Of a stretch of DNA of 64,000 bases, positions 1-64,000 are shown piece by piece. The position numbers and the translations under genes were made by a program. Positions within the stretch are counted from its first letter, which is position 1; every line of letters begins with the position of its first letter. Where the stretch lies: the NCBI GenBank assembly GCA_964187785.1, contig OZ076409.1, positions 58,840,001 to 58,904,000 of the forward strand, written 5' to 3'. The notes below the pieces were generated by a model. It was given only the letters and a program-made list of their open reading frames with translations. It did no database searches and was not told the origin of the DNA. Origin of the DNA: Amphiscolops sp. MND2022 (taxonomy: Eukaryota).

Positions 1-519
1 GGCACATTATTTTTTGGCTCATATAAAACTTTTTGCTACCAGAAACTTCCAATACACTAAGAGGAGACCCTTTGTTGAAAAGGCCCAGAGGTTGAATTCA
101 GAATCACGGAAACGTCCTTCGTATCGCCAGTCACCGCGCTCAGAAATAAGGTCTAAGAAAAAGTTACCTTGTAATGTTATTTGTAGGAAATAGTTGACCT
201 TGAGAGATTACTGCAAGGAAACAGTTAACCTGGCAAGATCTTTGCGAGGAATACGTTTTTTTTTCAACAGGGTACGTTTTTTACGTGTTCTCGTTTTATG
301 CGACAAAGCTCAAAACCTATTCAACGTTTTCGTACGACCAGGATAAGTTTAATCGTTTAAATACTGTAATATTTTCCCATCTACCTCACCGAAATTCAAT
401 TTTCTGATGAGGCTCAACAGTGGACATATTTTTGTCGAAAAACGCCGTCTAAAATACTTCAGCTTCTTTTCAAAAACAAAGGAAATGAATATCATAATTT
501 AGTTGACAGCTTTAAGTTA

Positions 520-760
520 CCCGGGTCGACCCTCCATGGATATCTTAGTAAGATCTTTGCAAGATCTTGCCAAGATCTTGGAAAAATCTTAGCTAAGATC
601 GTGACAAGATATTGCCAAGGATTGCAAGATGCCATGGTAAGATCTTATCAAGAGAGCCATGTTTCCAAGAAAAATCTTACTAAGAAGCCCAATATGGCAA
701 GAAAAATCTAAGAACCGAGCCGAATATCACAAGAAAAAAATTGTTACGAACTGCTCGATA
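520..760. mobile_element. Left end of a CCC...GGG-terminated DNA transposon/MITE with (T)CTTGCAAG(A) subterminal repeats
   Basis: TA|CCCGGGTCGACCCTC at 520 is followed by many AAGATCTTG/CTTGCAAG units. Its perfect 15-bp inverted copy is at 8213-8227. A diverged same-orientation left end starts near 5303. Confidence 0.6.
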
Positions 761-1589
761 TCGAGAAAAAGTAGAATCAGAAAACCATTCAATTAAGAGT
801 TATGGAAAAATAATATAGACATCACCCAAAACAAAATTACTGAATGATTTTTACAACCATTTCGATATCGATATTGTTCTTTCAATTGCAAAACTGTCGC
901 CAACAACGGCGTCAGAAAAGCCTTGAGCTGAATCATTACCCAAATTAGAGCAATGACCGCCGTTTCTAGCAGTAATAAGGCTGCTGAAACAGGCTCAAAG
1001 AAAGCTGGAAATATGATTTTTACAAAAGTTTCAGGATTTTAAGGTCTTTCCTTTGTAACTTTTCGATAGTCGGTCTGGACGTTTGAGAGCATATTTCTCC
1101 GCCTCTTCGAATCTGGAATCATGTTATAACCAACCGTTTGTAGACTTTCAAGCTTTCCGACTGATTGAAGAACCTCGGAAGAATCCATCAAAAACAAACT
1201 TTCCGTGACACGTTTTCTTGCCTATATAAACTTTTACTTTATACGAATATACGTGCCATACTAAATGGACACGAAAAATGTTCACTGACTCTGAATCAAA
1301 ACTGAATCTTGTTAAATTCTAGTTTCCAGGAGAAACGTAATGAGAATTTTTATTCACTATAGCGAAAATGGTGAAGTAAATGCCCGATTTAGTTGAGATA
1401 CTTTCACACAACATAAGATATGCGGAACAGAAGAGCTGAATGGTCTCAGAGAATATAAATTTTCTAAAACTGGTTCAATTTTGATTGACGAAATGATTGT
1501 TATTGTAGAATTATTTTGTTTCAAGAGGAAAAAGGTATAGAAAGGCTCCTATTTGTTTCTCCTCTATCAGATGTCATGGATCTTCGTCA

Positions 1590-1658
1590 TCAATCAAGTT
1601 TCATGTGTTTCATCATGTTGGGGGGAGAAGACACACACCTGTGGTCTGCAACGGGCTC
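1590..1658 (-). CDS. Putative terminal coding exon of an unidentified gene (EPVADHRCVSSPPNMMKHMKLD*)
   Basis: Minus-strand acceptor GCTATAG| gives a phase-0 frame to TGA. Sequence is more GC-rich than its flanks and joins in frame to the 2000-2047 exon. No recognisable domain. Confidence 0.4.
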   Translation of the reverse strand, partial: EPVADHRCVSSPPNMMKHMKLD

Positions 1659-1999
1659 CTATAGCAACGCAAGTTTTCTCAACAAAATAAAATTGGAAGC
1701 TTTTCACTGTTGTTCAATGTAAAAGATAGGATTATATCGACATCAATTATAATATTCGACCGAAATTTCATAATGGTATTTGAACCTGGTCCATTTTCCG
1801 TGCCTGAGGGGTGGGGGCGAGAAACATGGTCCACCTTTTTTTCGTCTAGTTCAACTCGCTTTATGTTTTGTTTTGGTTTCCGAAAAATGATATAACATAA
1901 AGTTTGTTTCCCAATGCTGTGGGGTGGACGCTGAATAGACGTCCTGCTTTTCAACTCTGCGTCCTTTAGGATATATCTCCCCATAGTAAGCTATGGTAC

Positions 2000-2047
2000 C
2001 TCATCCTGGGTGTCTTGCCCAGAGCCCTGGTTGATGGGGAAGTTCTG
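2000..2047 (-). CDS. Putative internal coding exon (QNFPINQGSGQDTQDE)
   Basis: Pyrimidine-rich tract then CAG acceptor; GAG|GTACC donor; GC-rich; phase 0, compatible with the 1590-1658 exon. Confidence 0.4.
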
Positions 2048-3773
2048 CTGATTTCGTGGCAGTTGAAAGAGATTGTAAAATGAAATACTTTATTCGGCAA
2101 TGTTGATCACTTTACACAGAGTGATACAAAAGAGTTACAGGAGGTTTTGCTGACAATGTTATGTTATAGACAATGAATAAAGTGAAAGGACAGACTTTCC
2201 AGGCATTTTGATTTGTTATGAATGAAGAAAATGACTATCTTTTTTATGTGAAAATAGCGTCTTTACTTGAGCCTCTTTTTCGCGCTTATGCCCTAGACAG
2301 AAGGTTTTCCTACTGTTCGAAAATACCAGTCGGCCAAACCTATTTTGTACCGAACTTTCTTTTTAGTGTACTGAAACGGTAAACATTTGTGACATAGCAT
2401 TCAGACATAGACTTTTGAGAAGTTGAAATGAAAGGTTCGAACCGAACTGTCAAAGTTTGAAGATCAATAACATTCGCAAAAAGGACAAGTTCGAGCAATC
2501 AGTTCGTTGCTCTTAGCTGACGGCATTGCGCTCACTTGCCTTTGTTGTTTCAGACGTGTTAGCAACATCTCTCGATTGTTGATGTCACGTAATCGAAACA
2601 GCTTTCTAACGATGGGAGAACAACGTTACAATAATGGAAGAACTACTAAGTGAACCAAAAAAACGTCACGCACAAAAGTTTTTCGTCTCCAAAATCGTAT
2701 TATTTGCAAACAAGAGACTGAAATTCTACCAATTTTCTGTCTATCGTTTAAATTGAAACACTTGTCACAATTGGTAACAATTACGTAACCAAGTCTTCAA
2801 CTGAAGATGGTTCAAAACCTCCAGAAAAAGTCTAGACATATGTACCAGTCGTTTCTTTCTCAGTTTTGATTTGCGGAATTTCTTTTGTTTCGAAGAAAAG
2901 TTGCCAATTTGAACGATTGATAACATCGTTCGATTTGTTGTGGAACGTTTGTTTACAATTATATAAAGCTTCGAGATCTGAAAATATTTGCATTCCGTTT
3001 GTTGGTTCACCTCGTATGATTCAACAGCAAACAATGTTTGTCAAATTAGAATAACTTTCTCCGAACAGCACCATTTTCACAGCCAAATGGTCAAGCAATG
3101 ATGGGCTTGAAGATGTGGTTTTAAAAAAAGTTGCTCAAGGCCACAAATGTCTGACTTTTTACCGTTGCCTTTTTTATTTTGCATTTTCTCCGTCAAATTC
3201 GGTATTTTTGGTCATTGACCATACTACCAAGCTACTGATGAAGGAGTTGCTCGATGTTTAAATATGGTGAGTTGAGAGAGATTCGAATCTCGAACCTGAT
3301 ACCGTCCCAGTACAGTTGGAATGCTTTAACCGCTACACAATGCTCCCTCTTTAGAAAAAAACCCATGAATTCATGGTTTGTTCCTAAATAGGCATCATTT
3401 AGCTTCAAGACGCTCAACCTTTAGAATCCCGGATAATTTCTGAAAGTCAAAACCGGATCCCAAAAACAATAATTTCACCAGTGTGACCTAATTGATCCCA
3501 TTTTTTTGCTAATAATGCAATCAGACTACTAATTAATCTCATTTTCTTTCTCTCAGGAAATTTCAGTCACGGCTACCTAACGCCAAAGTGATTGCATTAT
3601 TGATGAGTTGAAACTGGATACTTCTCCTATACTTGTTTTGTCTTTCCTTTTCTCTGATTTTGACTTACTATCATCCCATCCGCTTTATATCTTCCGCATT
3701 CTTCCCTGAGAGACACCTAATTCAAGTTCGATAGCTAACTTAATTCATCTCATTGATTGCGGTCGGATAGAAA

Positions 3774-5261
3774 CCCTAAGTTACAAGTATCACAAATCTT
3801 GCAAAATACTTCCGAAATTCTTGCCAACTTTGCCTTTCTTACAAGAATCTCACAAGTTTGTACAAGAATAGCAAATTTTGCAATATTGTTACAATGTCGA
3901 ACATTTTTGACAAGATTTTGGTAACATTTCTGGAAAAATTGCATTTTCCCGTAAAAAATTTTTACAGAAAATGCGATGTGTAATTTTGACTAAAATTTCG
4001 TTCAAGACGGTATTATTCGTTGAATTTTGTGTCTTTTTTGAATAACATCTGTATTAAAAGGACTAGAATAACGTCTAAAATTACCGTATTTTGGTAGAAT
4101 CGCGTGTAATCACTATTTTTGTGGGATTGCGTCTAAAACACTTTTTTTGGGAATAAGTCTACAATCACTGTTTTTGCAGAATAACGTCTAAAATCACTTT
4201 AGTTTGGTAGAATAAGATCTAAAAACACTCTATTTTACTGGAATAACGTCTGAAATTACCGTAATTCGGCAGAATCACGTCTAAAATTACTATTTTTGTG
4301 GGATAACGTCTAAAATCATTTTATTTTGGGAATAACATCTGAAATCACTATTTATGCCGAATAACGTCTGAAAATACTTTATTTTGGTAGAAAAAGATCT
4401 AACAAGACGGGAACGTCTAAAGTCGGCGCTATATCTAAGGCTCAAAAAGCTCAGAGTTTTCTAAATATGCCCAGGATGTATTCATGAAAAGCTTTGAAAA
4501 CACTTTCGAGACACCCAAAGTGTGCCTTGCATGCTCGATATGACTGGAAAATCACTTTTCCCGACTCGACTGAAAACAAAAAAAATTTTGAAAATTTTTT
4601 TGAAAAATTTTTTGAAAATTTTTTTTTGAAAAAACTTCGAAAACGTCGCATAGTGCCGAAAAATGAAAAGGGGGGACCCTTTGGGATTCATTAACATACA
4701 TTTTGTTGCAAAATATCAAAAAATCCGAAGGGGGGACTCTTTTGAAAAATTAAAAATTTTCGAAAAAAAATTCGCACAGTGCCGAAAAAAAATTGAAAGG
4801 GGGGACCCTTTGGAGTCTTCCGGTTTTGTAGGTTACGTGAAAAAGGTTAAAAACGAAAGGGGGGACCCTTTGCAGTAAGTTTGCATTGGTCGAACTAACC
4901 TGAGTGAACTTATCAGTTTCTGTAAAAAGTGGTACATACGCGATGAGCTCTGTGGTCTGACGAAAAAAAAAAGAAAAAAAAACTAGCCACTGTAATAGTC
5001 GGGCTTTTTTCCTTAAAGGAAAATGCGCCGACTAAAAACACTATATTTTACTGGAATAACGTCTAAAATTACAGTATTTCAGTAGAATCATGTCTGAAAA
5101 CACTTTTTCAGATTTATGCTTTTTTGTAACATTCCGAGCAGAAAAATGCAATTTTTGCATGATTTTTGCAAGAGTTAGATTCCAAAAATGCATTTCTTAC
5201 AAAATGTTTTCAAGAATTCTCGTAAAAATTTTGCAAGAGTTGTAATTTTTGTAACCTAGGG
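3774..5261. mobile_element. CCC...GGG MITE with CTTGCAAG subterminal repeats and an internal ~30-33 bp minisatellite, interrupted by a Helentron-like insert
   Basis: TIRs CCCTAAGTTACAA / TTGTAACCTAGGG with AA on both flanks. Internal units resemble GAATAACGTCTAAAATCACT..TTTTGG (about 4030-4400 and 5039-5105). Confidence 0.7.
4401..5038 (-). mobile_element. DINE-1/HINE-like (Helentron-associated) non-autonomous element
   Basis: One end is AACAAGACG-GGAA-CGTCT (hairpin) next to AGTCGGCGC. The other end is AGTCGGGC...GCGCCGACTAAAA (subterminal inverted repeat plus nearby partner). It sits in an A-run of the minisatellite with no TSD and has internal GGGGGACCCTTT repeats. Confidence 0.7.
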
Positions 5262-5671
5262 AACGTTCAAAAATCAAAAAGTTCAGCATTTTCGAATCAA
5301 TACCTAGTTTGACCCTCCATTGAGATCTTAGCAAGATCTACGCAAGATCTTGTCAAACTCTTGGAAAGTTCTTAACTAAGATCTTGCAAACATACTGCCA
5401 AGAATTGCAAGAGGTCACTGTAAGATCTAATCAAGACAGGCATGTTCCCAAGAAGCCCAACAAGGCAAGAAAAATATTACTAACAAGCTCGAAAGGACAA
5501 GAAAATTTGCTACGAACAGCTTGATGTCGAGAAAGAACGTAACCTCGGAAAAACAATAAAATAAAAGTTATTGAAGAAGAATCTTGAATTCACTCAAAAC
5601 AATAGAAATGCAGGATCTTCTTCACAACAACTAATAACAAAAAACATAAAAAGACACTGATTTAATTTTAA

Positions 5672-6060
5672 AAAGAAGGGAAAGTCTAAGGTCGGCGCTA
5701 TATCTAAGGCTCAAAAAGCACAAAAATTTTTGAAATCGAGAAAACCAAAATTTAAGACGTATAATATGCTTTTTGAGAAAACTCACAATGCCGAAATTCG
5801 TTAAAGGGGGAGGGGCCCTTTGGGGTTTTGGAAATTTCTGTTTGTTGTGAAATCTAAAAAAAATAGAAGGGGACTCTTTGTTGACAAAAAAGTTTGTAAG
5901 CCATAGAGAGCCGAAAACATTCATAGGGGGTGCCTATAGTCTCGTCCGGTTTTGTAACTTTTGATAAAAATGGAACAAATGATAATGGGACCCTTTGCAC
6001 TAACTTACACGCGTTTCAGCTTGCCGGTCCAGTAGTTTAGTAGTTGAGTAAAAGTGTCCA
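5672..6060 (-). mobile_element. Partial copy of the same Helentron-like family
   Basis: GTCTAAGGTCGGCGCTATATCTAAGGCTCAAAA head, plus GGGGGCCCTTT/GGGACTCTTT internal motifs. Confidence 0.65.
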
Positions 6061-7959
6061 CTACTCATACATTCTCGTATCTGACTGTGATATTCTTCCT
6101 CAATAGGGTTTTCGTTTATGAGTACTTTCTCATTAGGATCTGGTTCATTCCGTAACATTGGTCTTACTGGCTGTATCAAATCCCTCATTAGAGAGGCCCT
6201 GGGAGGACAATCTTTGTCTTTTTTATCCGATGCGCGAACTCCTATAGACTTCCTATTTTTGGATCCCAAAGGTAGTACTTTTTGTGCTTCGTTTATATCA
6301 GACCTGTGCTTTGTTATTGTTGAGGTGCTTTCCTTAAGGATCGTTTCAAATTTGTCTCCAATCTCTTCTCTCAATATCAAAAGTCTATCATTGGTCTATT
6401 GTTCTAGGATCTGCGTCCAAACTTATTTCGTTACTGATCGAACGGGGTTCAGTCTATTTGGAACCTAAGTTGTTTTCCTCCAAAGATTCCTAGTTTTCAA
6501 AACTAGCATTAGTTGAAGTTATTTTGCCTGGGTTTGGAGTTTCTACTTGTAGTTCACTCGTCCCCCTTCCTGCGGATGTAAATTCTTACCTTCTAGATCT
6601 ACTGTTGCGTCTATTTCCAATTTACTGAGTGAAAGTCAATATTGGTGCTGCGAGAAAAATTTCAATTGTTGATTGAACGATGTTCTATCGAATAAAAGAA
6701 GGGTAAAGTACAAATGGGTTGTCAGTTATATTTTTCAAAAAAGGTTGAATGAGAAAGGCAACTGCTCAGTGTGATGGTTTTTCAAGATGTGGAAATCCTA
6801 TTTCTAGCGCGACTTGTATTTTTTGAAGCAAGATACTCAGTTTTCGTTATATCATAGGGATATAAAGAGAATTATGACAACTAGTGTCATCCTATTTACA
6901 GGTAATGATTATACAAACACATGACAACGAAATAACAGTATAATACATGAACAAACATGGAACATCAATAAAAACGTATTGTGACGCATACTAGTTATCC
7001 ACATTTTAGTATATCAACGACTTAATGAGTTGTAGAAAATCGTATGCTAATATACGACCAGACCCCATAGTGACGTAGTCATTGTACTGGAAAATGTATA
7101 ACACCTCAAATTCATCATTCTTCAGAATGTATTTTGCCGTATATTCACACGTTTTCAAAATGTATAAGGACGCATTATCTTTCATTGTAACATGCATGTT
7201 GATGTCACAACACACTTTCAGAAAACGTGTAGGGACGCACGATTCATTCAAAGTCATTCCGAAATCATAAACTCAATTCAATTCGTTCACATGGGCAATC
7301 AGCATTATTCATCAAAATACTTCACTTATAAAAGGTCCTCAGCATTTGTAACATAGAGTGCGTAATATTTTGTTTGTTCAGCTCCATTATAATGAGTTCA
7401 GGAAATAAAAATTTGAATAAGCACGAACAAAAGGTATAAATTAAAGTTTTGCTGGTGGCTACGTTTGTGTACTTTCTATGTCTGGTAGCAGATGTTTTCC
7501 GTCAAAATTGCCTCATGAAACCAGCGCAGTCTTGTTGCTGCGAAACTGACGAAGAAAAATTGCTACTATTATTCGGGCTTTTTTTGTTAAAGGAAAATGC
7601 GCTGACTAAAAATCACTGGAAAGGTATCAAACACCATCGAAATCACATCTAAACGTCTTTAAAGGTATCGAAAACGTACTGGAATAAGTACTGGAAATCT
7701 ACTGTACTGGAAATCTAAAAGAACTGAAAAAACACCGAAAACCATTAATTTAGAACTACAAAAATTAGAATAAGGACTAAATTCTTTGGAATTAAATCTA
7801 ACTTTGCCCAAAGCGACATTATTTTCTCCAGTTTTAGCCTGAAACGCTCCGCAAAAAGCCTCGTATGTCTCTTCTCATTCACTGTAGCAAGATCTAAAAT
7901 CACTGGAATAAGGACTGAAACCACTGGAAAAAGATCTAAAACTCCTCAGTACGCAGTAC

Positions 7960-8227
7960 GACGATGACTTCTTCGATCTCATTCCAGAGATTTTCTGTTT
8001 TTCGATAGAATTGTCATACGAATGTAACAGTTTTTCTAATTATCGGTCGAAATTTTGAACTCTTAGAATTTTTGCATCTGAGTAAGATTCGGCCTTGCTA
8101 TCATGATACTCCTCAGTAAGATTTCAGTGAAAAGCTTGCCATGGGATTAGTTGTTGCCAAGATGTAGTAAGAACTTGGCAAGATCTTGCCATTGCAGTCA
8201 AGATACTAGGGAGAGGGTCGACCCGGG
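7960..8227. mobile_element. Right end of the CCCGGGTCGACCCTC family element
   Basis: CTTGCCA/CAAGATCTTG units end in GAGGGTCGACCCGGG|TA, the inverted match to 520-534. Confidence 0.6.
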
Positions 8228-8640
8228 TAGCTCTCTGCTTCAGAATCATATATAAGAACTATCAACAAAACGAAGTTGCAGAAACCACTGGAAAAATTTA
8301 TTCAAATGCCAGAAATTTACATTTTTTAATTGCACTTGGAAATCTACGACTTTTCTTTTCGCTTATACATTTTATTGTATTGTCTTTGAAGTTTCGGAAA
8401 TATCGTGGAGCTGATCGGTTAAGATTTTGCTAAATGGTTGGAAAAACTGAAATGTCATTTTCTCGGTCGATTGTTCAAAAAAAAGAGCTCTCGTTGTAAA
8501 TCAAATCTTCAACTATGAATGCGTCACGTATGGCCAGAACCTGACAATCAAATCAAAACTAACTGAAATTAGACAGTAGGCTTTAACGTTTACTCATTAA
8601 ATGGTTAAATAAGGCGAGACGTTTTTGTATAATTACAATA

Positions 8641-8734
8641 TGGGGGAAGATTCAATGCGGGGTGAAATGATGCGGGATGAAATGAATGTGGGGTGAAATG
8701 ATGTTGGTTGAATGAATGTGGGGTGAAATGAACG
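8641..8734. repeat. Short tandem repeat, ~15-16 bp unit (TGGGGTGAAATGAATG-like)
   Basis: About six degenerate units visible directly. Confidence 0.8.
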
Positions 8735-10003
8735 CACACAGTCAATCCGATCAACTATCAGTCAGAACGTGGTCTAGCTGTTTAAGAGTTAGGGAAGTGA
8801 GAGCATGTGAAAAAAATCTCTTCGTTAATGATTTAATTATAAAGGATACTAGTTTGTTTTAAAGCCAAAGAGCATGCAATTAAATTTTGATTAGTTGACT
8901 CCGTTCTACTTTTTTTGAAGAATCACCAAAGCTACGTGGTTATAAAAAGGCAATATTTCAGTCGTAATTTTGTGAAAGTTTAAATTACAGGGAATTGAAA
9001 TTGTTTCCGAAAGTAAGGTCTTTCCTGAAATATTTTTCAAGTTGAAATAGAGAAGAGAACCGAATCAAGACAAAATTTGACGATTGCATTTTTTGTGATT
9101 TGCGTTCAGGTTTGAGAGATGTTTGCTTCCGGAATTTTTTGCCCATTTACATATGCAAAAAAAATTCGTTTTAAAAATTTTTGGCTGTAATTTTAGATGC
9201 CTTCAGCTTTTTGATACCATTATGTATTTCGACAAAAATTAACGATGTGTCATCTACAAAAAATATACTTGGAGTTTTTCGCAGTGCGCCAATATACAGG
9301 AAGATCGGATGTATTCATTTGGCTTTTTGGCCAAATAAGCTATTCATTTTTAGTCAATACTTTCTGATTAGATGTAACAGAATCTTACTGTACCATGTTT
9401 TACTTCGTCAGATGACCGGTTTCACACTGAGTGATCCAATTGTATAGATTTTTTGTCGCCTTAGAAATTTATAAAAGGAATAATTACCAAAACACATGAG
9501 ATCAAACTGTCCTCTTTTGATTTATTTTGCAAAACTACTTTTTCTAAATCACGGAAAAGTCCTTTTCAGTTTTCTGATGTTTTCAGTTCGAAAAAGTTTT
9601 TTCTCGACATTTTGTTGGCATGGAGATTTTTAGTAACATTCTTAAAACATATTCTTAGGCGGACGTCGACTCGCAACTTTTCCTAAAGCTCTTGTGAGGA
9701 ACTATAAACTTCGAAAATTCGAAGAAAATGTCCCAGCGAGCATGGCCTCCAGATATTTTTTGTCCATTTGAGAAATTAAAACATTGATTGAGAGCATTCT
9801 TAGGTTCTTTTCAATTATTTTTGATCCAAGTAAAGAATCTTTGAAGTATCCAAAACTATTCCCATTTTGGCTTCCTTCTTTTCCTCTACGCATAATTTAC
9901 CCCTTCGGTATCTTTTCTCTACACATAAATCAACAAAAACACAGTCTCAAATTTTCAATATAAGTGGATTCTTTTTCAATCAATAATGAAATGCCACTGT
10001 AAG

Positions 10004-10890
10004 CCCAGTGTAAAAACTCTTGGATCTCTTGATAAGAATCTTGGATATTCTTGGATTTTTTGGTAAGAATCTTGTCAAGACTTACCAAGAAATCCAAGAA
10101 TTTGCAAGATCTTGCAAGATCGTGCCAAGAAATTCAAGAAATCCCAAGATTCTTATCAAGAGATTCAAGAGAAACCAAGAATAGGCAAGAAAATGCAAGA
10201 GGGTTCAAGATTCCCGTTTAGAACCTCAGTCATCATAAAGCCTTCAGAAGTCTCGGCAAATGAGCTAAAGTAATGACCCAAAAGGATTGAAAACAATATC
10301 CAATTGGTATGTATCAGGGATCTAAAAAATACCTGTTTCAGACCCAAAATTTATCATGAAAGATCTAAAAATGCAGCTGAAGTTGGTAAATCATTGTGTT
10401 TTGCACTCACAATTGCAAATTAAGATCTGAATTAAGCAAAATAATGAGCTAAATGGATTGGAAACAAGATTCAATAATTGGTATACATCAAGGATGTAAA
10501 AATACAAGTTTCAGACCCAAAATTGATCTTGAAAGATCCAAAACGATGCAGATGAAGTTGGAAAATTATTGAATTCTGCTTTCTCACAATTGGTCTTCGA
10601 AATTGGCCGTAAATTGGCTGACAAAAGGGTAAATTTTATTGATTTTTCCATAACATGGCCCAAAATTACTGTAAACAGGCCTAATTCAACAATTTGTGAA
10701 ATCGCACTAAATTTTGAACTAATCGAAAATTTCACGTCCCGGATTTCTTGGCAAGATTCTTGTCGAAAAATTCAAGAATTTTTGGAAAAAGTAAGACTTT
10801 CCAAGATCTTATCAAGAAATTCAAGAGGTAGCAGGATTTTGTAGGAAAATTCAAGATCTTGGTAAGAAATCCAAGGGTTTTTACACTGGG
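10004..10890. mobile_element. CCC...GGG MITE with 2-bp TSD (AG)
   Basis: TIR CCCAGTGTAAAAAC / GTTTTTACACTGGG; CTTGG/CAAGA subterminal arrays; AG on both flanks; diverged internal ~180-bp direct repeat (about 10250-10430 vs 10430-10610). Confidence 0.75.
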
Positions 10891-11039
10891 AGCTCTCTTT
10901 TTCAGAGTTTCAGAAAAATGCCTCTTGCAGAAATAAACGATAAGACTGAACGTGCATTCGACAAATATTTTCAGAAGCAGAAGTGTCTCGAACTTCATTC
11001 CTATTTTTTGTCGGACAGAAAATAAAATCACGCCTTTTT

Positions 11040-13792
11040 TATCACTATTATTTCGGTTCAGTTTACGAATGCGATATATCCCATTTTCAAAAAGAAAAGC
11101 ATGCTTTTTCGTAGTCGCTGAAAAGTTAGAAAAGAACAGGGAATTCAGAGGACAATCATCTTTGAAATTCATCAAAATTTGTTGAATTTTGATTTTTTTT
11201 CCTCAAAATTTAATTAGAATGTATTATCAAAGGTTTTTAAACCTGTAAAATGGACTGTTTCTCTATGATTTCCTGGGTTTCAGTGGAACTTTGATTTGTT
11301 TATATGGGGCTTTGATTTTAAATGGGGCTTATTCATTCATGCACCTGCTCGGCGGTAGCCCTGCCAGTGTCGACTGTTTCAGTTGGCCAGCCAAGACTAA
11401 AAAAACTGAATTTTCCGAGGTTCTGATATGGATTTTGATGGACCTCGGATGTAATTTCACATTGATTTTCAACGAATCGTTCGTTTTTATAGGACTTTTT
11501 AGGCAGCTGCTCTGGTGGAACAAGACCCAAATTGTTTTTCTGATAGAATAAGATCTAAAATCACTGTATTTTGCTGAATTAGGGCCGAAAATTGTGTTTG
11601 TGATAGAATATCTAAAAACTTTGTATTTTGATGGAATAAGATCTAAACCACTGTATTTTGATGGAATAAGATCTAAAATCAGTGTATTTTGGTGGAAAAA
11701 GGCTATAATGATTTTCCTGATAGAATAAGATATAAAACCATGTATTTTGATGGAATTAGTCCCAAAATCACACTGGAAGGATACCATTTTGGGATTGTTA
11801 CTGATTTATTACCAGTGGAGCCATCGATGACCAGTGGTGTATTTATCAATTTCCACCGGTGACCACCGATGGAACATTCGGTGACCACCGGTGGCCACCG
11901 CAAAAGCTGCGGATGCCATCTCAGTGGTCCACAGGTGGAACTCCGGTGGATCATCGATGACCACCAGTGGACTGCGACTGGTTTCCAACTCGGGTAATTC
12001 CCTCTCTTTTGCTAAAATATAAAAACATTTATAGATTTATAGATTTGTAAGTTTATAACATGTTTCCTTGCAAGATCCCTAAATTTTCTAGCTTCAAAAA
12101 ATTAGTCTGCAAGCATCCACGAGACTGAAAATGAAGGCTCGACTAGGTTTAGTAATTTCAAGCTTCTCGACGTATCTAGAGAAATATCTCTCGAACCTCT
12201 GTTTTAAACGAAACTAGTCGGCTGTTAAATTTGACTACTTGACTCCTTTATCTCACGTTTCAACATTTTCTTAGAAAAAAAACGCTTTTGTTTGAAGATT
12301 TAATATGCGGACACTAAAACGGACAATTCGAACCGGACTTCGTTAAAGTGTTGTTTTGACTGCTTGTCTTTCAGTTCGCCTGTATTCGGAAACATCGGAT
12401 GTCTTTATATGGCTTGTATCTTCCAAGCTAGCTATAAATTTGCCTTTAGTCGGTACTTTCTTATTAGTGTTCGCGGATCTCACTGTCCCTAGGGTGATTT
12501 CGTCAGATGACAGATCTCACACTGAGTGATCCATTTGTACAGACCTTATTTGATCTAATATCTAGAAAACATCCAACGAAACCGATTTGAAGAATTCTCA
12601 TCTTTACGTTCATTTCAAAAACGCATGAAATCAAAAGGAGACCTTTTGATTTGTTTTTCAAAACTGCAACATTTTAAATGCTTTTTTGATTAGCCAAACA
12701 TCTTAGTTAGCAAACGCTTTTCTTCTGAAATCAAATACCTCTTTTGTCATTTTTTGGCATGGGAATTTTTACAGCTTTTCTAAAACAAACCCGATGTTTC
12801 AATGTTTGAAATGTAACAAAGAGGCCTCAAAATTAACTTTTTCATAAAAAAGAACGTGTAAATGGTTTTTCGTAGAATTTTTGAAAATTTTAGAGTATAT
12901 GTTACACAATCATAGAGATAAGAGACATTTTTTAGCAAACATACTACTTGGGAGACTCTTAATGCAAAAATGAAAAATTCCCAAAATAATTACTAAATCG
13001 AAACGGAAAGTGTCAACTTGTTTGACCGTGATAGTTTCATGATTTTTTTTCTGTCGATTTTTGGAATGCTTCATGGGTATGAGAAACCACAAACTTCAAC
13101 AACAAAAAATAGTTCACATAGACTACCTAGTCGGATTTTCATGACCTTGAATAATTCCCTTCGAAACCACAATTCCCATCCGATATTCGCTTGACCACTT
13201 GGCTACAACTATCGTACTGTCTCCCGAAGGTTGGGGGCTTAGACAAGTTGAACTGATCTTTCGTCGTCCACCCTGTGGAAATGGGAGAAACAAATGTTCC
13301 TCTTTGTTTTCAATATACGATTGTCAGATGCAACTGGTTCGCCATTTTTGAATATTCCGTGACTTTGAGTATGCTCAAAGCTCGAAAAAGTAGGGATAAA
13401 ATTAACTGAACGTGTCAAAAGTTCCTTTTAGGTTTTTTCTTGTAATTTTTAAAAACATTTTTGGACGTTTTTCTTGCTGTGACTATACCCTAAATGAGAC
13501 TGCTTGAACTTTTTACATGCTGCAGGCCTGCATGCAGGGTAAGTTTTTATAAAACCTAGAAAATTCGGTAAGCATCCTGTGTTAAATTTTGTAGATTTAC
13601 ACTGCATTCTCCACTACTGCAATTAAAGTTGAAAGTATTTCCCCTTTCTTTACTGACATGATCACGTTTGTGAATTCCCAAAGAACCCAAGAGCAAATAA
13701 CATAAAAAACAAAATTAGTTTCAAATAACAAAAATGAAACGAGTTTCACTAAACATGAAAATAAAATTGTTTACGAGAAAGTTTTACTGGTC
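11040..13792 (+). repeat. Tandem segmental duplication, copy 1 (period ~2773 bp)
   Basis: Near-identical to 13815-16565. ORF-track pairs 11291/14064 and 12910/15683 are offset by 2773. Confidence 0.95.
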
Positions 13793-13814
13793 TATCACTA
13801 TTTTTTTTCGGTTT

Positions 13815-16565
13815 TATCACTATATTTCGGTTCAGTTTACGAATGCGATATATCCCATTTTCAAAAAGAAAAGCATGCTTTTTCGTAGTCGCTGAAAAGT
13901 TAGAAAAGAACAGGGAATTCAGAGGACAATCATCTTTGAAATTCATCAAAATTTGTTGAATTTTGATTTTTTTTCTCAAAATTTAATTAGAATGTATTAT
14001 CAAAGGTTTTTAAACCTGTAAAATGGACTGTTTCTCTATGATTTCCTGGGTTTCAGTGGAACTTTGATTTGTTTATATGGGGCTTTGATTTTAAATGGGG
14101 CTTATTCATTCATGCACCTGCTCGGCGGTAGCCCTGCCAGTGTCGACTGTTTCAGTTGGCCAGCCAAGACTAAAAAAACTGAATTTTCCGAGGTTCTGAT
14201 ATGGATTTTGATGGACCTCGGATGTAATTTCACATTGATTTTCAACGAATCGTTCGTTTTTATAGGACTTTTTAGGCAGCTGCTCTGGTGGAACAAGACC
14301 CAAATTGTTTTTCTGATAGAGTAAGATCTAAAATCACTGTATTTTGCTGAATTAGGGCCGAAAATTGTGTTTGTGATAGAATATCTAAAAACTTTGTATT
14401 TTGATGGAATAAGATCTAAACCACTGTATTTTGATGGAATAAGATCTAAAATCAGTGTATTTTGGTGGAAAAAGGCTATAATGATTTTCCTGATAGAATA
14501 AGATATAAAACCATGTATTTTGATGGAATTAGTCCCAAAATCACACTGGAAGGATACCATTTTGGGATTGTTACTGATTTATTACCAGTGGAGCCATCGA
14601 TGACCAGTGGTGTATTTATCAATTTCCACCGGTGACCACCGATGGAACATTCGGTGACCACCGGTGGCCACCGCAAAAGCTGCGGATGCCATCTCAGTGG
14701 TCCACAGGTGGAACTCCTGTGGATCCTCGATGACCACCAGTGGACTGCGATTGGTTTCCAACTCGGGTAATTCCCTCTCTTTTGCTAAAATATAAAAACA
14801 TTTATAGATTTATAGATTTGTAAGTTTATAACATGTTTCCTTGCAAGATCCCTAAATTTTCTAGCTTCAAAAAATTACTCTGCAAGCATCCACGAGACTG
14901 AAAATGAAGGCTCGACTAGGTTTAGTAATTTCAAGCTTCTCGACGTATCTAGAGAAATATCTCTCGAACCTCTGTTTTAAACGAAACTAGTCGGCTGTTA
15001 AATTTGACTACTTGACTCCTTTATCTCACGTTTCAACATTTTCTTAGAAAAAAAACGCTTTTGTTTGAAGATTTAATATGCGGACACTAAAACGGACAAT
15101 TCGAACCGGACTTCGTGAAAGTGTTGTTTTGACTGCTTGTCTTTCAGTTCGCCTGTATTCGGAAACATCGGATGTCTTTATATGGCTTGTATCTTCCAAG
15201 CTAGCTATAAATTTGCCTTTAGTCGGTACTTTCTTATTAGTGTTCGCGGATCTCACTGTCCCTAGGGTGATCTCGTCAGATGACAGATCTCACACTGAGT
15301 GATCCATTTGTACAGACCTTATTTGATCTAATATCTAGAAAACATCCAACGAAACCGATTTGAAGAATTCTCATCTTTACGTTCATTTCAAAAACGCATG
15401 AAATCAAAAGGAGACCTTTTGATTTGTTTTTCAAAACTGCAACATTTTAAATGCTTTTTTGATTAGCCAAACATCTTAGTTAGCAAACGCTTTTCTTCTG
15501 AAATCAAATACCTCTTTTGTCATTTTTTGGCATGGGAATTTTTACAGCTTTTCTAAAACAAACCCGATGTTTCAATGTTTGAAATGTAACAAAGAGGCCT
15601 CAAAATTAACTTTTTCATAAAAAAGAACGTGTAAATGGTTTTTCGTAGAATTTTTGAAAATTTTAGAGTATATGTTACACAATCATAGAGATAAGAGACA
15701 TTTTTTAGCAAACATACTACTTGGGAGACTCTTAATGCAAAAATGAAAAATTCCCAAAATAATTACTAAATCGAAACGGAAAGTGTCAACTTGTTTGACG
15801 GTGATAGTTTCATGATTTTTTTTCTGTCGATTTTTGGAATGCTTCATGGGTATGAGAAACCACAAACTTCAACAACAAAAAATAGTTCACATAGACTACC
15901 TAGTCGGATTTTCATGACCTTGAATAATTCCCTTCGAAACCACAATTCCCATCCGATATTCGCTTGACCACTTGGCTACAACTATCGTACTGTCTCCCGA
16001 AGGTTGGGGGCTTAGACAAGTTGAACTGATCTTTCGTCGTCCACCCTGTGGAAATGGGAGAAACAAATGTTCCTCTTTGTTTTCAATATACGATTGTCAG
16101 ATGCAACTGGTTCGCCATTTTTGAATATTCCGTGACTTTGAGTATGCTCAAAGCTCGAAAAAGTAGGGATAAAATTAACTGAACGTGTCAAAAGTTCCTT
16201 TTAGGTTTTTTCTTGTAATTTTTAAAAACATTTTTGGACGTTTTTCTTGCTGTGACTATACCCTAAATGAGACTGCTTGAACTTTTTACATGCTGCAGGC
16301 CTGCATGCAGGGTAAGTTTTTATAAAACCTAGAAAATTCGGTAAGCATCCTGTGTTAAATTTTGTAGATTTACACTGCATTCTCCACTACTGCAATTAAA
16401 GTTGAAAGTATTTCCCCTTTCTTTACTGACATGATCACGTTTGTGAATTCCCAAAGAACCCAAGAGCAAATAACATAAAAAACAAAATTAGTTTCAAATA
16501 ACAAAAATGAAACGAGTTTCACTAAACATGAAAATAAAATTGTTTACGAGAAAGTTTTACTGGTC
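13815..16565 (+). repeat. Tandem segmental duplication, copy 2
   Basis: As copy 1, with roughly ten scattered substitutions/indels (e.g. GAATAAG/GAGTAAG, CGTTAAA/CGTGAAA, GACCGTG/GACGGTG). Confidence 0.95.
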
Positions 16566-16725
16566 AAAATTTTTCATAATTAGGAAAATTCACTGAAAAA
16601 AGTATAAAGATTACAAATAAAATTTCGCGAGTTCGATTGTTTAACCGGGTATTCATTCGGTTCTATTTTTATGTTGTTTGAAACTAATTTTGTTTTTATG
16701 TTATTTGCTCCTATGTTATTTGGTA
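16446..16725. mobile_element. MITE with long imperfect TIRs
   Basis: GAGCAAATAACATAAAAAACAAAATTAGTTTCAAA is inverted to TTTGAAACTAATTTTGTTTTTATGTTATTTGCTC. Only the left arm is present in duplication copy 1 (13673-13792). Confidence 0.65.
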
Positions 16726-17368
16726 CGTAATCGATCACGTTGTATTCCCATATTAATTTCTCAACTACTCATCCGATTTAATCACCGCTGCTCAAACAGG
16801 ACGCTAAAAATGACCTTGTTTGTTGTTTACATTGTGAATGAAGTTAATTTGCATTAAAATGGCGGCAAACTTGTTGACGTCTCAGATGCATTTAAAATTA
16901 GGACTGATGCATAACAAAACCTGCCGAACTTCACGGCTTGAAATTGCCACCAAAACGTTGATGATTCTTTCAAGCAGCTTGATAAAATTGATGACAACAG
17001 GAAAATAAGTATTAACGGATTAGAGTTTCCGTAAGAGATTTAGAAAATCATTGAAAAAGTTGCTGGCAACTTTAAAGAACTTATAAAAAGCTCAAGCAAG
17101 TTCAACAAGGGTACCAAATGCTCAATAATGGAACCAATAGTCACTTAGCATACTTCTAGTTTTCAAATAAAAAGCGATAAAATGTACCTAAAAATTCAAC
17201 GTTCTCTAATTTTTAAATTTTTGAAACTGCAGTTTTTGATTATTAGGCGGGGCGTTGACTTGCCTCTTTCTCGGCTTTTTGCGATTTTGTGATGAGCTCG
17301 AAGCTTCTAATGTAACGCCATCGCCTACCGGGAAAAGCTCAAGACGTGGCCATCGATCACTGTGGTCA

Positions 17369-17373
<5 letters not shown>

Positions 17374-17404
<31 letters not shown>
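17374..17404. repeat. (AG)n microsatellite
   Basis: About 15 AG units. Confidence 0.95.
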
Positions 17405-17406
<2 letters not shown>

Positions 17407-18264
17407 TTAAAAAGAGATGTTTTGTTTTGATTTTTGGTTGATTTAATTTTTTCTTTCATTCAATTGCAAGTATTCTTTTTTGTGAAAATTTAAAACGTTT
17501 TTCGTCAAAATATATTGAAGAAAAAGATGTCTTGAAATGAGATTCAACTTTTATTTTTTGAATTGTCCTTCAATCGAAAATTCTATTTCTCAATTAGGGA
17601 GACAAGTTTGACCGAACTTTGATGCTCTGAGTACCCATTTATAGAATTTGAAAGTTAAACAAGTCAATCCGTCTTGGTATCAACAGCTTTTGTACATTAA
17701 TGGCCGAACTTTCTATTTGTAGCAGTACATGTAGTTTAATTTTTGTCATAAATCAATCTTTAAATAAATTTTCCTTAATTTTTGTTTATAGCTTGTTGGA
17801 ATTCTAATTTCACGCTTCATTTTGAAGATGTTTTGAACTATGGGTGAATACGGATTGAAGAAAATTCATGAAATGATTAAACATTTTCTTGACAATTTTC
17901 GACTTAACGAGAGCACTTTAAATGCTGTGAAGAATGAGAATTAATTAACTTAGAATTGCTATCATGAAGTAATTCTAAGCTCGGTGTATGCCAGGGCGAT
18001 ATTGGCTTGAGTTTCTTGGTTCACTTCAATGAAAGCTGTCGATCAAATTGGCTTCAAGATGTGTGAAAAATTCTCGACTTGAGATTTGAATTAGTGCGCA
18101 TTATTTTTTTTGTACACAATTTTACAGGTCAAAATACAGCTGCTAATTTTCTGTTTGAATGTTTCTTCAAATCTTATGAGTACCATAATGGAACTGTTGT
18201 ACAGTGATATACCGTGTCCGATTTTATCCGGTAAACAGTCAATCAAAGAACTAAAAGGTCACTA

Positions 18265-18480
18265 CCCTGGTTGACAATAAATACAATTCTTGCAAGATTC
18301 TTGCAAGATCTTTACAAAAAATATAAATCTTGCAAGATTCTGGCAGAAAATACATTTCTTGCAAGAACCTGACAAGAAATTTCTTGCAAGAATACTTTTT
18401 CTGTCAGATTCTTGCAAGAAATACATCAAACCAAGAGCAAACTTTTTTGTCAAAAATTCACTAAAAATGACCAACAGGGG
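18265..18480. mobile_element. Small CTTGCAAG-type MITE (CCCTGGTTGA ... CCAACAGGG)
   Basis: CCC/GGG ends and TCTTGCAAGA arrays. Related fragments end TCAACAGGG (~272), TCAACTAGGG (19447) and TCAACCTGGG (32900). Confidence 0.65.
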
Positions 18481-19885
18481 CATCGGAGAATTTCTTGACC
18501 ATTTTCGCCTCTAGGAAGAGACAAACACAGACACAATCACAGCCGAAAGATTCCTTTCTTGGATAAATGGCGCTTTAGGAGCAAATGAACCCAGAAGTTA
18601 CAGTTACTAAGTTTTCATACAGTTAACTTTTCCAAGAAAAAAGCACGGCTCCTGCAGTGACTAGTTTTTTTTCCAGTTCCTTTTGATCGGTGCACTAAAA
18701 AACAAAAAAAAACAATGAAACTCACAAAACTCGGAGTTAGGTGAAAATTGCAAAATTCACCGCCACCAAGATTTCGAAAAAGTACCAACGAACCTGTTTT
18801 TGACCACTTTTTCAAAAAATACAAGGGAAGGCTGATTTATACCGTGGAAACTCTCAATCTCAACTCAATTACAGTTAGCCCAATCCGGTGCATGTTGGCT
18901 TTTATAGCTCTTGCAAGATATGTATTTTTTCAGCTAGGAAACCTTCAAATCGACAAGAAAATTAGAATCATTTCCGCAAGTGTTTATCTGCAGTTTCTAA
19001 TGTCTATTGATTGTGTTGTGGGTAAAAATCGAGCCATTTTCTGTTAATTGATTTACTATGTTATAAGTTATTGAATTTCAATTTTGAGTTTACCTATAGC
19101 AATTATTGCTTCAAAGTATAATAGTGTAATGGCTCTCTTTCTTTTTCGTTTGACATTCCAAAAAATTGCCATACGGTTGTCTTTCTGTCAAACTAGAATT
19201 CAAAGGTACATGGCTGAAGCATGGTACGAGGACTTTTTGGAACATGCTGAACAACAATGTAGAAATTGCATATCTTGCAAGAATCTTGCAAGAGAAATGT
19301 TTGTTTTGCAAGCATCTTGCATGCTGAAGTTTCATCTTGCAGGAATCTTCCAAGTTGAGAAACCTGCCAGAAAAATGCATTACCTTGCAAGATCTTGCAA
19401 GACATCTTGCGAAATTCTTGCAAGGTTTGCATTTTTTTCAACTAGGGTACCAACTAGAACTTAAAGATTCTATTTTCTCTTTATATACATATTTGTGAAC
19501 TTCGTGTAGCGTATTAGATTTAGCTCAGAAATATTTGCTCCAATTTGTGTCACATTATTCAATTGGTAAAATACCGATCTTAAAAAAAATCGCTCCTTTC
19601 TCCATAACCAATTCGAATTAGAACCGGAACTATTTTGGATCGCGGAAAATGTTTACTTTGAATATGTTGCTAATTAAGGTTGATCAGAACATTCAGCAAG
19701 CTGATTAAGGGCGACTAGAACATTCAGGAAGCTCATCAGCAAGAAGAGAGTTAGGTGTGATTCAGTATAGTTCACTAAAAACCCCATTCATTTTCTTTTT
19801 CAAATAAAATCAAAAGAACCGAGTTACAGTCGAAACAATGAAGGTTGAAGAGTCTTTTTCTGGGATCATCCTGGGATGTATCATT

Positions 19886-19975
19886 ATCTCAGCAAAGGAA
19901 ATTTTAACCTAGATTTTTTCACTGTAACTCGAGTTACAGTGGAAAAATCTAGGTTAAAATTTCCTTTATTGAGAT
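19886..19975. repeat. 90-bp loop-less palindrome centred on CTC|GAG
   Basis: Base-by-base pairing gives 42 of 45 Watson-Crick pairs. Confidence 0.9.
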
Positions 19976-20100
19976 CACGGTGATCGGATCTTTTCCCAAT
20001 CTCTTGAAATAAATTGTAATTATTACTAAAAACAGCTAAATTTACCTCGTTTTTGTGAAACAAGAAGGAACGCCGATGAGACAAACAAATGGAAATTTTA

Positions 20101-20463
20101 AAACAGGCCAGGAACGGCCCAAGTCGGCGCCATATCTAAGGCTCAAAAATAGCAAAAGGACTTCAAAATGTCTAAGTATTGGAGAATTGGGGACCCTTTA
20201 TTGAAAAAATTTGAAAAAAAGTCTCACAGAGCCGAAAATACTCTAAGGGAGTACCCTTCGGCCCCGTAGCGTTTCTAAGATGATGTAAAATTGCTTCGCA
20301 AGCTTTTGAAAAAGTAAAAGTACTTCGCAAGCAAGAATTCATGACTCATGAAAATTGTAAGAGAAGTGGACCATTAAGAGTGAGATTGTCAGCTGGAAAA
20401 AAACTACCCTCTGCAATAGTCGGGCTGGCTTTTTTCCTCAAGAGAAAAAGCGCCGACTAAAAA
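20101..20463 (-). mobile_element. Helentron/DINE-1-like element, second subfamily
   Basis: AAACAGGCC-AGGAAC-GGCC hairpin plus AAGTCGGCGC at one end; AGTCGGGC...AGCGCCGACTAAAAA at the other. Confidence 0.7.
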
Positions 20464-20504
20464 TTTGCATTTTCTGCTCTAACTGAATTTGCAACGCTAT
20501 AGTT

Positions 20505-21051
20505 TGTAACTGCTTGAACTTTTTACATGTTTTTGTAGGTTACCAAGCAAATTTTCCATGATTTTATAAAATTCTCAAAGAAACCTCCATGAATTAAAAC
20601 TTTACTGATTCGATTTAATTTTATCAAGCTGCCTATAAGATGCATGCTAAATTTGGCGGCAATTCTGCGCCGCAAAGTTTTGCAGGTTTCATAAAGACGC
20701 CGTTCTAATTTTGAAAGCAGCTGAGACCTTCATCAATTTTACCACGGTTTCAATGCGAATAATTTTCAGTCACTTTATAATTTTCAAAGTAGCGTCATAT
20801 TCAGCGTGCTATTTGACTAATGGTGTTTACATAAGGTACTTACTTGAGAAACTTGAGAAACCGCGTGAAAACAAGGTGATCGCGGTGGTGAAGAAGTGGA
20901 AATGTTTTCAGTTTTAACTCAAATAGTGAAAGCTGCATAGTAATACTACAAAATCTTTCCATGCATGGTCCCTGAATTTTCCATGTTTTATAAAAAATTA
21001 GCCGGCATTTTTTGAAGGTGCCTGTAAAACTTCGCGGCAACTTTGACTAGG
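20505..21051 (+). mobile_element. MITE copy, inverted relative to 27759-28308
   Basis: Reverse-complement similarity throughout (e.g. AAAGTAGCGTCATATTCAGCGTGCTATTTGACTAA); ends TTGACTAGGG. Confidence 0.75.
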
Positions 21052-22688
21052 GTATGAAGCTCGAGAGTCGTTAATAAACTAAAAACTTGCACAAAAATTT
21101 CGCCACTTTTTGGGCAATCTTACACTTTCAAAGTTTTTGCAAAAAAATTAACCAACTTCTTTGTTGTTGAGTTCTGCGGATACTCACACCACAAAAATCC
21201 GATCTTACAAATCGATTGCATGGAACAGTAGGTAATTCCGAAGGAAAAAGTTCGATTCCCCTTTTCCACGGGACGCTGGTCGAATATTCAAGTCTGTTTT
21301 TTCTGAAACGGCCCCTTTTTGGTTATCCCCAAAGCAAGCTACCATTCCATGACTACAATCAAGTAGTCAACGATCGTAGGCTTGAGGTTGAACAAAAATT
21401 GAATGGTGTTTATGATGTTTATAACGCAACAATAGTGAACTGAAAAAAATTTGATAGAGTCCGCGCCAACACAGATCTAATACCCTAACAACTACATCAT
21501 GATCCCCAGGAACTAAGTCTTTGAACTTCTTTTTTGGTTCGTTTCACGCATTTTCCAGAAAAAAAACTCCTTGACAAATGTAGGCCGTGTAGCTCAATGT
21601 CTCGGCTATCAACTTCTGCATCGTTTAATCCAAAGAAGAAACATCATGAAAATTGACTGACATGCATTGAACAATCGGAGAAAATGGGCACCCTTTGGTT
21701 CCTTTCACGCATTCCTTTCGATGAAAACTGAAGGTTCAAACAAAAAAATTATGCTTTTATTCTCAAGTTTCCATTTTTGAACTCTGGTGTTGCTCATCCA
21801 AAGACTTTATTCGAAATTAGCTAAGAACAACGGGTTAAAAAATATTTAGCTATTTTTAGACATTGTTCAGCATTTTAAAAAATATAACCATCGATAAAAT
21901 TCTCTCTTTTGCTGAAGAAATGATTTTGTCTTCGAAGTTCTTGAAAAACTCATGCCCAACAAAACGTTCGAAAAGTGTGAAAATATATGAAACTCGCCGA
22001 AGTTTGGTAACGTTTTTTCTATATGCATTGAGGACTTTTCTGAAACAAAAAATTTTGCTTTCTCTTTTCGATAGCGTTTTCCGTCATTAAACTGGGTAGA
22101 CGTTCAAATGCACAAAGATTTTCAAAAAGTTTAAATTGCCAGTTCATTTGAAATGTTCAGTCAATTAGTTGTTATTTCGTGGCGTTTGCAACAAAAGAAC
22201 AAGTAGTTCACTTCAGTGGACGTTCATTCCCACAAAAACAATCAACGAGTGAATAGAATTTGCTCGAAACCGTCAAAAATAGAAATTTTGAGAAATTTCG
22301 TTTTTTGATGGACATTGGAGTCTTTTAAAGACGAGTTACCGTATCTTTTCATTCAAAAAGTATGCAAAGTAATTTTTTGTGATAAAACACTGTGAATGAT
22401 AAAATTCATTGGACTACAATTTAAGGAACCAATCTTAGTTGATTCAATGTCAACTTTCTAATAGTGAAAAAATATTGGGACCTTGTGAGTTGCGACCCCA
22501 CAATCCGTTGCACTCTGATTGATTTGGTACTCAGCTGTAAACCCCTGAGCTACCAAGTCCACACTACTAAGAGTCTTACTTACTCTCTTGAACTTGAACT
22601 TCCGTATATAAACTTTCTGTTGATAACATTTTACAAAAATGCATGAAACTGTCAAAACTTGCTGAAAAAGTGCGTTCATACTTTAGAC

Positions 22689-22832
22689 ATTTTGAGGTCC
22701 ACTGAAGTTGAGACACACTTGGACTTTTACTTTAGAAAACGAAGCAGATTATTAGTTTTGTAGAAGCAGATTATTTTGAGGTCCACTGAAGTTGAGACAC
22801 ACTTGGACTTTTACTTTACAAAACGAAGCAGA
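22689..22832 (+). repeat. 60-bp direct duplication with a short templated spacer
   Basis: ATTTTGAGGTCCACTGAAG...AAACGAAGCAGA occurs at 22689-22748 and 22773-22832. Confidence 0.9.
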
Positions 22833-25800
22833 CTCTGGATCTTCTAACCCACGAAAATGTTCAAAACAGTTCAAGGAGTGCATGACGAATGTCAAAATTT
22901 GAAGTTTTTGCAATTTTGCAGTCATTTTGAGGCACGTTTCAAACGATACTTTTCAAATTTGTCTTTCAAAAGCGGTTTGGATAGCTCAGCGTTTGTTGGT
23001 TGAACAAGACACATATATATTCTAATCCTCGGAAACCAAAAATTGTATAGAAATGACATAAACATGCTTCAAAAAATCAGGTTCTTAGAACTTTCCCGCT
23101 TTTTGGGGTCACTCAATTCTTTACAAAACTGCAGTTATGTTATGGAATTACCCCAGATAGCGAGAAAAAACTGGACATGTCCAATCATCTTGTTTTTGTA
23201 GCGATTGCCTTCTCTGGCAAAAGATCTTTCATAATTTGGGCCAGACTTGGATAATTGCAAAGTGAAGGAAAAAAACGGTTTGAGCTAGTACTTTCCCCAT
23301 ATGGATAATAGCTACTTAATATTCCATTCCACTGATTGTACAGAATTCATATTTTAAATACAACTGCAACCTGTGACAGCCCCAGCTGAGCTGTGAATTC
23401 TGCTATAACAAAAACCCAGTCTACAGAGAATAAACTGGGAAATAGAGAAAAGAAGAAACAACTACTAAAATAACTGATGCACAACTGTTTTAATCTTCAT
23501 GCCAGCAAACAATCTAAAACAACGGAGCTAAAATTATGTAATAATCAAAAGGGATTTTATATCAATATTCATATAATTACATAAAAGTATCTACATACAT
23601 ACCAACAGTGTACGAAACAATGTTAAGCTATTGTGCAATTTTTAGTATTAATACAGTGCTATATAATTAATAAAAATTGAATCAGAACGCCTAGCAAGCG
23701 GTCGAGATATTTAATAGTGGAACTGCGGCCTGGCAGCCGCCTCAAATTCAAGAAGCGAGATGTCGGCTTGGCAAGCGGCCTGAGATTGAAATGCGCTACA
23801 CGGCGTTATTCAATGAAAGAAATGCTATTGTTGAGTACATGTAAATGTGTTAATGCCTTTAATAATAGATGGAATGATGCTACACATGTAATTGTTTGAA
23901 CAACCAAATATTTGGGCCGCTTTTTTGAATTGTCATATACCGCGGCCCAGGAGGCGGCGTGAAATGGAAATTTATTAAAATTCATTGCAGAAATGGAAAA
24001 CGCTAGTTTTATCAATACTTTCTATTTACTGAATGAATCTGGAGCTCATTACTCGCGATTATGAACGATATTTGTTGATTGAATGTATTGTATAATACCA
24101 TTTTCATGTAAATTACGACGGTTATTTGTCAAATGAGCATGGTCCACGGCCTGGGCCTAAGTTTTGCTTCCAAATGGCTCAGTGCATAATAATGTCATCT
24201 AAAACCTTTTCCCCGGACCAATTGCCATTTGATTGTGCTAAATTTCAACCTGAGCAGTATTTCTAACGTGATTTTTTCTCATACCGTTGTGACAGTGGTC
24301 TCTTTCCGTGTGAAATTCTATTCAATTTCGCAAACGTCCCGGACTGCAGCCTGGGACCGGGATTTTTCATTTTTTCACTCAATCAGCGCTGTAGATGCTT
24401 TAGAAGTGAAATTGCAAGCTAATTTGCCGTTTTTGTTGATACAATCGTTAATTTGCGCAGTAGATTTAATGTTGCTAAATTAGTTCGAGAAACATTTTGT
24501 AAACCTTGAGTGTCATTTTCCAATTTGCATTTTTTTCTTTCAGCTGTAAATTGATGAATCATCCTGAATTTTCACTGCCAAGTTCAGCTTGGGCGTCATG
24601 AAAAGGCGGGAATTGGGAGTGAAGGGAAGCGGAGTCGCAACCCAGACAGGAAGTGGACGCGTGCTTTCCTCGGAAAGCATGAACAAACTGAGGGTCTGAG
24701 TTCGACAAAGCTGAACCGAGCTTCCGGTTTCCCTGCCTTGGAAGGTTGCCGGGCTGAACGAGGCGTGAAAGGTGCACGTATTTTCCCCCGCTTTTGCGAG
24801 CGGAAAAGTATAAACAACATGAGAATTGGAATTGAATTTCAGTTATTAATTACGTTGTTGTAAAACTTTCGCCATTCGTTCTGATAATAAAACTTTGAAA
24901 GCTTCATTTTCTAATTCGCAGAATCTTTAAGCCGATTTTCTCTAACTATTTTGAAATTCCAAACTCAAAATGCCCGAAAGGACATCTAAAAGAAAAGCGA
25001 GAAGGGACTCTCCCACAAGTTCAATAGGCGAACCTGAAGCCGCAAGCATGAGAGAGATTTTTCCCAAATGTCAGAGAAAATTGAGAAATCCATTGTAAGA
25101 GAATAAAAGATACGGAAACAGGACAAAAGGTGGTTCTCAAAAAGGTCGAGAACCTATCTTCCAAAATAGACTCTCTGTCTGGTAAAACGCTTGGAAATAC
25201 ATTTTCTGAAACAAACGAGGTCAATACCGAAAATATAGCATCCGCATCTAGACCGATTGAGATAAACGAGTTGTCGCAAGACGAGGGTCAACACACAACC
25301 AGTGCAAATCAATTGTCTTGAAACTTTTAACAAGATCTTGCATTCTTCTACAAACAAAGTCTCGTTACGTCTTGAAGTCTTGGATATAATCCTAAATTCT
25401 CTTGGAATTCCTTGCCAAAATTCATTTCCCTCAGAATAAATGCGAACGTACTATAGTTGAAACAGCTGACACTGTAACGAAAAGTTAGAAACAATCACAG
25501 CAAAGATAGTTTGAACTTCTAGAGGAGTTATCTTACGACTGTTTTGAGACTCACAATGGCGAAAGTGGTGAAATTTTACTATGTGTGTAGTGAAGATCAT
25601 ACTATATAAATATCCCAAACAGTTCAAAAAATGCATCTTGAAACCGATCATGATAGACATCAATTCTTGTGAAAAAACCCACTTTTTTCAAAGTCGAACA
25701 GCTTGATCTTCTAACTACGTTTCACTCTGAAACATGATGATGAATCTGTTGAGATAATATTCGATTCAGAAATTTGAAATGACTAACTTTCAAAAAATAT

Positions 25801-27758
25801 TCGAACCAAGTCAAAAAGCTGGGATCGATATTATGCCTGTCTGCATCACAAAACTAACCTGCGTGCCGTTGCAATACGTTTCATGTACAGAAATTTTGTA
25901 CCTTTTCAAGGCCAAATTCAACCGAAGTGAGATGGAATTTATCAATCGGGAGTTCGATTTAAACCAGCGTGAAAATTCAGAACCATTTAGTCAAACTAAA
26001 AACGATCTAATGAAAGGCGCGTGAAATTGTTCTGAGTGAAATTGAACTAAACAAACTCGAATTGATTTGAACCAACACAGACAATGCGTTTCTAACCCAA
26101 CACTCAAAAAATTTCAATGACATACATTAAAAGGTTCGACAATTTAATGCGATAATCTTTTACTCCGAAATACTCTCCGTTTCTAAACATGGCCGAAATG
26201 TGATTAGTTGTTGGAAATAAACTATCAAAAATTCTATCACATCCCGAAAAGATGAGTTCATTTTCCCTACAGGAGAGATATTTAATGATAGAGCACTGCC
26301 TGCAGCAGTTTAGATTTGACACTATTAACGACATCATTTCTTCTACTGCATGTGACGTAACTATCTAAAAATGCTAATCCTAGTATAACCACACGACAAC
26401 GTACCTTCTCCAGCTTGTATTGGCCGAGAAGAAATTGACGGATAAACGTCTTGATTAAATCCAGTTTACTTTATCTAATTCCAATTGAGTTTCTGCACTT
26501 GTTTAAATCAAAATTACTTCTGTTTAATTCCATTTTACAGCTGTTTAATTCCACCTACTTGATTAAATTCAAAGTAACTTTGACTAATTCCATCTTACTT
26601 TTGACAAATTGAGGCTTGAAATGGTACTATTTGCTCTCTAGTCCTAATTCCGGAATGCTTTTCCATATTTGTCAGTAAAGTACGTTTGTTTCATGAGTGC
26701 TTTGGACACGCTTTATACGCCAACGAATACAAGATAATTTTTTCCTATGGATCTTTACTTGATTTAGCTTCGAAAACGGAAAGTCGTTCGACAAATTCAA
26801 TGATTCAAATTCATTGAACGATACTTTTTTCATCTTGAATGAATCCAACATTTGCTCGTCAAATGTTCAACCGTTGACTTGATCGCTATTTTCAATCAAG
26901 AACCAAATTAACATCTTTCTCTTTTTCTTGAGACTACAGTTTTAGTTTGTCTTGAAAAAAGATTGCTCTAACGCCATAAATGATGCATTTATGATACCGT
27001 CATTTTATATCAAAGTAACATGAAACTAATTAGCTGTGATGTGTCGCTTGACGAACTGATAAACGTGGATTTTTTAAATATCATTTTCGGAATGTTCAAT
27101 CTCAATTACTAGTTTATACGTGAAAGCCTGTCAGCAGTTTTGAAAAGAAATTGAGCATTATTGTATTGAATTAGAGGTGAAATGGTTGTAATAAATCGTT
27201 ACCGTTGTTTAGCTCAGAGTGTTCAAACTAGCAAAATAGAATACATTGGGAAATGTTTAATGACAGAACAACTAATGACGTAATGTTTAATGCGAGAAAA
27301 ACCAATGTATTTAAATAGCCAATTTTTACATGTGCGAGATAGTTCCGAACAACAGTCATGTAAGTCTCGAAAAAAGAGCAAGTAGGAAACAATTTCTGGA
27401 AGAGTTCAATGTTTTACTTTAACCCTAATTAACCTAGTGGTACTTTAAAGCAGCCTACCGTTTTTTTTTCAATTTTTGTTTCCTTTTGCCAGCAGCCCAT
27501 ATTCTCTACCACATTTTTGTTTCAACCGTTCATTGGTACTTAGATTAATTTGAAAGCTACAAGCATTAGAAAAAGTGAATATGTCTCCAAGTCTGGGAAA
27601 TGTTTTCTTTTGCACAAAAAATGGTTTAACTTTTCCAAAATTCAGTTTTTGGGGAAATCCAGTTTTCTCAAAAGTCTTTGACCAATAGAAAAAAGCAACC
27701 CCTTACCCTTTCACGACAAGGCCTTGTGCAACAAACCCCAATATTATCCTGTTGTTAC

Positions 27759-28308
27759 CCCTAGTCGAACCTGCCGGAAAGTTTACCATGTTTCATCCGT
27801 GCATCCATTCTAAATTTGTGATAAACATCGAAAATACTGAAAGCACTCATGGAGAAATTTTGTAGGATTACAATGCAGCTTCCACTAACTCAAAAAAAAC
27901 TGATAACAATTCCACTTCTTCACCGCCGCGATCACTTTGTTTTCACCGCGTAAGTTTCTCAAGTAAGTACATTATGTAATCACTGTTAGTCAAATAGCAC
28001 GCTGAATATGACGCTACTTTGAAACTTATAAAGTGACTGAAGTTTAATTGCATTGAAATCGCGGTAAAACTGACGAAGGTCTCAGCTGCTTTTGAACCTA
28101 GAACGGCGCCTTTAATGAAAACTGTAATATTTCGCGGCTCTGAATTGGCGCCAAATTTAGGATGCATCTTTTAGGCAGCATGATAAAATTCAATTGAATC
28201 AGTGAAATATAATGCATGGAAGTCTCCTTGAGAATTTTAAAGAATCATGAAAAATTAGCTTGGTAACCTACAAAAACTTGTAAAAAGTTCAAGCAGTTTC
28301 AATTAGGG
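27759..28308 (-). mobile_element. CCC...GGG MITE with 2-bp TSD (AC)
   Basis: AC|CCCTAGTCGAA ... TTCAATTAGGG|AC. Confidence 0.75.
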
Positions 28309-28653
28309 ACTACGAGCCCCCGCGTAGCGTGCCGCACGAAGTGTGGAACTGTCGCGAAGCGGCGGTACCTGAAAAAGAAACTAATATTCTGGAGAAGGGG
28401 GTGCACGGCGACAGGGGCTCACATAAGCAAAATGAAAGCCCAATACGAGACCTTTCAAACGCGCTATAGTTCGTTTCTCTGGTACGCGTAGTTGTGGAGA
28501 TATTAAATTTCTGAATTTTTTTTCAAAATGTTTTTGAAAATTTTCAAAAACGCCCAGGTCAATTAGGGTTATATTGTACTAGCTCAAAAGTTTGTTTTTT
28601 TTCTCAAACTTTGCAAGAAGATAAAGCCAGAGTTTATTAATCAGCCACAACTA

Positions 28654-29331
28654 CAGTACTGTGATTAAGAAAACGTCCCCCGGGGCAATTTTAGGTTCGA
28701 TTTTCTCGATATCTGTTGAGAATTTTGAAAAACATCAGAAATAAAAGTTTCTTAGAATTTCATCTAGTTTGTATTAGTGTTTTTAATTTTTCTGGGACAA
28801 AAATTGAGAAAGTTACTAATAGCTGATTTTGAGCAAATTTGGGACTTTTTCCCGTTTTTCCAAATTTTGACCGTTTTATCCACATTTTTTTTCGCCAATT
28901 TTATGCTCAAATAACTCCCACAAATCTACTGATATTGTGGATATTTTTCGATTTTAAAAATTATCAACCGTTTTCCAAATATCATGCTTGAAAGGTAAAA
29001 TTTCGTCGTTTACATGTATTAAGATAGGAAATGAACGTTTCGCCGCAAAAAACTGCGATTATTGTTTCATTCAGAACGTTTGTGAAACAAAAAATATATC
29101 ATTGATATCATTGAAGTCTATACAATCTGCAGAGTTCGATGAATTTAAAATTTTCAAAAAAGTATTTCGAAAACCTGCCCAAAACTTGGAAAATTGCAGA
29201 AGTGTTCTTTCTGCGCCTGAGATTTCACTTGATCCGCCAATCAGAATTGAAAGTGAGAGCAAATAAGCAATTCTAATTGGTTGATAACGACGCTCAGCGC
29301 ATAGGGGGATGATTTCTTAATCACAGGACTG
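28654..29331. mobile_element. Tc1/mariner-type MITE
   Basis: TA|CAGTACTGTGATTAAGAAA ... TTTCTTAATCACAGGACTG|TG: 19-bp TIR with one mismatch. Confidence 0.7.
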
Positions 29332-29647
29332 TGTATCTCAGCATTCACTAATACAGCAGATGAATATTAGTAGTGCAAAGCAGAACGCTTGTTTCCATTT
29401 GATTCGGCATTGCGATGCTGATTTGTTGTCTAACTCACCGAAATGAAAACTAAAGGAATTTCCAGTACCGATAAAAACTGTCCTAAATCTGTGGAACTTC
29501 AAGGCTTTTGAACTTCCGTTGGGACCTTCCTATAAAAACTGCAAATTTGATCTGTTGGAGGTTGATCGTACCACAAACGCGGTGCCTCCTTCGAATTTTA
29601 TTCTTTAGAAAAAACAAAAGGTTTTTGTTATTTGATTTTTTTTGCAG

Positions 29648-29854
29648 GCAAAATCATTCTGTACTCGATCCATCAGCCTTCCTCGGAAGTGGTCCAGATG
29701 TTCGACCAGATATGTCTTCTGTCTGAAGGAAAGTGTGTCTTCTTCGGCAAAGCAGATTCAGCAGTCAACTTCTTCAGTAATTTAGGTCACAAGTGTCCTC
29801 AGTACTCAAACCCCGTGGACTTCTTCCTAACTGTGATCAACACAGATTTCGAAG
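29648..29854 (+). CDS. ABCG half-transporter exon: end of NBD with H-loop (GKIILYSIHQPSSEVVQMFDQICLLSEG...CPQYSNPVDFFL)
   Basis: Typical ABCG SIHQP and CP.+.NP.DF motifs; TTTGCAG| acceptor; GAAG|GTGCTT donor. Confidence 0.92.
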
Positions 29855-30236
29855 GTGCTTTTGATCAATGTTTTAAATAATCCATGAATATGTGGTAAAA
29901 GCAGTTTTCGGAATATGACCGAATTATAACAAACTCACTTTTCACGGATAAATTCCGCCCTAAATTACTTTTATCGAAAACATTATTAATTAAGGCTCGA
30001 GCATAGCTAATAAACTTGAGTTAACAAGTTTTCGACAATTGTACAAAACTTGGATGAAAGGCAAAAAATTCAATGAAGACCACCATTTTGATACGGTATG
30101 ATAAGAACCTCGTTTTCTCGCTGTAGATTTTTGGGGAAAATAATGAAATACATGGGCCGAAAACCGTAGCAAAATTCTGCTTTTTACCTCATGAATTTTT
30201 TCCAGACAAATCGAAATTCTAACTTTGTTTCTCCAG

Positions 30237-30417
30237 GTCATGGTGACGTAGAAGCCATAGTGAACAAATTCTCGGAAGGTCAAGAACTGAAAAGTATTAA
30301 AAGTTCAGTTGATGGTTGCAAAAAATCTGCCAACAAAGATGAAAAAGTGCCAAAGAAGTACCAGGCTAATTGGATCGTCCAGTTTCTTTATCTCACCAAA
30401 CGAAACATGATCAACAG
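30237..30417 (+). CDS. ABCG exon: linker and start of TMD (KYQANWIVQFLYLTKRNMIN)
   Basis: CTCCAG| acceptor is in phase with the previous exon; ABCG 'W..QF..L..R' motif; donor is non-canonical CAG|GGGCGT. Confidence 0.85.
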
Positions 30418-30786
30418 GGGCGTTCAAAATGGTTTCAAAATAGTTCGATTGTAAAACCAAATGAAAATTAGTGGTTGAAATATATCGATTTTTCTAAAAT
30501 TTTATGGTGCAACATGATGGGGAAAATGATGGAATATGAAATTTTGAATTTTTTATTCCGGATTTATTAGACCAAACGGATCGTTCAGTCCTACCTGGTG
30601 AGCTGTTCAGGAAATGGACATTGTTTGCTAAATTCCGACAATTCCAAAGCAAAAACTAGACGATACTTTGTGAAAAAGTTTTTACCATCATTGATGACAG
30701 CTTTGAACTTTTGTATGGTAAGTGATGACAACGAAAAGTTTTTGTTAGAAATTACTGAATGTTTTTCTTGAACTCCCCCATTACAG

Positions 30787-30890
30787 TGCCATAAACCCTG
30801 GCATCTACTGGGTGAGGATTGTCATGTATTTCATGTTGTGCATCATGATGGGAACAATGTATCTGCGCACGAATGATGACATCACTCCAG
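30787..30890 (+). CDS. ABCG exon: TM1 (AINPGIYWVRIVMYFMLCIMMGTMYLRTNDDITP)
   Basis: TTACAG| acceptor; hydrophobic helix; donor is non-canonical CAG|GGATGA. Confidence 0.88.
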
Positions 30891-31129
30891 GGATGATAAA
30901 AATCAAACTTCTTCACGAGATTTTCCGGAGCCCGTTTCATAAGGATTCCACGCAGTTACATGCATGGAATCATATGTTCAACACATTCCCATTTTATTTC
31001 CTACATGCAACCATGGCATCAATGTTTTAAATGCGTTTCCGCACACGGAACCCTGTGGTTCCATACAACGTCAAAAAAACAACGGAATGGAAAAATCAAC
31101 AAACTCTCCCGGGAACGATTGGTGGCCGG

Positions 31130-31521
31130 ATAGTTTACAAGGTTGATTCAGTCTTAACAAGTGAAAAGGCTTGTTCAGAACACTGCGTAAGTGCGTAAGT
31201 GGGGTTGGTCTTAAGCTTCGGATCCTTGAGAAGCACCCGAACGAAAGGTCAGCCCTTAACAATGAATACTTGTAGGGGGCGGTTGTATAAATGGTCCACT
31301 TTTGGTATCATCAAATACGATTAGAATGACTAATGTAAACGCCCTGTTTAGAGCTCAAAAAGCCCAAAATCTTTCAAATTTGCTAAGGCGAAGTGGACCT
31401 TTTGGTCTGGCTTAGATTTAAGAACATGAAAACCCTTTCTTTTATCCCAGTGCAGGATTCGAACCCCACTACCTTCTGCTTGCGAAGCACGTATCTTATT
31501 CCCAACGCCACGTGTCAGGAC
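31130..31521 (-). mobile_element. tRNA-derived SINE in an ABCG intron
   Basis: Minus-strand head has an A-box-like TGGCGTTGGG, an anticodon-arm-like TGCTTCGCAAGCA and a perfect B-box GGTTCGAATCC (31455-31465), then ~300 bp of non-tRNA body. The 3' boundary is approximate. Confidence 0.6.
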
Positions 31522-31689
31522 TTTGCCTCGAAAGTCTGTAAAAAGTAAATTCAGTGTACGCTCTGTGGTCTGGAGAAAAAAACTAGTCAAGGTAATATTC
31601 GAGAGAGCATTTGCTTCAAATAAGCCAACTAACAATTCCTTTTGAAATGTAACAGAATACATTTTACCATCCCTGTGCATCCCCTGCAG

Positions 31690-31846
31690 ATATGCTGGTG
31701 CCACTGTTATTCTACTGCCAGGCATTTCTGGTGTTCATGGCCGTGGCCGTTCTCCCTTTCTTCATGATGCAGGAACCGGTCTTTATTAGGGAGAGGTCCA
31801 ATGGACTCATAGACGTCTTTCCATTCGTCGTCTCCAACTTTATCAG
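31690..31846 (+). CDS. ABCG exon: TM2 and coupling helix (MLVPLLFYCQAFLVFMAVAVLPFF...VFIRERSNG...VSNFI)
   Basis: CTGCAG| acceptor; ABC2_membrane 'F.RER..G' motif; donor is non-canonical CAG|GAATGA. Confidence 0.9.
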
Positions 31847-32221
31847 GAATGAGAGAAACATTATCAGGGAAATTAGAGAAGCCAGTTGGCACATACTGTT
31901 TTTTTGAAAAAAGTTTGTTTTTCTATTACAAAACCGTATTTTTTCAGATACTGTTTGGTTGTATAAATTCAATATACTGAACGTAAAATAGGTGCTCTCA
32001 ACATTTTGGTTGACAAGATTTGCAGGTTTTACAATGTAGTAGCTAAAAATAGTCAAACACATGGATAATGGAATTGTGGAAAATTACGGAAATATTACTG
32101 TTTTTTGGAAAATTTTAAATTCAAAAGTTAAAGCGATCTAAAAGCAGCATGTCTCAAAAGTACCAAACATTTTATCCAAAGGGTTTCTCCAAATCAATCT
32201 CTCATCCTTCGGTATCTCCAG

Positions 32222-32547
32222 CGCACTACCTGGAATTTTTTTGATCGCCATTATGTCGACAACGTTGGTAGTTTTCATGGCGGATCTCAATAACTTTTGG
32301 GGGTTTTTCATCAATCTATTTCTATCCCTGGTCTGTGCCGAATCCCTCATGCACGTTCTAAGCGCCTCCACCCCTCATTACATTGTCGCAATCGCGCTGG
32401 GAGCCGGGTTTTTCGGCATGTTCATGTTAGCCGAGGGTTTCATGGTTCCAAAGGAAACTATTCCCGCATGGTGGATCTGGGCGTATTACTTAGCATTCCA
32501 CACTTACTCATTCGAAAGCTTCATGTACAACCAGTTCAAAGACGAAG
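32222..32547 (+). CDS. ABCG exon: TM3-TM5 (ALPGIFLIA...GFMVPKETIPAWWIWAYYLAFHTYSFESFMYNQF)
   Basis: CTCCAG| acceptor; ABCG 'GF....IP.WW.W.YY....Y.FE...N.F' motif; GAAG|GTATGA donor. Confidence 0.92.
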
Positions 32548-33770
32548 GTATGAGTCCTGGGTGAAAAAATGCAACCTGGATCTTGTAAGATAAAAGTTTG
32601 CATAAAAAGCCTTGAAGAGGTTTCATTTTTTTGTGGGATTTTTGTATGGCAATCATTTACTTGGTAAACCATTACTTTTGGCGCAATTCTTGAAAGAATA
32701 TGCTACAAAGTAATGCAATCGTTGCAAGATCTTTCAAGCGAAAGTGCGAAAGTTTATCTGTAAAGATACTGCAAAGAATGTATTATACAGAAGCATCTTG
32801 CAAAAGTCTTTTAAGGTTTCCCAATAAACTTATTACCTTGAAATATCTTGACTAATTGTCGTATGATCTTTGCAAGGATGGCATTTTTTCTCAACCTGGG
32901 CTAAAATGATGACCATTTATGTTCGGTATTTGTTTAGTATAGAGGTTCAATCGTTAAAAACGTTAAGGAGACTTCGTTGGTACTTAAAGTACCATGGATG
33001 TAACAGCAAAAAATCATTAAAAGCTTTCACTTCTTTTGTTGCATTGATGAAGCGTGATCAAAAAGTTTTGAGGAAACTTGCACAGACGATAGACGGGGAA
33101 AGTTTTAATAAGTGTCTGTGAAAAAAATGAATCAATTGCTATGCCAAATAAAAACAGAACCAGTCAAATTCGATTTTTCAATAATTTGCGTGAATAATGG
33201 CGTCTTCCGATACGACTATGGTTTGTTCCAGGTTTTGAAATTGGTCATTTTGGGGAAAAATTAAGAATCTGTTGGAAATATCAAAACAGCTCTAGAGACA
33301 GTATTGGTAACTTAGTATTGGTAACAACCATATCAATTTCTTTCATTCTTTATCAACTAGGATGGCGTTGAAATAAGAAACATAGTGCCACTTCAGCATG
33401 CCAATTCAAGCCCTGAAAAGACAGATTGAAAAATAGTGAGTTGTCATTTTAAGTGAATTATTATAACCTCGGTAGTTCAAAATGTGGTATCGGGTGTCTA
33501 GAATCAATGAATAAATAGGAACTATAATATAACCGAAGGGTAAGTAACGCAATTACTTTCATTTTCTATGACAGCTCGTAAAAGTTCAAAGCACACTGCC
33601 AAGAGCTACGACCAACCACATTGAAGTGACTAATCATCCTGCTCTAAAATCCTGCTGCACTAATACCACTCGTTTTTCAAGTTATTACCAAATAAACTAA
33701 ACTAGACGCAAGTTATATCTAATGAATAACTTGACAAATGGTCATCATTTATTGCAATAAATTCATGAAG

Positions 33771-33922
33771 ACGTGCAAGGAACCGCTATCATGCAGAGAT
33801 ATGACATAGACATGGATTCAGACAAATTTACCCGCGACATGGGAATACTTTGTGGGTACGCTTTCCTGCTACAAGTCGTTTTCTTTTTCATCGTGTACTT
33901 TCTTCATACCGGTCGTCACTGA
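33771..33922 (+). CDS. ABCG terminal exon: TM6 and stop (VQGTAIMQRYDIDMD...DMGILCGYAFLLQVVFFFIVYFLHTGRH*)
   Basis: Hydrophobic final helix ending in TGA at 33920-33922. The phase-1 AAG| acceptor at 33770 is the best in-frame choice, but the exact start is less certain. Confidence 0.82.
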
Positions 33923-35896
33923 AGCATCCATAAAGTTCCATCTTCCTAGAGATTTCAAATGTTTCAATTGTACTATCACAGTTTTCCTGATGATCATTTT
34001 GCTAATAACTTTCCCAATTTGTGAAACTGTGCTTGATAATAACCTCTTTTCTCTGACGTATAACCAAGCTCTTTTTATGTCTCTGTAATATGCACTGTCC
34101 ATTCCTTGACGAAATTGATGAAAGTTGAAATATTTTTGATAAACAGACCACAATTTATTTTCCCTTGATTACCGAATTTATCCTTTTCATCTGAAACATC
34201 TTTTTAAAAATAATTTTGATAGTTTTTTCATTAAGCTACACTAAGGTACCAAAAAGCTAAAGACTCAATTTCAATGACAAAAAATTTCAAATCGCAATAA
34301 ATTTTTGTACATTCAATTGACACAAAAGTAACAGGAGCAAAACGTTCTAGAATTCTCATCAAAATGACATGGGTATTTTTGGTATAACGCTCAGCTTTTT
34401 CCATCTAATTAAATCCATCATGCAAAATTTTGAAAACCGCTGTTCGTAGCAAAAGTCCTTGCAACAAACTTTGTGCGTTTGATTCAGATCTATAACTTTT
34501 GACTCCAACTTTTTTATGAAAACGAACTCCTTCGAAATTTACTAGGTAAAATGATACCTTTTCAATTTTTACTTCATAAAATATTGTTTTGAAGGAATTA
34601 GCAGAGCAGTGTGAAGGCTACAAAAATAATAGACGGAGGTTTTTTATGACAAGTAGTTTTTGAGATAGTGTCTGATAAAGTTCCAAAAAATTGAAAGTTT
34701 TCTAAAATATCATGCTATACAACTTTTGAACTTTTTATTCGACAGCGAAACAAAAACAAAATTGAATTACCGTTGTAATTTTGATCAAAATTTGAGAGAC
34801 TTTTGCTTCTGTGACTTTTTTGTAAAACGAATATAATAAAAGAACTTCCACGTTAACTTTTTCAGTCAAATCCAGTGTCTTTAGCTTTATGGTGTTCTCT
34901 AGTGTATAATAATTTCGATTTCCAAACCAGAATTTCGAAAAAATCGCAAAAGTTTGCCGCAGTACATTTGATATCTTGATTAACAAAAAAGCTGTCTAAA
35001 AAGAAGCGTGTGAAAAGAAATTGGTAACTGCTAGTAAAAAACAGCGTTGAACCCCCCAGACACCCCTATTTGAAGATTAGCCCCCAGATAGGACCTCCTG
35101 GAGAACCGGCATCTCAAATTCTTGAGCAAGAATCCAGTTTTTGTATTTAGGCAGAGAATAAACAGAATATTATTATTGCCATTTTCTAATGATATTTGAA
35201 CCCAAGATTCCAGATTATCATTGCCACCTTATGAAACACAATGCCTCAACCGCACCCTCACCGTGTGAACTCCTTAAAAATAGCCCCAAAAGTACTTAGG
35301 GGCCTGTCGTTCATGAGATCCTTTTGACACCAACGAAGAATTACTGTGGTCGCGGTCAATATATAAGCACGGAGCAAAAAGCTGAAGAAGAACTCAAATC
35401 TTATTACACTAATTCTCGAAACTCATGTACGTTATCCATGAGACCCAATGGTTATCCGAAATTAGGTAATATAAAAAAATTCATATTTTGGCAAAAAGAC
35501 AGAACAAATGTCAATGTAATCTTAAATTGGAGATATCTGAGGTCTTAGTGCAACTAACAGACCAGTGTTTGTAATATACCCATGATATACCTATGAAAAG
35601 ATGTACGGATGAAAAGCTGTTTATTTGGGTTACAGGAAACGAGGATAGTCTGACGGTTTTTGACGGTAAACGGTGAGAGTCCAAGTTCATTTGACGTTTG
35701 AACTCTAATGATCTCACCCAGTCAAACAAAAAACAACGGAATAGTAGTTTCATCAAGAACAAGAAGAGGTGGAGGCAAATGAATAAAATTTTACGCTCGA
35801 CTTTGAAACATTAATGATAAAAAACATCGTTGACTCAGATCTGATAGAGTGCAGTGCTACATGGAAACAACAAGTCAGTAATTGCAGCGTTAGAAT

Positions 35897-35958
35897 GGCC
35901 GCCGACTGGAAACTTTCTGTTTCGACATGTCGAAACAGAAAGTTTCCAGTGGGCGGCC
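35897..35958. repeat. 62-bp loop-less palindrome centred on GACA|TGTC
   Basis: GGCCGCCGACTGGAAACTTTCTGTTTCGACA followed by its reverse complement, one mismatch. Confidence 0.92.
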
Positions 35959-36622
35959 TTTCAGGTTACAGAAAAGACTAATCACTAGGTGTGCACTCCT
36001 ATACAGTGTAGGTTTGGAGAGTCATTTGGAGAGAGGCTGCAGTATAAGAAAAATATCGCAGTGGCACTGCGCCTCTTGCCATGTATACAATAAATTTTGC
36101 CAAAGACTCAAAGGATTTTCCGAGAGAACGTCAACTGCCCCTTATCAGTTGCAGTAGTGTTATTCCACTTCAACGAATTCATACCTTTGGAGATTCAGAA
36201 ATTAATTTCATTGTGAATGGAAACGCTTCGATTTTTTTGAATAAATGTTTGACAGTCTTTGCAGTTCTCAGAGAACTTTCGTTATTTCAAAGAGAAAAAA
36301 AATATCTCAAGTTTTGTTTCGTCACAGAAGCTGACTTTCAAAGATAATTTTTGAAGAACTCTAGCTAGACGAACAAGGCTGCAATTCGTCTAGTAAAGGC
36401 ACCGTTCATGAACAGTTAAACCACAAACAAGACTTCACGACAATAGTATCTTTGATCCTTAGACAAGCACCATTTGGCCAGTGTCTCTTTTAATATAAAA
36501 GTGCCACTCGTCAACATGCACCTGCTTGAAATATGAAGAAACAGTGGAACAGTTTATTGAGTATTGTCAGTTTTACAAGAGAATTCAAGAAAGAAAAGAG
36601 GCACAATTGATAACTTTGTAAC

Positions 36623-36823
36623 TGTTGTATCTTGTTTGAAAACTTGTAAGGAGAGTGCGTTGTATAAAATTCAACTATTCTCAAGCTATATTTTTTTCAT
36701 TATCATCGAGTGATAAACTTCATCTGCTCTAATGTGGCAAGCAGGTACAAAACTATAAATAGCATTATCATAACAATAAGGCAGACTAATTAGTTTTTTG
36801 TTAGAGTTCGTCTGTCCTCTACA
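36623..36823 (-). repeat. 3' LTR of Gypsy element 1
   Basis: About 7 substitutions and 1 indel vs 42445-42646; adjacent PPT (minus AGTAGAGGGGTGAA, 36824-36837). Confidence 0.95.
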
Positions 36824-37899
36824 TTCACCCCTCTACTATTGGCTGATGATAGGCCAATGGGGGTGTTGGAGTTTTTGTTGTGGCGGACATTCCTCCACTG
36901 GTCCAGTTTCTGGTGGACGGTTGACCGTTCCTGGCAACTTTGTTTGTTCCGGTTCACAATTGGCCGTAACGTCTGGATGCATGTATCTGGCCGGTCTTCT
37001 TTCCCCTCCGGTTGCGTTGTTGGTTGATCCGGTATTGCCGAATTCAGTCTTCTTACGGTGTTTCCTGTAATCATGACAAATGGGATTATTATATCTAATG
37101 ATTGGGTTAGTTTTTGTCAGTCTCTTTGATCTGCGAATGGGTTCCTTTTCTTCCTTGTCGATTTCAGGTTTGAGCTCAAGTTGCTCGCTAGGTCTAGATC
37201 AGAATTTTCAAAGTTATCTTCTAATGCGTTCTGATTGGTGTTGTTATCAGTAAATAGCTTACCGTTTTCATTTCTGAGTAAAAGTTCTTGGTCTGCATGT
37301 TTGGTGTCGGTTATGGCACGGTCTACTTCCGTGTCCGTCATATTCGCTGTGACTATGGTTAATGGGCCCGGTGCGGTTGTTGCTTGTGGCGAGTTTGGGC
37401 TTGTACGGTCTCGAACCAGGTTTGGTCTGCCTCTCCCGAGTGTGCCCGTTTTGAGTGTTGTATTGGTTTGTGGTTCTGGAGTCTTTGAGCTCTCTGTATC
37501 CATTAATGTCGTCTCTGATTCGCTGTCCGATTCGATCACCGTCGTTCTCCTTTGTTTGGACGGTGATCTGATAAATCGGCCGTCTGGTCCGCGTGGTCCA
37601 ACTCCCTTGCTGTTCTGTTCCTGGTTAAAATTTGAAATGGGTTTATTAATCGTTTTCTCATGTAGGATTCTTCCGTTTGGTGTGGTTACGTTATGTTTTG
37701 TGCCCGATACTGCTAATTGTGGTTTATCGGAATAAGCACTTTCGAAGTTATTACGCTGGTGTTTTTTTCTAAAAAGAAAAAAGGGTAGCTACTAACTCTT
37801 TTTGCGTGTTTCTTTGGCTTCATTGGCAGCTGGTCGGACAGACCGCCAACTCCCCTGAACGAGTATACCTGCAAGGTATCTGGTTTTGCTGAAACGGAA

Positions 37900-38770
37900 T
37901 TTTTTGTTAGTTTTTCTAGGTTATCGAGTTTCAGTAAGTTAATTATCTCCGTGTTAGGTTTCCGTCCGTAATGTAATTCAAAGGCGGACTTTTTTTAAAC
38001 GCGAGTGTGGTGTTTCTCTCATTACGTCTAACGACAGGTCCAGGGCTTTGCAAAAGCGTTCTGCAGCTTTAATTTTTGTTAGCAGGTTTTCCTTCAGTGT
38101 TCTGACCCCCCGTTCCACTAAACCGGTAGGGGTGTGGATTTACGGTGTCCCGTATATTAGTTTGATGTAGTGTTCTTTACAAATATTTCTAAACGGGCGT
38201 CCCGTAAAAGCGTAGCCATATCGGTCCTTATTGTTTTAGAGATTCCATTTAACTGAATGTACTGTTCGAGAAATTTTATCGCCGTTTCGCCATCGGTAGA
38301 CGTGCAAAAGCTTGCCGCTGGCCACTTACTGAGCCGGTCCATGGATAGTAAAATGTGGAATCGACGGTTGTCTACCGTGATTGGTCCGATGAAATCCAAT
38401 TGTATTTTTACGTTCGGATTTTCTAACCGGGGGAGGTGGTTCGTTTCCGTTCTTGGTATATCAAGTTTAATGCTCTTACCGGACATTTTGCAGGGGATGC
38501 ATGACTCGCATTTCTTTTGGATTGCCTCGGTCATCTTCGGCCACCAGAAATGTTTTGCGGCAGTTGTCATCTTATTGATGCAGTAAACTGATAATCGTTG
38601 TTCGGAGATTCTTTGGGACAAAGATTTTGTCTTCAATAAGGACTAGACCGAACCGGCTTGATAGTTTCTTTTTGTGTGGTAGGTATTGGTCTGAAATTTG
38701 GTCGTGTTGCTGGCGTTCAAGGCAGGCCAGTGTTTCTAATAGGACCGGGTCGTTGGTTGTCTCGCTCATT
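37900..38770 (-). pseudogene. Gypsy integrase (HHCC zinc-binding and rve core), frameshifted
   Basis: ISLLH...HFWWPKM...CESCIPC; IQLDFIGP; IRTD; GLVERGVRTLK. Confidence 0.88.
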
Positions 38771-39552
38771 AGTAATTGTAGGTCTGTGGAAAAGTTATTC
38801 AGTTTCTCTCACAGCCTGCTCTAGGTCCCAGTTGTTCGCTTCTTGTGCCAGAACTTTCGAGGCATGTCCCATTTTGACATATTGCACGCTTTTAACTCCC
38901 ACGTAGCGTGCCCAGTTTATTGCGGGAAGATTGACGGGTCTTGGTCCGTCTCCGACTCAATGTCGCCCTATTCCATTGGCATGGGGGCGAATAAGTCCTG
39001 GCCCGATGTGGCTGTCGATGACCCGGGTAAGTCTTGGTACTGGGCCGGTGTTGGTCTGTCCATTTCCCAGAATGGATCTACGGTCCATTGCTCAGATCTT
39101 CTCGTTTGTGGCTGAAATCCTCCACTGTGTTGTGGGCCGATACGTTGTCTCAGATCGCCTTGTTCTCTGCCTCGTATATTCTGTTGAAGTCTCTCTTCAA
39201 TTACCCGTCTTTCGTTCCGTAAGAATTTGGGCTCGTGGTACTTTTTCCATTTCCCTCCGGTCATACGATAAAGGCCGAGTTTTACAATTTCTTTCCACCG
39301 TGGAAATAATTCGGTGGTTTCTGCTGAGGAGTCTACTGCTGCCAAGTTATCAATTGTTTTAACGTCCATTCCAGTGTTATTTTCTGTTGTAGCGTTGCGT
39401 CTTAACGTTGAGCTGTTAAGGCAATCAATGGCGATTTGTTTGCGCGCGTCCTGTGACCGCGGTTCGTTATTTGTTTTGCGTTCGTTTTCGACCGTGTCGC
39501 TTCCTGATTGGTTAACGTGGTTGCTAAGGCAACCGTGTTTGGAGATGAAGTT

Positions 39553-41084
39553 TTAGTGCGGTATGACGTTGTTTATGCCGTATTCTTCGTCGTACGCTTC
39601 ATCTGTTTGCGGCGGCGTTGACGGATTTCTGCTCAAGTAATCCGTAAGTGCTAAATGTTTGCCTGCGATATGGTTTACGTTATTATTAAAGTGTGCCAAC
39701 CGGTCCAGCCACCTTGTTAACCATGCGTTGTATGTCGTATTGGATCGGTTTCGTTTAATCAGTGATTCGAGTGCTTGGTGGTCCGTGAGTAGTTTAATCG
39801 GTTTACCGTAAACGTATAATCGGAAGTGTTCTAACCCCCAGACTACAGCCAGTAGTTCGAGCTCGTTGATTGCATATTTCTTTTCGGTATCTGAAAGAAA
39901 TCGACTTGCGAAACTGATTGGTTTTAGATTTTCATCTGGTTTCTTTTGCCAGAGTGTTGCGCCGAGGCTTTTCGTACTGGCGTCGGTTTTCATTACGTTT
40001 GGATAATTCGAGTTATAATGAGCCAGACAAAGTATTTCCGTGATTTTTTGCTTGAGATTTTCAAATGCCGCTGTATGTTCTTCCGTCCATATCCAGTCAA
40101 TGTCTTTCTTTAATAGCTGTCTTAGACTGTCTGTTTGGGCGGAGAGATTGTCTATGTACTTGGATAAGTATTGGATGGCTCCCAGAAACGATTTTAGTTC
40201 TTTTTCGTTGTTAGGTTGTTTCAGATTTTTTATCGCCATCAACTTGTCCTGTAACGGTCTGATTCCGTTTTGGTCTATTTTTTGACCGATCCATTCTTTC
40301 TCGGATTTAAAAAGTTCAGATTTATTTCCGCTGAGCCTGTAACCGGCATTTTCCAGCCGGGTTAGTACTTTTGTTAGCTCCTTTTTGTGTTGTTCTTTTG
40401 ACCCTTTGGTTACGATGATGATGTCGTCTAGCCATGCTGGGTGTTTATTTTCCAGTGTTTGGTCGATTTTCTCCTGAAAGATGGTCGGTGTATCCGCTAA
40501 CCCGTAGAATCCCTTTATTAACCGGCAGTAACCGGTGAAGTCACCGCCGGTACGGCGAAAATACATAGATTTTGGGCCTCTTTTGATAAGATCAGCTGGT
40601 CGTATGCTCAGTCCAGATCGAGTTTTGATCCTTCTGCAATTTCGTTTGAGATTCTGGAGATTAGTTCCTCCACCTTGGGCATTTGCGCCTTTCGTTTGAT
40701 GGTAAGTTCGTTGAGTTTTCGTGAGTCCAATGCGATTTTTACCGACTTGTCCTTCTTTACCGTAATTACGGCCGGGCTAACAAAGCAGTTTTCATCAATG
40801 TTGTTCGCTTTTTCAATATGGCCTTGTTTGATACGTTTATTTATTTCTTTCCCGACCGATTGTTGCAAGTGGATCGGTGTTGGTCTTCCTTTTTGCTGTA
40901 TCAGTTTTGCGTCTTCTTTTAAGTGTATTTTTACCTCGATTCCATTTACGGTGTGAATTTCGTTGAAGAGTTTTTTGAACCTTTTCTTCAGGACGGTTAC
41001 ATCCGAGTCCTCGGTTACATGGTTTACCTGTGGGTCAATATTGTTGGTATCAAGTGTTATTCCCAGTTTCTCCATCCAGTCCAA
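39553..41084 (-). pseudogene. Gypsy reverse transcriptase and RNase H, frameshifted
   Basis: SPAVITVKKD...ALDSRKLN; GFYGLADTPTIFQ; WLDD; KSFLG; TDAS; ELELLAVVWGLEHFRLY; TDH; DYLSR. Confidence 0.92.
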
Positions 41085-41094
41085 GCCTAATAAA

Positions 41095-41330
41095 GGGTTA
41101 GTTTTCTTTGTGGTTATTAGTACTTCTAGGTTGTTCCGTTTCCGTTTACTTCTACTGATGCGATTGTTTTTACCTCGAATTTTATCTGGTTGTCGTTCAC
41201 ATCTCTGTATTCAGTTCCAATGGGCATCAGTTGTGTTATTCTGTTGAACTGTGACTTCTGTATTAAAATTACCGGTGAGCCACTATCTATTATGAATTTG
41301 ATTGACCGGTTGTTCACCAATGCGGTGAGA
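41095..41330 (-). pseudogene. Gypsy aspartic protease
   Basis: FIIDSGSPV motif, with PLLGLDW downstream. Confidence 0.85.
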
Positions 41331-41469
41331 GTGAAAAATTCTGGACCGTTCCTCTGTATTTGGCGTGTTGAATGGACCTTATGGTTTACTGAATGGATTG
41401 TGTTTGGAGACCAGTCGTCTTCTTCCGCGATGCTTGCCTCATCATCCTGTACGAGGTTTACTCTTTTGT

Positions 41470-42388
41470 TTGTTCTGCAATATTTTGCGTAGTGTCCGAT
41501 CTTTTCACATTTTGGGCATTTCTTTTCTTTGGCCGGACATTAGTGTTGTCTGGACCAATTGGGTTCTCCGCATCTGTTGCAGTCTACTTTTTTGAACTTT
41601 GTGGGTTTCTCCGACAGATCTTTTGTGTTCTTTGTTTTTTTTTATTGAGGTATCTGATTTTCTTCTCTTCTTCTGTTTCCGGTGAGTCGTTTAATTTTTC
41701 GTACATGTATTCATGTAATGCTTCGGTGATTGCCTCTTTTGACATGTCGCTTTTTCTGATTGATTTTCTTTTTGAGGTCGTAGTCACCCATTGATTTCCC
41801 GATGACGGATAGGAATTTTGATTCTAGAAGTTCTGCCGCGGTTATTGTTTCAAATTCGCAATTTTTCTCGACTTCTCGTATCCGTTTCCATACGTCCGCC
41901 GCGGACTCTCCGTCTTCCCGTTTGAGATCGAAGAAATCGGCTCTGCTGTGTTGGACATTTCTCTCAGGTGTGAAATGTAGTCGGAACAATGTATATAGTT
42001 TGTATAACGGAAGTGAGCTTTGTTCTCTTTCTCTAACCGTTTTGGTCATTTCCGTGGTTGCGTTTTGTCCAATTGCCCATAGGAATATATCTTTCATCTC
42101 CGTTTCCAATTGGTCACTGTACTGTGGTAGTATTTCTTTGCTGTTTGTCATCTTTGAGAGATCCAAGTCCTTGGTCATTTTTATATATTGTACAAACTTT
42201 CGCCACCACATGTTGGCATTGGTGTAATCTTGTTTTTCCAACGTTGGAATGGTAAGCTTCTGTGTACACGTCCGTTCATTAGTTCTATTGAGTGTGTCAT
42301 TTGGTAGCGGTTGGTCACCCGAGTGATTTCCCGCCGACGTCCTGTTGGTGGCTCCATTCCTTGGAGTAGTATTTGTACTGTCGTCCAT
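41470..42388 (-). pseudogene. Gypsy gag with zinc knuckle
   Basis: 225-aa ORF starts just after the PBS; CPAKEKKCPKCEKIGHYAKYC knuckle near 41480-41540. Confidence 0.85.
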
Positions 42389-42444
42389 CTTTGGAGTTGA
42401 TGTACTTGTTCTTCAGTAACTCTATGGTTACACTGACTGCACCA

Positions 42445-42646
42445 TGTTGTATATTGTTTGAAAACTTGTAAAGAGAGTGCGTTGTATTAAATTCAACTAT
42501 TCTCAAGCTATATCTTTTTTCATTATCATCGAGTGATAAACTTCATCTGTTCTTATGTGGCAGGCAGGTACAAAACTATAAATAGCATTAACATAACAAT
42601 AAGGCAGACTAATTAGTTTTTTGTTAGAGTTCGTCTGTCCTCTACA
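42445..42646 (-). repeat. 5' LTR of Gypsy element 1 with adjacent PBS
   Basis: PBS (minus TGGTGCAGTCAG) at 42433-42444, immediately internal to the LTR. Confidence 0.95.
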
Positions 42647-43593
42647 GTAACTAACCGAGAAAACCTGAATCCAAAGAAACAGGTAGTTGTTTGTTAAGTT
42701 CTGCACAGAATCGGAAACATTTAGAAGAACAGCGAAAGCAGAAATTGTAATGCGAAGAAACTAATGAATGAGATCGTCAAACTCAGTTTTAAATGAGTGG
42801 TCAGCAAATAGTGACCGTTTTGGATCAATTTCAATATTCCCCTGAGTTTTGTTATCGGAATTGAAGTGCGTTACAAATATGTTTTGTTAATTACTTTTCA
42901 ATGCATATTAAAACGACAAGCAGTGATAGGTCGCTTAGTACGATACAAGTGGTGAAGAACCTGCAGAAATGAAGATTTTACTCATAACAGAAATGAGATT
43001 GGCTCCCATCCGCTAGAAACCCAAATATTGGCAATTATTATGTTACAAAGCTCTAAAAACAAATTGTATAGCAAAAGATTTTAAGAAAACACCTCTTGAA
43101 CAACCAAAATTTAAATAGAAAAAATGTTTTCATTTTTTAAAATGTTAAAACTTTTGAAATGAATGTTTTCCTTTCGTCAAAAGTTGCGTACTTGAAGTTT
43201 TTTTTTCTCTATTGAATTCATTGAAAAATTAGTGCCATATAAATTTTCAGAAATTCTATTCTATTAAACAAAACGAAAACTTTGAAGGAAACCCAGAACA
43301 TATCGGAGCTTCTATACAAATTTCAGAAAAAACCTTGTGAGTAGAAGAGTAGTTAAATTTCTTCAAGGCAAACAATTGCGTTCTTGACAATTAAATGGTC
43401 TTATCTTTTTTAAATTTCAGCTTGTATTTGAGAACGAATCATCTGTCGACTCAAAAAAGGACCTTATCAATTTTTAAGTGACCTTACGTTTCTGTTTCGA
43501 AAACAATAAAACTAGATTGAATCAATTCTTCTATCAAAGCTTCTTCTTCTTCTGTTGATTCGCTTGTAAAGTTTTAGATTTACAAGATATATA

Positions 43594-43724
43594 AATTCCT
43601 TAGCTGCGTCCACAAAAATTATAAAAATTTCTTGTTCTGGAGCAATTTTCTTGAAATGTTAGTACTGAATAATAGATGAATTTCTACCAGTGCAAAATAT
43701 TATTGTGGACGCAGCTAAGGAATT
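43594..43724. mobile_element. Small foldback/MITE with 22-bp perfect inverted ends
   Basis: AATTCCTTAGCTGCGTCCACAA / TTGTGGACGCAGCTAAGGAATT. Confidence 0.75.
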
Positions 43725-44430
43725 ACAATAATTATAATAGCATAATTATAATAATAGCATCATTAGATATTTTTTCAGCCAATGAAATTGCAGAAAGCTT
43801 GCTTCTCATTCGTTAGAAAATTTACCTTGTTTCCTTCCAACATTTCACGATTTCGGTCACAGTTTTTTTTAAATTCTTCCTAAGTGAAGACAGTATCCAT
43901 AATTCACAGTTATTTTATTGAGAGTTTAGTTTTTTGCCAATCTGATAAAATTCAAATTTCGTCACAATGGCAATGACTGCAGCCTTATTGCGCAATCTGT
44001 GCATTTGGTTCGACATAATTTACGCATTGGTTGGTTCCATCGGCGTAGCTGGTAAGTTTATAGAGTGTCTTTTCCGTTATAAATGAATGGATTACCAGGG
44101 CTACCGAAAAAATGATGGATCAAACCATTATTTTTGATAAATAACTTATTTCTAGTATATTTCCATAAAAATATTTTTTCCTGTGATTCGAAAAACACCA
44201 TAATTTATTTCGGAATTTTCCATTATTTTAGAAATAAAATGAAGCTACAAAGCAAATAAAGGCAGACGTTACCGCCAAGGCAGCTTGCCGTATGTAGGCT
44301 ATTTGAAATTTTATTGTTTACATAAGCAACAAAACCACCACGCGTGTTAGCAAATATCACTGTAAATCTGTACTATACGCGTGCGGTCTATTGTTAAACA
44401 TGTCTGATAAGGAGAAAATGGACAAAGATG

Positions 44431-44854
44431 GGGGCACGACAATTCGTACACACGACATCTCGTACAAAAATCAAAACCAGACATTTCGTACAAAAGCGAA
44501 ACCAGACATTTCGTACAAAAACGAAACCAGACATTTCGTACAAAAATGAAACCCGACGTTTCGTGCAGTTTATATTATACAACTTATTATTATAACGTTG
44601 TCAGCTATGTTCACATACCCCTAGTGCCCTAAATGCAGGAGCGAAGCGAAGCGGAGCGACGTGCCACTTGGCCATACCTCAATGTTGCTACTTGGCGAAT
44701 GGAGCGAAGCGACCGAGCCATACAACATATATGCTAACCTCTTTAATTCAATCAATTTCCATCAGTTTCATTTTTGTACCAATTGTCCGTGTACGAAATG
44801 TCGGGTTTCTGGCTATTGTACGGAATGTCGTTTGTACGAATTGTCGTGGTGGCA
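44431..44854. mobile_element. MITE with 8-9 bp TSD (ACAAAGAT[G]); Mutator- or hAT-like
   Basis: CACGACAATTCGTACA / TGTACGAATTGTCGTG inverted ends; internal GACATTTCGTACAAAA repeats; ACAAAGATG at 44422-44430 and 44855-44863. Confidence 0.7.
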
Positions 44855-44870
44855 ACAAAGATGTACCTCT

Positions 44871-45515
44871 TACGGCCAGCAAAAAATCACGCGCGAACAT
44901 GCCCAAAAATCACGCACTTATTTACGCTATTTTGAATCGAAAATCACGCTAAACTCACGGAAAAAAATTGGAGCAAAAGGTGAATTCAATTCAATTTTCC
45001 AGAGTTCATGTACAGAAACAGCAGTTGTTTGATGGTTTCTGGGTCCAAACGTTGGCGATCAGAAATCAGAATATTTGAAAAACAACTGAAACTTCTTTCC
45101 ACAGCTGCTGAGGATGATTGAAGAAACCTAAAACTTAGCGCAATAGATTAAAGTTGAGGCATTCTACTTTTGTTACCCTTCCAGAAGTCTTGCACTTGTT
45201 CGATTTTGTTTTTTGTATCATCGCAAGTTTCGCAAATGTCAGACATTGGGGTAAATGACCGGGAGATTGATCGATATAATTTAAACTCTGTACTTGATAC
45301 CTTATCAAAGTCAAGAACACTCAAAGCAGGTTTTTCGTCAAAAGCGAGACGTTCGTTTGGATTAAAAAACTGCAAATCGTTCATAAACTTTATCACTTCA
45401 CAACTGTCATATTCCGCGAATTTCTAGTTCCTTTTCATTCCACGCCATGACACGGAGCATTCTGATTGGCTAGAAAATCACGCTAACTCCCGCGCGTGAT
45501 ATTATGCTGGCCTTA
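44871..45515 (-). mobile_element. 645-bp internally deleted hAT element
   Basis: TIR TACGGCCAGCA..ATCACGCGCG / CGCGCGTGAT..TGCTGGCCTTA; 8-bp TSD GTACCTCT; minus-strand hATC relic SSSAAVERSFSCFSNILISDRQRLDPETIKQLLFLYMN. Confidence 0.85.
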
Positions 45516-46017
45516 GTACCTCTGTTTTATTGCAGGTGCTGATTATGCTAAACAACTTCTGCTGGCGAAAAAGAGAAAAATAGATTTCAGCAAGTACGAG
45601 TCATTGAAATAGATTCCATCAACTTCTAACATATGCGAACGGCTCTTTAGCCGTGCAAAACTGACCCAGGGATACTTGAGACATAGCTTGACACCAATGC
45701 ACCTTGAAGCTTGCTTATTTTTGTTTATTAACAAAAAATTGTGGCATGTAAATGTTATTAATGAAGTGTAAAGATGGCTGGCAATTGAAATTATTGCATG
45801 TAATTTAAAATTATGGCCATAGTTTATTTTTTTGCTGAGAAAATATAGTTATTCATGGGCATCAAATCTGAAATAAAATAATTTATTTCTTCTTGTCCAT
45901 ATTATGCAATTAATTTTTCGGTAGCCCTGATTACGTATCAAATAACATAAGAACAATTAACTTAAATACGGAATTTGTCCCATTTAACATAAAAATGAAA
46001 TAAGTTTCATATAGGAT

Positions 46018-46503
46018 AACAAGACGGGAACGTCTAAAGTCGCCGCTATACTTAAGGCTCAAAATGCGCAAAAGACTTTTTTTTTAAAATTTTTGATTTT
46101 TTTTCAGAAAATGTCGCATAGTGCCGAAAAATGTAAAAGGGGGGACCCTTTGGGCTTTATTAACATGTATTCTGTTGCAAATTATCAAAAAACTCGAAAG
46201 GGGGACTCTTTTGAGACATCAAAAAATTTTCGAAAAAAGTCGCACAATGCCGAAAGAAAATCGAACCTTTTAGTCTCGTCTGGTTTTGTAGGTTACGGTA
46301 AAAAAGTAAAAAATGAAAGGGGGACCCTTTTGCACTAATTTCCGCTGACCGGACTTGGCCCCTTATGCTAGTAGTTTTAGTAGTTTCGATTGAATGAAAA
46401 GTGGCCCAATCAGAGTGAGATTGTAGTCTGACGAAAAAAAAATAAAAAAAACTAGCCACTGTAAGAGTCGGGCACTTTTCCCTAGAAAAGCGCCGACTAA
46501 AAA
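46018..46503 (-). mobile_element. Helentron/DINE-1-like element, complete copy
   Basis: AACAAGACGGGAACGTCTAAAGTCGCCGC ... AGTCGGGCACTTTT...AAAAGCGCCGACTAAAAA; same family as 4401-5038. Confidence 0.72.
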
Positions 46504-46684
46504 TAAAACCGAATACCCGGTTAAAATTTTGTCTGTATTTTTCATACTTCTTTCAGTGAGTATTTTCAATTGTGAATGCTTTTGACCACTAAAACTCTCG
46601 TAAACAATTTCATTTTTATGTTTAGTGTAACTCATTTCATTTTTATGTTATTTAAATAACATAAAAAAGAAATGAGTTTCACCT

Positions 46685-46784
46685 ATTCCCAAATAGCACT
46701 AGAGCAAATAACATAAAATCGAAATTAATTTCAATTGAAACTAATTTCGATTTTATTTTATTTGCTCTAATGCTATTTGGGAAT
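46685..46784. repeat. 100-bp near-perfect palindrome formed by the two TIRs of the 16446-16725 MITE family
   Basis: Centre TTTCAA|TTGAAA; arms ATTCCCAAATAGC..AGAGCAAATAA. Confidence 0.85.
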
Positions 46785-47375
46785 TCAACAAATCCACTAC
46801 AGTTAATTGAATTTTCAAACCCATGTCATTGTTTCATTGTCAGAACATTGTAATTTTTTTTAAATTTTTTGGACAATCAACACTTTGGTTGTTTGGGTTT
46901 TTGAAAGTGTTTTGGAACTTTTTTGTGAGTTTTTCTTTGAAAAACATGTTGAGCATATTTTATAAAGTTTTCGCTGTTTGAGCTCACAGTGGAAAGCCCA
47001 CTTTTTAAATACTTCGCGCCTAAGATCTGAGGCATAACCAAAGAGGGCAAAATTCTCTCAGACTTTTATTTTTACTCGATCTAAGGAATCAAACGGTCAT
47101 TTCTTTGGACTTTTTCGCACTATACATTTTTCTCTTTTTTTTCCAAATTTTTGTCATTCCCCAACGCACCCCGATCCTTTTTCAAAAAAAAATGTTTTCT
47201 GTTCGCAATCCAACATTCACCCAATTTTGCGAGTAACTTTCGAATACTCAATCGAATTTGAGACGCTATCATTTCAGTCAACAAACTTTTTGAGCATTCA
47301 GTATATAGCCCAAGCCTTCTGAACTGTGTGTCCATGTTCATGACCAAGGAAAAATTTATTGAAGTTATTAATTGA

Positions 47376-50300
47376 TGTAAATAAATAAAATAAAATGTTG
47401 AAAGTAAAGAGAAGTTGAAATAAAACTGAAGAATCAATACTAAAAGAAAGTATGATTATAGCATACGTCTGACTTTAGCAACTGTATTGTGTATTGCACC
47501 AACTCGAATTGCTTTATGTAACGTCAGTGTTTCCGCAGGAAGGTACTTTGAACTCATTTGCCATATCATGGCATCTTCATCACATTCCCCCTTCGTGGAA
47601 TTAGAGAAACCAGTCTTGATTTCAGGTGGGAGTTTAGGCCGACGAGGTTGTCTCTTCGGGTCGTCCTTCTTCAACCTTGGGAAGGGAGTTGTCAGGAACC
47701 GTCGGAGTGGACTTTGGATGATTTGTAAACGACTAACTTAATTAAAAATATTTTGCTCCTCCCAATTCTTCGGTTCGCTTTGCACTCCTAATCCGACTGG
47801 ATATACGAAGATCCGTTTCCTGTTGAAACCTAACAAAATTATTTTTTTCGTTTAGGCCTTTTAACTCATTTTTACCTTTTTCCAGGTTTACTGCGTCTTT
47901 TACCGCCGCCTTCTCTCCTGTGACGCTTGCCCGTATCGAAATGGTTTCTTGTTCTCGGTTGCTTAGGACCGACGTGGGTCGTCGCTTGTGCTGCAGCCGA
48001 TGGGCGTGGTTGGTAGCGATGTTGTAATGTCGGGCGTTGTTTCTGCGGTTCCTCTGTTACGGAGGTTTGTTCTTCTCCCTGTTCGACTTCCTCCGCGTAT
48101 GGGGTCACTTGTGAGTCGGAGTCACAGGTTTCCGTATTGTCGGTGAAGGCGTCAACGTATACGGATTTCTTTTGCAGCATGATCAGGAGAGAGTCGCTGC
48201 AGCTGGCTTCTTGTGTGCTGTTTGACAGGCCAAAGATTCTTTTGTGGGTGTCACAGTAGTCTCCCTGGCTGAATTTCCCGCATCTGCGACATCAACTGGT
48301 TGGTTTGAGCTGTTCTTCCGGTCTTCTCGAGAGCTGAATTTTTATTGATTTTGAAGCCAGTTTCTTATGTATGGTTTTCCCTTCGGACGTGGTTATGGTA
48401 TGGCTTCTCTTTTACTGCCGTTAGAATTTTCTTTTTTTAAACCTAGACTTCGTCGCGTTTGATTTATTTTCTTTTTCGAATCTTTGATACTGTGTAAAAT
48501 TCCGGTTCACCGATCGAGTTCTTTTCCTTGAATTGTTCAGCACCATATAATCTTCCATCTTGCCGTCAGAGTCGTTAATTATAAACACTTGCAGCTCTGT
48601 TGGTTGTGCTGAAATTTAACTGGTCAATGTCTTTTTCCAATTAGATAAGAGTTATTCAGATTGTCCGATCAAATTATTTATTGCCTTGCGGGGTTTCCTT
48701 CCGGAATGCATTTGAAATGGCGTCGTGTTTAATTTACTATGAGGAGTCTGTCTAATTGTTTTATTCGCTAGTTGGATGTTTGCTCCAGTTAATGACTTAC
48801 TTGTCCGTATTGTTCTTTCAACTTGACCAGTGCCGGTGTGTAACTTCGGTATGGATCTAATGCGTTTTCACCATTAGAGAATTCCTTGAATTCACTACTT
48901 TTAAAACAGCTACTGTTATCGGTGCGGATGCTCCGTAGTGTTCCGTTATCTGAACGGTGTTTCGTTAAAAATTTTGAAATGGTCAACGTCTACTAGAACA
49001 TATACATCGCCGCGAGTCTTTGTTTAGACCAGCGAAGAAGTCCAATTGGATTTCTTGGTTCGGTTCGGATAAAATTTCTAACCTATTTTTTTCTGTAGAC
49101 GGTAATTGCGGTTTGAGATTCTTACTTGAGGCCCTGTAGCTGGGGCAGTTTTCAGTCTTCTCCCGTATTTCACGATACATGTCGGGCCACCAAAACGCTT
49201 CGGCGGATTTATCCGTTTTTGCTGCGGAAGGATGTTCTTGGGGGAGCATGGCGATGATGGTCGTCCGCATTGCCTCCGGTGTAACTATCTTGTCGTTGTA
49301 GAACAGGAGCCCGAATCTGGTAGTGAGGTGGCTTCTATGTGGACGGTAAGGATACAATATACTTTCCAGTTGGTCTTTATCAATAGCAGCATTGACGTTT
49401 AAGAGTTTTACATCTCTTGCCGTTTCGTCCACTAACAATGGTAAGTCGAGAGCAAATTCTGTTTCAGCTTTCTCGATTGCTTCAGTAGTCTGGGCATTGT
49501 GCTCAATATCCAGCGTGTTCGCTTTTATCGTTTGTTTCAGACGGATGAGGTTGACCATTTCGTGTTTGGGGAACTTTTTAAGGGCGTTTAGGAGAACACT
49601 TCTCCTGCTTCACGTTGCTGATTTGGCTTTCGTTGTCCGACAGATTATGACTTAGCCATGACTAGTGGTTATTCTGCTGAAGTTCCCTGAGTGGCGTTGT
49701 CCCCAGTGTTTCACAGTAATGGAAGAACCGGTTATATATCTGTATATTCAGTTCCACGATTCGTTTTTGGCCCTGTTTGTGAATGGCGGTACTATTGAAT
49801 CCTCTCGTTGTCTTTCATTTTTCCAACGATTCGTGTCTTTTGTGGCTTCAGTATTTGCTGTCTCTCCATCCAGAGTCGATGAGATTCCTTGAAGTGGCAC
49901 CTTTTTCTGTAGATGAAGTGCCTATCAATGCCATTAACTCTATCAATTTAGCTTTTGACGGCAATTGAATTGATTTTGAAAGTTTGTTCGGTGAGATTAA
50001 ATGACACCGTTCGAAGACTTTAAGGCTTCAAGCGAATGGACATTTTTGTTTTGTTCACGTTCATGCGTGCCGTTTTGTGATTTGTCAATTTTTTGTCTGG
50101 GGTTGTTTCGTTTCGTGAGTTTCTTTATGCTACCGTTCGTTTGGATAAAATCGAATGGGCCGTGTGTTTGATATCTGGCGAAGTCCTCTTCGGCCTCCGC
50201 TTCAAGTTGTCCGCTCTTGCTGTTTTCTGTTTTGTTCTCTGCAGCGCCCACGATCGGGTGTCGGCCTAAATAGTCCGTGAACAAGATTTTTTGCTGGCCG

Positions 50301-52424
50301 TGTCTTGTACATTTGCATCAAAATGGCGCAGTCTGTCCAACCACCGTGTTAATCTAGCGCTGTACTGTTTATGTTCCCTATTTTTTTAACAACGGCTGGA
50401 GTGCTTGCTGATTGGTTAATAGGTTGACCCTTTTTTCGTAAACGTTTTCTAATCCAAACAGCGCTCCTAGTATTTCTAGCCCATTTATAGCGTATTTCTT
50501 TTCACAGTCAGTAAGAAGTCTACTAGCGAATGCATTTGGTCTGAATACTTCACCTTCCTTCTGCCACAATATTTCGGGTGTCCGCTCCCAGTGGGTTTCC
50601 TTCTTCAGCAGTTTACTCATTCTATCGGACTTCTTGGAGAATTTGTTTATGAATTTTGACAATTGTTGGATTGAGCCCAGGAAAGATTTCAACAGCCGGT
50701 GAAATAAAACCATTTCCGGTGGTTTTGTCTGCTTTTTCCAAATCTCCCTTCTCGATCAATTTTTCCCATTCTTTTTAGACTGTTTTTTGAAAATGGATGA
50801 GTACTGGCCGTCCTTTTTGTTGTATCGTTTTGAGTCTTTCTTCAATTGTGTCTATGGGTAAATCTTTGGTTGCATGGTTGATTTAAATGAATCTTCATAT
50901 ACGTTGATGATCTTCTCACATCTTCCGTCTGTCTCAATGTGTCGGATAATACTCGTGTTTTTGCTTCCTTGCAGCCCATTTTCCAATCTGTCGAGCCAAT
51001 CTAAGCCTAGCAGCGGTTGTGTGTTTTTGTTCTCGGTTATAAGTATTGGTAACACTTCCTTGCACTTTTCTGTTTTCACTTCCACTGTGGCCTCGCCTTT
51101 GAATTTTATTGGCTTTTTGTTTACGTCTACAAAGCATTATGCGGTCTTGCGTAATTCTATTGGTGTAAATATCGGCGGTCTTATCGTTACTGGATATCCA
51201 GTGTCGATGATAAACTCTATTGCTTGTCCCAGGACAAATAGTATTGCTTTGTAGAAATCAATCCGGTTGATACCGTTGACGCATTGAATATGATCTCAGG
51301 CCATGACTTGGTTTGACTGTCCGATGCGGGTTCTTTTTGTATCCAGTTGACGGTTTTGGATTGGCATATTTTGGCGAATGTCCCATTTCCTTGCGTTATT
51401 GCATTGTGCTCGCCGTGCTGGACAAATATGTTCCAGTGACCAATTCGGTTTACCGCACAAGTGGCAGTTACGGTTTGGTTTCTTCTCATCCGTCTCGGTT
51501 GTTTTTCGTTTCCGTGCTGGATGGGTATTGGCCAATTTTTCTTCGCTTGACGAACTTTCTGAGGAAGGTCTCCGTTGTTTTTAGTTTGTTGGTCTCTTGT
51601 CTCCCTATTTGCGGTTGTATTTGTCTTGTTCGATGGTTTCGAGTACCATTTGGAGTTTTAGCGGTCCTTTAATAAATTTGTCACGAGCTTTTTTGTCGTT
51701 TATGGTTGCTTCGACTTTGTATGTGATATTTTCTTCCGGTGTTATCCTGTTGAATTTACTTTTTTTTAATATCCACCAGTCTTTTTTATTATTCGTCCAA
51801 TATGTTTGATATTGAAGAATTGCGCTCGACTATGAAATACGTTTCTCGCATGTATACACGTTTTCTTGAATAGTTTCAGTAGTTCTTGTAGACTTGTAGA
51901 TCTTCCAAATTACGTCTCCCTTGATGCGAAACACGGTGTGTGGGTCCATTTTATCGACACCTTGGTCCATCATTTTGTCTAAATTTCGGTTATACGTAAG
52001 ATGTATATACTCAACAATTTGCTCCAACCACATCCGAGGGTTTATTTTGGCCAAGTCTATCTCTCTATCCGATACAATCGGGATTTTACACTAGTTTTTT
52101 CCATTCGGTCAGTGGTTGTCTGGTTCATTGTTGTTTGATTCATGACCTGTTGGGCCTGTTGGGCCTGTTGCACTGATGTGTTCGGGTCCGAGTGGGTTTC
52201 CATTAAGCTGCTGACTGCACCATAAAAAAAACTGACGAAAGTAGTGAGGAGTTCAAATAAAACTGAAGAATCGGTACTATATGAAACTGAGAAGATTATA
52301 GCATAGGGCCGAATCTAGCAACTGTATTGTCTATTGCACCAGCCTTAAGTGTTTTATGTACCATTAGTGTTTCAGGCCACAGGTACTTGGAACTCCTTTG
52401 CCATATCATGGCATCTTTATCACA
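47376..52424 (-). mobile_element. Decayed Ty3/Gypsy element 2 with RT core deleted
   Basis: LTR-like ~47376-47584 with PPT (minus GAAGGGGGAA) and LTR 52223-52424 with PBS. Gag knuckle CHLCGKPNWSLEHIC; protease IIDTGYP; RH relic; integrase AFWWPDMY...QEIQLDF. Sequence jumps from the RT start directly to KSFLG near 50700. Confidence 0.88.
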
Positions 52425-53262
52425 TTACCCCCTTCGTGGAATTAGGGAAACCAGTCTTGATTCCAGGTGGGAGTTTTGACTGACGAGGTTGTCTCTTCGA
52501 GGTTGTCCTTCTTCAACCTTGGGAATGTAGTTGTCAGGAATCGTTGGAGTGTACTTTGGATGATTTCTAAACGACTAATTAAATTGAAGATATTCTACTC
52601 CTCCCATTTTTTTGGTTCGCTTTGCACTCCTAATCCTACTGGATCTACGAAGATCCGTTTCCTGTTGAAACCTTACATTATTATTTTTCTCGCTTAGGCC
52701 TTTTAACTCATTTTTACCTTTTTCGTGGTTTACTGCGCCTTTATCCGCCGCCTTCTCTGCTGTGACGGTTGCCCGTATCGGAGTCGTCTCTTGTTCACGG
52801 ACGCTTTGCGCCGGACGTGGGTCGTGGCTTGTGCTGCAGCCAATGACCGTGGTTGGTGGCGGTGTTGTAATGTCGGGCGTTGTTTCTGCGGTCGTTCGCG
52901 GTTCCTCTGTTACGGAGGTTTGTTCTGCTCCCGGTTCGACTTCCTGCGCGTATGGGGTCACTTGTGAGTCGGAGTCACAGGTTTCCGTATTGTCGGTGAT
53001 GGTGTCACCGACAACACGGATTTCTTTTGCGGCATGATCAGGAGAATGTAGTTGCAGCTGGCTTCTTGTGCTGTTTGACAGGATTCTTTTGTGGGTTTCA
53101 CAGGTGTCTCCCTGGCTAGATTTTCTGCATCGGCTGCATGGACTGGTTGGTTTGCGCTGTTGTTCCGGTCTCCTCGAGAGCTGAACTTTTATTGGTTTTG
53201 AAGCCGAATTCTTATGTATGGTTTTCCCTTCGGACGTGGTTCTGGTATGGCTTGTCTCTTTT
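51311..53262 (-). repeat. Tandem duplication copy 1 (period 1957 bp): gag 5' part, PBS, LTR, PPT and 3' internal region
   Basis: Near-identical to 53268-55219; ORF pairs 51378/53335 and 52575/54532 are offset by 1957. Confidence 0.95.
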
Positions 53263-53267
53263 ACTTA

Positions 53268-55219
53268 GTTTGACTGTCCGATGCGGGTTCTTTTTGTATC
53301 CAGTTGACGGTTTTGGATTGGCATATTTTGGCGAATGTCCCATTTCCTTGCGTTATTGCATTGTGCTCGCCGTGCTGGACAAATATGTTCCAGTGACCAA
53401 TTCGGTTTACCGCACAAGTGGCAGTTACGGTTTGGTTTCTTCTCATCCGTCTCGGTTGTTTTTCGTTTCCGTGCTGGATGGGTATTGGCCAATTTTTCTT
53501 CGCTTGACGAACTTTCTGAGGAAGGTCTCCGTTGTTTTTAGTTTGTTGGTCTCTTGTCTCCCTATTTGCGGTTGTATTTGTCTTGTTCGATGGTTTCGAG
53601 TACCATTTGGAGTTTTAGCGGTCCTTTAATAAATTTGTCACGAGCTTTTTTGTCGTTTATGGTTGCTTCGACTTTGTATGTGATATTTTCTTCCGGTGTT
53701 ATCCTGTTGAATTTACTTTTTTTTAATATCCACCAGTCTTTTTTATTATTCGTCCAATATGTTTGATATTGAAGAATTGCGCTCGACTATGAAATACGTT
53801 TCTCGCATGTATACACGTTTTCTTGAATAGTTTCAGTAGTTCTTGTAGACTTGTAGATCTTCCAAATTACGTATCCCTTGATGCGAAACACGGTGTGTGG
53901 GTCCATTTTATCGACACCTTGGTCCATCATTTTGTCTAAATTTCGGTTATACGTAAGATGTATATACTCAACAATTTGCTCCAACCACATCCGAGGGTTT
54001 ATTTTGGCCAAGTCTATCTCTCTATCCGATACAATCGGGATTTTACACTAGTTTTTTCCATTCGGTCAGTGGTTGTCTGGTTCATTGTTGTTTGATTCAT
54101 GACCTGTTGGGCCTGTTGGGCCTGTTGCACTGATGTGTTCGGGTCCGAGTGGGTTTCCATTAAGCTGCTGACTGCACCATAAAAAAAACTGACGAAAGTA
54201 GTGAGGAGTTCAAATAAAACTGAAGAATCGGTACTATATGAAACTGAGAAGATTATAGCATAGGGCCGAATCTAGCAACTGTATTGTCTATTGCACCAGC
54301 TTTAAGTGTTTTATGTACCATTAGTGTTTCAGGCCACAGGTACTTGGAACTCCTTTGCCATATCATGGCATCTTTATCACATTACCCCCTTCGTGGAATT
54401 AGGGAAACCAGTCTTGATTCCAGGTGGGAGTTTTGACTGACGAGGTTGTCTCTTCGAGGTTGTCCTTCTTCAACCTTGGGAATGTAGTTGTCAGGAATCG
54501 TTGGAGTGTACTTTGGATGATTTCTAAACGACTAATTAAATTGAAGATATTCTCCTCCTCCCATTTTTTTGGTTCGCTTTGCACTCCTAATCCTACTGGA
54601 TCTACGAAGATCCGTTTCCTGTTGAAACCTTACATTATTATTTTTCTCGCTTAGGCCTTTTAACTCATTTTTACCTTTTTCGTGGTTTACTGCGCCTTTA
54701 TCCGCCGCCTTCTCTGCTGTGACGGTTGCCCGTATCGGAGTCGTCTCTTGTTCACGGACGCTTTGCGCCGGACGTGGGTCGTGGCTTGTGCTGCAGCCAA
54801 TGACCGTGGTTGGTGGCGGTGTTGTAATGTCGGGCGTTGTTTCTGCGGTCGTTCGCGGTTCCTCTGTTACGGAGGTTTGTTCTGCTCCCGGTTCGACTTC
54901 CTGCGCGTATGGGGTCACTTGTGAGTCGGAGTCACAGGTTTCCGTATTGTCGGTGATGGTGTCACCGACAACACGGATTTCTTTTGCGGCATGATCAGGA
55001 GAATGTAGTTGCAGCTGGCTTCTTGTGCTGTTTGACAGGATTCTTTTGTGGGTTTCACAGGTGTCTCCCTGGTTAAATTTTCTGCATCGGCGGCATGGAC
55101 TGGTTGGTTTGCGCTGTTGTTCCGGTCTCCTCGAGAGCTGAAATTTTATTGGTTTTGAAGCCGAATTCTTATGTATGGTTTTCTCTTCGGACGTGGTTCT
55201 GGTATGGCTTGTCTCTTTT
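53268..55219 (-). repeat. Tandem duplication copy 2, including third LTR 54180-54381
   Basis: As copy 1, with a few SNPs (e.g. CGTCTCC/CGTATCC, AGCCTT/AGCTTT). Confidence 0.95.
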
Positions 55220-55790
55220 TTTTTCGGCCTTAGAATTTTGTTTGTTTTGAATCTACACTTCGTCGCGTTTGGTTTTTTTTCTTTTCGAATAATTGATACT
55301 GTTTAAACTTCCAGTTTACCGATCGAGCTCTTTTCTTTGAATCGTTCAGCACCTTAAACTCTGCCATCTCGCCGTCAGAATCGTTAATTGTACACACTTG
55401 CAGCCCTGTCGGTGGTGCAGCAATATAATTGGTCAATGTCTTTATCCAATTAGATAAGAGACATTCAGGTTGTCCGATCAAATTATTTATTGCCGTGCGG
55501 GCTTTCCGTCCCAAATGCAATTGAAATGGCGTCGTGTTTAATTTACTATGAGGAGTCTGTCCAATCGTTTTAATCGCTAGTTGGACGCTTTATTCAAATG
55601 TTATTCCGTCCGCCATTGTTGCCCTAGTTAATGACTTCATTGTTCGTATTGTTCTTTCAACTTGGCCATTTAGCTTTGGTTTACATCTAATGCCTTTTTG
55701 TTTTCACCATTACGGAATTCCTTGAATCCGCTACTTTTAAAACAGCAACCGTTATCGGTGCGGATGCTCCGTGGTGTTCCGTTATCTGAC
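55220..55790 (-). pseudogene. Gypsy integrase C-terminal fragment of a further 5'-truncated copy
   Basis: PRSIRTDNGCCFKS...VERTIRTMKSL...TPFQLHLGRK; paralogous to 48420-48960. Confidence 0.82.
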
Positions 55791-56162
55791 AAAATTTCAT
55801 TAAAATTTTATTCTTTTATTCAAGTAACAAATTTCCTTTCAGATCAAAACTCTTTCAGTTAAATTCTATGTGTTCGCCTTTATTTTGATGGAAAATATAC
55901 TTGTAGCTGAAAAATACACGTAAACTTCTCAAAATTTGTTCAGAAATTTCCGAATATAGGAGAAGTATAACTAAAACTCGCAGGGGCTGATTTTTGTTCA
56001 ATTGTATTCTTAGTAGACGTTCAATAAAACTGAAATGAATGATGAAATTTTGAGGTCGCGTCTCGCTTGAAGTAACCAGCTACGCACAATAAATCAGTTT
56101 GGAATGATTTCGATGTTTCTAGAGTGACTGTGGCTGAAAAGTCATCAAATCAACATCACTTA

Positions 56163-56194
56163 TTTGCTTTTGTGCATTAATGCACAAAAGCAAA
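56163..56194. repeat. 32-bp perfect palindrome
   Basis: TTTGCTTTTGTGCATT|AATGCACAAAAGCAAA. Confidence 0.92.
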
Positions 56195-57231
56195 AAAAGA
56201 CGGTTGAATAAAGACGGTATCTTTATAAAGACGGTATAATAAATTCAAATTTTGTTCTAAGTAGTTGTTTTGATTTTGGTTTATCAATTTTTTTATTCAT
56301 TTTTTTGGAAATTTTAACAACTTTTTTCTTTGTTTGAAAGGACTTGCTATATTCCACGCCTTCATACGACAAATTTTCCTTAACAGGCAACAAAGTACTT
56401 CATTATTTTCAAAATTTTGACTGGTTTTTGCTGCAATGGTTAAATTTTCATATATTTCTGCTGAGAACATCCGTAGCTAATGAAACATTTATTTTTTGTA
56501 ATGGATCTACGTGGCTGGATCATGGGTTATCATTTGAATCCGCAGAGTTTCACGCAGTGCCAATAAATGAAACAGGCCAAAAATTTGAAGGGTTTTTTTA
56601 GTTAGATTTCCGATGCAGAAATTTCGTGGATGGATACTTTCTTTGAATCGTAAGAATGTCCAACATCGGAAATACTTATCCAAACTGGCAGAGTATATTA
56701 TTTGTCGTGGTATATTGCTTAAATGGTCAAAGCTAGGCTCCGTTGGATTTCATGCAGCGTGAAATCGTGTGAACGCGTGATTTTTTGCTCAATCAAGTTT
56801 CAGCGAAGATAAAAGCACGAAAAAACTGTTTTCGTTCAAAATTAGGTAATGGAGTGAAGTTGAATGAAAAACACCAAAAACATCTAATTCGGCAGAAATA
56901 TTTTGTTTTGCTTTTTTCTAATCAGAAACGAAAGAACAAAACTTTTGCAGACAGCTGACCAATGAGTGTCAATATTTACATTTGGAAAACTCATGAGAAA
57001 TCTTTGTTTTTGTATGCTAATGCCAAACGTTTTTCTAAATTTAGACACGAAAATGATCGTGAAATTGACCTGAATTGATCAATACCGAAAACGTGAAATT
57101 TGATGGTCCTTCGGGGTCAATTTTTTGGAGTCTAGTTATATGATATCTTTTGGAGTTATAGTTATACATACAATGCTATATTATCTATGATTTGAATGTA
57201 CTGAGAAGTCAATCATGATTATCTGTAAAAT

Positions 57232-57670
57232 GAGACGTGTTGCAGTAAGACAACACGCCATTAATACAACTCGTCAACAATCCGACAGCAGATATAATAG
57301 ATACTGACAACCACTGCTCAATTCATTCAAGATTGAATTACAAACTTGGAATGAACACTTCTGGACAAGTCAGATAGTTGCTGTCGGCTTCATGACTTAG
57401 TTTTCAATTGTCGGTTTGATGGCGGGCAGGCGGGTCGCGCGCAGCAAGCCGACACAATAACAAAACCGACAATAGAAAGTCGAATCAAGAACTCTACACG
57501 AATCATCTGATTGGTCAAAAAGTGTTCATTCAAAGTTTGGAATTCAAACTTGAATGAAATCTATAGTTGTTTTCAATAGCTAATACGTCTACTGTCGGAG
57601 TGTTTACGCGTCGATATAATGGTGTCCGGGCTTAGTGCACCACCTTCGTGTCGGCTGGCAACAGTGTCTC
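57232..57670. mobile_element. Old foldback/MITE, a long degenerate hairpin
   Basis: TTCATTCAAGATTGAATTACAAACTTGGAATGAACACTT pairs with AAGTGTTCATTCAAAGTTTGGAATTCAAACTTGAATGAA; ATTGTCGGTTT pairs with AAACCGACAAT around a GC-rich centre. Confidence 0.65.
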
Positions 57671-58157
57671 GTAACCTCAAAAGTAATTTCCCTAAAAATC
57701 ATACTTTTCATCCACAATTGCGTGAATAATATGATGGAGGAACGAAGTTGTTGCCTATAGCTTATAAACATTTTTAATCCAAATATTAGACTTCATAAAT
57801 TTTCAAATTAACGAACAAATGAATCACTCCTCACAGTTGTGCGTTTCAAAGTTGTTATACTGGAACTTATAAAGTACGTGCTAAGCAACCACGAAAAGAA
57901 CATACAACAACCAATTTCAACATTTAGTATTAATAGTGCTGCAGAAACACTTGGACGACTGGAACAATCAGTCGTCAAATGATGCGTCTGAAAAAACATA
58001 TACTATAAAATACATACAAAAGTAATCATCAAGCCTGACTCTATCATTCATTCCACATCTTTAAGTACATTGTGGTCTGTCCTGTTATCACATGATACAA
58101 TTAACAACGACTGGAAGACCTTGCCGTTCAATGCAGTTCAATTACAGTGTATGACGC

Positions 58158-59845
58158 CAAGGGCTGTCAAAAATTAATGGCCATTACTTTATTGGCCATT
58201 AATGCCCATACATTAATGGGAAAAAACATGTGTTCCATACATTAATGGAAAATAAAACAAAACCATTAATGGTCATTATTTAAACATTTTTAACCGGTCA
58301 TAGTCAAAGCATTGTTTGCAAAATATTAGCCAATTAAATGATGCTTTATATGCGCTCGTTGAATGTACCAATCAAATTTCCTGATCTAAGCCAGTTTGGC
58401 GCCATTACAATATAATACACGCACATTCACTTATATTCCCACGCAAAATGCCGCCATCTGGAGACGTGAACAAAGAATTAGTCAAACATTTTTTCGTGAA
58501 CTGTGAAGATGACCGATGGAAGTGCAAATGCGGCAAGATTGTTAAGCAACCCAAAAACAAAGGATACACTAATCTCATCAATCATTTAAAATCAGTTCAT
58601 CCAGATTACAAGAATGAACTTCCAAGCACAAGCAAACAAAATGATTCATTTGCGGGCTCTACAAAAGCCGAGCCTGTTACAAAAAAGGCAGAACATTTGT
58701 ACTGTTGGTTAGACTGGATTTTTACAGAAATGAAGCCATTCTCTTTTTTACAGAGTGCACTTTTTCAGCAGTAATGACGATTCACTCCAATTGCATTGAA
58801 TACATTTATGAAGTACATGAATCTTGTCACTAAAAAAGTCGAGCGAAAAATCTCTATGAACTCCCTGAAACATTTGCACTAGTTATCGATGGCTGGGCCA
58901 AAAATTCAAACCATCTCCTTGCAATATTTGCAGTATGGGCAACTTCGAGCAATGTTAAGTGCTCGGCACTGCTGGGTTTCTCTCCATTATTGGACGAAAC
59001 ATCCCTTGACGCAGTTGAGCATTACGACTTCATTGTGTACTTGCTTGAAATTTACGGGAAAACATTTTCGAATGTTGTTTGCCTTATCATGGACAATTGT
59101 GAAACGAACAAACTCCTCTCGACGATCTGCTCGAAGCCATTGATTGGATGTGCATCTCATCGTTTCAATTTAGCTGTTTGTGAGTACTTGTTACAATATA
59201 TAAAGCGCTGCAAAAAGAAAACATGGATTTATCAATGACACGAACATTATTTGATAACGTTATAGAAAAAGTCCAGGGACTAGTTTCTAACAGAAAATAC
59301 CTGAATGAAAACTCATCTATCGTGAAGAATCCGTCATTTGAGAGCGGCGTTGTGAAAATACTCGACAACAAAATCGAGCAAATGAATGATGAAGAAAAAA
59401 CTGCATGTGAAATATTGAAACGTGATAACAATGTTTTGGAAATTAGCATTGACGGAGATTCTGATTATGCAAGCAGTGTATTGAAAAGAAAGAGAGCTAG
59501 ATTGTCCCCTACAAATTCGTAAATCAAATGCGATTTCCTCGAGCCAACATCAAACAGAGTCGAAAGATTTTTCAGAACCGCCGGTTTTGCCTATTCCGAG
59601 TATCGTCAGAATTTAAGCCCTCTGCATCTTGTAGAACAGATGTTCTTGCAATTTACCAAACCATTCTGGAACTGGAAACTAGTTGAAAATGCAATGAACT
59701 CTATTGAAATTTGATGTGATTTATGTTGTGAAAAATTAATGGCATTAATGGCCATTATTAATTTTTCAGTTTTAAACATTACATTAATTAATTTTTCGTT
59801 CAATAATTTTTAAAACGACGTTCCATTAATTTTTGACAGTCGCTG
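58158..59845 (+). mobile_element. hAT DNA transposon with degenerate transposase
   Basis: 23-bp TIRs with 3 mismatches (CAAGGGCTGTCAAAAATTAATGG); 8-bp TSD TATGACGC at 58150-58157 and 59846-59853; subterminal CATTAATGG repeats. Confidence 0.92.
58448..59714 (+). pseudogene. hAT transposase with BED finger, DDE core and hATC; stops, frameshifts and an internal deletion
   Basis: WKCKC...GYTNLINHLKSVH; VIDGW; IMDNCETN; GCASHRFNLAV; PTSNRVERFF. Confidence 0.88.
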
Positions 59846-60514
59846 TATGACGCTGAAACGCTAATAAACGACAATCAAAAACTAAGAACCAATCAAATGA
59901 AAGATTGAATTTCCTAAATAGACATTCAATTTCCAAAAATCGACATTGAATTTTACTAATCCCTCCGCATACACTGCTCGCATACAGCGTGAAACTAAGA
60001 TTGAAAGTTTGCGCCGCTATGCGAAGCAGTTCTTTCATTCTTTCTATAATCTTGAATGTCCATTTGTGGAAAGTTGATTATCTGTTTAGGTTAATTAACC
60101 AATCACAAACAAGCTGTTACCAGGCGATAGAAATTTTGAATGGCGTTATTAAATTTTCAGCGTCATATACTGTATTAGTTCACATGCAATGCGTTTAGCC
60201 ATCCTAACAACTATAGTATGCAGTCGTGAGTCATGTAGTATCTAACGCCACCAAGGTGACCTATTGGTAAAACTGCGACATCGCACTATCTTTGCGAGCG
60301 TTCGCAAAATTGGAATTGTAGCGTGTGATTGATTAATGCAGACCGAATTGTTTCGAAACACGCTGGTACAGACCGACAGGCCATTACATTTCTGTGCTAT
60401 TGACGACTAGTATCATATTACGTCTATCATTTTGTAAACTACCTTCGCTTTCTCTTATAAGATCATTCATTCGATTCCTTTCTTCAATTACTTTCGTTTA
60501 ATAAATCATAGAAA

Positions 60515-60985
60515 GTCAAGACGGAAATGTCTAAGGTCGGCGCTATACCTAAGGCTAAAAAACGCGAAGTTTTGAAAATAGGCTCACAAATTCTTCGAAA
60601 AACCAAAAGGTGCTTTTCTTGTTCGGGAAACGCTTCAGAAATTCGGATAAAACCTGCTGAGACAAATACGAGCGCTTTTTTGATCCTACGGATCCTCCTT
60701 CTCAGTGAAACGCAAATTATTTCGGATATAACGTCAAAAGTTCGGATATAGCGTGCTGGAACAAATGGGACTCCCTTGGTTTCGAACCTCCGCCTCCTCT
60801 TTTGTAAAACGCAAATTTATGCGAATTTAACGTCAAAAATTCTGGGATATACTGCAATATTTTCGAATTTCCACCTCCAAAGTTCGGACAATATTGAAAA
60901 AGATTATTGGTGGATATATTTTGAGAAAACCTAATTTCAGGTCAAAAATGAATTTAGAACAGTCTCATAGTGCCGAAAACAACTG
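60515..60985 (-). mobile_element. Partial Helentron/DINE-1-like copy
   Basis: CAAGACGGAAATGTCTAAGGTCGGCGCTATACCTAAGGCT head and GTCTCATAGTGCCGAAAA motif. Confidence 0.6.
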
Positions 60986-62659
60986 TTTTTTAACATCTGA
61001 TTGTTGATCTGAGACATCGGTGTTGAGTCGTTCTAACATCAAGAAACGACACGTGAGCATATTCGTATCCATCGTAGCTTCTCTAAAATTCTAAAAGGAA
61101 ATGACAAATAAATGAACTTTCCACATTAGTTAGTGCTAACAGAACATATTACCACTGATTACCAGAGCAGTAAAAGATCTACCCCTAATCTCAAGGAAGA
61201 CCCGTTTCCTTTTCATTCCGTTTCTTTTCCTTCCGGCTCTTTTTCCTTCCGAGACAGCAACCCGTTCTGACCATATTGGAGTATGAAAGGCCAATAACAA
61301 AACATAGTGGTCATCTTGGGTAAAAAAACGTTTGGCGCCAAAGAAATCTGTTGAATAAATTATAACGTCACGTAATGACGTATGTAAACACTTGAGATAA
61401 GTCAAGAACTTCCGTACAGTATCCTCAACTTAACTAATTTACTCTCTCGCTATTTGGTATATAATCAAAGAAATCGCCGTCAGAACTTTCATCCTCGGGA
61501 TTTTCGTCATTAGGGGTTTTTCACTTGCCTCATAAGAAAGGTGATAAGATAAGATGGATCACTTCATTTTCACCTGCTTATCGGAGGTAATTATTGTTAC
61601 TCGTTCAAGAAAAACTATTAATAGCCAGTAATAATCACTATTCGTATGTTTGAATGTGCGTAAACATTTAACAAGCCAAATTTTAATAAACACACAGCAA
61701 ATATGTTGCATCTTTTCGATCTTCAATTTTTTCATTTTTAAATCAAGCTTGCTCGAACAATGCAATGTAAAAAACCGTATTTTTATCCGAGTATCTAGTT
61801 AGCTTCTACTCAGTTCTTCGATGGTATCGGTTGTATCTTTTATCCCATGTGTTGTCCATGGTGTTATTCTTCATTAAAAAAATTATGGCCTTTGCCAAAA
61901 TGTCGCGACTTCTAAGCTGATCCCCATATACACATGAGATTAGCCAAGAGGCTCAATAAAAATAGATTCACTATAAAGTAATTTTATTTTGATTGTCATC
62001 AACGAAATTGTCATTAAACTTCTTTAAAAAGTTTCCTGGCGACAAAATTAGGCTCTTTTCTGTCCCCATCCCCCCACTAAAAGTTTTATGGGAAATTAGT
62101 GAAAATATTATAACAAATAGATTTGAATACAAACCAGAAAGCTTCAGTTTTAAACTTATTCTCAAGGTGATAGTTAAGGATTCTGATACAAACTTTGTTC
62201 ACACTTTTTCCTTAGAAACAGAGAAGAACCCAATATTATTTTCGAACAATTTTACTAGTTTACTAACCATCTAATTGAATGTTTACAAACAATTCAAATG
62301 ACTCAGAATATTCACAAAATAAACTTCCAAGAGCTCAGAATGAGATTTCATCTTTCGATATCAATAACTGAGAGAGATTGTTGAAATTTTGTCGAAACTG
62401 AATGGCGTAAACTTTGTGAAGAGGGCTACTACGACCGGGAAAACCGAAGGATTGAGTATATTCCGATACTTAAAGACAATAAAAACACCTAAATATTGTT
62501 ACCCGAACGGACCTCGCAACAGGGGTGTAAAATATTGTACTGGTTATTGGATTGCAGCTCACAATAACTTATTTTTATTGCGTGCGCACAAAAACCAATA
62601 ATTGTTTCAATAACTTGACTTATTTAAAGCAAACATAAATTATTGATCAACATCAAAAC

Positions 62660-63510
62660 TTATTGCTTATCATCGACATCAGAAACTAGTTTTGAGTCCC
62701 AGAACTCCTGGTTGAATTTCAGGAAAATTTGCGCTTCCACGTTAACAGGAGTCGTTTTCTTTGATAATCGGTAAAAACGGACGACACTAAATAGTTGCTC
62801 AGGCGGGATGGATGATGTCTTAATCCATTGAAGACCAGACGACTGGATTTCTGTAGTCGCACTTTTCCCCAATTTTTGTTGCGACAATGAATTTTTGTAG
62901 ACAGAACTCGGTGAAACAATAGTAGATGCTAGAGCAAAAAGCTTTTGCAAGAGCACTTCCTCTTGAGCGGATAATGCGACACCTCGAATATCTTTAGCAA
63001 TGGTTTTTTCGAAATCAGGATACCTTGATATTGAGTTTTCGGACAACCCAAGATAGTTGTTAAGTTGAAGATGAATTGCCAGAAGAGCGTCAAAGAGTGT
63101 TCTTGCTTGAGACAGATTTGTTGAATCACTTCCGGTACGTCCTGAAAACCTTTTTTGTGCGTTTTTTCAGTCGAAAAAAATAGGTAATTTCGTTGAAGTT
63201 CTTGGCGAGATCTTGCAAGATCGTACATATTCTTGGTGCTCTTCGGAAGATTCTTTACAAGCATTCCAGGAAACTGTAAGTTTCTTGGCAAGAGTTTCAA
63301 GATGTGTTACACTTGGTAGAGTTTTGGAAATCGATTCGAAATCCTTGAGTTTATATAGAAGTTTTTCAACTTGATCATCTTCGGCAGGCAAAAGCAATAA
63401 ATGTAGCATATCATGGTCACTGATAAAAAATTCTTTCAGCCGAAAATATCGCGTTAGCATACTGAATGTTGAACTCCAGCGTGTATCATTTTGATTCACA
63501 TGCCACAAAG
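62660..63510 (-). pseudogene. hAT transposase relic (C-terminal half), interrupted at ~63085-63300 by CTTGCAAG-type repeat
   Basis: NDTRWSSTFSML...DFESISKTL; PDFEKTIAK; EQLFS...TPVNVEAQIFLKFNQEFWD. Confidence 0.75.
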
Positions 63511-63785
63511 AAGTTTTTGTTTCTGCGTTTACCGTGAGGAAACAGTTTACTTGCTACTGGCGCCATTGCCCTACTTGCAGGTAGTGTAATGTAAACGTGG
63601 ATGTGACGCAAGGCAAAAAGAATGCGAATGAAATTTGTGAGTAAGTGTTTGTATGTTGTCGCATATGCAGATTAGCAGGTAGCCTTACATGTACGCTTGT
63701 ACATGTAAGTGTACGCGAGTGCGTTGTATCGATCTGCGCTGTGTGCGCGGTGGTTCATACGTTAAGGTCCTAAGTTGGCATAATA

Positions 63786-64000
63786 CAGTGTATGACGCTG
63801 AAAATTTAATAAACGTCATTCAAAATTTCCACTGCTCGTTAACAGCTTGTTTTTGTTTGGTTAATTAAATAAAATAGACAATCAACTTTTCACAGAAAGC
63901 TATTCAAGATTATAGCAAGAATGAAAAGGCTGCTTCGCATAGCAGCGCTACAACTTTAAATCTTAATTACACGCTGCATACAAGCAATGTCTGCGGAGGG
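63786..64000 (-). mobile_element. Second copy of the TA-flanked MITE, running off the window end
   Basis: TA|CAGTGTATGACGCTGAAAATTTAATAA; reverse complement of ~59960-60172. Confidence 0.8.

What the first reader, a model, noticed from the sequence alone, without database searches (positions are those of the whole stretch)
29648..33922. ABCG transporter of apparently oomycete/protist type in an animal-like genome: HGT candidate
Seen: motifs NPGIYWVRIVMY, LVPLLFYCQAFLVFMAVAVLPFF, LPGIFLIA, PHYIVAIALGAGFFGMFML.EGFMVP, YYLAFHTYSFESF, a very short Cys-free TM5-TM6 loop and a C-terminal HTGRH. From memory only, with no search run, these match oomycete (Phytophthora-type) half-size ABCGs related to plant WBC/ABCG11 much better than animal White/ABCG1/ABCG2/ABCG5/8. 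The surrounding repeat landscape looks metazoan. Inference: an old lateral acquisition that has gained host-style introns, or a patchily retained ancient subfamily.
Basis: inference. Interest (0 to 1): 0.72.

Follow-up and report, generated by a model that had tools for sequence, protein, structure and literature searches.

The report
Protist-type transporter with transposon-born introns
An intact membrane-pump gene on a chromosome of what is likely an acoel worm groups with oomycete and dinoflagellate pumps, not with animal ABCG2, so it was likely taken from a protist long ago and then copied, and four of its nine predicted introns start with GG or GA and carry inverted end repeats of the transposons that likely created them.

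Summary
Observation confirmed and extended. The window holds exons 5-10 of an intact 581-aa half-size ABCG; exons 1-4 lie upstream. Named orthologues come from the acoels Symsagittifera and Convolutriloba (70-72%), so the host is likely an acoel. The acoel copies form one clade (100/99) inside a 100/99 clade of oomycetes, dinoflagellates and Perkinsus. Union with animal ABCG2 (p=0.0009) or two plant-type rows (p=0.003) is rejected. The host's own ABCG2 is only 32-36% identical to other animals' ABCG2, while this gene is 52-55% identical to oomycete and oomycete-type proteins. Old transfer from a SAR protist, then expansion, is likeliest (0.7). The gene is not nested in oomycetes, the donor is unresolved, and patchy retention remains (0.22).

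Free copies have 8-bp target duplications; another copy sits in a LARGE1-like gene. Prp8 has 0 of 29 such donors and U1 is unchanged. No RNA run was listed. The scan noted MITE-born introns before in two other genomes, but not this gene.

The parts
1..29647 (+). Window part of intron 4 (32,729 nt, GT-AG). Exons 1-4 lie upstream of the window at G000:C1:58827969-58828076, 58830898-58831047, 58835990-58836200 and 58836769-58836918; intron 1 (2,821 nt) has a GG donor, an 11/14 terminal inverted repeat and a 6/8 target-duplication remnant
29648..29854 (+). Exon 5: H-switch (IHQP) and NPVDF motif of the nucleotide-binding domain
30237..30417 (+). Exon 6: linker between the nucleotide-binding and membrane domains
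30418..30786 (+). Intron 6, predicted GG-AG, after exonic CAG; inverted end repeat 10/14, ending 6 nt before the acceptor
30787..30890 (+). Exon 7: TM1 (NPGIYWVRIVMY)
30891..31689 (+). Intron 7, predicted GG-AG; a MITE-like element spans 30888-31675 with 13/14 inverted ends, the first three bases of which form the end of exon 7
31690..31846 (+). Exon 8: TM2 and start of TM3
31847..32221 (+). Intron 8, predicted GA-AG, after exonic CAG; inverted end repeat 10/14, ending 11 nt before the acceptor (weakest case, shuffle p=0.09)
32222..32547 (+). Exon 9: TM3-TM5 and start of the Cys-free outer loop
33771..33922 (+). Exon 10: TM6, HTGRH, stop

Best explanation
This is an intact half-size ABCG gene that groups with oomycete, dinoflagellate and Perkinsus ABCGs, was likely transferred from a SAR-type protist into an ancestor of convolutid acoels, likely works as a dimeric ATP-driven exporter of hydrophobic compounds, and has four predicted GG/GA-donor introns that likely arose from hAT-type transposons. 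Shown: open frame, all catalytic motifs, chromosomal position, orthologues in two named acoels, tree position, inverted repeats. Inferred order of events: (1) transfer; (2) gain of introns 2-4, shared with paralogues, and duplication before the host lineage split from Convolutriloba; (3) later gain of introns 1 and 5-9 in the host lineage. Inferred intron mechanism: an element whose ends begin CAG-GG or CAG-GA inserts just upstream of an exonic CAG and duplicates 8 bp. Its own first CAG replaces the host's at the exon end, bases 4-5 of the repeat become the donor, and the original CAG behind the duplicated 8 bp becomes the acceptor. The protein is restored exactly, and an exonic AG before the odd donor is obligatory. 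I favour removal by the ordinary spliceosome helped by pairing of the two ends (about 0.55 among intron mechanisms). Substrate most likely sterols, lipids or algal metabolites met in food or symbionts (about 0.4; family knowledge, untested).
For: Gap-free 581-aa model, 93.8% to P0001, which comes from a 2,090-nt contig and so is probably a spliced transcript of a relative. Orthologues XP_063726695 (Symsagittifera) and XP_075247721/2 (Convolutriloba) on 55-76 Mb contigs. No other named animal among the 120 listed of 166 hits or the 120 listed of 5,337 hits. Ten acoel rows form a 100/99 clade inside a 100/99 clade of 37 rows whose named members are oomycetes, dinoflagellates, Perkinsus and one Chara protein, itself in a 100/99 clade with Fibrocapsa and Mucochytrium; same under LG+C20 (SH-aLRT 100, 99, 96). 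AU rejects union with animal ABCG2 (p=0.00087) and with two plant-type rows (p=0.0034). Like-for-like identity from residue 182: 51.5-55.3% to three named oomycetes and one unnamed oomycete-type JGI protein, 23% to animal ABCG2, against 32-36% for the host's own ABCG2 with named animals; path lengths 1.42 versus 2.12. Introns: inverted ends 11, 10, 13, 10 of 14 in the four GG/GA introns against 5-7 in the five GT introns and at most 8 at the 29 chosen Prp8 junctions. End motif found 262 times against 41 for the control. Of 14 paired elements, 8 have target duplications of 7-8 of 8 and 4 give an open frame across the predicted splice, one in a LARGE1-like gene (downstream exon E=5e-12). 6 of 25 hAT transposase loci end in ACATCCCTA or a near copy. 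Single-frame ENA calls in the Symsagittifera and Convolutriloba clusters run through the sites of introns 1 and 5-9.
Against: Most deep rows are unnamed, so the surrounding grade is not shown to be SAR only. White, ABCG1, ABCG5/8, fungi and unicellular holozoans were not identified in the trees. Clustering at 50% could hide animal members. Two diverged host paralogues fell near the root on a long branch in the 121-row tree and were left out later. Codon GC3 (0.54) matches host ABCG2 (0.52) and says nothing on origin. The target duplication is recognisable in only 1 of the 4 introns (6/8; others 1-3/8), intron 8's repeat is weak against shuffles (p=0.09), and the interiors of the intron-forming elements do not match the free MITE families. 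Splice junctions are predicted from protein collinearity, not read from RNA.
Confidence: 0.7

Rival explanations
1. Patchy retention: an ancient eukaryotic ABCG subfamily kept by SAR protists and acoels and lost or unsampled in other animals and opisthokonts.
For: No nesting inside a named donor clade. ABCG families turn over fast (family knowledge). Many deep rows are unnamed.
Against: Needs loss in all other sampled animals, and a slower rate than ABCG2 over a much older split: 52-55% to oomycete-type proteins against 32-36% for host ABCG2 among animals. No other named animal in the 240 listed rows. No intron position shared with the host's ABCG2 copies at residues 156 and 207.
Confidence: 0.22
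2. Transfer happened, but from an unsampled non-SAR protist, or both acoels and some SAR groups received the gene from a third lineage.
For: The clade already shows odd placements: Perkinsus with oomycetes (99/97) and a Chara protein among oomycetes. The acoel clade is the first branch under LG+C20.
Against: Every named non-acoel row of the two inner clades but Chara is a stramenopile or alveolate.
Confidence: 0.06
3. Contamination: symbiont or parasite DNA scaffolded into the assembly.
For: Many convolutid acoels carry algae (recalled; Tetraselmis in C. macropyga per the listing).
Against: On a 104-Mb contig among host repeats. Relatives on at least seven large contigs. Orthologues and paralogue pairs shared with two other acoel assemblies. 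Its introns carry a repeat found across the host chromosomes.
Confidence: 0.02
4. For the introns only: the GG/GA introns are removed by inverted-repeat-triggered SOS splicing or a hybrid of SOS and spliceosome, or the donors are base-calling errors or decayed GT sites in a dying gene.
For: SOS splicing is triggered by paired inverted ends and hybrids with normal splice sites were seen (10.1101/2025.02.14.638102, abstract and passages). In the four paired elements that read as introns the ends stay 13-14/14 while the target duplication is 2-4/8, as if pairing were kept. U1 is unchanged.
Against: SOS excision is described as multi-site and leaving indels, whereas the model here is gap-free against P0001 and every case ends at an AG. 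Errors or decay are unlikely: the odd bases are positions 4-5 of a repeat found 262 times and the exons have no lesion.
Confidence: 0.3

Closest known systems
Half-size ABCGs of oomycetes (Phytophthora, Pythium, Saprolegnia), dinoflagellates (Oxyrrhis, Dinophysis) and Perkinsus
   Same: Domain order, motifs, Cys-free outer loop, HTG(R/K) end; 45-51% identity over the full length; one 100/99 clade.
   Different: Sits in an animal chromosome with nine introns; acoel copies form their own clade and are not nested in oomycetes. Several oomycete-type relatives are single-frame calls on metagenome contigs, so probably intronless (inference).
Animal ABCG2 (and human ABCG1, ABCG5, ABCG8)
   Same: Same half-transporter plan; phmmer bits 237, 227, 166, 201 for P0001.
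   Different: Best protist-type representative scores 546 bits; 26% identity; union with ABCG2 rejected; the host has separate true ABCG2 genes.
Plant half-size ABCGs (Macadamia 'ABCG1-like' P0240; Arabidopsis ABCG16 and ABCG25)
   Same: Same family; 194-238 bits to the Arabidopsis chains.
   Different: 35% identity and rejected as sister. That P0240 stands for the WBC11 group is recalled, not tested.
GA/GG-donor introns of the copepod Eurytemora affinis (PMC5714493, whole text read)
   Same: Recent, lineage-specific introns; obligatory exonic AG; unchanged U1 5' end.
   Different: That paper names no origin and finds about 12% of introns genome-wide, mostly GA. Here they are mostly GG, absent from 29 Prp8 junctions, and trace to transposon ends.
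Introners and MITE-derived introns (PMC9860276, PMC12130899, PMC11282704; passages read), including Fritillaria borealis
   Same: Transposon with inverted ends and target duplication supplies one splice site and uses the target for the other; non-canonical borders.
   Different: 8-bp hAT-type duplication; donor inside the repeat at bases 4-5; interiors are not a young shared family. No acoel name in the main text searched or in 12 of 14 supplement files of PMC12130899.

Membership tests
Half-size ABCG transporter | One nucleotide-binding domain before one membrane domain | tested here: met
Half-size ABCG transporter | Walker A, Q-loop, signature, Walker B, D-loop, H-switch, NPxDF intact | tested here: met
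   positions 51, 96, 158, 179, 186, 214, 261; motif definitions recalled
Half-size ABCG transporter | Six membrane helices | tested here: met
   six hydrophobic clusters between residues 342 and 580; no structure model was obtained
Half-size ABCG transporter | ATP-driven export as a dimer | not testable with these tools
   needs assay
Metazoan ABCG2 | Groups with animal ABCG2 | tested here: not met
   AU p=0.00087; 23-26% identity
Metazoan White/ABCG1/ABCG5/ABCG8 | Groups with these clades | tested here: inconclusive
   not in the trees; only low scores to human chains
Plant WBC/ABCG11 group | Groups with plant half-size ABCGs | tested here: not met
   AU p=0.0034 with two rows only, one named
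Oomycete half-size ABCG clade | Nested among oomycete sequences | tested here: not met
   outside the 99/97 oomycete-Perkinsus clade
SAR-type half-size ABCG clade | Inside a supported clade with oomycetes, dinoflagellates, Perkinsus | tested here: met
   100/99, 99 under LG+C20
Horizontally acquired gene | Integrated in host chromosome, with introns, shared by related species | tested here: met
Horizontally acquired gene | Nested in an identified donor clade | tested here: inconclusive
   sister unresolved
Horizontally acquired gene | Absent from other animals and close outgroups | tested here: inconclusive
   none among listed named hits, but lists are cut at 120 and many rows are unnamed
hAT-type MITE | Short terminal inverted repeats with 8-bp target duplication | tested here: met
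   8 of 14 paired elements have 7-8/8; decayed in the intronic ones; the 8-bp rule for hAT is recalled
hAT-type MITE | A hAT transposase with matching ends in the genome | tested here: inconclusive
   150 dimerisation-domain matches; 6 of 25 loci end in the shared 8-bp core, none in the full 14-mer within two mismatches
Introner | Intron absent at the same site in relatives | tested here: met
   single-frame ENA calls and paralogue exons run through the sites; indirect
Introner | Many introns sharing interior sequence | tested here: not met
   intron-forming elements share ends only; introns 1 and 7 share one 143-nt piece at 69%
Introner | Precise removal from mRNA | not testable with these tools

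The most novel reading that the evidence does not exclude
The ancestor of photosymbiotic convolutid acoels took this exporter from a dinoflagellate symbiont or prey and expanded it to handle algal lipids or metabolites, and this host lineage has turned hAT transposon ends into fixed GG/GA donors that are read through pairing of the two ends with an unchanged U1, a stable form of transposon-excision splicing that makes new introns in native genes too.
Probability: 0.15. Interest if true: 0.88.

Novelty: new variant of a known kind. Interest (0 to 1): 0.68.

Why it matters
Protist-to-animal transfer of a eukaryotic transporter, kept and multiplied across a family of algae-hosting worms, is uncommon and gives a concrete candidate for how hosts manage algal compounds. 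The introns give a simple sequence-level route to GG/GA donors: it accounts for the obligatory exonic AG that the Eurytemora paper reported without an origin, and it predicts where to look in that copepod. It also offers fixed, protein-restoring test cases for whether paired transposon ends help splicing. In practice, gene predictors that demand GT/GC will break such genes in this genome.

Tried and rejected
No RNA holder was listed for 29600-34000, so no reads were laid. A structure job had not finished at five collections (79, 85, 88, 90, 92); no model was seen. The Atlas search named only generic ABCG clusters. The metagenome scan returned only 29-30% matches to the ATPase domain and was not used. 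A search with intron 7 found only internal repeat pieces, no whole-element family. The pattern 'end repeat + 8 N + CAG' gave 2 matches, duplicates with no 5' partner in 15 kb. The exon upstream of the LARGE1-like intron had no significant PDB or Pfam match; its likeness to LARGE1 is recalled. The frames beside L127 and L129 had no Pfam match, so their being genes is inferred from open frames. Shifted GT donors 4 nt downstream of introns 1 and 6 were considered by eye and give no in-frame acceptor. A changed U1 was rejected: 22 of 23 copies keep the A-C that pairs with donor +2/+1. Genome-wide 12% as in Eurytemora was not supported by Prp8 (0 of 29). GC3 was uninformative. Paper searches found no report of this transfer or of such introns in acoels; the library lacks most subscription papers, bioRxiv supplements were closed, and 2 of 14 supplement files of PMC12130899 were not searched.
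Full report
Observation. The exon 9 frame found a 581-aa unnamed Logan protein, P0001, at 93%. With it as guide, four more exons were located upstream of the window. The ten-exon model gives 581 aa, no internal stop, and 545 of 581 identities to P0001 without a gap. The window holds residues 207-581. Walker A, Q-loop, signature, Walker B, D-loop, H-switch and NPVDF are intact, six hydrophobic clusters follow, and the loop before TM6 has no Cys. It is an intact half-size ABCG.

Host. The genome is 1.07 Gb with large contigs; the gene is on the 104-Mb C1. The closest named proteins are from Symsagittifera roscoffensis and Convolutriloba macropyga, at 70% and 72%. The host is therefore likely another acoel (inference). 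It has ordinary animal ABCG2 genes and a LARGE1-like gene. Relatives of the gene lie on at least seven large contigs. Two of them pair with separate Convolutriloba genes, so duplication preceded that split. Contamination is very unlikely.

Affinity. In (120 of 166 hits listed; 120 of 5,337 listed) the only named animals are these acoels. The other named rows are oomycetes, dinoflagellates, Perkinsus, Fibrocapsa, Mucochytrium and one Chara protein. A FastTree of 121 rows used hand-picked hits, the representatives of 500-880 aa (full-size and most short ones left out), animal ABCG2s and pieced host paralogues. An IQ-TREE of 65 of these rows gives ten acoel rows at 100/99 inside a 100/99 clade with dinoflagellates, oomycetes and Perkinsus, inside a further 100/99 clade with Fibrocapsa and Mucochytrium. 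A 38-row LG+C20 tree agrees. AU tests on the 38 rows reject union with animal ABCG2 (p=0.00087) and with two plant-type rows (p=0.0034), but allow a dinoflagellate (0.57) or oomycete/Perkinsus (0.50) sister. The internal control: from residue 182 on, the gene is 51.5-55.3% identical to three named oomycetes and one unnamed oomycete-type protein, and 48-52% to dinoflagellates, while the host's own ABCG2 is 32-36% identical to named animal ABCG2s. Human ABCG1, 2, 5, 8 and Arabidopsis ABCG16, 25 score 166-238 bits against 546 for the best representative.

Against transfer. The acoel clade is not nested in any named donor group. Most deep rows are unnamed. White, ABCG1, ABCG5/8 and unicellular holozoans are not identified in the trees. 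Two very diverged host paralogues fell near the root and were dropped afterwards; they share intron sites with the family, so I read this as long-branch pull, untested. I put old transfer from a SAR protist at 0.7, retention at 0.22.

Function. By family knowledge a half-size ABCG dimerises and exports hydrophobic molecules using ATP. This copy has the shortest path to the protist rows among the acoel copies, so it likely keeps the incoming role. Export of sterols, lipids or algal metabolites is my best guess (0.4). Nothing here tests substrate or expression.

Introns. Five of nine are GT-AG. Introns 1, 6 and 7 need GG and intron 8 GA, each after an exonic CAG. Counting from that CAG, the first 14 bases match the reverse complement of a stretch near the 3' end at 11, 10, 13 and 10 positions, ending 11, 6, 14 and 11 nt before the acceptor. 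The GT introns reach 5-7. Chance estimates are 0-0.0075 against 2,000 random window stretches and 0-0.092 against 2,000 shuffles. Eleven equals an 8-bp duplication plus CAG; intron 1 keeps 6 of 8, the others 1-3 of 8. The 14-nt end motif occurs 262 times in the genome against 41 for the reversed control. I examined the first 20 loci and 7 further pairs picked by eye from the 100 listed matches. Fourteen distinct paired elements resulted; 8 loci had no partner within 1.5 kb and one was the 3' end of intron 1. Eight of the 14 have duplications of 7-8 of 8. Four give an open frame of at least 30 codons on both sides of a CAG|GG...AG splice, and these have duplications of only 2-4 of 8. One is intron 7, one lies in the LARGE1-like gene, and two are in unidentified frames. 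hAT transposases are abundant and 6 of 25 loci end in the same 8-bp core. Among 15 locus/query pairs of paralogues, L017 has two more GG donors with repeats of 11 and 12 of 14, and L016 has a GT and a GC donor made from a target G plus the first base of such a repeat; the rest are GT/GC or unresolved. Single-frame ENA calls in the two named acoels' clusters cross the sites of introns 1 and 5-9, while introns 2-4 are shared with paralogues.

Controls that limit the claim. Prp8 gave 27 GT and 2 GC donors at 29 of 31 junctions in the fetched region, chosen by eye with the recalled protein, and no repeat above 8; 4 of 9 versus 0 of 29 gives p=0.0017. So the trait belongs to recently gained introns and is not shown to be common. 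The interiors of the intron-forming elements do not match the free MITE families, so this is not a young introner family in the strict sense. U1 keeps its pairing bases in 22 of 23 copies. No junction was read from RNA.

Known cases. Eurytemora has about 12% GA/GG donors with obligatory exonic AG, recent origin and normal U1, with no origin named (PMC5714493, whole text). Transposon-born introns are known and are rare in animals (PMC9860276, PMC12130899, PMC11282704, passages). SOS splicing removes inverted-repeat elements imprecisely and can pair with normal sites (10.1101/2025.02.14.638102, abstract and passages); I reached it through an earlier scan note. PMC8359288 (passages) treats mainly full-size oomycete ABCGs. 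Searches for this transfer or for such introns in acoels found none, within a library that lacks most subscription papers.

Verdict. Real, intact gene. The transposon-born GG/GA introns are a second, separate finding. Both are variants of known kinds; interest 0.68.

Noticed in passing
window 36800-42412 and about 48000-55600, minus strand: Decayed Gypsy-type LTR retrotransposon pieces (RT, RNase H, integrase zinc domain by Pfam); they cause the strong AT skew.
   Followed up: partly
window 58385-58771 +: BED zinc-finger frame, possibly the start of a hAT transposase.
   Followed up: no
window 31455-31603: A dispersed repeat inside intron 7 with many 70-89% copies; looks tRNA-derived by eye.
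   Followed up: no
window about 11300-15800: The same frames recur 2,773 nt apart (hits at 11652 and 14425), a tandem duplication inside intron 4.
   Followed up: no
L133 (G000:C3:8669100-8677000, minus): A LARGE1-like gene whose predicted GG-donor intron has perfect 14-bp inverted ends and holds a nested LTR retrotransposon with a 1,136-codon pol frame.
   Followed up: partly
L034-L056: At least 23 U1 snRNA-like copies in several diverged types; three read ACUAAC instead of ACUUAC at the 5' end and three have a replaced 5' end.
   Followed up: partly
P0007; P0428, P0429: A Chara braunii protein nests among oomycete ABCGs, and Perkinsus groups with oomycetes rather than dinoflagellates: further transfers or contamination.
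   Followed up: no
L071-L079 (G000:C4:84110001-84193000): Prp8 exons have GC3 0.86 against 0.52-0.57 for three ABCG genes, and the gene has over 30 introns with GT-rich acceptors.
   Followed up: no
L016:3401-4549, L017: Paralogue introns in which the same kind of transposon end yields GT, GC or GG donors depending on where the AG comes from.
   Followed up: partly

Follow-up and report, generated by a model that had tools for sequence, protein, structure and literature searches.

The window analysed here is a 64,000-nucleotide stretch of the genome (1.07 Gb) of the acoel Amphiscolops sp. MND2022, at positions 58840001-58904000 of contig OZ076409.1. It carries six of the ten exons of an ABCG gene (Table 1). 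A spliced alignment run with no donor preference yields an intact gene with 9 introns, coding for 581 aa without any stop or frameshift. Exons 1-4 are found upstream of the window, at contig positions 58827969-58836956, and the ATPase third of the protein (its first 206 residues) sits 32.7 kb upstream. The 374 aa encoded in the window are identical at 349 positions, with 0 gaps, to the ortholog P0001 (581 aa, from a 2,090-base contig). P0001 is also the closest relative of exon 9 (93%), followed by proteins in Convolutriloba macropyga and Symsagittifera roscoffensis clusters (77-79%). An earlier note on this DNA had argued against pseudogenisation, and the gene model agrees. The donors of introns 1 to 9 are GG, GT, GT, GT, GT, GG, GG, GA and GT, respectively, making 4 of the 9 introns of the whole gene non-canonical (hereafter the odd introns). 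Introns 5 and 9, on either side of the odd introns of the window, are canonical, as the note had stated.

Table 1. Exons, introns and terminal inverted-repeat arms of the ABCG gene in the window (window positions; the arm ends are counted in nt before the end of the acceptor)
Feature	Position	Strand	Remarks
Exon 5	29648..29854	+	spliced alignment
Intron 5	29855..30236	+	GT-AG, without visible terminal repeat
Exon 6	30237..30417	+	final CAG opens the left arm
Left arm, intron 6	30415..30427	+	CAGGGGCGTTCAA; 11-nt pair 91% (10/11); 10/13
Intron 6	30418..30786	+	GG-AG, 369 nt, phase 2
Right arm, intron 6	30768..30780	+	ends 6 nt before acceptor end
Exon 7	30787..30890	+	
Left arm, intron 7	30888..30901	+	CAGGGATGATAAAA, similar to the end of Ac/Ds, C/TAGGGATGAAA
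Intron 7	30891..31689	+	GG-AG, 799 nt, phase 1; nested dispersed repeats inside
Right arm, intron 7	31662..31675	+	13/14 complementary; ends 14 nt before acceptor end
Exon 8	31690..31846	+	
Left arm, intron 8	31844..31857	+	CAGGAATGAGAGAA; +2 presumably changed from G to A
Intron 8	31847..32221	+	GA-AG, 375 nt, phase 2
Right arm, intron 8	32197..32210	+	10/14; ends 11 nt before acceptor end; not among the 5 longest inverted-repeat pairs listed
Exon 9	32222..32547	+	ABC2_membrane (PF01061)
Intron 9	32548..33770	+	GT-AG
Exon 10	33771..33922	+	through the stop codon

With ^ marking the splice junction, introns 6, 7 and 8 read CAG^GGGCGT…TACAG, CAG^GGATGA…TGCAG and CAG^GAATGA…TCCAG, respectively. 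Around these junctions, all donor/AG pairs that leave the frame open and in phase were enumerated (185, 622 and 492 pairs, respectively) and scored against three orthologs. The GG, GG and GA junctions ranked first each time, at the very coordinates that the earlier note had given. The note had found no GT or GC donor in a compatible phase that keeps the TM helices. In-frame GT or GC pairs do exist (15, 48 and 44), but the best of them add 14, 13 and 14 codons without counterpart in any ortholog and score 72-87 points lower in sum. At the protein level, the coding sequence is restored at the odd junctions with no gaps relative to the orthologs. Judged from these alignments, introns 6-8 are real. 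They lack the GT or GC 5' end required of U2-type introns and possess other U2-type features, namely exonic AG, +1 G, +5 G and a 3' YAG, the three acceptors ending in CAG. U12-type introns start with the motif RTATCCT, which is absent from the three donors.

An inverted repeat of the hAT (Ac/Ds) type, CAG^GGATG…CATCCCTG, overlooked in the earlier reading, marks the two ends of each odd intron. The last CAG of the exon constitutes the first three bases of the element. Over 14 nt, the arms match at 10, 13 and 10 positions in introns 6, 7 and 8, and at 11 positions in intron 1. In introns 6-8 they fit the hAT requirement of short inverted repeats starting with (C/T)AGGG. The right arms of introns 7 and 6 complement the G at +2, so the GG donors are not base-call errors. 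The acceptor lies just beyond the right arm, most often by 11 nt (an 8-bp target duplication plus NAG), a spacing seen in 8 of the 15 element-introns found through gene alignments. Intron 1, the fourth such intron of the gene, has a GG donor and a right arm followed by 8 nt and CAG, hence a spacing of exactly 11 nt; these 8 nt match the 8 nt preceding the left arm at 6 positions. For introns 6, 7 and 8 the in-register matches are 1, 2 and 1 of 8, at the spacings of Table 1, and an 8-bp duplication is presumed in these three eroded copies. Over six independent insertions the outer arm is better kept than the duplication (26/36 versus 21/48, p=0.014). Either the pairing could be under selection, or the right arm could be retained because it provides the branch point and pyrimidine tract, with remodelling confined to the duplicated copy. 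The donors form duplexes of -7.6 to -17.5 kcal/mol with their own right arms, versus about -5 kcal/mol with U1. The predicted fold of intron 7 pairs its arms (z=-1.65, not significant overall).

The frequency of such donors was estimated on the fetched part of the Prp8 gene and on parts of 16 dynein heavy-chain genes (210 junction calls), using an aligner that required AG acceptors and penalised donors not starting with G. Of the resulting 231 junctions, 115 had weak or gapped flanks or were too short and were set aside. The remaining 116 comprise 108 GT, 3 GC, 3 GG, 1 GA and 1 CT donors, the last being likely a misplacement. All 21 Prp8 introns are GT-AG. The GG/GA share is thus 4/116 (95% interval 0.9-8.6%) versus 4/9 in ABCG (p=0.0008), and GG/GA introns are a minority class in the sampled genes. 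Donors similar to those of ABCG therefore do occur elsewhere in the genome, in the unrelated dynein genes. The lineage-wide relaxed 5' splice-site rule that the earlier note had drawn from 3 odd introns out of 5 finds no support in these counts.

The 8 confident GG/GA introns (4 in dynein genes, 4 in ABCG) all follow the pattern CAG^G[GA]R[TC]G and all have arms, with GG rather than GA in 6 of them. Exonic CAG, +1 G and +5 G are invariant, as had been pointed out earlier for introns 6-8; +3 is A in 7/8. A T or C at +4 is common to all eight, and the odd donors consequently differ from GTAAGT at +4 too, instead of only at +2 as had been claimed. The link with the arms is nearly exclusive. Arm scores of at least 8/13 are reached by 8/8 GG/GA introns versus 15/112 GT introns (p=6e-7), and scores of at least 9/13 by 7/8 versus 1/112 (p=1e-9), ABCG intron 9 being excluded from the 112; the mismatched-pair null for a score of 9 or more is 0.031. 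In the GT introns of dynein and Prp8, 2 of 112 reach 10/13 when any offset is allowed, probably by chance. One of the 3 GC introns carries the identical arm type with the 11-nt spacing. The low-confidence set of 115 dropped junctions includes tentative GA/GG calls without arms.

Paralogs of the ABCG gene were also surveyed. From 42 intron calls in 13 regions, 5 are of the form (C/T)AG^GGAT with arms and represent 3 insertions. Near its two ends, one element-intron has sequence in common with a copy in the region L089, where this copy lies upstream of the aligned ABCG exons. A few GT or GC introns with arms starting one base inside the intron were also encountered, such as one GT and one GC intron in the paralog L083 (about 22.49 Mb of another contig). 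They suggest a second geometry, in which the target would give AG^G and the first base of the element +2, resulting in canonical-looking introns.

As an independent check, the genome was searched for a right arm followed by 8 nt and CAG, and the first 22 hits were taken in order; skipping ABCG and one repeated spacer left 20. A matching left arm was present within 1.8 kb in 9 of the 20. When cut as predicted, 8 of these 9 (7 GG, 1 GC) read through for at least 42 codons on both sides, a threshold chosen after the data were seen, versus 0.08 for random CAG joins. A Pfam match was obtained in only 2 of 16 flanks, one of them weak; one 3' flank is an MFS_1 domain. Genome-wide raw counts for 7-, 8- and 9-nt spacers were 277, 255 and 239 and do not peak at 8 nt, although repeats seem to inflate the lists for 7 and 9 nt more than that for 8 nt; from these counts, perfect-ended copies are too few to stand out. 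Exact flank repeats of 8 nt occur in 6 of 187 arm pairs, and none of 7 or 9-12 nt. No family of similar element-introns emerged from 12 of them compared all against all, which lack end-to-end similarity. Intron 7, the one searched genome-wide, gave 39 other matches, all of them internal pieces.

hAT transposases are abundant in this genome, all 150 scored candidates giving a match. Out of 7 long-ORF hAT loci fetched, 2 (L181 and L185) end in TAGGGATG with 8/8 duplications. The intact autonomous elements seen have ends similar to those of the odd introns, but of the form TAGGGATG and not CAGGGATG, and no interior similarity between autonomous elements and odd introns was found. A count by eye over roughly 0.9 Mb gave about 11 different short elements that have CAG/TAG ends and duplications matching at 7-8 of 8 positions. 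The end consensus of the odd introns, CAGGGATG…CATCCCTG, agrees with that of maize Ac/Ds, C/TAGGGATGAAA, an end accompanied by 8-bp duplications (PMC3260210). A decayed DNA transposon with a BED finger lies in the window at 58191-59756; we rejected it as donor family since its 14-nt perfect inverted ends are unlike the CAGGG type.

Introns 1, 6, 7 and 8 of ABCG are absent in two related acoels, S. roscoffensis and C. macropyga. The ENA entries in the clusters of these relatives look like ORFs called without splicing: where ABCG has intron 2, P0122 and P0123 continue into an intron, and they cross the intron 1 site unbroken, as do P0003 and P0125/P0126 at the intron 6-8 sites. Several ABCG paralogs of the host genome are also continuous at the odd-intron sites. 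This distribution points to recent, lineage-specific gains, loss in both relatives being formally possible. The residues of P0001 fit the CAG of the element at all four sites; in the two named acoels, site 1 is occupied by E or D and site 7 by D-D or E-D. P0001 would then be a spliced product, from a source sharing the odd introns.

Of the spliceosomal components that the earlier note had proposed to inspect, the U1, U5 and U6 snRNAs show no change at the relevant positions and Prp8 shows one suggestive change. The predicted U1 duplex with the odd donors pairs at -3 to +1, +3 and +5, with about -5 kcal/mol versus a mean of -6.4 for GT donors. Of 23 U1 copies, 22 have a recognisable 5' end and keep the AC pairing with GU, the remaining one being degenerate. 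A pattern search for compensatory U1 copies, with positions 7-8 left free, gave AC in 18/18; no copy alters the base facing +2. All 10 full-length U6 copies keep ACAGAGA, and the 12 U5 copies read out of 48 keep loop 1. In the human B complex, as described in part of PMC10943123, G+1 lies on Prp8 F1551 and U+2 on DIM1 G97/N99; here, these DIM1 residues and the Prp8 stretch around F1551 are unchanged. Prp8 (gene at about 84.13-84.19 Mb of its contig) differs at 17 of 930 conserved columns. One difference, S1524G in human numbering, affects a column that is S in 48/48 long references and in 106/109 hits, within an almost invariant motif; two environmental Prp8s share this G. It is two residues away from Q1522, which forms a cap over the docked 3' splice site, as part of a stack that also holds the U6 A45:U+2 pair (bioRxiv 2022.04.05.487178, in excerpt). 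We take the relevance of S1524G to the odd donors as a lead, not a result.

Our preferred reading, to which we give a probability of about 0.8, is that non-autonomous hAT DNA transposons gave rise to the odd introns and that the major spliceosome removes them. An element with CAGGGATG ends would insert in an exon just ahead of an NAG and duplicate 8 bp, resulting in the layout X8-[CAG^GGATG…CATCCCTG]-X8-NAG^. The donor would be used 3 nt inside the left end of the element, where CAG^G, +3 A and +5 G could pair with an unmodified U1, GG being tolerated. The host NAG after the duplicated copy would act as acceptor, and the branch point is predicted to fall within or next to the right arm, 18-21 nt ahead of the 3' end. 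The mRNA would regain X8-CAG with its length unchanged, at most one base altered and the frame restored. GG would be the starting state, and GA and GC would come later by mutation at +2. The cutting is attributed to the U2 spliceosome, presumably in the register of Table 1, and some tolerance at +2 must exist. The earlier note had taken the exonic CAG pairing as a compensation for a relaxed 5' splice-site rule. Most plausibly, the invariant CAG opens the transposon end and is not a compensation alone, yet it is probably what lets U1 bind.

A general relaxation appears very unlikely. In this scenario, a strong CAG^G with +5 G would suffice for the spliceosome to take any +2 base, and GG or GA donors would come by drift from old GT introns, without any transposon. 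It would account for the invariant CAG, +1 G and +5 G, for Prp8 S1524G and for the tentative GA/GG calls without arms. It does not predict that 8/8 confident cases have arms and share T or C at +4, that Prp8 uses GT throughout, or that the four odd ABCG introns are missing from the relatives.

We find it very unlikely that the paired arms themselves trigger cleavage and ligation independently of the spliceosome, as in SOS splicing, which also removes inverted-repeat elements from mRNA. The better preservation of the arms, the stability of the donor-arm duplexes and the predicted fold of intron 7 speak for such an excision. However, according to the available sections of PMC12779559, SOS splicing is imprecise, rarely occurs at GU-AG sites and was demonstrated with 54-nt repeats, whereas the arms here are of about 14 nt, with a fixed donor register, an invariant +5 G and an AG beyond the arm. 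Alternatively, the right arm may have been kept because it provides the branch point and pyrimidine tract. SOS splicing depends on AKAP17A, CAAP1 and RTCB; a search of the genome for CAAP1 gave no match, but neither did the control queries.

That the true ends lie two bases upstream (AG-AC, AG-GC and AG-CC), giving the same mRNA, is highly improbable. With CAG at both ends of each odd intron, slides of -1 to -3 bases leave the mRNA identical, and AG-AC/AG-AT ends dominate in Fritillaria (PMC11282704, in excerpt). None of the slides of 1-3 bases gives GT/GC-AG, AT-AC or another known canonical pair, the 3' dinucleotide would differ among introns whereas G…AG is invariant, and most introns sampled here are GT-AG. 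Finally, unspliced insertions in a dead or leaky gene, or an assembly error at +2, are the least likely: although introns 6 and 8 have lengths that are multiples of 3, the reading frames stop inside the introns, the 581 codons are open and close to P0001, the same pattern recurs in dynein genes and the right arms complement GG.

The hAT origin that we favour relates the odd introns to introners, which are introns derived from DNA transposons that carry inverted repeats and cause target duplications (PMC9860276, PMC12130899 and PMC11282704, each in excerpt). As in introners, one splice site comes from the element and one from the host sequence, and the mRNA length is kept. Unlike in introners, the donor straddles the end of the element and is GG, and the acoel copies are old and share only their ends, such that a similarity-based introner search would probably miss them. 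Since they do not form a sequence-similar family, we file them as transposon-derived introns of hAT type and not as an introner family. Introners were reported in only two animal groups by the 2022 survey (consulted sections of PMC9860276), and no acoel name appears in the supplements searched of the 2025 introner paper (PMC12130899). Neither GG/GA donors nor introners turned up for acoels in the literature searched, which included acoelomorph genome papers and a Hofstenia preprint and consisted mainly of open-access text.

Several other systems bear comparison. Maize Ds insertions can be spliced from RNA, mostly imprecisely. The acoel insertions, which share their end type and 8-bp duplication with Ac/Ds, differ in looking like fixed, frame-restoring introns. 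Non-canonical introns derived from MITEs are described in Fritillaria borealis, Amoebophrya and other dinoflagellates (excerpts of PMC11282704 and PMC13326754). These too are transposon-derived introns with non-GT ends, but in Fritillaria and Amoebophrya they form the majority class and spliceosome changes are reported, whereas the acoel class is a minority, with AG acceptors and unchanged snRNA motifs. In the copepod Eurytemora, GA/GG donors make up 10-12% of introns, mostly GA, and neither an origin nor a mechanism was proposed (PMC5714493); the same paper quotes 46 GG/GA donors in 222,263 human introns. Eurytemora resembles the acoel in its obligate exonic AG, +3 A, recently gained positions and canonical U1. 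The acoel sample differs by its lower share (about 3%), mostly GG, and by its invariant +5 G and arms. In our own count of File S1 of that paper, where 3' ends are not listed, 31 of 36 donors are (C/T)AG^G, a form that would be compatible with ends of hAT type.

The locus ties GG/GA donors to a specific, widespread transposon end, in a phylum other than that of Eurytemora, with intermediate states (GG, GA and GC) visible on the same arm, and it indicates a concrete source of such deviant animal introns. A wider extrapolation is tentative and rather unlikely. Many unrelated hAT families may have seeded possibly thousands of GG-donor introns in this acoel lineage, as CAGGGATG ends nearly match the U1 site. 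Pairing of right arm and donor might then be part of splice-site recognition and keep donor and acceptor about 11 nt apart. Prp8 S1524G might be a host adaptation, and the same route might explain the Eurytemora donors. Tests can now be made of hAT ends as a general source of non-canonical introns, of the tolerance of unmodified U1/U6 for a purine at +2 and of the role of arm pairing. The results also suggest that similarity-based introner surveys miss old insertions. Broken models are to be expected in acoel gene sets built on GT/GC rules, in line with the earlier warning about such annotation.

Some further observations concern the spliceosomal genes and the window. Three U1 copies (L028, L034 and L035) begin with AUACUAACCUG, pairing with GUUAGU, and other U1 5' variants exist too; GTTAG is the commonest canonical donor start (16/112). 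U5 snRNA genes form a tandem array of about 30 copies, spaced by roughly 680 bases, at 35.07-35.13 Mb of another contig. Acceptor tracts in Prp8 are TG/TGT-rich and not plain pyrimidine. Among the 120 best ABCG hits, the named non-acoel matches are ABCGs from oomycetes, Chara and dinoflagellates (identity 43-53% along the entire protein where aligned), with no other named animal; horizontal transfer of the gene at 29648-33922 is possible on such similarities. A second transposase-like remnant, without Pfam match, occupies 62663-63553 on the minus strand. A tandem duplication with a 2,773-base period spans about 11000-16500, probably inside the 32.7-kb ABCG intron 4. A retrotransposon-like block at about 47600-55600 contains a 1,957-base internal repeat and 87%-identical copies 6.8 kb apart.
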